Assembly: GCA_030704615.1 (NCBI GenBank)
Contig: CM060732.1
Location: 52,204,001-52,268,000, forward strand
DNA: 64,000 bases
Reading direction: 5' to 3'
From: Takakia lepidozioides
Taxonomy: Eukaryota; Plantae; Bryophyta
The notes under the pieces were generated by a model, which searched no databases, was not told the DNA's origin, and saw nothing but the letters and a program-made list of their open reading frames with translations. Positions 1 through 64,000 of this stretch are shown here, one piece after another. Both the position numbers and the translations under genes were made by a program. The number at the start of each line of letters is the position of its first letter. Positions within the stretch are counted from its first letter, which is position 1.

Positions 1-1430
1 TATGAATTCATTCAAAACAGTATCTTCCCTGGCCAGGACTCGTCCAAGGTGTATTTGTTCAAGATGTCCACAATGGGCGAAGGCAGTGATGTGAGCATAG
101 TCCGCCGAATGCAACCTGGAGGAGATTTGGCTAAATGTTGGTTAATGTTTGATCACTGCAAACGGGTGAAGGGTTGGACAACCATGGCGTGCCATGTGTA
201 CGATCTAGCGTACCAGCGTGTGCTCTCCATAGCAATTTGTGATATGCAGTCCGAGGACACTGAATCCCAGATGCTCATGTGGAATTCGCTCCTAGCCGTC
301 ATGCAGCGCAATGGAATGCAGAACACAAATTTTGTGGGCTTCATGGCTGATAGTGCATAGGCAAATTTCAATGCAGTGCGGCACGTGTTTGGATTAGGGG
401 ATCCTAAGGTCCTAATGGAAAATAGGGAGTGCACATGCCTCTTCCATTGGGGTCAATCTCTGGCACGTCATACAAAGTGATGCATTCACCCTGACCCCCA
501 GTTGGAGCACAGAAGGCTCTGCCTCAAGTACAAAAATGCCACCTCAATGGGAGAAGCTGAGAGCACTTACAAAGCAATCCGGGCTTGGTGATTCTCCTCT
601 GGTGCTGCTACTGGTATCCACCTGAAGGAGTTGGAGGACTGGTTGGTTTTCTGGCACTTAAGGTACAAACAGTGGGGAGCTTTCATGACGACGGTAAACC
701 TCTTCAATCCTAGAAACATAAATTTCACTTTGCATCGTGCCTGTTCGTTTGGGGTTGTTGGGGAACCTTTTTCATTTCCTTTCGTTCCTCACATTTGCAT
801 GCAATGCCTCCTGCATGACATGTCCTTGGAGGACTTGGCCGACATGCCATCCTGTAATTTGGCGGAGACTGTTCACAACGCGTGGATGTAGCAGTCTACC
901 AAAGCAGGACGTGACTTGTATGTGGCCACTGTTGATGACATGGTGCGGGCACTTACACAACAAACCAGATACCGCAATTTTCTGATGGGACGGGGCGGAG
1001 GCAAGGGCCCTGATACAACTTTGTTGATGCTAAGGGCTGCGAGTAGGTCCGGAGACCCATCGAAGATAGCTAGAGCTCTGAACAGGTGCACTGAAGGCTC
1101 CCCTTTGCAATCCAGGGTCCCCCATTTGGAAGGCGAGGAAAGATTTGGATCATGCAAAAGGAAATTGAACACTCCTCCAGGGTCGGATGGAGATTCCCAT
1201 CGGCCGAACAGGGTCAATTTCTCTGTACCAAAGGTGTCTTCGGTGCAGACTAAGTCGTGTGCCCGCCCCTTCCCAAGTGGGTCCTCTTCCAGTGGAGCAG
1301 GTGCAGATCATGCAAGCACATCAGCAGGAATCCCATTGGAGGAGGTGGTGTCCTTGGTGCATGAATCTGATTGCATTGACAGTGAGTGGCATATAGAACG
1401 CACCCCACCAAGATCTAGAGTGGCTTGCAA
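1..1430 (+). mobile_element. Mutator-like (MULE-type DDE) transposase pseudogene, runs off the window start
   Basis: Reading through stops gives WLMFDHCKRVKGWTTMACHVYD...FMADSA*ANFNAVR...CTCLFHW (D, D and CxxH motifs), then CNLAETVHNAW (third acidic residue). In-frame stop at 358 and several more downstream. Confidence 0.7.
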
Positions 1431-1560
1431 CGACGCAATGGCGTGAGCCTTGCGCGTGAGTGCGCGAGCGTACGCTCACGCAGGAGTGACGTGGCGTGAG
1501 CGTGATATAAGCAGGCTGATGTGGCACTGCGCCGTCATCTGCCACATCAGCATGAACATG
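1430..1560. repeat. GC-rich GCGTGAGC repeats, palindrome and hairpin (probable transposon subterminal region)
   Basis: Near-palindrome gcgcgagcgtacgctcacgc at 1462-1481. Perfect 12-bp stem gctgatgtggca (1515-1526) / tgccacatcagc (1540-1551). Confidence 0.6.
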
Positions 1561-2059
1561 CGCCGCCTATAACCGAGGATGGTCCTATGACCGTGGGAAT
1601 AATGAAGGGAATCCTTGGCTGAATACAATCAAGACTACCATGAGGCCTACAATTGCAGCATCAACATTGTGCAATTATAAATGTTTGTTTCACTTTTATA
1701 ATTACAAGGGTTTGAAAATATCCTCACAAAGTGTGCGCCATAGAGGCTGCAACGGGAAGACCTTGCTCCCTCCCCAAATAACAATGAGAGTTAGGATCAT
1801 CTTCAAAAGATGGTTGCAATGCATAGCGACAGGAAGACATGTAGACTTCGAACGGTGCAACGATGAATGTGCTTTTAAAAGTTGCCACTCAGAGCTCACT
1901 CAGTATAGTTGGAAGGATAATGGAGGGATAAGGGACGCCATATCATTGCACCGCCGATGATGTTGCAAACGAATTGATTTGAATTGAATTTCCATGACAA
2001 TGTTGCAAATTGCACATTTCATAGCATGATCGTCCACATACCACATGGCATAGTTGATG

Positions 2060-2490
2060 CTACCTATGTGTTGTATCCCGCTGCAATAGAATATCGACCT
2101 CGTTGAAACTCAAAGTGGCCTGGTGAACGAAGTTGTCACGTTTGGGATCGCAAACCATCCTCTTCAAAAATATGAAATACAAATGTTTGCAGGGTATGAA
2201 TTTACCTCTCTTGCCCAAACTGGTTGATAGCATATTCACAAAATCAGGACATGTGCAATTGGGAAAATTGGAAACCGTGATGTCGTAGGCCCTGTTATGA
2301 ACAACAGATGTCGAAGTAATCATTGTGTACACCCGACCATATCCTGGATCGGGCACTTCCGTGGTGCTTGCAACACGAGCTTGGAGCATTCTTGCGGACT
2401 CCACTTTGCTGAAGTGTTCAGCGGTTGGAGGGAAACGCCGAATCAGCTTTCCATCTCGCCACCAGGCTCACGCCGAGGCATCCCTTAGTG
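2060..2490 (-). mobile_element. SWIM zinc-finger C-terminus of a Mutator-like transposase paralog, inverted
   Basis: FPNCTCPDF...IPCKHLYFIF matches the CxC-xn-CxH SWIM finger. Clearly homologous to the 2900-3090 (+) peptide. Confidence 0.75.
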
Positions 2491-2509
2491 GCTTGCATGG
2501 CAATTTGGA

Positions 2510-3090
2510 CCCCCTCTTTCAAGAAATGCAAATCAAAAATATGCAAAGGCTCCAGGGGGACTCCAAGGTTGTTCCGACCTTATCATAGTGGGGAGTCAAA
2601 GGAATACAAGTTCTGGTTCTGCCCAGACGATATGGCACGATACGTCAACGGAATAGTTCGTCCTTCGGTGATAATGAAGCCCCATCCCCCCGCAATTTGG
2701 CCTATAAAACTTGGGACGTCGATGTCATCAACCGAGATAAGCATGCTGGAGGAGGGATGGTTCCGTCTTGCACGGTCCCGGGTGGTGCCCTCATGCACTG
2801 TGGGCACAGATGTGCCACATGCTCCGGCAATGCCTCCACCCGGTGCCGACTCCCACCCAACAAAAAGAGATGGAAAAACAGTGCGCTGTGTCGCTTCGGG
2901 TGCAGATCACGACTGCAAGATGGAATCGACTAGAATTTTGCAGGCTCGGGTGACTCGTATCACCGAAGTCCCTGCCCCAGGGTATGGACAGATTTACACA
3001 GTGTTGTCTATTGGCTCAGTTCTTCATGGCAAAGAATATCAGGTTACCGTGGGGAATTTCCCTACGTGCACTTGTCCGGATTATCTTTGA
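2510..3090 (+). mobile_element. C-terminal part of Mutator-like transposase with truncated SWIM finger
   Basis: KKCKSKIC...FWFCPDD...MESTRILQARVTRITEVPAPGYG...GNFPTCTCPDYL*. Probably continues the gene at 1-1430. Confidence 0.65.
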
Positions 3091-4243
3091 ACACATACGA
3101 GCCATGCCCGCTTCCCATGCTGGTTTCCAGATTATCGTGTGAAGACTTTGCATTTAGGACAAACACATACATTTCGTTCACGGAACCAGGGCAAATGCAC
3201 ATGCCATTCATTGTAAGCGTCTATCTGTGAATTGAAATAAAGTGTGTCAATCATTCTGAGCTCAAATCTGCCATATTTTCATATTCATCTTTTTGTGCAG
3301 GCATTGCAGACATGGTGCATGGTGGCCCCCTTTGTTTTGTCCACGGTAATAGGCCCTCTTCCTGCAATCCTCGCCTATAGGACCTGCTTCTCCAGCAGAT
3401 TTGTGCCACTCACGCTTTGCAGCTACAATGTGAGCTCAGCTCCCAGGCTCACGGGGCTGGGCTCATGCCGTAGCTACGCTGGTTACGGAAGCTCAGGTAG
3501 TCCAATTCTGGTACGGGATATTGGATGAGGAGCTGAGGAGAAGGGTGCGGGATGCAACTCTCCTACAAGCGGCCCAACCCACCTTAGCAAATACGTTTTT
3601 GCTGGCAGAGCGAATAGAGCTCAATATGGTGAAGGAACGAGTGGTCATGGTGGGATTTGCTAAGGAGGCACCACGGGGTATTGGTGCTCCTAGCCAGCCA
3701 CTACCTCAACGTGCTCAAGGCAACAAACAGGCTCAGGTGAAGCCCAGGGAAGGACAGAGAGGACCTCAGATGCAGGGGTTTGTCCCTTCATTTGCTGGCC
3801 AACAACGGGCGGATGTGATATGCTGGACATGTGGAGGACCCCATGTCAAGAAGGATTGCCTAGAGGGAGGCAATGGTATGGCACTGGCACAGCCTGCTCA
3901 CTTGCAGTGTGGGCATTGTGGCAAGTACGGGCATGGAGAAGCCCAGTGCTGTGGTTTGCATCCTAAGTTGCGCCCAAGCCAGTTCCAAGGGAACAATGGT
4001 GGCCGGGGGCGAGGTGGAGCAGCCCAGAGAGGACGAGGTGGCCAGGCACGAGGTGCAGGCCAAGGGCAAGCTCAACATGGCCAAGGACGCGGAGGTTAGG
4101 GTGGTGACCAAGGCATGGCCAACCGGCTTCAGCAGCTAGAGCAGAGGCTCGCTGCCATGGCCACAGCTCAGGTGGTACCGGCTCCAAGGCCAGATGGTCC
4201 ACCTCCTGCTCCTGAGGGAGGAGATATGGAAGAAATGGGATTC

Positions 4244-4401
4244 ATGTGTGGGGCAACACTACCATTAATGAGGGGTGCCACTATCACTACCACTATGGGT
4301 GGGGCACCACTACCACTAGTGAGGGGTGCCACTACCATTACCACTGTGGGTGGGGCACCACTACCATTACCACTATGTGCGGGGCAGGACTACCACTAGT
4401 G
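4244..4401 (+). repeat. Imperfect tandem expansion (51-bp and shorter units) inside gag-pol
   Basis: Repeated ggggcaccactacca...gaggggtgccactaccattaccact units. The first atgtgtggggca (4244) and last atgtgcggggca (4375) are 131 bp apart. Confidence 0.85.
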
Positions 4402-5670
4402 CAAGTGGAGTCAGCTACGGCAGTGACTCGAGGAGCAGCACGAGTTCCTAAGCCACGGGGTGCGGAGGTGGAGTTGGATCCACAGCGTGGGGAAGCAAGC
4501 CGTCAGGCCAGGCTTCCTCAATCATTCACATTGGCGAAGACAGTGTCGATGCCATCCATGGCACCTAGTTCTTGCCCGACTGTTACCGAGGCGGAGGTTA
4601 CTATGCCATTAGGAAGAGCTACAAGGGCAACACCACTACCTAGTCTTGCCAAGGCTACGGTAGCTAGTGTGCTGCTGGGGGCGGCCACATCTGTGTGCCA
4701 GGCTCCATTGTTCTCGGCTACCATGATTGCGACGCCGGGGATAAGACCAGCCGAGGTATTTAGGCTGGCAGCTACACTATGTGAGAATAGGGAGGTTACT
4801 TCATCTTCTGCGAAGATAGTGGGAGGTATAGTGCCGGAGGGATCCTCGGATGTGAGGGTCAAGACTGCCACGACAGCTCCATGGCAAGCTGCAGCTGCCA
4901 GGTTGATGGAATTGCCAGCTAGGCCAGCCATTGAGTGCACCATGGTGACACCTGGAGTTATCATGTTAGACAACCAGGATGACATTTTCTGTTTGAGTGG
5001 ACCGGCAGGCAAGAGGTACCGGCCAATGTGAGTCTTGTTGGACTCGGGAGCTCAGCCATTGATGCTGGATAGAGCTGCTATTGCAAGCTTGGGCCTTACG
5101 CAGGCGGATATGGAGCCGTGCCCTTTCCAGATACAAACATCTCTGGGAGGATCAGAGCAGGCTCGGGGCATGACACGGCGTGACTTGACTATCAGACTAA
5201 AGCCGGATCATCCTACATATGGCTCAGTGATGAGAGCCAATGCCATTGTGACAGACGCGGTCTCGTATGATGTCCTTATTGGTGGGGCAGTATTGTACCA
5301 GCTCCCTATGACATTCATAGGAGGACTTGCGGTTGCCCAACGAGGCAAGATGGCGACACTGGCAGCATTCATAGCTGTTGTGACTTGGCCTGGAGAGTTG
5401 TTGGATGACAATACTCATTTAGAGGATGTGTCACCTCCGGGAGAGCACGATGACATGTATAGTATGGCAGAGTTGCCTGCCATGGTTGCTCACATTCCAT
5501 TGTGGGGTTCGAGCAAGGATTTGCAGCGGGTTGCTGATTGGCGGGTGCAACAAGCCTGGCTAGAGGCTTTTGTACCGTCAGGAGAGGAGGACACTGTGGG
5601 GATTGCACCAGGACCACCTCAGTTGTCACCATTGGACACCACACCGATCGTGTGGCAGTGTCCGGATGAA

Positions 5671-6640
5671 GGCATTTGCCTTCTGGACTAGTTTGGCGGG
5701 ATCAGCACCGGGTTGGCTGCTGTTCTATAGGGAGGTGTACGAGTTCGGCGTTACCTATATGTAGAGAGGGATGAGACTGCATGACGTGTCTCACTCCGTC
5801 ATGTTGCTCAGTTGGTGCAACAGTACCCTGAGTTGTTGCCGGTGTTTGCAGTTCGTGGATATCAGCAGGCCTTGCCAGCAGACATTTCGTCGCTGGGGGC
5901 GCAGGATTTGGAGCAGGTTGGCTCCATTGATTTGGTAGTGGCAGGTTGGTCCTGCCAAAGGCATTCATCAGCCGGGCATGGCAATGGATTGCGAGACTCG
6001 AGGTCGGGTCTGTTTTGGGAGATGGTGCGGGTTTTGCGTCACTTACAGCTTCATCAAACTGTATCTCCAACATACATCTTGGAGAATGTGCCACTGATGG
6101 GCGATTCTCGGGCTAGGGTGATGGCCAGTGTGCATCAAGTCCGGTCGTGGCTTGGGTCAGCAGTATTGCTGGATGCAGCTGCAGTGGGGTCACGGGCTCA
6201 TCGTCCACGGTTATGGTGGACTAACTTGATGCCACCCGCACTGTTCAAGTGTGCATTTGATGGGGTGCAGCGGCCAGCATACCTTACAGTGGATAACATT
6301 TTGGACACAAGGAGGCAGTCTCAACGTGTGAGACACGATGACCGTTCGCCTTTGGCAGTGGTCAACAAGGTGGGTCAACCACAAGCAACACTACCTACAC
6401 TACTCAGCTTCCCAGGATCACACGCTTTCCGGGATAGTATACCTGGCCTCCTGTGGGATGCTCAGTTACAGCAGTTAGTGGAGCCTAATGCCGACGAGCG
6501 AGAGCGGGCTATGGGTTTTTCCATTGGGACCACAGCGGTGCCTTCTTTTTCTGAGGCATCACGTCGTCAGGTGTTGGGGCAAGCGATGGATCTCAATTGC
6601 TTGACCTCGATTATCAGCTTGGCTATGGCTGAGCAATGTA
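5671..6640 (+). pseudogene. DNMT3-like C5 cytosine DNA methyltransferase domain (retroelement-encoded)
   Basis: Motif I LLD*FGGISTG, motif II YVERD, DLVVAGWSCQ (motif IV, Cys at 5953), SGLFWE, ILENV (motif VI, 6082), AHRPRLWWTN (motif VIII), ERERAMGF (IX), RRQVLGQAMD (X). Stops at 5689, 5728 and 5782. Confidence 0.88.
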
Positions 6641-6959
6641 GAGTGCGGAGTGCACTTCCTTTGACGGTCTCTCTGCCTACCGAGACGGTACAAGCAGTGA
6701 GTGGGGGCGAGCTGGTGAGGACCACGGGGTGTAGACATCCATGGCCACGTGGGAGGTGCACAAGGTTCAGAGGGAGTTGGCAGCCAAGGCGGCTGTGATG
6801 GATGAGGTTGGGGATTCTTCTCGGGTCGAGGAGGTCCTCAATGATGAGATGATGGGGCAGGATGAAGCATTGTCATTGACTGAGCAGGCAGGGAGTACTG
6901 CTCATGAGGGAGGTTTACTATTTCATGAGCCCATGAGCTCATGAGCCCATGAGCGTGCA

Positions 6960-7176
6960 TCCACGGAATTAGAAATTATCTGCCGTTATTGACGGTAATA
7001 GGGCATATATCCATGGTAATAGGCATTGTTTCTGAACCCCGGGGACGTGGCTAGGACTATTGCGGCGCCGTTATTCACATTTAGGGTTTGGAAAAAGAAT
7101 TAAAAATGGCAGGAGATGGGTTAATCACGGTGCCGTAATACCAGCTTCGTGCTTCTCGAAAAATTTCTTGGTAGTG
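6960..7176. mobile_element. CACTA/EnSpm-type right terminus with subterminal repeats
   Basis: aaaaatttcttggtagtg ends at 7176, and its reverse complement CACTACCAAGAAATTTTT resembles the plant CACTA TIR. Upstream are repeated gccgttatt / acggtaat / gccgtaata motifs. Confidence 0.55.
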
Positions 7177-7925
7177 ATGACTTGAGACCAGCCTATTGCT
7201 GCGACGTTTTTTTTGTTTGTGGTCACCCAAAATTATAAAGTAAAGTCTGACATTGGCTTATTGCAACACTATTATATCATTTGTAAAGGTCTTGTTGTTC
7301 CCAACACCTTATACTAGCCTATTGTTGTGTCATTTTTCTGTCAAAGATAAGAGGTCCCATCACATAATATAGTTGAATTGGCTTTTTTTAAAGACTAAAT
7401 AAATCCCACACTGACTGAAGAGAGGTTAGGAAATTGCCATTCACTCTCCACCTAAGCTTGCAAAGTGTCATCCTCATCGCCGTCACTTTCAGACGCGGAC
7501 AGAGCGATAAACTTGAGTACTTTGGCCTTGACAATTCATGTATTGGGCCTCCCTCAATTGTATTCTCTCATTTCTTGCAGCTAGTAATTGCTCTACCCGA
7601 TTAGGCCTCTCTGCCCTCCTAATGGATCTCTAGCAGCCGTGTTTGCATACAATGGGAGAAGAAATAAGAACGGGAGGAGGAGACCGAAGTTGAGGAGGCT
7701 CAAGTACAAGAGAAGCCGCTTCCCCCAATGCATGTATTTGAGTGAGTTGCACCATTGTAAGTGTGTTGGGTTCAATTATAGTGACATCCATGTTTGACCA
7801 TTATAAACCCTAAATGTTTGTTGACATATGACAATATTTACATACTACCATGTTACAGCCTTGCAGACTCGTCCAATGAGGAGATGGTTGATGAAACAAA
7901 AACTGAAATATAATTTGCCAGAAGG

Positions 7926-8438
7926 TCATTTCTTGCAGTCCTCATCGTCCTCATGCTCCTCCTCTGCTGGCAACTGCTGCAGGCCCGCTACATGGGAGTC
8001 GTAGAAGGCTGTTTTTCCTTCAAATGCAAAGACATGCCGACTAGACTCGCGCCCGACTCAGTACATTGAAGCACCTATCCATGAGTCTAGTGATCAAGAA
8101 CAAATATGTCAATGGCAATCGTGAGTAGCCATAGTAAATCCATGAATATCTATATAGGACAATGGACTCTAATAACGATACCGCAATTACAAGAATCTCC
8201 TACTTGTGTTAGCTGCAATGTCCAACACCCTGCCTTCTATGCTTGAACATGTTTCCATCAGCATTTGAATGAAAGTGGGACTTCTTGTCTTCCCATGCCT
8301 CCAAGCCGTCCCCCCCATGTCCCATGGAATATTGCGTGGTAAGACATGGTTGAAGAGAATGTCATACTCTATAGGGTCCACTGTGGAATCAACCATACAA
8401 CCGTCTCCCCAGAATTCAATCATAGTGACAATGATCAC
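7926..8438 (-). pseudogene. Possible C-terminal remnant of a beta-class N4C/N6A DNA methyltransferase-like protein (two exons)
   Basis: Splicing 8204 to 8074 (GT..AG intron 8075-8203) gives RSPTFIQMLMETCSSIEGRVLDIAANTSASMY*VGRESSRHVFAFEG, resembling motifs X-I-II of amino-MTases. Similarity judged by eye only. Confidence 0.4.
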
Positions 8439-9325
8439 ACTGATATTACTTCACTACAGTAATATAAACATGTCCACTAAAATGTGCTGATGCATGCTTA
8501 CAGCTGTTTTGCTTCAATTCCTTCTACTACTTCGACGGCGGGACGAAGAAGATCCTAATCCTAATGCTCCTATGGGTTAAAAATCCGGGTCACCCTCGAC
8601 TTCACCACCGTTGCCATGATCAGTGCTGGAATCGTCCTCCCTATCCGACCTCATATGTCCAGGCTTTTGAATCTGCAAGTGACCTCGAACCACATTTAGT
8701 TCTCCCTGAGGTCGACTCCCACTCCGGTCTTCAATACCATCCATGGTATCTGGCCTGTTTGTGGGCCGATCGTCTACAAAAGGTTGGATTGTTCTCTGTC
8801 GTTTATGGACTTGGGACGCAATCGAAGGTGGTCTCGAAGGAGGTACCGGAGGGGGGCCTATCCGAGATGGACCGACATTAGATGGTCCGGCATGTGAGGA
8901 ACCACGGGTCTGCTGCGTAATACATCGGTTAAGGTGGAATTGTAGTGGCAGGTTGTCATCATCCGAGGCTTCAACTTCCGCCCGGTTCAATGCAGCAGAA
9001 TGATGCGTGCGTGTGAAAAACAGATCATCCCTGTTGCTCCTTTATTCTCGTTGTGTTGATGGGGAGTTGGATCGGTTTTGGCATTGTGGTGGAGCTGGTC
9101 GTATCGGTGAGGCATGATCCCATCCCGTCGACTGTACAATGGGTTCAATACCATCGTTTGTATGAACATGGTTGCGTACGTCGATCGGTCCTGGCAGTAC
9201 ATCACCCCTAAGCTCTATTGGGGCACTACCGATGGCTTCAGCGTGTGGTGGGGGGCGAGGGTCGACCCCAACTTCATTTTGAGAACCATGTTCTGGGGAT
9301 GACACAATTGCAGCTTCACCTTCAT

Positions 9326-10400
9326 CTACGATACGCACTTCTTCAATAAGGTCATCAAAGGTCGGCTGGATATAAACATCATCCTCTGTGAATGTAAACG
9401 GGTCATACGCATTTTCAGGAGCATCATCGGATCCATCTTCACTATCGGAGGCAGATGATTCCCTTGAGATGATTCTACCTGAGGCTCAGTATTGTCACTC
9501 ATCGAATCAGCCTCAGAAGCAGAGTCTTCGGAATGCAAATTCCTCTTATACCATGCTGCAGCATCATCCGCTGCCCTCTCACGTAGCAGTCGGCAATTGG
9601 TATACACATACATCAATTTGTCAGCCCTCGCGGGATTGAACCTGTTGCAAATCTTGTTGTGAACAAGTGAGTAACTGCTCCAATTGCGTTCGCAAGATGA
9701 GGCAGAGCACACTTGAGCAAGAATACCCTTCGCATTGGGAGCCAATGTTCTTGCTCCAGCTCCAATCAGATGCCACCATTCATGTGGCAACATATTGAGC
9801 TCATGGCGTCTTCTAGCAATCCCATGCGGAGATTATGATAAGTCGAAGGCACGTACGTGGATCTGGACTCCGACGTTGCTCTAACGGCAGAAACAAATGC
9901 CGGAAGCCTTATCACATAAAATGGTATGTTGGCCTCGAAGAAAAACTGCGCCCATTTTTTATCCAACTGTCTTTTCGTAGACACGTTAAGACCTTCCTGC
10001 ATGGATTGCTGCCATAATCCTCTACTCCGTTGTGTAGGGGTACAAAGAGGTGTTGAAGCAGGTGTTGCTCCGGCATAACCCACTTGTCCAAGGACACCCG
10101 AAGCCTCACAAGAGTCGTCCTGGGTATTAATCGAGGCATCCTGACGGAAAAATGAAGTGTTCTGCTCAGATGTCATGTCCAGATCCAAAGACATTGGAAT
10201 ATTTCCTCCACACTGGGCAAAGTGGCTTTTTACCCGCATAGATGCTTTAGGGCATAAACCCACCCCGGCGTTCCTCACACCTTTATAGCCGAGGTGAGTG
10301 AGCAACCGATCCTTACGATAAGAAAGCTTTAACGAATCCCGAACATTGTCAGTGCCACTGGTAGTGTTGATTGCAACCTATGCCTCCTCTTGGGCTACAC
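9326..10400 (-). mobile_element. Internally deleted hAT transposase remnant
   Basis: N-terminal RLLTHLGY..C and LDKKWAQFFFEANIPF..PSTYHNLR region joins directly, near 9795, to the dimerisation domain PHEWW...ILAQVCSASSCERNWSSYSLVH...DKLMYVYTN. The catalytic core is missing. Confidence 0.85.
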
Positions 10401-10597
10401 TCTCGTTCAATGGAAGAGAATATCCAAAGCAACCTCAAGTATTTGCGCCAAAAGAAGTGAGGAGCTTGGTGACCCTCATCCCTTATATATGATCCAAGAG
10501 ATATGAAAGTGAAATGAAAGTGAAATGAATAAATGACGAACCAATAGCGCCCACCCAAAAAAGGCCGTACAACCATATTTGTTGTAATTTTGAAATT

Positions 10598-11570
10598 AAA
10601 CGACCGCTAATACTACGGTCGCTATTTTTATGAAAAACAAGCGACCGCCACTACTGCGGTCGTTTTTATTTCCTTTCATTTTGTGTAATATTGCGTTCAC
10701 TTCTATTTTGTATATTTTTAAATTTAAGCGACCGCCCGTATGGTGGTCGCTATTGTTTTTTATTTCAAAATATAATGCGACTGTCGGTATGGCGGTCGCT
10801 TCATTTGTTAATATATTTAAAATAAAGTGACCGCCAATATGGTGGTCGCTTTTATTTTTAATATTTAAAAAAAAACACGACCGCCAGTAAGGCGGTCGCT
10901 TTTAATCTTTATATTTTCAGGTTTAAGCGACCTCCAGGCTGGCGGTCGCTTAAACTTAATATATATTTTAAAATTGACGCGACCGCCGGTTTGGTGGTCG
11001 CAAATATTGTATTGTTTTAAAACAAGCGACGACCAGTGTGGCGGTCGCTTTTATTTTCATATGTCGCTTGTTTTTTTAATATAATTTTAAATTTACCGAC
11101 CGCCATATGGCGGTCGTTTGTTTTTCTATATATTTTTTAAATTAAGCGACCGCCCAGTGGCGGTCGCTGTTTTTTTTATATTTTTGAAATTATCCGACCG
11201 CCATATGGCGGTCGCTTGTTCTGTACATATTTACAAAATTGTGCGACCGCCAATACGGTAGTCGCTTGTTTTCTTTTTTAATTTAGGCGACCGCCAATGC
11301 GACTGCCAATCTTGTTTTTTTTTAAAAATAAATTGAAATGACTGCCAAGATAGCGCTCGCTATTTGTTTTTTTAATTCGAAAAATAAAGCGACCGCCAGT
11401 GCGACCGCCAATCTTGCTTTAAAAAAATAAAAATTGAAGCGACCGCCAATACGGCGGTCGCTATTTTTTTTTAATTTCGAAAAACAAAGCGACCGCCATA
11501 ATTAGCGGTCGCGTTCATTTTGTTAATTTTCAAAATGTATTTGTCACCGCCACCGTGTCGGCGACGTGAC
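10598..11570. repeat. Array of ~19 palindromic GCGACCGCC-N(3-6)-GGCGGTCGC units separated by A/T-rich spacers
   Basis: Examples: taagcgacctccaggctggcggtcgcttaa (~10924), cgaccgccatatggcggtcg (~11097, ~11195), aagcgaccgccaatacggcggtcgct (~11437). Period is about 50 bp. Confidence 0.95.
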
Positions 11571-11689
11571 TGCTTAAGTGGCAGTATTTTACCCGCTACT
11601 ATTTTTACCAAAATATTCCTCGAACCTGACGTGACGGAGGTCTCGTCAGCGTTAGGTCTGACGTGACCTGATGACGTCAGGATGATCCA

Positions 11690-12535
11690 TCTGCTTTTCT
11701 GTAGCCGGGAAAACGTAATCAATGCAAAGAAAAAGTCGAGTCTGAGCCGGAGAGCTACTTTCGTACCGTTTCTCCTTAATTCCAAGGAGATAGATGCCTT
11801 GAATGATGAGGTATTTATCACATCCTGCACCAGATCTTACATAAGACACAAGATTTGTGGATGATGGCTGGGTGGAGAAGAACACAAAGACATTGCACAA
11901 CCTATTGTGCTTCTGAAATGCATCCATGATAGAGGTATAGTCCACTTCGGAAAACTCCACATCGTCTTTGTCGCCGATTGTATTTACAAACACCATCGAA
12001 ATGTTCTTAAATATCTTTTTGTTTACAAAACCAAGCCGATGACTTGCATCCGAGAATTTTCTCTTTGCTCCAAGCATTTGGTATTTGGACTTAAATGCCC
12101 GGTTCAGATCATCGGCAGCGCTCCTCAATTGACTTTTTCCAAGACAAAACAAAGTTCTTGAACGATTCAGGGATTTTCATGTTTTCCACATTTCTCTTTG
12201 CCTTAGCGACAAAATATGGCTCTCCAAAAGTGGACTTCATTGACTCAAAAACCGTTTTGTTGATCTTGAGTTTTTTCTTCACAGCACCCCATTCCTCTTT
12301 CGTATACGGCTCATGATTCATCTTTGATCTTTCTGTTCCACCGAGAACCACCATAATATCGTCTACAACAAACCTCTGCATCTTCATGTAATCTTTGTAA
12401 TCGTTCATGCTCTGAACAGGTTTTTTTTTGCCCTTCTTGTGTCTCATACATATCCTCAAATCCAAAACCTTTTCTGCCACCTTCCTGACTTGTCTCTGGT
12501 TAAGGCCTTCCAGCTTTTGAATTGCAGCTTTCCTA
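11690..12535 (-). pseudogene. Frameshifted remnant of an unidentified protein (two overlapping ORFs)
   Basis: ORFs 12109-12570 and 11652-12152 overlap by a frameshift near 12120-12150 and have protein-like composition. The family was not recognised with confidence. Confidence 0.4.
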
Positions 12536-12544
12536 AGTTGTACT

Positions 12545-13130
12545 TGGTCAGTTCCTGCCCTTTTGGCCATCGTATCTGGTTGCAGAATACAACATTGACA
12601 GCATTAACAAATTCTCGCAGGACCATATGCACGCTGGATTTGCCTATAGCGAACATTTCGCTACACTGCAAATAATCAGCTCCATGTGCCAGTTATAGAG
12701 CGAGCATGCTACTCGAAGGCCCACGGGTATAACACAACGGTATTTGGTATTTTCCTTTTCTATCAATGGTTTCAATCTGTCTGTGATTTGAAGAACCACT
12801 TCCCTTGTGACTCTGAAATGCTCGATCCAGCGCTTATTGTCATACTGAGTCATGAGGAATCCAGAATACCAAGTAGTACTGCGAGCCTTGACCCAGTCTC
12901 AAAAGCAATTGATACACACAAGATAATCGATGGTGATGCAAAATCAAAGAATTCTTCATAGTTTCAATGATCAACCTGCTCTCTGTATCAATCTGCTCCG
13001 CGCTCTCAAATTGGAGCATCTCATTAATAGAATCGTTTTCAAGTTGGTGACACATTAAAAGCTCATTCTGTGCTTGTAGAATGACATATAGAAATTGTGC
13101 CATAATGACTGCCTTCAAAGGCCTCCTCAT
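12545..13130 (-). mobile_element. PIF/Harbinger transposase (HARBI1/ALP1-like) N-terminal remnant
   Basis: WVKARSTTW...YDNKRWIEHFRVTRE...IPVGLRVACSLY(fs)LAHGADYLQCSEMFAIGKSSVHMVLREFVNAV...IRWP. Truncated before the DDE core. Confidence 0.85.
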
Positions 13131-13732
13131 GTTTAGGTTGCAATGGAAAGAATAGAAGCAGGCTGCTCTCTAGATACCTAACCTGCGAGGTGCAATCTTG
13201 TCACTGGACCGGTCAGTGAAGTGTGGAGGTTGATTCAGGAGGCTCAGGTGGAGAGAATGAAAGAAAGAATCGAAAAAAGACAGTGAACAAGTCTAAATGC
13301 TGCTATTGAAGAACTCTGAACAAGAACACAGAACAAGAATCCATAACAAGCGAAACACAAAACAAAAACAAGCAAAACATGAACACAACCGCGATCGACG
13401 ACGTATTATCACTCCCCGTTCTTGAACAGAGGTAGCAGACCTTGGTGTTACCTTATGATACTCTAACTACTTACCTGCAGGTCTGAACGAGTTGCCTGGT
13501 CTGTAGGTAGCGGTCACCGATAGGTAGTGGAAAATACCGGGGACAAATGCATATAGTTAAAATAGGTTATCGCAGACAGTTAACTAACCCTAGGTGTGAA
13601 CGTACCTTTAGACTCCAACTATTTGTGTGGAAAGTGTGAGAGAATAGTGCAGCTGCTGCATCCACAGTAGAGTGAGGAGAGCAGGGGAAGAGGAAGATTG
13701 AGGGAGAGGGTGTGTGGTTGGCAAACACAGAG

Positions 13733-15362
13733 ATGGCAGGAGCATACACTTGTATTTGTAATCATCTGCCGAGCACGCCTTCAGTGTCTCCTTTCCATTC
13801 CGGTAGACCTAAGGGCAGGCATGGTGTGAAATTGTCTGCAGCTTCTTCGGACAACTGGGGAGTTGTTAAGCGCTGTGGCCGAATTGTGGAACGTATTTTC
13901 GAAGAAAGAGATGGGTTTTGGTGCCTTGCAGAAAGAGATGAAGTGAGGGTTGTGAAGTGTCGGGCGGACAGTGATGATGGCAGCTCAGGGAGAGGCGCAG
14001 GATCTGCCCTTGAAGACCCACCTGGTAGGTTCTCTGTCTAGGGTAATTTCCTATGCAGGATCTATCGTCAGAAGAATATATTCTGTCTCTCTTTGAGGGA
14101 GGCTTTACTCGTTACCTGTTCATTGATGTCAGGGAACGATTTACAGTTGGAAGATCCAGAAAAAGACAGGGTTTTGGAGTTGCCAGAGAATGGGCTATCA
14201 TCATGGCTCTACCCGCCTGCAGAGGAGCTTCCTGACGAGAAAGAGATGACGATATTCGACCATTTGGAAGAACTACGGCAACGGATCCTGGTCTCGGTGG
14301 TGGCAGTGGGGGTGGCCATTTTGGGCTGTTTTGTGTTTGCTAAAGACCTCATTGTGTTGCTGGAAGCTCCGGTCTATTCACTTGGTGTACGGTTCCTCGC
14401 TCTCTCACCTGGGGAATATTTTTTCACTACACTGAAGGTATGCAGCAGTTTTCCTCATTGGTTTGATACACCTTAGAGCATTGACGGCCCTTCTCTTGGT
14501 ATAGGTGAGCTGATTAGTGGAGGTTTGTATTGCATACACACAGGTTTCAGGTTACTGCGGGCTACTGGTGGGAAGCCCAATTATTATATATGAAATTATA
14601 GCGTTCGTTATACCTGGTTTAACGCGGAGTGAGCGACGCTTTCTGGCGCCTATTGTTCTGGGGTCCTCAGTCCTCTTCTACACGGGCCTTGGATTCTCTT
14701 ATGCAGTCCTGACACCAGCAGCTCTCAACTTTTTTGTCTCGTATGCTGAAGGAGTTGTTGAATCGCTTTGGTCAATTGACCAGTACTTCGAGTTTGTGCT
14801 GGTGCTCATGTTCAGTACTGGTCTAGCTTTTCAGGTCAGCCATTCCTACCGCCCAACCAGTCTATTACATAATTGAAAGTTTAACTGGTTACCGTGTGTG
14901 GTTGTTTGCCTGCGACTCTGCGCGGGTGCGCCGCCCGGCTCGCCTGGCAGCTTACCCTGCAGAGTCGCCAGCGGCCTGCCCATTCCCTAATACGTAGTGG
15001 TTCCCAGCATAGGGTATCTGCATTCATAGAGGATCCTGGCATTAGGCTTGTTTAATTTCCATAAGGCTTGAGAAAGAACATGAAGACCTTGATGGCATGG
15101 CTGACTTGGGGTCTGTTGGCTGCTTGACTGACAGGTGCCAGTGATCCAGTTGCTGCTGGGGCAAACCAAGCTGGTTACCGGTGATCAAATGCTCTCTGTG
15201 TGGAGATATGTAGTGGTAGGGGCTGTCATTGCAGCAGCCATTCTGACCCCCTCAACTGATCCCTTAACTCAAGTCCTCTTGGCAGGCCCACTAATTGGCC
15301 TGTATATGGGTGGAGCTGTGCTTGTTAAATTTTTGGATAATGAGTCTCAATTACAAGGATGA
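13733..15362 (+). CDS. TATC: Chloroplast twin-arginine translocase subunit cpTatC. Exons ~13733-14024, 14133-14437, 14544-14834, 15135-15362
   Basis: Transit-peptide-like N-terminus. [61 protein letters not shown] and [13 protein letters not shown] motifs. Canonical GT-AG introns in phase. Confidence 0.96.
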
Positions 15363-16510
15363 ATGTAAATCTGGAGTTTGAGGGTATGGATAGTTCCACG
15401 GAGATGGTCGAGGTGGCGGGGAAGGGGGTGGCCATCTCGTGTGTGTCAAGCGTGCAGCTCTGAAAGCAGGTGGTGTAAAGGGAGTACTAGCAAGTAAAGC
15501 TTCAAGGATGGAAAGCATGTATGATGAGAAAAGACAGAAATAATCTTACATTTGTTGTAGACTATGAAGCGTGGATTGATGGAACTTTTCTCAGTTTACA
15601 AAGGTAAAATTTATTGGAGGTACCTTGGCATAAGTGGAGATAGGATTCACTCCATTGACAATCTTTTAGGGTGAGACTGCAAAATTTGAAGCAACCTGTC
15701 AATCGCCTAACATGCAATTCAAATGCAATTTAAATTAATGTCCCAAGGCTACCTGTCTACGAGGTCCCTAGTATTTTTGGCAGGATTTAATATGCAATCC
15801 ATGGGTGCTCCGTTGCATTGTCAGCCCCACCCCTCCTTCCCAGTGGGGGGAAACGTATGAATATGGAAGACCACAGTGCAGGATTGCACAATCCCCCTTT
15901 GCCTTCAGCTGTCAAGGTGCAATCTGACCTGTGTTGGAGAAAGTAGAGTAGAACAATACTTGGGGCAATCTGATTCTTGAAGTTCGTGGGGCTGTTAACC
16001 CCAAGTCACGAACAAATCAGGTTAAAACAGGAGGGAATTTCTACCCCTTCCGATACAACACTAGAGCAGTCAAATCCACTATCGTCCATTTTCAGGTCAG
16101 TTTGATGTCTTTCTGCCCTCTCTTGTTCTCTTTCTCACTGTGCATGTTGTAGGATGTTGTTGTTCTCTGTGAATGTTCAAGGAGTACTTTTTGAGGGAAA
16201 TTCAGTTTTGCCCGCCTCTTGAGGCCAAGACTACCTATTGTACGGGACTTTACCAACGAGAACTCTACTCTTTGAGTATTTCATGTGAAGGTGGGCATGA
16301 CGTGGCTTCAGGGCATAGTTCCTGCTGGAGTTGGTTATCCAGCAGGGTATGAAGCTCGGCCAGGTGTGGTTAGTGTTACAGCTGATGACAACTGGGTTTG
16401 GGGGTGGGTGTTAATCGAAGGGCTGGCATAGGTGTTAGAAATCATGGCATAGTTTCCAGCGCTGCTACTGCCTTCATCTACTTTGATGCAAGGAGCCATC
16501 AGTAATGGGA

Positions 16511-16552
16511 CCAGATATCCTCTAGAAATCCCTTCACACAAGCATCAATCTG
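16511..16552 (-). repeat. Fragment of the same LINE family as 35803-37150
   Basis: 42 nt ccagatatcctctagaaatcccttcacacaagcatcaatctg identical to 35953-35994. Confidence 0.85.
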
Positions 16553-18599
16553 ACGTTTGTCTGTCCTTCATTTGTTCTCAACATGGGTAGCAGTATTCTT
16601 AAATCTTTGTGAACTTGTTTCTGTTCTGTCTTTGATTTGTTCCGAATGCCGTAGCTGCATGCATGAGTACCAAACTAGGTCTCTGTCCAAGTTTGCTGTT
16701 GAGTTATTTTGTTATTCAGCTGGGTTTCTCAGATGGAAAATATAGAAACAGAGCCATTTATGCAAAAGTTTATCCACTGGGTCTTGTGACCAGCAGCTGT
16801 GCTAGAGTCACTCACCTGGACTCAAGTGTTTCCTCCTAAGTATTCATTCTAATCAGTTGAATCCGTGTGTGTGCTCACTTTAAGTTCTTGCATTTGCTTT
16901 CGAGTCACGCCAGCAACTTGTGACACCTCTACGGGTGCTGCCTATTCAGCAAATGGAACCCTCTGGGCAGGCACTTCCGTGGGTCATGGGATCTCAGATG
17001 GTGTCAGCTTGGTGGTGTCTACCAGCTCAGCATGCAATGCCAACCCTGCGGAGACAATGCCTCTCAGAGCTCTGAAATTGCTTCACTGGATACTGCGGTT
17101 TCATCACCATGTTAAGTTTGTGCCAGATTTAGCTGAGCTCTCGGGCGTGGTTTTCGAGGGGAATCCTCTAGAAGGCATATGGGTTTTGATAGCGTTGGCC
17201 AAACTATGTTTTGAAGGTCAGACTTCTGTCTTGTCCTGTTTGAGCCACTGACCTGTTTGACAATCTAGGAGAAGGTCCAAGGGGTATATCATATTCCACT
17301 GTTTGTCCGTCGTGACTAATTGTCTTTTCCTTTTGTTCTCTCTGTCTCTGCCCCTGCCCTGGGGCACTAAGGAGGTCTAACCTCTTTCCCAAGTCGTTTC
17401 TTGTTTTATCTTCTATGTCCGTATCCAAAGTGGATTGAGCTAGTTTTGTTTTTCCCTTTTCTGCAGATACAACACACTTGGGGGAGTGGTACTGCAGAGG
17501 GTGTATGTGTGTTTTTTGAGGCTGTGAAGTCACAGTTTGGCAGTACTCTGGCTTTCCATGGTACTCTTCACCGAGGTAAGTTCAGATTTTTAGGTGTTTG
17601 CAAGTTGCTGGTTGATGACAGCGAGTCTTATTAGATCTTGCTGACGTTTTCATGTACAACACTAGGATGTCAGAAAATCCCATGTGGAACAATTCACATG
17701 GGGACCAGAGCATCAGCTATCAACTAACTCCCTGTAACAGAGATGCCTTCAGGGATAACTGCATCATCACCTGTCCTTGCCCCTCACTGACAAGGGCTTT
17801 GGGTGTCTTCCGAGTCTCTGTCATAGAGTGAGAGGGTGTTGGGCTAGCCTACCTCATGAGGCTAGGTTTTTCCCAGTGTGCACCACCAAGGAAGTGGAAA
17901 TGGAGTATAATTTCTTTGTAACCTTCTGTGGGGTTTTATGATTCTTTCTCTCTCTGCACAATGCACTCCATTTATGAGTGCACCTCTCTCTCTGTACATC
18001 TGTCCCATGGGCTTGGTTCCCCCATGTTATCTCCGATTCATTGAGCATCAACATTGGTGTTGTATGTAGGGCTGTTCAACATGAGCAAGACAGAATCACA
18101 ACGGAATGGAGCTGTATTCGGGGAGGGTGTCTATCTCTCCACAGATCAGCAGTAGCTCACAGCCTTCTGCAAAGCTGGAGATGGTTGTGAGCACTCTCTC
18201 GTTGGGTCACGGGTACAATATCTACTCGTTTGTGAAGTTGCAAAACGGGAGGGTGTGTCTTGTGTCAACCAGAATCTTACATCTTTGTCTTCATCAAGTG
18301 AATATGTGAATGACAAAAACTCCGTTTCCAGCAGTTGCGGGAAGAAACCAACATCAGTAAAGGGCATGCCACATAGGGGCGGCCGCACAGAATGGCTGAA
18401 AATAAGCCATGGTTTTAAGGGTTGTTGCCTCCCCGCTGCCCGTGCCAAACCCGCCCTCGCTGCCCAGCCCTACTCGACACTTCGGTACTCTACACACGAG
18501 GACGCCATAGCAGAGGAGAACTGCGAGGACGCCATACTTGCATTCTTTGGTGACTGGACATCTGTCTACATAATGGAACTCATTGCACTACTAGATTTG

Positions 18600-19500
18600 T
18601 CACTCTGATAGCTTACCCAGCACCCAGCTTCTTTCTTCACAAAACATCTTATCTGTTGCAGGTGTTTACTGAATTGACAAGAGGAACTGTGGGTTTCCAT
18701 CCTGATGGGGGAGTTCAGATGAGGTGAACCTAAAAGTAGGATAGAGATGATTGGAAGAGATGTGGGATGGCCCCTTAGGCAAGCCTGGATTTGTTTCATC
18801 AGATGACAAGAGCATGTCAACTTTATAAGGGTAGCTGCTGCTTGTTAGATTGTGGGGAGGTTTTGTTTCATCATTCTGATTACCCCTGTGCTTCCTGCAT
18901 AATAGCAACAGTTGGAGAGATTCATTGGCTGTGACAAATCTGGGTCTGTCTAGTCCTTCACAATCTTCCAATACTTTTGCGGAGGCTAAGGTGTCCGAAT
19001 CAGGTGTACAGTTTCAAGAGGGAAGTCCCCCTTCTGGGGAAAGGGGTCCAGATTTCAGTTTCATAGAGCACAGTTGACTAGTGTGTGCCATAGGATTGTT
19101 TCTTAAATGGGGCTTGCCAGTCTTGCTAAGCAGAGTCTTAATGAGCTTTGCAGAGCCAGGGAAAGTGTGTACAGTTGCACTGTTCCTCCAGTTGACCTGT
19201 TTGCACAGTTCCCCCATCCCACGTATTCCAGGCACCAGGCTGGACCACGACGATTGTAAGGTCCTGAATGCAATCCATTCTCCTTTCTATCCAGCAGGGG
19301 TTTCACTCTGCTCAGGTTTTTGTTGTATTTTCGGCCATGAAATTGGTCGTGTTGAAGTATATCTTTTATGCCATGAAGCCCTTCAGCTTACCCGTTGGGC
19401 AGTTCTATAGGGTGACCAATAGGGGACCAGGAGTGCATTATGCAACCATTTTCTTTCTTCTGACTTCGCTGTTTCCATGCCACCAGAGCTCTTTTGCGGG
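18600..19500 (-). mobile_element. Highly degenerate L1-like non-LTR retrotransposon ORF2 remnant
   Basis: Broken frames resemble the RT-upstream and RT domain 0-2 motifs, e.g. SMKLKSGP..GGLP for KSPGPDG and Q..CLRGH for QxGFxxGR. Weak. Confidence 0.35.
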
Positions 19501-20606
19501 GTGCTACCGGGTTTGCTCCCAAGTTTCTCATCAGAGCTTTAACTTCGATGATTATGGCAGAGCTAGGTGCCAGACTACAGCGAAGAACCAAACAGAGCTT
19601 AGCAGTACCTGATTCACGTTGACGTCCAGACGTTAAATTACCGATTTCACTGAGCCGCCGGGATAATGGTCCCCACCCAAGATGAGACTTTGGTAGCCTT
19701 GAAAGACGTCCTGCACATTATGGAGAAAGTCTGCCTCCAGTGGGCCCAGAAACAAACGAAAAATCCAATCGCAGGAATGTCCACGGCCTATTCCAACGGA
19801 TCTGCACTATGACTCTGTTAACCTTTATGGGAATCCTCTTATGTTCAGAGGGTCCATCTTTGACCTGGCAAGTTGTGAATTCTGAGGTCCCCATCTTTGC
19901 TCGTCTAGATGAGGCTGCCTCCAAGTTGTGTGCCTCAGTCCATTGATGTTTTTCTAAGATTTCTGCTCAAGACATCTATCACATTGCTAATCTCTTGGAT
20001 GCTTGGATCTCGAGTTGTACAGGAAGTCACTGGCTTTAGTAGTATGTATGAACATCCATGAGAAACAGGATGTGTAAGCGTCATTGCATCAGTTTTTATG
20101 GGGTTGGATGTGTCAGCAGGTTGTCTATGTGGGAAGGTGAGTACTTGACAATCTTGAGCTGTTAGACCAGGAGCAGAAGTTTCTCAGGCAGCTTGGCTCT
20201 TCCAATTTGTAATACGAGTCAGAGACCATGCTTTTGGACAGTTCGTGACATAGAATTGTCACTAGCTGCTCAATTGCTCAATTGCGTAAAGCAAAGATAA
20301 ACCTCCCTCAGCCAACATACCCATGCAAAATAATATGCACTTCAGATGCATTCAGGCCATGATACTTCTGTTTGTGTGTTGCCAACAGAAAAGGAGGCCT
20401 GGATGGTTTTCTCCTAAAAGGATTTATGCCACAAAACTCCACAACTCGTCGAACAAATTCCTGTATGGGAAGAGAGGAAGAGGGGGTGGAACTTGTGCCA
20501 GTTGCAGGTTTTTGATTATGCATCTTACAAATCAAAGAATCATGGTACATTTACATGACTTCAATAGCAGAACAATGGCATTGACCCCACATCCCTACCA
20601 GTGCTG

Positions 20607-23345
20607 TCATAGATCTGCTCTAATACTATCAGCAGGGGAAGTGGTGTTGCTGGACCAGTGCTGGTGCACAGAGATGGGAGAAACAGATTGCAATTTGTGG
20701 GCATTGAGACTGTCCAGGTCAGGGGAGGCAGGAAAGTCATCAAGCTCATCGTTGCCAGGATTGGAAGCTAGACTGGCAATCTGAATCAGCTCAAGCTCAT
20801 CAAGCACCTCTAGCATTGGCGGGCGTGTATCCTTGTCCATTGACAAACAGCGAAAAGCCAGTTCAGCAACCCTGTGCACCATACTTCTAACGAGAGGTCT
20901 TTTGTCAGTCTCAAGGTGAGGATCAATGATCTCATCCAAGCAGCCACTTGTAATCTTGATCAGGGCAAGGCAAGCCAGGTTGACTTCCCGTCGATCTCGG
21001 CTGAAGTCCACCACTTTCATTGCCGTAATTATCTCAATAAGAACAACACCAAAACTGTATACGTCGCTCTTGTCTGAGAGATGAAAATACTGGTGGTACT
21101 CAGGGTCTAAGTAGCCCGGTGTGCCTTGAGGACCAGTTGAAATATGAGTGCCCTCTGTGATTGCTGTTCTTGACAATCCGAAGTCAGCCACTTTTGTGTT
21201 GAAGTTGAAGTCCAGCAGAATGTTGCTGGATTTCACATCACGGTGGTAGATAGGTGGGTTTACAGTGGAATGTAGGTAAGCAAGTGCACGAGCTGTTTCA
21301 GTGGCAATGCGTATGCGTGTCTGCCAATCCAAGACTCCTCCCCTCTCGCACTGCAGGTGCTCGGTGAGTGTTCCATTTGGAACATACTCATAGACCAAAA
21401 GGGAGTCCTGTAACTCCAGGCAACAACCTAGGAGCTGCACCAAGTTAGTATGGTTTACTGCTGAGAGTACATTGACTTCATTCACGACCTGCTCAATTCC
21501 TTGATTGCTCCCAGCATTAATTCTCTTGACAGCTACCAGCTGTCCATCTTGCAGCTTTCCTGCATACACTGTTCCAAATGCACCACCCCCTAACTTCTCA
21601 TCAGCGGAAAAGCCCTTGGTCGCTTTCTCCAACTCCTTATAAGAAAACAAGGTAGTTGCTGTAGTCCCTTCCCCAAGTGAGAAAAGGCGAGCCAGTTCTT
21701 TCATTTCACGCCGGCAGTGTCTTGCCTGTTTTCGTTTAATGTGACGCCTCAGTAGCACGGCCAGGCACACGGCTCCCACTAGCAGTGCTCCAGCCGCTAC
21801 CCCTCCTGTGTCAAAGAGGGACACATTCAAGAGTCCACAAACAAAGAGGTTGGAGCTGTATCTGAAATGTTGAATCTCAGACTGACACTGCTAAAGTACT
21901 GACGTGACATATGGTGCGTGGACATGCAAACCAGTAAAGTTGTGACTTCAATAGATAAGTTCAAGCATTATCCAATCACAGGTCCACTCCAGAAAAGGGC
22001 AGAGACTAGGATGAAGTGGAAGAGAACCATCTTCCAGGGTATCTGGGTCCTCACAAAAATGGGCGGGGATAGACTGGTCCTATATGCAGGGAACAATGGT
22101 AGAGGGGAGGCAGAAATATATGTCACAACATGGCTCAAGGTTTGTGTTACAAAGCAGGTGCTATCCATCTGAGGTACATCTTGCAGGCTTTTAAGTTGTA
22201 GAGAAAACTTAGGGGCCGCTTACCTGAGGTCGCCAGCACTCGGGTCACCTTCTTCTTGTGTTGGGGAGGACATAGTCCTCCAATCAAGGGCGTCTGGCAG
22301 GTGCAGTTCGTTGATATAGTGGTATTGCAGTTCGGCAAGACCACTGTGGCTGAGCAATCATCATAGTTGATTAGTGAACTTGAGACAGTGAATCTCTTTC
22401 TACTCAAGCTATGCAAAAGAATTTTAGAGGGGCTACTCTCCCTCTCTCTCTCCTCTTCCATTCATTAGGGTTTTCATTCACATGAGAAGTTTCTTTCTTT
22501 CTCTCGTTCCAAACAAACTCCCGAAAGAAACAGGCAACACCAGATTCCATCACCCTGCACGCCCGCTTCATACCTGGGATGCAGCCGTTCAAGTAACCGT
22601 CTCCTCGAAAGCCATCATTGCATTGGCAAGTGTGGCCTGGACCGTTGATCGCCTGGACGCAGGTGGCATTGTGGGAACACGCTGCTGAGGCTGTGCAGTT
22701 GCCACTCACTACCCAGTTCAACTCCAACCCATAGGTCACTTGCAACTCGTCTTCACTTGTTTGCGAATCGACAACCCAACTAGTAAATGTAGTACACTCA
22801 AGCTCGGAAAGAATTCCACGAGAATCATTTTTCCCCATGTATATGTCACCTTCCTTTAACTTGTAGCAGCAGGTGGCAGGTGTACATGACTGGTTGCCCT
22901 TCCTGCGCTGAGGAAATGGACATAGCAGAGGGCAGGATTTCGTACTGTTGCAGGAGTAGAGAACCAGCGTATTATTGGAGGACACCCAGTAGTTATGGAA
23001 ACCCGTCAAATTGAAGGTTCGAAAGTTTGATTCATTGCACGAGCTGGTTGAAAGTGGGTCGATTGAGATGGTGTTGGATGTGATATTGAGCACCTCGTAA
23101 TTCTTCGAATTCAGAGGAAGAAGAAGCGATTCGTTTCTACACTTGAGTCGAAATTCTGGTAAGCCGCAGCTGGCGTCCAAACCAAAGGGATATGGTAAAA
23201 CCGTTGCTCCACACTTCTTGCAGCTAGAGTCGGTAGCTCCATAGGTTCGCACAGTTGAGATAACAATTACTATACATAGATATAGAAGGATGCCTGCTCC
23301 TCTAATTGAACCAGCTGCAATGTTTCCCGTAGCATGTAGCTTCAT
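20607..23345 (-). CDS. Wall-associated kinase-like receptor kinase (WAKL14-like). Exons ~23345-22574, 22349-22224, 21805-20607
   Basis: Signal peptide, GUB_WAK-type CG..LPYPFG..SCG domain, EGF-like CSHNATC..C.C..GF.GDGY, TM helix. RD kinase with GGGAFG, VAVK, HRDVKSSN, DFGLSR and GTPGYLDPEY. Confidence 0.93.
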
Positions 23346-25292
23346 TGTAGCTAAGTTGCCCTACTTGCAGCCTTCTCTGCTAATATCCTGGTCTGCTATT
23401 TCACCATAATCTCAGCCTCTAGTGGCGATATCTAGTTCCACCTTGTAACCTTGCACAGCGAAAATTCAAAGCAATTTCACATAGTCCACAGTTTGCTGCA
23501 GACACCTGAAAATCTTGACCTCAGGGTCCTCTGACCTTTCCAGCAGAGCTCCACCACATCGCATGAACTACGTCTTGACATGGGTGTCTTAGTCTCCTTG
23601 CGCAATGCGGTTGGTTTCTTTTGCCAAACTTCATCATACTCAATCCAGCTAAGTTACGGCTGAAACCTGTTACCATTCCTATATTGCGCTCTCTCAGCTC
23701 ACTGCTCGAAAGCCGACTACCATACTGCTCCTCTCGAAACAACTGCTCGGATTCCACCTTCAAAAGGCTCATGTCGACTATCCTACTCATTGCCGGCTCG
23801 TCCTCTCATAGGACTCGCCCGAAGACAAAAAAACCCGTGGATCTCCACCAATCCAGTGGTTTCTTCCTCCACCCGAGTCAACTGTGCAACCCAACCCAAT
23901 GAAGGCAACACCACATATACAGAAAACGCTCACAAGACATGCAAGTATCTAGACTCGGAGAGGGAGAAGACACAGAGAAACAAAACTTGGAACGATCCTC
24001 CACCTAGCATAACATTGACCATGCAGCACCGAATGCCTTCAGCGAGTTCATGTCATCCACCCTTACAGTCTACTAACTTACTTCTGAGCTAGAGAACTTG
24101 TCCTGTTGCCTGTTCGGCTCTGCAAAATAACTGGAGTAGTAACAGCTTCAAGTACTGTACCTCAGAGGTCAACATAGCCGAGAAATGGTACTGTACTCGT
24201 CTCGGCAGGAACGTTGAGAGCAGCAATAAATGAAGCACGCGCGAATCTCTGCCCTCAATGCTCCACCCCGCCTTGGGTGCTCTGCCACCTGAGCATCGAC
24301 TACTTGGACCACTTAGCTCTCTCCCTGTCTGCACCCCTCATCAACGATCATCTTCAACACTTCTGACATCCCCACCTCAGCAGCTGCAGCCTGCAAGAGG
24401 ACCCACGGCTACCTGAGGAAGCTTTACCGGGTGCAGTAAAGTGTGGCGACATAGAAGTTATTTATGCCAAGTTGGCTGCTTTCTTGTACTTGCGTGCTCT
24501 TCTCTGAGCGGACCCCGTCGTGTTTGTCCTACCAATAAAGATGCTTCAATGCATGACATTACCTGTATGGAGGTTCTGTTGCAATACCTTTTAATCAACC
24601 TTTCAGACATTGCATGAACACAGAAAAATTGAGTAGAACTACCTCTATAAAGATACCTACTTTGAAGAGTTTGAATCAAAGTTGAACAGCTCTTATAAGT
24701 AATAACAAGGATTCCTGGCATCGCTTAGTGGTGTGGTTGCTTTCTCAAGGGAAGAGAGGCCCATTGTTGTGTGGTCAAAGGTAAAACTGGGAGGCAGTGG
24801 GATGCATTGGAAGCACATGATTCAGCTTGTGAAGCTTGTATACCACAATCTAAATTGTGAGCAAATATGACTAGTGATCATGGAATAGCATTTCGATTAG
24901 ACATGAATTTAAAGTGTTTTGGGCCTGAGGACATGTCCTTAATGCTGCCAATGCAGCCAAACTTTGCAGCCCTTGAAGGCTTTGACTCAAAAGACATAAT
25001 ATCCAAAAGATATGGAGTTTATCATATACTGAACCAATCCAGTAGTCATGTTTAATGACTTCAATTTGCAGGGCTTCACATATGTGTGCGAGAGAGAGAG
25101 TGTTTTCGGTAGCCTTGCGGCTCTAGAGGTACATGTTTGGACATCCCATTATAAAGGGAAGACCAGGCGAAAGAATGAATGAAGAGGAACATATCTAGAT
25201 AACTGATGATAGTCATGGAGTAAGTCAGACAAGCAAGGGGACAATTTATGATTGAGGATTGCCATTTGAGCATGAGGTCATTCTTTTTGTGA

Positions 25293-28215
25293 CTACCTGC
25301 TAGTAGCCCTGGATGCCAAGGCCACTGCTGCCAAATTGACTGGAGCAGTAACCTTTGGAGGGAGTTTCACTTGCTGCAGCTTGCTCTTCCCTGCGAGCAC
25401 CCATCGTCGGAGCGCCAACATGACTGCCCATGTAAATTGTGATGTCTTCTCTTTGATCATAAGCATCAACGCTGCTCCTAGCACCGTCTTCAGAATCTGG
25501 GCCTGAAGTCCTTTATAAAATCCCCAGATACCTTCTTCCCTCCAAATTTGGTGAATTGTGTCAAACAGTTTCTTGGGAGGCTTCACTGGACCACCTGGTC
25601 CAGCATTCATTTGTTGCTCCTTGTTTTCATCAGACTCCGCAGCTTGGAGCATCACTTTGGTCCTGCCAAGAGCACACATAAAGCACTGTCAACCAGCTCC
25701 TACCTTCCTAATCAGTAGCTGGAGCTAATATCCACTATAGAAGATATCATGCCGTGGCTTAATAGTAGCAAGTTGACTTGCAACCACATGTACATCATAG
25801 CCCTCTCTGGTGGCATCCTGTCTAGCAAATTTCCCTGGCCCACAATCCCCCTGCAGATTCCTAAAAGATAAACCATCCTCTGGATCATATTGCAAAGGAT
25901 TCATCAAGTATGACCAGGCTGACAACATAGGCCAAGTAGGCAGAAAGTAGGGGAGGTTTGTGTGACATAGAGGTGGCAAGTAACTGAGTGACGAGGTTTC
26001 CTCTAATGGGAAGCTAAACTATGTTGAATGGGAGATGACTTTCGAAACTGAACTTATATTGCGGCTGCTATAATATGGGCTCTAGTGTATCATTCTGTAC
26101 TAAGCAAAATTAAAGGCCATGGTTGGGTAACCCTTCCTCCAACTATGTCATTCCCACCAACAAAGATACTGGAACCAAAGTAAGAACTTACCTAATGGCA
26201 GGGTATGTCACAATGGTGGCACAAGTCTTGGAGAGGGCCCCCAGTAAGAAAGCTTGGAAGGCTGATAGCACAATTGGGGAGGCAGGTAACAAATTATCTC
26301 CACTCACCAACGTCCCACCAGCTTTAGACCGAAGCAGGCGCTCTTTCAATTGTTCAAACACCGTGTACTGCAGCCACCCAAAAGCTCATTGGTTTCTGGC
26401 ATGGAAGCAAGGATGTGGTTTAAAGAAAGAGAAAAGACGCCGAACAATGTCAGAGAACATAAGAGCCTCTTCTCCTGGTGGGTATTTGCCCCCTCTCGAG
26501 GGTGGGCTCTACTGGTGAGATTAAGAAAAAGAAGAGAGATACAAGGGACAGACAGAGATACCTCTTGTCAATCATCTAAGGTGTAAGAACATACACAATA
26601 TCATGCAGTTGTTGAGAGAGAGGATTGTAGGAGTACTGAAGTAAAGAGCACAAGCTTGGATAGAGTCTGAGAGGCATAGCAAGAGGAAGAGGAAACAGCC
26701 ATGACGGAAGCTGGGAAAAGAGCCAAGATAGATAGAGAACAACACAGTATTGATATGATCTCAGGCAACGTGAGGTGAGTTTGAAAAACCTGGATGGCAG
26801 GATTGGATGTAAGCACAAGGGATGCATCAATGCCAGCATATCCTTCCTTCCAGCTACCCTCAGTCAGCGTCGCCCATAATCCTTTGGACTTCCCAAATGT
26901 GCTGGTCTGCATAAGGCTTGATGCTGTATCGAGGGGCTACAGACATGCAGAGATACCCTGAGTTAGAAAGACATAACAAGTGCCTTGTTGATGATTCAGC
27001 GAGAGAGAGAGATGAATTAAGTTGACAGCATGTGTGTAACATACAGGGGAGGACCCCATTGTCAGCTCATACAGATAAATATCCAGTTTCAAGGATCGGA
27101 TGGCTCACAATGACATCATTACACATGTAACAACATTGATTCAGGCACCTCCATTGGAGCCTCCTTACCCTTACTCCAGGTGCAGTACATGTGGTTGGGG
27201 TACGCCAGTCTTGCAGATGCAAGGAAAGGGCAGAGAAAAGAACAAAACAGAATTGCTTATTCACGTCCTGTTATTCAGTCTACAACTAGAAACAAATAGC
27301 AAAGTGCCAACAAGGCCAGGTGTGCCTGTTTCCTACCTTAAATATCTTGCAACAATTCAATCTGCCTCACTCGGACACATACTATAGTCCTGGGAAGCCC
27401 TACCTGAGTCAGAACCACTGTGCATGCACCGGCGACTGCACCAACAACAATGTTAGCCCCCATGCCCATTTGCTTCAGTTTAGCACGCTTCAAATAAAAC
27501 TGCTTGAAGTAGCTGTAACTGAAAAAATAGATGAACTGGGAGATGACGGATTGTAAGTTTTTTGTGCCAAGGCCCTGGTATAGAGAAAGGATTTGGCGCT
27601 TCTCAATCGCTTCTCGAAAAACATCCAGGAGGGACCTTTCAGCACACAAACCACCAAGTTAGGAACTCTGGCCTAACCCAGTGAAAAGACCATGATTTAT
27701 CCTGGACAAGGCATAGAAAATGTACTGAAAGGTGAGAGCTGCCACCCGCCAATTGCTCCTCACCAATCTTAACCAGGTCTTGACTCTTTATAAAGTAAAC
27801 TTGGGCCTAATTTAAGCCTTCTTAAGGATATCACATACAAAAATGCAAGGGCGCTTAGGGTTAATAAATAACTGGTTCCATGCACAAGGTCGACCTTCCC
27901 AGGATGACAGTATAAGGTGATGCCGAATACCAGTCCGGCGTTTACTGCTGGCTTGGACTGTGGGCCACACAAGGCCTCTGCAAACATAGTCCCTCTATCC
28001 CTCTCACCATGCCTCTTTTCTCTCTTCAAGAAGTTAGCATCAGCATACCCAAGAGGGCAAAGATAAGAGAACCTGTATTTGCGAGAGGCCCCGCATCGTG
28101 CTTCCGCCTGATACTTGGTCTTGCATGTGTCCAACGGATACAAGATTATTGTGCTCAGAAGGCCACCCACAGCTCCCGATGTCGCCTCCGTCAACGATTC
28201 GAAATTCAGCCCCAT
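25293..28215 (-). CDS. PNC1: Peroxisomal adenine nucleotide carrier (PNC-like, mitochondrial carrier family). Exons ~28215-28073, 27635-27404, 26936-26790, 26367-26192, 25662-25293
   Basis: [74 protein letters not shown] and [15 protein letters not shown]. Confidence 0.93.
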
Positions 28216-28895
28216 TCCGTTTGACAGAAGAAGAAGATACAATTCCCCTTGGTGACGCAGCTGATTCTCAAAAGATTTTTACCGTTGGTTGAGGCGAGGC
28301 CAAATGTTACCTGCAGACTGGCCTTCCCTCTGTTAGAAAAATATGCACAGCAGATAGTTGTCCCTCTGAGTGTGTTTGGTGAGGTGTTTTCTTCTCTCTC
28401 AACAATCTATCCTAAAGAAAATGCTTACAGTGAAATACCATTGGATTACACTCACCTGAATTTCTTGAATCGATCATAATCTGGTATCACGTGACTGGAG
28501 TCCAGTCAAAGGTAATGCAATGCTCTTAAGTCTGAAGCAGTCGACACTGAAGTCTGGTTTCAAGACAGATAAAGTGAACGGGGGTCGCGTCTTCTGTGAC
28601 AGCCACATAGTGCAGGAGAGTCCAGACTCCACAGTGCTGCACTAACTTTTGAAGGAAAAAATTCAGTAATCACATCCAGAGAAGAGATGGCACGAGGTCG
28701 AAAAATCCAACAGCCAAGTACCCGAGATCTGTAGCTTGCAGAATTGATTTCGGAATACTTACACAGCACCACAGGAGAAAGCAGCACACAAGGCAGGTCA
28801 TTTGGCACCTCCACCTGATCAGTCATCCGGTCATCCTGTCAACTATTCGTGCAGTTAGCGACGAATGTTTTCGGGTTCCGTTCATACGTGTTCTT

Positions 28896-28921
28896 AAACC
28901 CTAACCCTAAACCTAAACCCT
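28896..28921 (+). promoter_or_regulatory. Telo-box (AAACCCTA) cluster in the shared PNC/RPC5 promoter or 5'UTR
   Basis: aaaccctaaccctaaacctaaaccct about 70 bp upstream of the RPC5 ATG. Confidence 0.6.
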
Positions 28922-28989
28922 GTGCTTAAGATGACAAAGGCTGATCAATGCTTGTGCGAAGCGCGAACGCTAGAGTTTGATTCTTCGCC

Positions 28990-31900
28990 ATGACAAAGGT
29001 CGATGAGGAAGATGTAGAGATGGTGGATGCAGCTTCTGCACCATCTCCCTCTCCTTTTCTTTTGCTGGAAGAACCGAAGGCTCGGGGAGCATCTCAAGCA
29101 CCGACCGTCCCCAAGTTTGCTCCAAAAGTGAAGCCCCGAGGAGCTAAAAAACAAGCATCTTCACATGGATCCGTCGCAAAGGCCGAGCGGACGCCCCCTC
29201 CGAAAGTTGAGCAAGCGTCGTCTCTGGGGTTACAACCTTCAATCCCAGAAGAGAACGGGACTGCAACATCATCAGCAAATGTTTTGCTTTCCCCCAAACG
29301 TGAAATTGAAACGCTTAAGCAGGAAAACCTAGAAGAGGAAACCTTTGGGGCGCCAGCAATGCTAACGCCTAAAGTGGAACCGGGGGTTCATCCTGCAAAT
29401 GTTGGTGAGGGAGTCGTTGCGGAGTTGACAATTCCGAAGTCGGAGATTGAATTGGAACCTAAGGAGGAGCCTATGGATCCGGCTCCTCCCTCATTGGCAC
29501 AGGGAGACCGCGTTGTGCGTGAAATCGATGTTTTTCTTAAACCTTCGGTGGATCAAGAAACGCAGGTCTGCACCATCTCCATCTCTGCCCCCGACTTGCT
29601 TGGAGAGGTGGTCTTTAGTGAGGTTGGCGTGAGGTTTGGAGATTAGGGCTCAGATTCCTGCTTTACCTGCTGTGGTGGTTTGGATTTTGGAGTGCGCAGT
29701 ACAAGTATTTTCTTGAAAAGTTAAGAGTCGAACTGCCGACCGAACCACCAATCTTTTATGGGATATAGTTAGCACGCACTGAAGATGCCAGTGACTCATC
29801 GGTTTTGATTGGATCCTCAGGTATGCTTAATTTGCCTGCTTAAGGTACTCCCTAGTTTGAGCTGCCTATTTGCGGTTCCAGAAAGTGACTGCTTAGAGCG
29901 TAATCAACATCAGCATACGAGCCATCTGCATCAGCGGACTCTCTCATGGAAACAAGCTCGTCTCATATGATTTTGTTGCAGTCCACACATCCCAGAGTTG
30001 TTAGTAAGGATACTGTGGGATTGACTGTTTGGTGGAGACAAGAGGAGAGAAAAGGAAGAGTAAATATTGGAGGAAAAGGTGGAAATTGCTACGCACCTGA
30101 AACAAAAACGAAATCACTTCCCACTGCGGCAATAGCCTATAATGAAACATTGTGGGGGTGTGTAATTTGGTTGTGTTTGAGATGTTTATTGCAACTGCCT
30201 CCAGTCACAATTTGGCTTGAGAGTATCTTGGTGATGTGGGAGTCATCTGAGTCAATGAGGATAGATTGGGGTATTGGATGCAGCTCTATCTGTTGCAGTA
30301 CCCACTCCGGCCATCATGGCGGCCCTATGGACTGGAGGAACGATGTCAGGAGGTGTGTATTGTTGCCCCCTACATTTTATTGAGCAAGCATGTGGTGGAC
30401 AAGTTTGATGTCTCATAGGCATGCCCTTAAAACATTCCTTTCTGAGACTGATGGTGGCCTGCTGTGGCTCCACATGAATAACACAAACCCACACCTTGAA
30501 AGGAACCGTTTGATCTTTCTTTGCATGGTTCGAGAATTGTAGCAAATATAGACGTCATGATCTTGAAGGACAAGGGAAAGATGGCTATAGTATTGGTTGA
30601 CATGACTTTAGAAGGCTGCACCATGCTGCAGACCAATTCATTTTTTAGCAGAGCTACAACATCGGTTCCTTGCATTTAGTTGCTCCATCTCAGAGAGAGG
30701 GGGACATTTGGTAACTGTGTGGGTGGTATGTCGAGTTTATTGATGTTTCGCTATTGGTCTCTTGACTTGCTGAGGTTGCAGGTCCGGGTAAAACCCCAGC
30801 AGTCAAAGCTGGAAGTGGATCTTGTCATTGACACTGATGGAACGAACTATGACAGAGATGCTGTCCCCCACCTTCAGATTAAAAAGCAGGTTGGCGGCTT
30901 CTCTATCTGAAAGGTTCTTGAAACTGCTTTTGAATCAGGACCTTTCTACTTTATCCAAGTTGTGAACCAGGACACTACTGTTAGTTATGTTACAATATAA
31001 GCAGAGAGCATATCCAAACTACTCTAGCCAGTCCCCAGTCATTATAGAACATTAAAGTGCCTTCAGTGAGAAGATTCTGTTTGCAGATCAGAAAGGTGAC
31101 TGCAATATCTGGCTGGCAGGGGCTTGATTGTAAGGAGTCCGAGGTGTTATTACTTTCTCCAAACTATTGACCATTTATTAGCCTCCACTCACTGTAAGGG
31201 AGAGAGAAACACATCCTACTGACAATGTAAATTCTCTCCTGTTCCGATATTGGAAAGAGAACATTTCAAAGCCCTCTATTTATGTAAGGACTACACACTC
31301 TGGCTCATTTCAGCTTCAAGTTATGTCGGAAAGTGTGAAGGAGGTGGATAATAAAGATGCAAAAGATTTGTCGTTCTCGTCAGTCTGAATTGTGACAATC
31401 TGATCCAGCTTCCTTTACTTCTGTTTTGGCTTTTTGTGCTTGATTTTCTTGAAGCTGGCTCACTCTGGTGTCGTATTCTCAAAGAACATGATAAATATTT
31501 TGTGCTGAACATGTTTGTTGCTCCTAACTTTGTCTTTAGTGAGTAGTTGCTGACTTGGCTGTGTACACCGTGCTGGGTTTCACAGACGCTGACTTCATCA
31601 AAGATGGCTTTGAGCACAAATTATGCCATAGGAGTGTTGCGGGGTAACCAGGTCTGTGGCTTTTCATATATGCATTTGGTGTCCGTGCTGCTCAAAACTG
31701 GACTAACTGAGGTCCAGTTGAAATTTATCATCGGCTTTCCTCTGCATATCCACCATGCAACAAAGCCTCAGCCTTTGTAACATTCACACTAGGACCTGTC
31801 TTTTTCTGCAACTACATCATCCATATGCTGGTACCCACGTCCCTGGACCACTAGAAAGCTCAAAACAGTACGTGAATGAGGTGCATATCTGTGTGGACTC

Positions 31901-34900
31901 GACAACTTTGAAAGCCATGCATAGACACAGATGACACAATTGTCAAAGTGAAGATCCCTGTAGGCACAGCTGCATCTGCTGTGGCCACCGGTCTCCGTGG
32001 AACTCCCCTCCTTATTGTCTCTTTCCTTTATATGTCCCAGTAGAGCTACAGTCTTTGCAGACCCAGTTAATTTGCTCCTCAAGTCTCAACTGCCTCTTGC
32101 ACATCCACACCTTACAGCCATAGATGACCAAGTGGTGGGCATGATGGTGAGGATATTGTATGTTTTTTAATTCCTTTTGAGGGGTATTCTGGTGAATAAG
32201 AAGCCTTCTTTGAAAGGACCAACCAGACTGTCACTTAACCTCTTTTAGCTAGGCTGGAGGCTGACAAAGTCCCACCACTCCAGTCGGCCCCTTGGCATGT
32301 AGTGGGCCCGAATTCTTCTCTCCTTCTGTACCTCTCTTGCACCAACTAATTGCATTTGGTCTATGGCCTCAATGCTCTGCTAAACAAGTCTAATGATCAT
32401 GTCTTCATCTGAAATATGCCAACTGAAGAGTTGAGAGTGGGACTTGCAATGAACAGTTGCACTTGAATCCAATACGTGCTGTGGTGCAATTGCGGCCATC
32501 CATGAAGTACTTTGATGACGCAGACGCAGCTAAAACTAAGCAAAGCAAAGAGGCAATTGCAGCTGCTGACAGTGACAACGAAGAGATGGTGGATGCAGAA
32601 GCTTCTGAAGCCAAGCCAGAACTAACCCTTCTTCAGGTAGGCATCTCTTGTGCTCTAGGTACAGATTTTCCAGTCCCAATCCCCTTTCATCCCTTCCTTT
32701 TGTGGCAGTTATAGCTCTTCTAGTGCCTCGTGTTCTCTCTCTGTCTCTCTTTTATATCCTTCATTAGCGTATGCACACCATTCGAAGCTCTGATTGCCGA
32801 TTAAAGATAACCATATCCCAGAAGGCTTTATGTAGAAGGTGACATACCAGCGTGTGCAACTCTTGCAGAATCCAAATGCAAGCGCATGGAGGCCACTATT
32901 CTAAAAGCATTGGGCAAGAAGGCACCGGGTAGGTAGGCAGATAGCAAAGGATGTCATTGCATGTAATATGCTTAAATAGGGCCAATTCTCTACTGGGAAC
33001 AAAACAAATGGCTGTGAAAGAATATGATGAACAAAGTGATTTTATTTGTCGTGTAACTCCAGTAGAGAGCAAGGTATTTAGCTGTTAACCAACTGTGAGG
33101 CACATGGGGCTCTGAGGACTTCTGGTACAAAACAGAACAACCAAATTCCCACTTCAAAATACAACAACATTGCCACAGTGAAAGCGCCTCAAGGTGCAAG
33201 CCACCAGATGGAAAAATGTGTTATGTCTACATGGATAAGCATTCAAAGCTCAAGTTAGAGAGAGGTGTGCTCTGTAACGCCCACTCACATGTGTGAGTAT
33301 GATGAGCCTGCATGGCAGTCCTTCCCTGGTTCTGGGGACTACTGTTTCTGTTGTAGTCAGACTGGTCGTGAGGTAATTAGGATGGCACGTTTCTATATAG
33401 CAGGTGATAGCTGGAATTATGAGCATTCTTCAGGGTATTGGGTCGTGGCATGTGCAATCAGGTCAGCATTCGGAGGCGGGAGACTGAGCGCCAAGAAGCA
33501 ACTCGGCTGCAATCTCATGCTCATTTCAAGCAGCTTGATGAAGCTGAGGTGAGCCGAATCTGGTGGCTCTAGCATCTAGAATGGATTACATGCTATATTT
33601 TTGCAACTCCTTACTTTATTTCTGCTGGCATTAAGTTACACTGTCAGACAAGGACAACATCCAGAATCATGTACTCTTGATCACAACCTTGGCAAAGACA
33701 GCAGATGCCAGTTCATGCAGGGTCAGCTCTCAGACATGGTTAAACACTCTTCCTATCAGACTGAACCTCGAGTAATGGTGTCAACGTTGTTGCTCCCTCT
33801 TCCCAACACCTCTCTCACATGCTCAAATGTTGCAGGGTCTTTGGTCACAAGGAAAAGCAAGCATGGTCAAATGATCATCTCTTTCTCTTATTTGCTTGCC
33901 CTACATGTTACACTCTGCTGACCCACCGTTATCTGCGATGTTTTTCTTGCAGCCTTGGATTCCATTAGAACCACATGGAATGGACAGTCCAGTCACTGAT
34001 GGCATTCGGCGGAAGTTGATTGCATCTACAAACACTCCCATTCCTTTCATGATGCGACCGTATGCACTCATATCTCTGACTCATGATCCATTTGTGCCTC
34101 TCCTTTCGTTGTTCTTTATGGGCTCTCCACAGATTACCTGCCTGCACTGTTCTGCTGGTCGTGAGTCCACAAGTTCACTTTCCGGTGCAACTGTTCAGTT
34201 CAGGGGTGCAGCTTATGCGTTCCTAGATGCCTCTTCCTAGATGCCTCCTCTGGTAGATGTAGGGAATTGCTACATTCTTTCTTCTATAGCAAAGGTTTGC
34301 ACTCTTTATGGTGGATATTATCTCTGACATGTTTCTGAGATGCAGTCTTGAAAGTGCTTAGTTAATTGTTCTTCTGAACTGAGTTTTGGCAGGGAGGACT
34401 ATATTAATACATTGGTACCTGGCCGGACGAGTTCAAGTACCGTTGAGGTTGTACACGAGGATGGGTCCAGCAATGCGGGGATCTCTAGGAGGTAAGCTCA
34501 GTAGATAGTGATTAAAGGCTGGCTATTGGTGGGAATAGGCTGGTTATTCTTTCGTGTTTCCTTTGGTGTTCTCAGACCGAACACAGATGCCCATCTGTTC
34601 ATGCCCATCAGGTGTTATCCTGATTTGCTGTGCAAGAACATCTTTTCTTATTGTAGTCTCCCTGGGTAATATTTGTTTCTTCGTTTGGTGTGTAACTCTC
34701 GGTCTATATTGTGAATGCAGTTTTCTGGACACGCTGTCGCTCGAGGACAGGTTTCATGTACTCTTGTCCAAAGTATGTAAGTTAGTACTCGTGTGGAATA
34801 TGCATTATGATATTCTTCATTTTGTCTCTATTTCCAATATCTGAGTGTTGAATCAATTTTCGATGTAAACAAAAGATAGCTCACCATAACCTGTTTGGAA

Positions 34901-37900
34901 ACAGGGCCGTGTCCAGGTGTTCGAATTTGAGAGACTGATGAAGATGGCACCAGCTGGTTGCACCGAAGCAGAAGTGCTTGATGTGTTGGGTCAGAATGCT
35001 CTCTTGGTCCAAGGCTGCTGGGTGGCTGCAAGTAGCCTTCGGTACGAGCCACCAATGTCTATCATTCGAGATTATATTCTTTTCCTCTTTACAAAACATC
35101 GTGTGATACTCCCTGAACAGCTTGAGGAGCTTCGGGTCCCCAAGGAGGTTTTGAGGGAGATAATGCTCTCTCTTGCTGTCCAGCGCAGGGCCCCTGCTGG
35201 CTGGGAATTCCAGGTATGACCTGCATTGCTATCAGCTTAGGGTTTTGCACTGTATTGGAGGCACTATTTCCTCCTGTAATGCAGCCTTCATGGTCAGGCA
35301 TGAGTTGGGGGTTGTATTCGAGGAGTGGACTGAATCCTCTGTGTCCTGGGGCCATTCCACGACATAATTATTGATACTTATTCTTTCCCGCTTTCTTCTT
35401 ATAATAGGGTGGACTGAATTTGTTCTGTCTCTGGATGATCCAGCTAGAGAAGGTGTAGCCTCCCAATGTCGATCCCTCCTAATGTATTTGCCTGTGTAAA
35501 AATGCAATCCACTAGACAATGTGGGGAGAGGTATGGAGAGAAGTAACCATGAAGACCAGAAAACTTTTGGATATAACTGAAGAATGTACTCCAATGTGAG
35601 AGAGATATAGAATATAGTATTAGACTTTGATTGCAGAGGTGGAACCCTCAACAAGGCAGTTGGTTCGCTCCAGTAGTGGGATGTACCTTTTATCATAGTG
35701 TTCACGGTTTCTGCTGCATTTAAACCGAGTTAGATGCCATTTCTGGGAAGGCAATTCACTGCTTGAGATATCTGTCTGCAGAATTGGGGTATTTCCAAGA
35801 GATTGTACTCATAAGACGTTGTTTGCCGTAGCCTTGTGGCCATTGACCCCGCGCCCAGTTTGAGCGGGAACAAAAGGGACAGAACCTACCTCTGTCAGGG
35901 GTTGACGTTGGTAGTAAGACTTACCTTCATATATAGAATTAATCCGGGTTTTCCAGATATCCTCTAGAAATCCCTTCACACAAGCATCAATCTGCTGTGT
36001 GTGATTTGCCCAAAAACTAGGCCTCAGGAGGGCCTGGGCTTTTGGCTCAGCCTCGAGACTTTCAAAGTTGGTAAACAGGGGTACAGGCACAATTCCCTTG
36101 ATAGATTTGAAGAGAGCGTCACTTTGGTGAGAGAACCCCGGACAGTGTATCAGAAAATGAATACTGTCTTCAGATTGCCCACAACGGGCAATTGCACTCT
36201 CCCTTTCCTCTCTGCTTCTGTTTGCTGTTCAAAGGTAGGCTTCCTGCCCTGAGTTTAAATTTCAGTCTAGTGCCAAGAGTGGGTAGACCCTTGAGGTCAT
36301 CCAAGATGTCCTCCCCCATGTCACTGACTGGAAACAAGTTCAGGGAAGTTTTCTGCCTAATATCATTTTCATCAGACAATCTCATGGCAACAGACATGGC
36401 TTTGGACACTACAGCCTCTAAGTCAGATTTATCCAGCAGGGTCAAGACTTGCGGTTCCAGGTCCAGGTCCTTGAGAATCTCTTCTACTCTCTTCTCCCAG
36501 GACTTAGCCTGTTTGACAGGGCGGTCCTGTTTCCAAGATATAGAGTCGATTAACTTAGGATATCTGGTGTTGGACATATGTTGCAGCTGACCCCACCATC
36601 TGACCTTGAATTCATCTCGTCGGGAGCTTAAGGACGGAATGCCAAACTCACCCCGAACAGCCACATTGGCTGTTTTGGAGCATGCTGACATACACTCCTT
36701 AAGCACCCCACTTGAATGGATTCTAGAGACTTAGCCTGGTTGGAGTTATCAACCCATATTGCAGATCCGTACTCCAAGGCAGGTCTAATAACGCGACAAA
36801 GCATGGTTTTCTTAACCTCAGAGTTGACCCCTCTGCAGTGGAAAAATTTAGTGAGCCCCAGAGCTTTGCCCTTGCCAGTTTGAACAACTTTCCGGATATG
36901 TGCATCCCAATTACAATTGGAGGAAAACTCAACGCCCAGGTAAGTGTAGGAAGGGAGGACCGGGATCTCTTGGCTACCCTTAAGATCACTTCCTCCCTCT
37001 CCTCTGTCGTTGAATGCTACCACTGCACATTTGCTGACATTAGCCTCTAGTCCCCAAAGATCAAAATATCTCTTCGCGCAATCAATGAACTCCTGGAGAT
37101 TGCTTGGAGTCTCCCCTATGCCTGCGAAGTCATCCGCAAACATAAGGGCTGGTATTTCCAAGAGAGAGAGACTGGTAGGGATGCTCCTCTGCAACCAGTG
37201 ATTGACGAGAGTTCATGAATGTTAAGAAGGTAGCAACACATTTACTGTTGAGTCATGGCAATACCATTAAGGAGGTCACCCGGACATATCACCATTGAAG
37301 GTAGTGGATTATACCAGTTACAAATGTGATGTGTTTTCTCCAGATCTGTTAACCAACACCTATTTGAAGTACTATTGGGAGGAATCCTGCAAGGCGTTCT
37401 TGTTCAGAGCTTCTGTCTCTTGTCCCCCCTCCTCCCTACTATGCATTTTGGTACACATTTAGTGCAGCCTTTCCTTAAGAAGAGTCTGATATGAAATTCA
37501 TGCTGGAATGGAATGCTCATACATCTATGCATGAATAATAATGTGCAGGAGTGCGCTGACAAATCATTTATCAAAAAGCATCAAGGAGTGGCGAAAGCTC
37601 AAGCAATCCAGTGGATTGAGTCAGAGGAAGGAATCAAGCAAGCTGTCATGGCTCTCACTCCGTCCAGCCTCGACAGTCCTGTGGACTTGACAACAAATGT
37701 GGGATCTTGGCCTAGTGACAAGGGTGATTCCCTTGCTGCTACTCGTGGCAAAACTCCTCATAATCGGCAGACGGCTGTACCAGCTTTGACAAACAGAACT
37801 GCAAAGGCTCGGGAAGGTAGATTGGGTTCGGTTGCCGATGGTGATCATGATCGTGGGAAAGGAGGTGCAGGTGATATGGAACTTACCGGTCGCATGACGA

Positions 37901-50331: not shown

Positions 50332-53190
50332 TCACCAGTAATCCCCACAAGAGCAAAGCCCATCTTGGAAGTGATGAAAGCGATTGGCATCCCGTACAAC
50401 GATCGCTCGCCCAACAATCTTTGAGATGAACTTGGTGGCCATGTGGCAGTCACCACACACCCGAAGGTTTTTGATGATGCGGACAGTCATGCCAGGGGGT
50501 GTGCTGATGAGCCCAAAAGCAATGGCCAGCTTCTCACTGTGGTGGCAAAGAGAAGATTCCTTTTGCTCCTTCTCCACATCATGCAATACGAAGCATGTGT
50601 CAGGGAGGTACCCAGCCTCCTTCATTTGCCCACATAATCTCTTCAACTCAGCATGGATTTCCTCAACCCGTGGGTGCAGTTTCTCCTCTACAACAAATGT
50701 ATGCACATGGTTGTCCACCTCAATGCAGCTGTACCCTGGCTCCTTCACGACACCTCTGTCCTCCATCATTTTTCTCACCTTAGATGAATCATCCCACCTG
50801 CCAGCTGCAGCATAGATGTTCGATAGCAGCACATAGGTCGCAGCATTGAGTGGATCCCACTTCAGAAGACATGTTGCTGCACGTTCTGCTAGCTCCACAT
50901 CAGCATATATTCTGCAGGCACCAAGCAGGGCACCCCACACTGCAGCACCTGGTTCAGTTGGCATTTTGTTAATTAAGTCCTCTGCCTCATCCAAACGTCC
51001 TGCACGGCCAAAAAGATCCACCATGCAGCCAAAATGCCCTGCTGTAGGAATGAGGCCATGATCTTGACTCATGGAATTAAAGTAGTGAAGGCCTTCATCC
51101 ACTAGACCCACATGGCTACATGCAGAGAGAATACAAATAAAGGTGATACCGTTAGGCTTCAGGCCTTCCTGTTGCATTTGGTCAAATAGTTGCAGAGCCA
51201 GCCTACCACAGCCATGCTGGGCATATCCTGCAATCATTGTACTCCATGAGACCACATCTTGTTCAGCCATGCTGTTGAAAATTTGACATGCATCTTTTAC
51301 ATTTCCGCATTTGGCATACATGTTGACAAGCGTATTTTGCAGAATGACATCTGGCACAACTCCAGCTTTGATCATATCCGCATGGACCTCTTGCCCCTTT
51401 TCCAGGGCTCCTAGGCTGGCACATGCATTTAGAGCGCTGTTGTATGTCATGTTGTCAGGTGTCACCCCTTCCTGTGTCATTTGCTCATACATCTTGAAAG
51501 CTTCCCAACCACATCCTTGCTGGGCATATCCTCCAATCATGGCATTCCATGAGACCACATTTCGGTGAGCCATGTAGTTGAACACTTGACGCGCATCCTT
51601 TATGCTCCCACACTTACTGTACATGTCGACAAGGGCAGTGTCCACAATGATATCCGAAGCAATTCCAGCTTTGACAATATCAGTGTGGACCCCTTTGCCC
51701 TTTTCCAGGGCTGCCAGGCTGGCACATGCATTTAGAACGCAAATGAATGTCACCTTGTCAGGCGTCACCCCTTCCCCTAACATTTGGTCATACACCTCAA
51801 AAGCCTCCATTCCACAGCCATGCTGGGCATATCCTGCTATCATTGTGCTCCATGAGACCACATCATGTTCAGCCATATTATAGAACACTCGACATGCATT
51901 TTCCATGTTCCCACATTTGGCATACATGTTGACAAGGGCAGTTTCAAGGATGATATCAGTTGCAATTCCAGATTTGATGATCTGAGCATGGACCTCCCTG
52001 CCTTTTTCCAGGGCTGCCAGGCTTGCACACACATTAAGAACGCACATGAATGTGACATTGTCAGGCATCACCCCCTCATGAATCATTCGCTCATAGGTCG
52101 TGAAAGCATCCCTACCACACCCATGCTGAGCAAATCCTGTGATCATGGCGTTCCATGAGACCACATTTCGTTGAGCCATGTTGTTAAACACTTGAGCCGC
52201 ATTCATTATGCTCCCACATTTGGCATACATATCAACAAGGGCGGTGTCCAGAATGATATTTGGTGCAATTCCAGCTTTGATGACGTCAGCATGGACCTCT
52301 TTGCCCCTCTCCAGGGTAGACAGGCCAGCACATCCGGTGAGAATGCAAATGAACGTGACCATGTTTGGCGTCACCCCTTCACGTCTCATTTGTTCATACA
52401 TCTGGAAAGCCTCCATACCACACCCATTTTGAGTATATCCTGCAATCATTGCATTCCATGAGACCACATTTCGTTCAGCCATGCTGTCAAACTCTTTACG
52501 TGCATCCCTCACACTTCCACATTTGGCATACATGTTCACAAGGGTGTTCTCCAGAATGATATCTGGTGCGGTTTCAGCTTTGATGATGTCAGCATGGACC
52601 TCTTTGCCCTTGTCCAGGGCTGCCAGGCTGGCACATGCATTTAGAACACAAGTGAACGTTACATTGTCAGGCCTCACCCCTTCCCGTCTCATTCGCTGAT
52701 AGACCTGGAACGCTTCCCTAGCACACCCATGCTTGGCATATCCTGCAATCAATATATTCCAAGTAAACGAAGTTCGTTCAGGCATTTCATCAAACACTAG
52801 GCGTGCATCCACTACACTCCCACACTTGGCATACATGTTGACAAGAGTGTTGAGTAGAAAGATGTTTGGCTTGAATCCACTTTGGATAATGTGGGCGTGC
52901 ACCTGCTTTCCCTCTGCTAGACCTTTCCTCTTGATGCACTCCTGCAACAGACAGAGTAAAGTATCGGTGTCTGCTGAAATGCCTCCTTGGTTCAAAATGT
53001 TCAGTGCCTCTTTCAGTTGTCCTGCCTTACAGAGTGCCTTCACATTCCCACAAGCCCATGAAGAACCCTTGTGGGCTAACTCTCTTGCTCCTCTTTCAAA
53101 AGAAGTGGTCGTGGTGGAGGTGCCATATTCAAGCAACTGTGCCTCATTCAACCCTGCCATCCTGCATGGCTCAAAACTCTTAGTCATCAT
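50332..53190 (-). CDS. PLS-class PPR protein with E1/E2 and DYW deaminase domain (organellar C-to-U RNA editing factor), single exon
   Basis: About 20 PPR motifs in P-L-S triplets. PG box KEPGYSCIEV, HSEKLA, CGDCH, ends CSCGDYW*. First ATG at 53190. Confidence 0.97.
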   Translation of the reverse strand: MMTKSFEPCRMAGLNEAQLLEYGTSTTTTSFERGARELAHKGSSWACGNVKALCKAGQLKEALNILNQGGISADTDTLLCLLQECIKRKGLAEGKQVHAHIIQSGFKPNIFLLNTLVNMYAKCGSVVDARLVFDEMPERTSFTWNILIAGYAKHGCAREAFQVYQRMRREGVRPDNVTFTCVLNACASLAALDKGKEVHADIIKAETAPDIILENTLVNMYAKCGSVRDARKEFDSMAERNVVSWNAMIAGYTQNGCGMEAFQMYEQMRREGVTPNMVTFICILTGCAGLSTLERGKEVHADVIKAGIAPNIILDTALVDMYAKCGSIMNAAQVFNNMAQRNVVSWNAMITGFAQHGCGRDAFTTYERMIHEGVMPDNVTFMCVLNVCASLAALEKGREVHAQIIKSGIATDIILETALVNMYAKCGNMENACRVFYNMAEHDVVSWSTMIAGYAQHGCGMEAFEVYDQMLGEGVTPDKVTFICVLNACASLAALEKGKGVHTDIVKAGIASDIIVDTALVDMYSKCGSIKDARQVFNYMAHRNVVSWNAMIGGYAQQGCGWEAFKMYEQMTQEGVTPDNMTYNSALNACASLGALEKGQEVHADMIKAGVVPDVILQNTLVNMYAKCGNVKDACQIFNSMAEQDVVSWSTMIAGYAQHGCGRLALQLFDQMQQEGLKPNGITFICILSACSHVGLVDEGLHYFNSMSQDHGLIPTAGHFGCMVDLFGRAGRLDEAEDLINKMPTEPGAAVWGALLGACRIYADVELAERAATCLLKWDPLNAATYVLLSNIYAAAGRWDDSSKVRKMMEDRGVVKEPGYSCIEVDNHVHTFVVEEKLHPRVEEIHAELKRLCGQMKEAGYLPDTCFVLHDVEKEQKESSLCHHSEKLAIAFGLISTPPGMTVRIIKNLRVCGDCHMATKFISKIVGRAIVVRDANRFHHFQDGLCSCGDYW

Positions 53191-55937
53191 ACTCAACAGT
53201 CCAACTCACAATCTCTCCAAGCTCTATACCCACCGTGTTAGATAACTACACCTGTCCTCACATTGATAGCAACCTCTGATTTTGACGACCAGAAGGTTCG
53301 CTCAAAGATAGTGACAGAGCTTTTTACTAACAAGCAGCAGTACAAAGACTTGAAAATGAATGATACAGGAGAACCGACCAGTACTTACAAGATGAAAAAA
53401 CCTTTCAAGCCTGAGTGCTCCTTGCTCCCTACTCAGAAATGAGTCTAAGAGAGTGTACTGACTGTTCATGACTTCTCTTCCTCAAATCAGCAATCTACCA
53501 GGATAGCAAAGCAGCCCATGTGCTAGAAATGCTGGGTTTTGTCTCAGTATCTCTCTGAAAGGGGGCGCCCCTTTTGGTGGCTCTGAGAAGGAGCCATTTC
53601 TAGCTGCCTAAAACCAAACACTGCCCTAACTAACTGTCCTAATGGTTAACCTAATCTGAGCTGACTTCCAACACGCTAAAGACATCTTCTTCATTCATGC
53701 ATATTAACGAAGACATTACCTTTCACACTCTGGCCATTAGGGTGCAAGCAAGCAAGAAATACACCAACTTAGATCCAGCTAATATCATGTCTACAAAAGG
53801 AGGCGAATAACTTTCTCCTCATTCAAAAACCGAAGAGCGCCCTCCTTGGGATATGTGATGGGTGGTCCAGTCTCCCTCATGAAAATCAGAATGAGTGTAG
53901 TAAGAGAGCACCGCATGCAACTAACAGAGAAAGATCAGAAGTCCTTGAGGTCTGCATCTGTGAAAGAGGACCGACTGTCATACTGGAAGTGCCCCGAAAT
54001 GAATCCCCCTCCACCAGGCCCTGCCGCAGACTTCTGCATAGCTGCTTCCAGCTTCTCCACTTGACCATACCCAAACAGGTTTCTTGTACCTGTCAGACCA
54101 CAGTGCCTTGTTTGTAGTCTTCTGCTTGAAATAAGGTCCTCTTGGATTAATCTGCAGCGATTCCAACTTGAATCCTTCAGCTATCTCTGAGAAATGCATA
54201 AGCCCTCCCCTAACTGTAGATGACAATGACACCTTAATGTATAGAGACAAAACCCCAAACCCAGCTACCAGACACTAGTTCCTACCGCTTTGGTGGCAAG
54301 AATTTGTGTGAGGGAAGGAGAGAACAGGTCCTTGCAAGCGTTGGTTAGCCATACCTGTGCAAGACTAATCCCTACTGGTGGCTAACCCTCCCAAGGCTGG
54401 TCTTGGGGTTTCAGCCCAAGGATATGTACAGGGATATGCCCAAAACTGTGATACTCTAGCACAGTTGATGATACAATCGGAATGCAGGAAATTGGGTGTT
54501 GATTTAAGGGCTCACATATGCATCGTGTGGAAAGTACTGCACCTTCATAGGTCGTTGTATAGATGCGCCTGAGCTATCCTGGCTCCACAACGAATGGCAG
54601 AAGGGGAAGTATAGAGAGAGAGAGAGCCAATGGGTGCCATTGTTCACTTATAAGATCATCTCAACACAGCTTGTTATTTGCTTCTGCTGTAGCATACCAG
54701 GCATTCACCATTTTGCCTCGATTGTCCCACCATTGACTGGTGGTTCCAAACCTTCTCGACATTTGAAATTGTCCTTCCAGATATTTGCCTGCAACCCCAG
54801 TAAGCAGTAGCATCATGTCAACGACACTCGGATCCCCCAAACTACCGAACTTACAAAGCCCATACAGAGACAAAAGGGTGCAGACAATTCAATTCCATGC
54901 GTAAACCAGACCTGTGTCTCCGAAAAATAGAACTTGGGACAAATTACTAGCACCGCTACGGGTGTAAGTCTACCGAGTAAGAGTTATACTTCCTTGGTAG
55001 ACAGAGTAATAAGAGAAGCTGCTCCATCCCTTGATTCTTTACAAAGATATAACTCTCTAAAACCTTTTGCGGATAATACGAAGTTCACAGGGCCTGCCCA
55101 CAGTGTTGAATAGGGAGCTTGACAGTGTCTCATGACTGGAAACCGCACCAACAACTGCCATCAGATACAGCAAGAATCATACCACAGGAATCATATCACA
55201 GGTTGGACTTAAACCCTGGCACCATCATACACATTTCCTTTACCCAGAGGCGGAATTTGTTAAACTAGACCAGAAAAGGGCACGGGAAGCAAGAGAGAGC
55301 AGACCGATGCAGTCCAATGTAGAATGGGTGTTGTTTGAGGCTCTCTTCAATCTTATGAAGGCTACTATCGCCACATTCTTGTCGTCAGTTGAAGGGCCAC
55401 GAAACAATGCTCCATGTTGTCACCCTCCTCCACTCTGAATTCCAGGGTGATTTCACACCCCCGCTCACTCCGGTGCTCATCTCAATATACAGAGAATAGA
55501 GAATATAGGAAAATTGGGCAGCTTAATTAAATGAATACCATTTAGTTGGGACAAACGGGCCAATCCCAACCGTTCATCCGTCAGTTTTCGGTATTCAAAT
55601 CCGCTATTTGAATGTGGGGTGTTTTTCCTCCTCTGCCATATCACTGTTTCTTGGTGGAGTAGCCAGAAATTGGACCGATGGCGGAGCTCCGCGGTTTGCG
55701 GAAGTAGACCCAAACGGTCTCTTCGTCTCTCTCGTTACCTTTCCCTCGTACATACAGTCCTGGTCCTGGTCGAGTCATCTTCATAACAGATTCCAAATGT
55801 ACTATCTATAACCTCTCCATTAACAGGGCGAATAACCTTTTTAAACTCTAGTTTTCGACGTATCTACACATAGATGGATTCTCTCTCCACTCATATGGTC
55901 CTAAGACCATCTCTCTCTTTGCTTCAGATCTAAGGTG

Positions 55938-56290
55938 GCTCTGATACCATATAGTAAATAACAAAGAGAATTTTTATTAGACAGTGGAGCTCTCCTCCCA
56001 ACCATAGAAGCCTTATGATCAAGAACAAGATGATCGACTTCTCCCCCGAGCTCAGAGTTTACACAGTGCAAGAGGTTCACCTCTTGAGATCTCAAACACA
56101 CCTGTTTAGATCTATCTGTTCAAATCTAGAACCAAGAGTCTTAACTGTTCAGACCTCCTAGATGCTACTAACTAATAGTAACACCTAATCTGAGTATAGA
56201 CTAACTACTTCTTCTACAGTAGAGGGAGAAAGAGACAGCTACGAGGACAGTCTCGTAGTTAAATGGCTGACAGGACAAGAACGCATAACA
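55938..56290 (-). mobile_element. LTR remnant with tRNA-iMet primer-binding site
   Basis: gctctgatacca (55938-55949) reads TGGTATCAGAGC on the minus strand. The adjacent ~340 bp begins TGTTAT at 56290. LTR limits are inferred. Confidence 0.6.
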
Positions 56291-59200
56291 AATTTCATCT
56301 GCCAATGGCTACAATGCAGTCAGGAGAACCATGATTCAGTATCTAGAGGAGTTTCACAGAAGACAAGCTCCACATGCCTGTACTGTGCAACTTCATAGGT
56401 GTAGATGATGTGTGCTAATGTGCAAGTCACTGTTGTTTTGTGGTGTAGCTTCCAACTCTTTCCTCTTCCAACTCCACTCGCAACAGTTCCAATCTATTCC
56501 TCACAAAGGAATCCGCACAATGAGATTGACGTGATTGAGAACTGCCTCGAGCATTTAGGATCGAACGTTACAAATGTCTATCAATTGCCTTTGGAAATAT
56601 CTTTCAAATGCAACCAACCCTCTCTCTATTTACAATTCCACCAAGTCTTGAAACCCGTTTGATCTTGATGCTTTGGAGGAGAGCTCAAGTCTTGGTTACG
56701 AAGACCATAGATGCTTAACCCGTCATGACACCTTCCATCTCTTAGGCAGATTAGACCTAGTTTTACTAGAACTTCGCTAGATTATTTACACATTATTATT
56801 GTTCCATAAATAATTTGAGCTTCGTTTTGAGATTATAAGAGTTTTTCTCTTTCATTCTAAAGCACCATTCCATTCCATTCCATTCTATCTTCTCTCTCCC
56901 CTCCCACACAGAAAGTGACGTGCGGTGTAATCTACAAACATGCATCCGAAAATTCAAACTGGGAAGATAAGGAGTTTGTTTATAAATCCCTGTAGCCGAG
57001 TCAAGTTACAGTGAAACAGCTACTTACTTGGCAAGAGCAGCATTCAAATCTCTGGACTCTTTTTTTTGTAATTGAATGCATCATCGTATCCAAATTGTCA
57101 CTTGAGCAACTCGACGGAGCTTTCCAGTATATACCTGCCGACACAGGGTCAGTTCTTGGCCACCATGATCATAGTTAATGTCACAATTCATGAGCCTCGA
57201 TAGAACCAGCAACCCACTATAAAACAGCCAGGAGACATACTTCAGTTCAGCTATCTCATCCTTACAGAACTTGCTGTCACCATGCTCTTCATATCTCAGC
57301 TGCATCATGAAATAAAATGAAATGGTACTTTATAACGTCCGCGGAAAGCTCATAGAGCTTATGCGACAAAATGGAGAACAAGATACATGAGAGAGGAACA
57401 AAACCAGAGCCAAAAATAAAACTATTGCTCGAGGGATTGTCTAAGGGCGAAGCCTCGTGCAGGTAAGCTGCCAAGCATTTCTGATCCTCATAGTGGAAGA
57501 CTTGAGTGAGAGATATATTCCACGGCATAGACAGTGGAATCTCCCACGGATCTCGTAATATAGAGGGCAATAGAAGAAGAATTGTTTAGGGTTGAAACTT
57601 TATTCATTGCGAAGACAGTCAGTGTCAAGATCACTGAGGTAAAAGGACAGATGTTTGACAGAGGGGGTTGATTGCATGTGACAGATACTTTAAAAATGTT
57701 GGAGGCGAAATGCTAGAGGCTGTTCTCAATGATGTCATTAATCTCTTTGCACCAATTCATGTGTGTGATTGCATGGTTTCTCAATACAACCTGGTGAGTC
57801 CTTTTCTCTCGAGGGTGGGGACGTCTCTTGATGTACAAACTGAAGGGAGATTAGAACTGTTGTGCTCATTTGCATCTGGAAGAGTTAGAAAGTACTCCAA
57901 AACAACAGTGACTACATTTAGCACACATATCATCCGTGCACAGTAGTCATCTGGAGCTTGTCGGACTCTGTGAAAGTCTTCTACTGAATCATGGTTCTCC
58001 TCACTGCATTGTATTCATTGGCACATGCAATCGTTGTTTGTCTGGGTCATTTCAGGTACATACGTCTTTGAAGTGCACCTTCCCTCAATATTTGTATTTG
58101 CCAGCCTTATCTTGTCCATGAAAAAGGTAGAACCAGAGGCTTTTGGTATGCTTCCTATCTTAGATCCTTCCAACTAAGTCTTCATTTGCTTCAAGAGTTT
58201 TTGTGAGTTCCATAGTGTGCGCAATCTGATGAATCTGGTTACCAAGTCTGTCAGGATGGAGGAATTTGGAGTGAGCAGATAGATACATTGAGGATAAATG
58301 CTTATTTGATATACAGGAAGTGTCTGAGTACCTCAAAGAAAGGGAAAACAAAGCACATGTGACAGAAGGCATGGAGAACCTGCTGTCAGCTTTTGTGGGT
58401 TTGTTTAAGGGTGAAAATGTTGGCAAAGTATGTTGTTCATGTGGGAAATCCATAAGCAGTTGACAGTTAGAAACAGATCTTACATTGATGTCTAAGTTAC
58501 TGGTTTGATGTCCCAGTGAACAGGAGTGCAAAGAATTTGAGTACGATTGAGAACTTGAACAAGAATGACTGTTGCTCAGAGGATACCAGAATGTATAAGG
58601 TGACCTTCCAACTTTACCTTCCAACAGAAACTGAGAAAAGCAGGTCAGAGAGGAAATTTCCAAGTGCAAATCCATGATTATATATCAACTCAGTACACCC
58701 CGCAGAGTGTTTGATTTGTCATAGAAGGGTCACAATTTTACACTCACCTGCTGCAATTCTTGTCCTGTCAGCTAATGGGGCAACAGGCCTGTGAATGTGA
58801 TGAAATGACTTCAACTTTTCTCTCTACTCATAGCTCTCTAGCGGGGACCTCTCTAGCGGGTCCCCCTCTCTCTACTACAAATGGAAGTCCCTCAAAGACA
58901 TGTTTCATTGACCTTACAGTACCCCACACAAGTTCTGAGAACAAGAGTGCATACTACCGACTTTTTGAAGTGATTATGTTTTCTTCACACTGCTCTGAAC
59001 CACTGAAGTACTTTATCATCAATTCTCTCACCACCCGACCGTCATTGTAAATGTTTTGTCAACATGATATTCTTCCCACTGGAAAACTGATAGCTGATCT
59101 GAAAGGACTGTATAGGGGAAGGATGAGGTATATCATATACGAATTTAAAACAATTAGTATGTGACGGCGAAGGTGCAAGTGAACGAGAAATGTGACAATA

Positions 59201-59449
59201 TGGCAAGATAAGAAATCCTTCTGCCCTTCCAATGATAGGCAGTTTCAATGTTCTACTAATTACTACTCTGAACATCGATCCAGCGACCAGTCAATTTCAG
59301 GGTTGTGGGATAGCAATTGTTGTCACTTCCCACTGCCTTCTCCTGCAACAAGCCATCACCTCAAAACAGTTTTTTGAGCTCAGCAAACGCCCACATTGTG
59401 CTCATTCACGAGCCCCACTGAAGGCTACGGGAATTGCGTTCGTAGCTCC

Positions 59450-59952
59450 ACATTCAAGCACCACTGAACATCCTTTATGGCAAGTTGACTTCCAAAACGA
59501 TTCTTGAGATCAGCCATGATAAACTTGGACATCTCTAGCAAAAAGTCTGTTATCACAATCCTCGCTGTCAAGCCATTGGGCAGAGCTTCTGCCGACAGAG
59601 GTCCATTCTGGGAGCTTGCTAGATGAAGCTTAAACTTCGTGACCAGCTTGCCGATTTTCACATCCGGCGCAGGAACTTGCTTCCAATTGGAAAGTGCCTT
59701 CCTGTAATTGACCAAAGCAGGCCACACCCAACTCTCAAGATTCAATTCGTTCTTGAAGTCCTCAGAATAATACAGTGAAGTCTGGGTCTTGCAATAAGGC
59801 TTCCCACCACCGCTTGCATGATCAGGCCACTCATAGAATGTGAAGACTTTGGCAGGGTCGCCTTTGTGGGCGTAAGCAAACCCTGAGAAAGTGGTCCCAA
59901 AATCTAGCCCCACGGCCACCCTTGCATCGGAAACACCCTTTGCAACCTCCAT
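59450..59952 (-). pseudogene. HSPA12-like atypical Hsp70 (actin-like ATPase) N-terminal fragment, truncated
   Basis: VAVGLDFGTTFSGFAYA...WP....KPYCKTQTSLYY...FKLHL...ITDFL...DVQWCLNV. Similarity ends where TVPAIW is expected. Confidence 0.8.
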
Positions 59953-61479
59953 TAGATTCCTATCACTACTGCGCCAGAGCACTAAGAGGGTATGCGATGT
60001 CTGCGTCAGGTGCAGGTACAATTTGCGGTCCTGTAACCTTCATCTCTCGCAACGAGTTAGATCATCGCCTATCGACATTACTGCAGCGAAGCGGAAGAGA
60101 AAATATCATTGATCTCGACATTCTGTTTCACTATTCTCACTATGCAATTTGCTAACGTGCTTTGGTATCGTCCAGAATCACGAGCGATGCGCCAGCTCCA
60201 CATTCCATCTCATCTGGAATCCGCTCCCTCGAGACCTCCAATCTCCTCTACTATCGTTTGCGCTGGCACTAGAATGTGCAGGGTTAGGATAACTCCCGCT
60301 CTAAATGATGCCTGGAAGCTAGACCATGAATGTAAGTACTCCCCTCTGCACGCATTGTCTGCAAGCTTTCATACCATGTCCACAACTCCAGTCGCCAATT
60401 CCATCGAAAATGCACCAAGACCTTCATCCCACTACGCTGTCTGCGATACGTAATTGAATGTGGTCCCACCAGCCTCGCACCTCCGTCTCTGCCACTTCGC
60501 AAAATTCAGGCCTGAAGCCGCCTCCTGTGACACAACATTGATTACGTGCCGGCAGCAGTGTCTTCAAGCCGTTATCCCGCTACTGACACTTGCCGCCGAC
60601 AACAATGATGAGATGTGGGAGAGGACTCGGGAGAGAGAAGAACATTGAGGATAAAAGTTTGTTTAACGTCCAGTGAATTTACTGAGCCTACTGCTCAACA
60701 CACACAGCCCATGGAGGGGCCAACGGACGGTTTGAAGGCACATGCTGACGGATTGAACCCAGGATCACCCACGTTATGCACAGGCAAGGCAACCACTGGG
60801 CTACCTGCTCAGGTGTTCCATGAGGAAAATTTAAGCAACATGGAAACATCCCTTTCCTCCCAAAAAACAAAAAAGAGAAAAACATAGTTCGGGCTGAGAT
60901 ATAGAATCTCAATTGATGCGCCGAATCTCAGATTGAACACCCAATTTCGCGCCTTGCCTCCTGACCCGGCCCGCCCGGACCGGCCACCCCGATCGCAGTC
61001 CATTGACGATGCTGCTAGTCCGTGCCCAAGCTAGTCCTCCGGACCTGGGTTTTTGCTTTTAATTATTATCATTTTATTTTTTTATTTTTTAATGAAAAAG
61101 GGGATTGTAGCCCTTTATAATTCTAGCGACGACTGAAGGTTGGGAGCTAGTTTAGCGTAGAGCAGGAATAGGGTGCCATAGTGCCAAGTTTTCGTCACCA
61201 CATCATGGTCAACACGTCATCATCGCCACGTTTCATAGACACATCATCGTAGCCATGTCATCGTCGTCAAATTTTTTTATAGCTGCCCATACTGCCCGCC
61301 CGAAAGACCCCAAAGCGCCAAGTTTTTTCGGAGCATGCCCGGATTGCCCAGTTCTTGAACTGCAGGAGCTCTGAGTTTTCCGCCATCGTTCACCTTGCAA
61401 GCTGCAAGCTCTCAACAGTCTCGCTGCTCAATGCAAACCGTGGCAAAAACAGATAACAGAGATGAGGATTTAAGCATGG

Positions 61480-63688
61480 GTGTGGTACGAATGCTTTGGA
61501 GACCTATGAGCAAGTGATGCGCGAAGGGGTGAAGCCCAACCGCATCACGTTCATTTATGCGTGTGCAAGCCTTGGAGCCCTGGAAAAGGGGAAAGAGGTC
61601 CATAATGACATCGACAAAGCTGGAATTGCACCAAATGTCATTCTAAACACTGCCATGGTGGACATGTATGCCAAATGTGGGTGTATTAAGGATGCAAAGG
61701 CAGTTTTCAACAATATTGCTGAACGAGATGTGGTGTCGTGGGGTGTGATGCTTGCAGGATATGCACAGCAAGGGGAGGCTGTGGAGACCTATGAGCAAAT
61801 GATGGAAGGGGTGAAGCCCAACCACATCACGTTTGTGTGCGTTTGCAATGCGTGTGCAAGCCCGGCAACCCTGGAAAAGGGCAAAGAGGCCCATGGCGAC
61901 ATTGTCAAAGATGGAATTGTACCTGATGTCATTCTGAACAATGCCTTCGTGGACATGTATGCCAAATGTAGGAGCATTGAGGATGCAAACGCAGTGTTCA
62001 ATAATATGGCTGAATGAAATGTGGTGTCTTGGAACGCAATGGCTGGCATGGTGGACCTTCTTGGTCGTGCAAGGCGATTAGATGGGGCAGAGGAATTTAT
62101 AGTAGCAAAATGTCAATCCAACCAGATCCTAGGGTATGGAGGGCCTTGTTTGGTGCCTGCAAACTTCATGGAGATGTGGAGGTAGCAGAACATGTGGCGA
62201 AAAGCATTGTTAGCAGGCAACAGCTTGTGTGATTACTATGCTGAGCCTTACTGGAGGGATGAACCAAAATGATGTAAGGACAGATGTCAGAAACTTGTGA
62301 GGGAGCAGCTGCATTGAGGTTGTAATATGGTTTGTACATTTGGTATGGTAACGTTTCTATGCGTTTGCAGTGCGTGTGCAATCCTGGCAAAATGACAAAG
62401 AGGTGCATGGTTGCATCGCCAAAGCTGGAATTGTACCAAATGTGATTCTGAACAATACCCTCATGGACATGTATGCCAAATGTGGGAGCAATGAGGATGC
62501 GGAGGGAGTGTTCAACAGTATGGCTGACCGAGATTTGGTATCATGGAATGCCATGCTTGCAGGATATGCACAACAAGGGCGCAGGATGGAGGCCTTGGAG
62601 ACCTATGAGCAAATGATGGGGGAAGGGGTGAAGTGCAACCACATCACGTTTGTGTGCGTTTGCAATGTTTGTGCAACCCTAGCAGCCTTGGAAAAAGGCA
62701 AAGGGTGCATGGTGACATCATCAAAGCTGGACTTGTACCAAATGTCATTCTGGACACCGCCCTGGTGGACATGTATGCGAAATGTGGGTGCATTGAGGAT
62801 GCAAAGGGAGTATTTGACAATGTGGCTGAATGAAATATGGTGTCATGGAATCCGATGATCGCAGGATATGCCCAGCATGGTTGTAATATGGAGGTCCTGC
62901 AACTATTTGAAAGAATGCAAAAGAACGGCTTGAAGCCGGACAATATCACTTTATATGTGTTCTCTCTGCATGTAGCCACACTGGCCTACTGAATGAAGAA
63001 AGACGCTACTTCGATTCCCTGAGTCAAGATCATGGTGACACCCCAACAGTATAGCACTTTGGCTGCATGGTGGACCTTCTGGATGTGCGGGACAACTACA
63101 TGAGGCAGTGGACCTTATTAATAAAATGCCAATCAATCCAGATGTTGTGGTGTGCTTGGTGCCTGCAGAATCCATGGCAATGTGGAGATGGCTGAATGTG
63201 TGGCAACATCTATCCTCAAGTGAGATGAGCAGGATGCCGTGACTTATGTGTTGCTATATCAAATATCTATGCTGCAGCTGGCAGGTGGGATGATACTGCA
63301 AAGGTGAGAAGAATGATGAAGGTCAGAGGGGTTAGAAAGGAGCCAGATGACAAAGGAGCCAGATGACAAGTTGCATCCCAGAATTAAGGAAATCCATGCT
63401 GAGTTAAGAAGATTGTCTGGGCAGATGAAGGAGGCGGGGTATGTGCCTGACACACACTTTTTCTTGCATGATGTGGAGGAAAGGAATTTTCTCTTTGCCA
63501 CCACAGTGAGAAGCTGACCATTGGTTTTGGGCTGATTAGCACGACTCATCAAGAATCTTTGAGTGTGTGGAGACTGCCACACCTCCACCAAATTCATCTC
63601 AAAGATTGTTGGCCGAGCAATTGTTGTATGGGACGCTAACTATTTTCCACCACTTTGAAGATGGTGTTCTTGTGGTGATTACTGGTGA
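61480..63688 (+). pseudogene. PPR-DYW pseudogene, paralog of 50332-53190 in opposite orientation
   Basis: Same repeat style (DMYAKCG, VVSW, ALEKGKEVH) with many stops and frameshifts. Degenerate HHSEKL, LxVCGDCH and terminal CGDYW* (TGA 63686-63688). Confidence 0.92.
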
Positions 63689-64000
63689 AATGATGTTTTC
63701 TTGGAAAGATGCTAGTGTCTTGCTTCATTCATTGATCTGTGTAGCTACTCAGACCATCCACCATTTCCTGATAGTGGGGTCTACCCGACATAGGTGGGAA
63801 GTCAGCCCACAATTGCACTTGACTGAAGGGGTGATTTTTGACTGATTATGGTGACATTGGATGGAAATCAGAGTGCTGTGCTAATTCTGGGTTTGGGTGG
63901 TGGAGCTTCTCCAAAGCTTGAAGATGGAAGTGAATATGAATTTTAATGAGATTGATGAGAGGGGTAGCCCTGTGCACAAGTTTGTTCAGCATCTTAAATT

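Follow-up and report, generated by a model that had tools for sequence, protein, structure and literature searches.

What does a retrotransposon gain from carrying a cytosine methyltransferase of its own? The question has stood since 2018, with Symbiodinium and Klebsormidium as hosts that are hard to manipulate. It is raised anew by a dead element in the 64,000-nt stretch of Takakia DNA that we analysed (the window), in which a first-pass annotation had recognized a retrotransposon polyprotein with two Gag zinc knuckles, an aspartic protease and a DNMT3-like C5 methyltransferase (DNMT) domain. All named motifs were found where that annotation had put them (Table 1); both zinc knuckles were located, although the first is one residue below canonical length. 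The copy is dead, as described, but its limits, previously given as 3479..6920, could be refined to the positions at which contigs of a host run (X1) have loose ends (29 contigs at the left limit and 34 at the right one). Host contigs reaching past the right limit continue to TAG CAA CCA. Comparison with intact relatives revealed the absence of some 185 N-terminal Gag residues, and about 27 codons are deleted in frame 3' of the protease. Protease and DNMT share one frame interrupted by point stops, as had been noted, and Gag lies out of that frame only because of the damage near the tandem duplication. The Asp_protease_2 match (E 0.006) is under that Pfam family's own cut-off, and the Pfam scan matched the DNMT to PF00145, the profile proposed for it, with E 8e-10. 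The DNMT domain is 72% identical to the Marchantia and Calypogeia copies and is damaged in motifs I and IV, the latter reading SC in the window copy versus PC in 17/17 other land-plant-clade proteins checked. No RT, RNase H (RH) or integrase was found anywhere in the window, in agreement with the claim that the copy ends before RT, and the fragment has no terminal repeats. The two flanks have a 25-nt motif in common. Other transposon remnants surround the fragment in the window, and a WAKL14-like kinase is its neighbour. The best 120 of the 989 kinase matches contained no named moss or liverwort, and a quick tree joined the kinase (support 100) to two further sequences, apart from the named ferns, lycophytes and seed plants; by elimination, the host, a land plant, is probably a bryophyte.

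Table 1. Coordinates of the element fragment, its parts and lesions, and its flanks in the window.
Feature	Position	Strand	Basis or remark
Ty3/gypsy-DNMT3 retrotransposon fragment, dead, truncated at both ends	3481..6909	+	Contig loose ends, tblastn of intact relatives
Left flank, piece of another repeat	3199..3480		Contigs span 3199-3481, then diverge
Gag, C-terminal part, two zinc knuckles and RG-rich tract	3482..4255	+	48% identity to Marchantia P0005 residues 188-354
Zinc knuckle 1	3821-3859		CX2CX3HX4C
Zinc knuckle 2	3908-3949
Stop codon in Gag part	4097-4099
51-nt tandem duplication, site of frame change	4244..4401	+	Repeat families D6, D8; frame 2 then frame 1
Gag-protease linker, conserved	4402..4944	+	48% to Marchantia P0005
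Aspartic protease	4945..5316	+	Pfam, relatives, motif
Stop codon in protease	5029-5031		In shared protease-DNMT frame
DSG	5041-5049
DNMT3-like C5 methyltransferase domain	5668..6633	+	PF00145; motifs I-X in canonical order
Stop codon interrupting motif I	5689-5691		In shared protease-DNMT frame
Further DNMT stops	5728, 5782		In shared protease-DNMT frame
GWSCQ (motif IV)	5944-5958
ENV	6082-6090
AHRPRLWWTN	6196-6225
ERERAMGF	6496-6519
LGQAMD	6574-6591
ORF1 tail, frameshift near 6745	6634..6909	+	Ends 8 bases short of the family's in-frame stop
Right flank, piece of another repeat, CATGAGC arrays	6910..7034		Repeat families D12, D14; contigs

Sequence searches identified relatives in Marchantia, Riccia, Calypogeia and Sphagnum, and the window element is almost certainly a member of this family of Ty3/gypsy-DNMT3 elements. 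The family is highly repeated in the host, and the host run contains RT, RH and integrase sequence that matches it. Compared with copies in peat-moss-like DNA, the host's copy falls in another subfamily. The DNMT occupies the same setting in 66/80 loci; 18 of these 66 family loci extend over all domains between gag and integrase, arranged as in Ty3/gypsy, and in 16 the last domain of Pol is a PHD finger. The junction of protease and DNMT is not unique to the window locus, the protease being present in 36/45 related loci with room upstream, and the link to the replication enzymes that the annotation had anticipated was found in 52/55 loci with room downstream, where RT or RNase H follows. Because the fuller copies read Gag-PR-DNMT-stop-RT-RH-integrase-PHD, the Ty3/gypsy assignment, previously left unproven, is settled. 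Further, Ty3 is the closest solved structure to the RT of the L002 Pol (E 3e-86, far above retroviral RTs), and the integrase is of the type with rve and H2C2 domains. The proteins scanned had no match to a tyrosine recombinase, the hallmark of DIRS, PAT and Ngaro elements, and no chromodomain was detected in the family proteins, a difference from Tf1/sushi-Tcn1. The methyltransferase does lie between protease and RT, as predicted, yet not as a plain part of Pol: in intact relatives Gag, protease and DNMT form one ORF of 1278-1331 aa (ORF1), which the DNMT ends before a conserved stop.

Judged by its DNMT sequence, the family belongs to the published KnitGypsy-Dnmt3 lineage of Klebsormidium nitens (de Mendoza et al., 2018; PMC5890265), since the window domain groups in the DNMT tree with Klebsormidium and Closterium elements (support 100/99). 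Such elements thus occur in land plants, as the annotation had proposed, but as part of a known lineage. The K. nitens protein P0129, with a zinc knuckle, protease and DNMT, falls in the same clade as the family (100/99) and, from its species and domains, is presumably one of the elements of that paper. As described there, KnitGypsy-Dnmt3 shares with our family an unpermuted, intronless DNMT3-like domain, the Ty3/gypsy affiliation and purifying selection, and DIRS-like A/B repeats are common to both (Fig. 4c legend and review file). They differ in their hosts, algal versus land-plant, and in that the authors put the DNMT in one ORF with RT and RNase H, whereas the land-plant family has a stop between them. 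Since the frame is the same but the stop is conserved, the land-plant family is a variant of that lineage. Methyltransferases are also carried by SymbioDIRS-Dnmt3 (PMC5890265), described with its own tyrosine recombinase where our family has a DDE integrase, and by the EpiLTRs (10.64898/2026.05.21.726589), whose enzyme is described as DNMT4-related and accompanied by DAM and a chromodomain.

The stop is a fixed feature of the family. One codon after the DNMT is TAG (35) or TAA (11) in 46/47 anchored loci, the 47th reading TAG TAG CCA, shifted two codons, and CAA follows the stop directly in 45/47 within the context CAA-CCN. With seven near-duplicate loci dropped, the stop column scored 43/43, versus at most 15/48 in any of the 571 remaining columns. 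In liverworts, ORF1 ends at approximately the same place, 97-99 aa past motif X. Three gene models of Marchantia and Sphagnum in which DNMT runs into RT (P0007, P0016 and P0039) skip the tail and the stop and, therefore, were not counted as stop-free. UAG-CAR-YYA is the readthrough signal of TMV (PMC2194720, PMC2754532, PMC3159437), and a stop of this type is shared with SIRE1 and TMV (PMC2194720), although in our family it separates DNMT from RT. By its sequence, the stop with CAA-CCN probably serves for readthrough, an arrangement in which the DNMT would match Gag in abundance. A stem-loop 3' of the stop had little support (z < -2 in one of four sequences; covariation -0.23 kcal/mol).

Ribosomes would probably read through UAG-CAA-CCN on occasion to make Pol, which would leave DNMT and protease at Gag levels and RT and integrase at a few percent. 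Pol could instead arise by re-initiation at an AUG past the stop or from spliced RNA, with the DNMT still in the Gag frame. Re-initiation is made possible by the ATG located two codons past the stop in 42/47 loci and by the CAA-CCC context of the main Sphagnum-type family, which departs from CAR-YYA. However, L002, L039 and L040 have GTG at that position and the host's own copies also have no ATG there, yet all of them carry the exact CAR-YYA context. The reading frame is also maintained across the stop in 41/51 loci and, in Closterium and other sister elements, there is no stop and the frame runs on. We regard re-initiation or splicing as unlikely and retain readthrough as the probable source of Pol.

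The ends of the element were analysed at Sphagnum-type loci rather than in the host copies. Instead of two identical direct LTRs, these loci carry a permuted LTR, in the form A-core-B-A-B or A-core-B. The target duplication is 4 bp in 7/7 loci (six insertions) and the termini, TGTCA (TATCA in one) and ACA, are of the TG...CA type. Hence, the ends are LTR-type in their termini and duplications, as expected, but A-B-A-B repeats take the place of plain LTRs. The B1|A2 spacer is 2 nt in 8/8, and a purine tract precedes B1. The A1-B1-A2-B2 layout is shared with the split direct repeats of PAT and Ngaro, described as tyrosine-recombinase elements (PMC4157794), whereas our family has an rve integrase and 4-bp duplications. 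A permuted LTR with such duplications suggests integration from a circle. The form A-B-A-core-B, which integration from a two-LTR circle chosen freely should yield as well, was found in 0/15 5' ends, a point against the circle route. B-A could be the working LTR, with the integrase inserting an end-joined, circular cDNA at an internal GACA-NN-TGTC with the loss of 2 bp, a proposal for which we see the case as evenly balanced. The family is, in sum, structurally atypical but works like a gypsy element.

Reverse transcription may be primed by the element's own RNA. A putative self-primer with 11-12/12 paired bases lies approximately 30 nt past a TATA-like box in 6/14 copies (four insertions), a level of matching reached by 1/20,000 shuffles; the remaining 8/14 copies match at only 6-9/12 bases. 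In the predicted fold of the RNA 5' end, the self-primer duplex is closed, but with a z of only -1.7; the pairing of the predicted RNA 5' end with a site past the repeat is shared with the self-priming described for Tf1 and sushi-Tcn1 (PMC7175516, PMC6317226). Tf1-like self-priming therefore seems fairly likely. We found neither the in-frame stop nor the self-primer site or A-core-B-A-B ends in print for this family. The text available for PMC5890265 does not mention a self-primer, purine tract, 4-bp duplication or PHD finger for KnitGypsy-Dnmt3, and the main text of PMC6317226 has no mention of PHD, Marchantia or Sphagnum.

The explanation that we favour overall, with some reserve, is that of a streptophyte Ty3/gypsy element whose ORF1 joins Gag, protease and a DNMT3-type domain, the latter probably being packaged in the particle and probably methylating the element's new DNA before integration. 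The protease would release the DNMT to mark the cDNA, most likely at CG, and the new copy would already carry methylation when it enters the genome, which could serve for camouflage or self-damping; these details could equally well prove right or wrong. Alternatively, the DNMT may work alongside the integrase and PHD finger in the nucleus, where it would methylate the target site or the inserted copy and not the cDNA of the particle. The PHD finger at the end of Pol is consistent with this, as is the order RT-RH-DNMT-IN-PHD in chlorophyte gypsy elements (Scenedesmus, Hariotina), which place the DNMT immediately before the integrase. These elements have the same DNMT lineage (40-42% identity), a Ty3 RT and a C-terminal PHD, but form separate clades in the DNMT and RT trees. 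In land plants, by contrast, the DNMT is in ORF1 with Gag, and the stop, RT and RH stand between it and the integrase. This separation speaks for a bulk function inside the particle, and we consider a nuclear role improbable.

Packaged or not, the domain is of DNMT3 type by its motifs, profile and fold and is predicted to methylate DNA. Profile matches were best to DNMT3A (E 3e-26), followed by DRM2 (2e-10) and M.HhaI (6e-9); DNMT3A is also the best solved match, and a model of the L001 domain (pLDDT 94) has a TM of 0.73 to it. The DNMT3 resemblance first noted by eye was thus recovered by profile and predicted fold, and so was the distinction from DRM and CMT: Pfam scans and motif order gave no permuted motifs, chromodomain, BAH or DUF3444. 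Host plant DNMT3 (PpDNMT3a/b; PMC6453930) shares the DNMT3-type catalytic domain and canonical motif order but is described with a C-terminal DUF3444, whereas the family's domain lies within a polyprotein. The domain is under purifying selection, with dN/dS of 0.08-0.11 for the window DNMT against 5/6 tested loci (the sixth pair is saturated); values of 0.47-0.83 among near copies reflect post-insertion decay, and pairs at deep divergence approach saturation.

Conceivably, selection could have retained the domain for other work, such as nucleic-acid binding or RNA methylation in the particle. The KnitGypsy-Dnmt3 domain produced no methylation in yeast, a result that its authors call inconclusive, whereas SymbioDIRS-Dnmt3 domains methylated CG (PMC5890265). 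Furthermore, the motif IV Pro is conserved in only 57% of 202 domains, and the loss of CpG is not in excess, the element being no more depleted than host genes (0.49 vs 0.33-0.39). But human DNMT3B also failed in the yeast assay, as reported in the same paper, the 202 domains conserve the catalytic C (99%), the E (99%) and N (95%) of ENV and RxR (98/97%), and the modelled fold matches DNMT3A-DNA complexes. Hence, we consider a function other than DNA methylation quite unlikely and continue to read the domain as a putative DNA methyltransferase.

Trees placed the DNMT inside a large retrotransposon-borne radiation. Protein searches returned no host DNMT3, DRM or CMT for these trees, so the DNMT3 affinity rests on the profile, the solved-structure match and the predicted fold. 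That a single dead retroelement captured a host DNMT3 gene by chance, as the truncation of the window copy among other remnants might suggest, has next to no probability and is refuted by the architecture shared across loci and by the same order in Klebsormidium and Closterium proteins, as well as by the split of RT and DNMT trees into the same two types and a domain that is intronless and free of DUF3444. Viral contigs had no match to P0005, and a profile search of 13/64 parts of them retrieved only distant phage-type C5 methyltransferases (22-38% identity); thus, no close viral donor was seen.

Marchantia polymorpha offers motif-complete ORF1 gene models of the same lineage together with methylation mutants, which makes the question of what the element gains directly testable. 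Gene inventories of Marchantia list five DNA methyltransferases and leave out the element-borne DNMTs (PMC5784723). From the position of the stop, a particle is expected to contain much more DNMT than RT. The combination of A-B-A-B ends and a DDE integrase suggests that integration takes an unusual route, and ends of this kind would conceal the family from programs that search for paired, identical LTRs. Tentatively, and with more doubt than confidence, we can envisage a green-plant-wide gypsy lineage that kept its DNMT3 from chlorophytes to bryophytes and, in land plants, brought it into frame with Gag, ahead of a leaky stop. Its methyltransferase-filled particles would deliver pre-methylated cDNA, and integration would take a route so far undescribed for LTR elements, in which a DDE integrase opens a self-primed circle at a palindrome within the LTR. 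The host has hundreds of copies or more, and the family could then also contribute de novo methylation to bryophyte genomes without having been recognised as its source. Two runs guessed to be RNA gave 52 and 10 contigs, numbers that speak neither for nor against expression.

The fragment (window 3481-6909, plus strand) is a dead gag-protease-DNMT3-like piece of a Ty3/gypsy retrotransposon family. Translated with stops as X, window 3383-4501 yields gag, and a linker, the protease and a complete C5-methyltransferase domain share one frame over 4216-6960. Every gag, protease and methyltransferase motif named in the first-pass annotation is present at its position; a Pfam check returned PF00145 for the methyltransferase (E 8e-10) and a weak match for the aspartyl protease, and motif IV reads SC in place of PC. 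The copy is indeed dead, as that annotation held, with in-frame stops and frame changes (see table) and an in-frame loss of ~27 codons 3' of the protease. The annotation's span of 3479-6920 was right in position but not in its exact ends, which we place at 3481 and 6909 because contigs of X1, a sequencing run that contains the window DNA, part from the window sequence there. No pol sequence was found elsewhere in the 64-kb window.

The suggested resemblance to DNMT3 was borne out: the family profile matched DNMT3A best (E 3e-26, versus 2e-10 for DRM2 and 6e-9 for M.HhaI), and a single-sequence search agreed. An alignment-based model of the domain of metagenome locus L001 (pLDDT 94) best matched DNMT3A-DNA complexes (TM 0.73). 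Across 202 domains, the catalytic Cys (99%), the E (99%) and N (95%) of ENV and both motif VIII Arg residues (98% and 97%) are conserved. DUF3444, described as characteristic of host DNMT3 in plants (PMC6453930), was not found in Pfam scans of the window and relatives' proteins. The DNMT is under purifying selection, with dN/dS of 0.08-0.11 between the window copy and five loci at nearly saturated synonymous sites; a sixth pair is saturated.

A protein search matched the DNMT part to 63 longer proteins, including 17 named land-plant proteins (15 from Marchantia polymorpha and one each from Calypogeia fissa and Sphagnum fallax). The liverwort copies share 72% identity with the window domain. 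Among the matches listed from a profile search (120 of 349), further species were Marchantia paleacea, Riccia sorocarpa and Sphagnum troendelagicum. Several Marchantia copies are annotated as male V chromosome genes (P0493, P0494, P0495 and P0498; Mp_Vg00370, 00480, 00540 and 00690). The domain also occurs in 66 of 80 metagenome loci, which we call Sphagnum-type because L001 shares 90% identity with a protein of S. troendelagicum and most loci lie near L001. The protease-DNMT junction is not unique to the window: protease precedes DNMT in 36/45 loci with upstream room, and RT or RNase H follows in 52/55 with downstream room, bearing out the proposed position between protease and RT. The span from gag to integrase is complete in 18 of the 66 loci, a C-terminal PHD finger is present in 16 of the 66, and the family's Pol is Ty3-like, which settles an assignment first left unproven. 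The element is highly repeated in the host, the source plant of X1: 31,978 X1 contigs fall on the window stretch, and summed depth, which is not a copy number, is ~1e5-1e6 over the element versus 1-2e3 in the right flank. At >=80% identity, 1,139 X1 contigs match the RT, RH and integrase of locus L002.

In trees built without host DNMT3 genes, the domains nearest to the window DNMT were retrotransposon-borne (162 domains, left from 202 after reduction at 85% identity, with 14 outgroups from phages or bacteria). These formed two groups, type A (PR-DNMT-RT; Klebsormidium nitens and Closterium) and type B (RH-DNMT-IN; Scenedesmus and Hariotina, all by sequence-cluster names), and an RT tree gave the same split except for one row. 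In a careful tree built from 45 selected rows, type A had support of 100/99, and a 10-row clade (100/100) united the window copy with Marchantia, Calypogeia and Sphagnum-type loci; within it, a Marchantia-Calypogeia-L001 subclade excludes the window copy. L001 sits nearer to Marchantia than does Calypogeia, a liverwort, and L002 represents a second, more distant subfamily; this arrangement points to either ancient paralogy or horizontal transfer between bryophytes. Closterium (Zygnematophyceae) also has Gag-PR-DNMT-RT elements, in gene models without the stop (P0139, P0173, P0114, P0108, P0147, P0507). Chlorophyte gypsy elements with RT-RH-DNMT3-IN-PHD form a large radiation (Scenedesmus, Hariotina; P0057, P0083 and ~80 unnamed proteins) that takes DNMT3-bearing gypsy elements beyond streptophytes; no description of them was found in the literature examined.

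Intact relatives have a single Gag-PR-DNMT ORF, 1278-1331 aa long, which terminates 93-97 residues past motif X; beyond the stop, RT is read in the same frame. Of the 51 loci in which RT follows DNMT, anchoring succeeded for 47, and 46 of these stop at one same codon (35 TAG, 11 TAA); L042 reads TAG TAG CCA two codons off this column. CAA comes next in 45/47, and the following codon is CCC (41), CCT (2), CTA (2), CCA (1) or CTC (1). As a control, 43/43 copies had a stop at its column, versus <=15/48 at each of the remaining in-frame columns (572 in all). The window copy breaks off 8 bases before the site, which the host's other copies reach as TAG CAA CCA (34 X1 contigs). The readthrough signal of TMV is UAG-CAR-YYA, and in-frame stops occur in the retroelements SIRE1 and Tca2 (PMC2194720, PMC2754532, PMC3159437). 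Counting against readthrough, most Sphagnum-type copies carry CAA-CCC as well as an ATG two codons past the stop, and a stem-loop 3' of the stop has little support. On these sequence patterns we nonetheless consider it quite probable that RT and integrase are made by readthrough, in which case DNMT and protease would be produced at Gag levels.

The element's ends were read in Sphagnum-type loci only. Full copies are ~9.2 kb and run A-core-B-A-B, where A (~340 nt) and B (115 nt) are terminal repeats; A follows B in 8 loci, and 7 loci stop after the first B, with some of these loci being the same insertion. Both forms start with TGTCA (one TATCA), terminate in ACA and have 4-bp target duplications (7/7 loci, 6 insertions). 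A 2-nt spacer separates B1 from A2 in 8/8 loci (GC in 5), and the resulting palindrome is GACAGCTGTC; a G-rich purine tract lies just before B1. The 12 bases past A1 are complementary to bases ~30 nt beyond a TATA-like box in A, pairing at 11-12 of 12 positions in 6/14 copies and at 6-9 in the others; 11 matches were attained by 1/20,000 shuffles. Tf1 has the same layout (PMC7175516), and reverse transcription is probably self-primed. From the complementarity, ends and spacer, the working LTR is therefore likely B-A. A-core-B-A-B and A-core-B would then correspond to circles with two LTRs and one LTR, respectively, cut open at the B/A junction. Integration from such circles is, on this layout, an evenly balanced proposition: the mirror form A-B-A-core-B was seen at 0/15 5' ends, which counts against it, and B1-B2 recombination could also yield A-core-B. 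The same DIRS-like layout was noted, without explanation, for KnitGypsy-Dnmt3, the published K. nitens elements (de Mendoza et al., 2018; PMC5890265). In L019 and L023 (~6080-6320), an inverted 3'-end copy (B and adjacent sequence) adjoins the 5' part, a rearranged insertion.

The DNMT might, with about equal chances either way, be packaged with Gag, where it would methylate the element's cDNA; we propose this by analogy because the authors of PMC5890265 do so and SymbioDIRS-Dnmt3 has CG methylation activity. In yeast, the Klebsormidium domain showed no activity, a result its authors call inconclusive (PMC5890265). That work reported DNMT3-bearing retrotransposons from K. nitens and dinoflagellates; its survey took in Physcomitrella, and Marchantia and Sphagnum are absent from the supplements searched. 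Later papers citing it speak of 'streptophytes' (PMC12344493 section 5; 10.64898/2026.05.21.726589). The window finding is real and its lineage known; within a search that most subscription journals lay outside, we found in print neither such elements in land plants nor the conserved DNMT-RT stop or the A-core-B-A-B ends.

Lesions of the window copy and neighbouring features (window coordinates)
Feature	Position	Strand	Remark
Stop	4097	+	window copy
51-nt tandem duplication	4244-4401	+	window copy; site of frame change
Stop	5029	+	window copy
Stop inside motif I of DNMT	5689	+	window copy
Stop	5728	+	window copy
Stop	5782	+	window copy
Frameshift	near 6745	+	window copy
Degenerate MULE-like transposase remnants	1-3090	2060-2467 minus, 2413-3090 plus	SWIM fingers
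Degenerate hAT transposase	8577-11500	-	Dimer_Tnp_hAT domain
~15 subterminal GCGACCGCC...GGCGGTCGC hairpin repeats	10589-11500		with hAT remnant
TatC	14042-14876		host gene, intron-containing
WAKL14-like kinase	20607-23360		host gene
Fragments resembling non-LTR (LINE) reverse transcriptase	35809-37212	-	FADD motif; judged by eye
Second receptor-like kinase	47259-48437		host gene; read from sequence
957-aa PPR protein, DYW at end	50332-53205		host gene, intronless; read from sequence
Broken PPR copy	61466-62858		read from sequence

The fragment sits between MULE-like remnants with SWIM fingers and the remains of a hAT transposase. Its immediate flanks (window 3199-3480 and 6910-7034) are pieces of another repeat, with inverted CATGAGC/GCTCATG motifs and a 25-nt motif common to both; the DNMT fragment may have landed in a non-autonomous element or been picked up by one.
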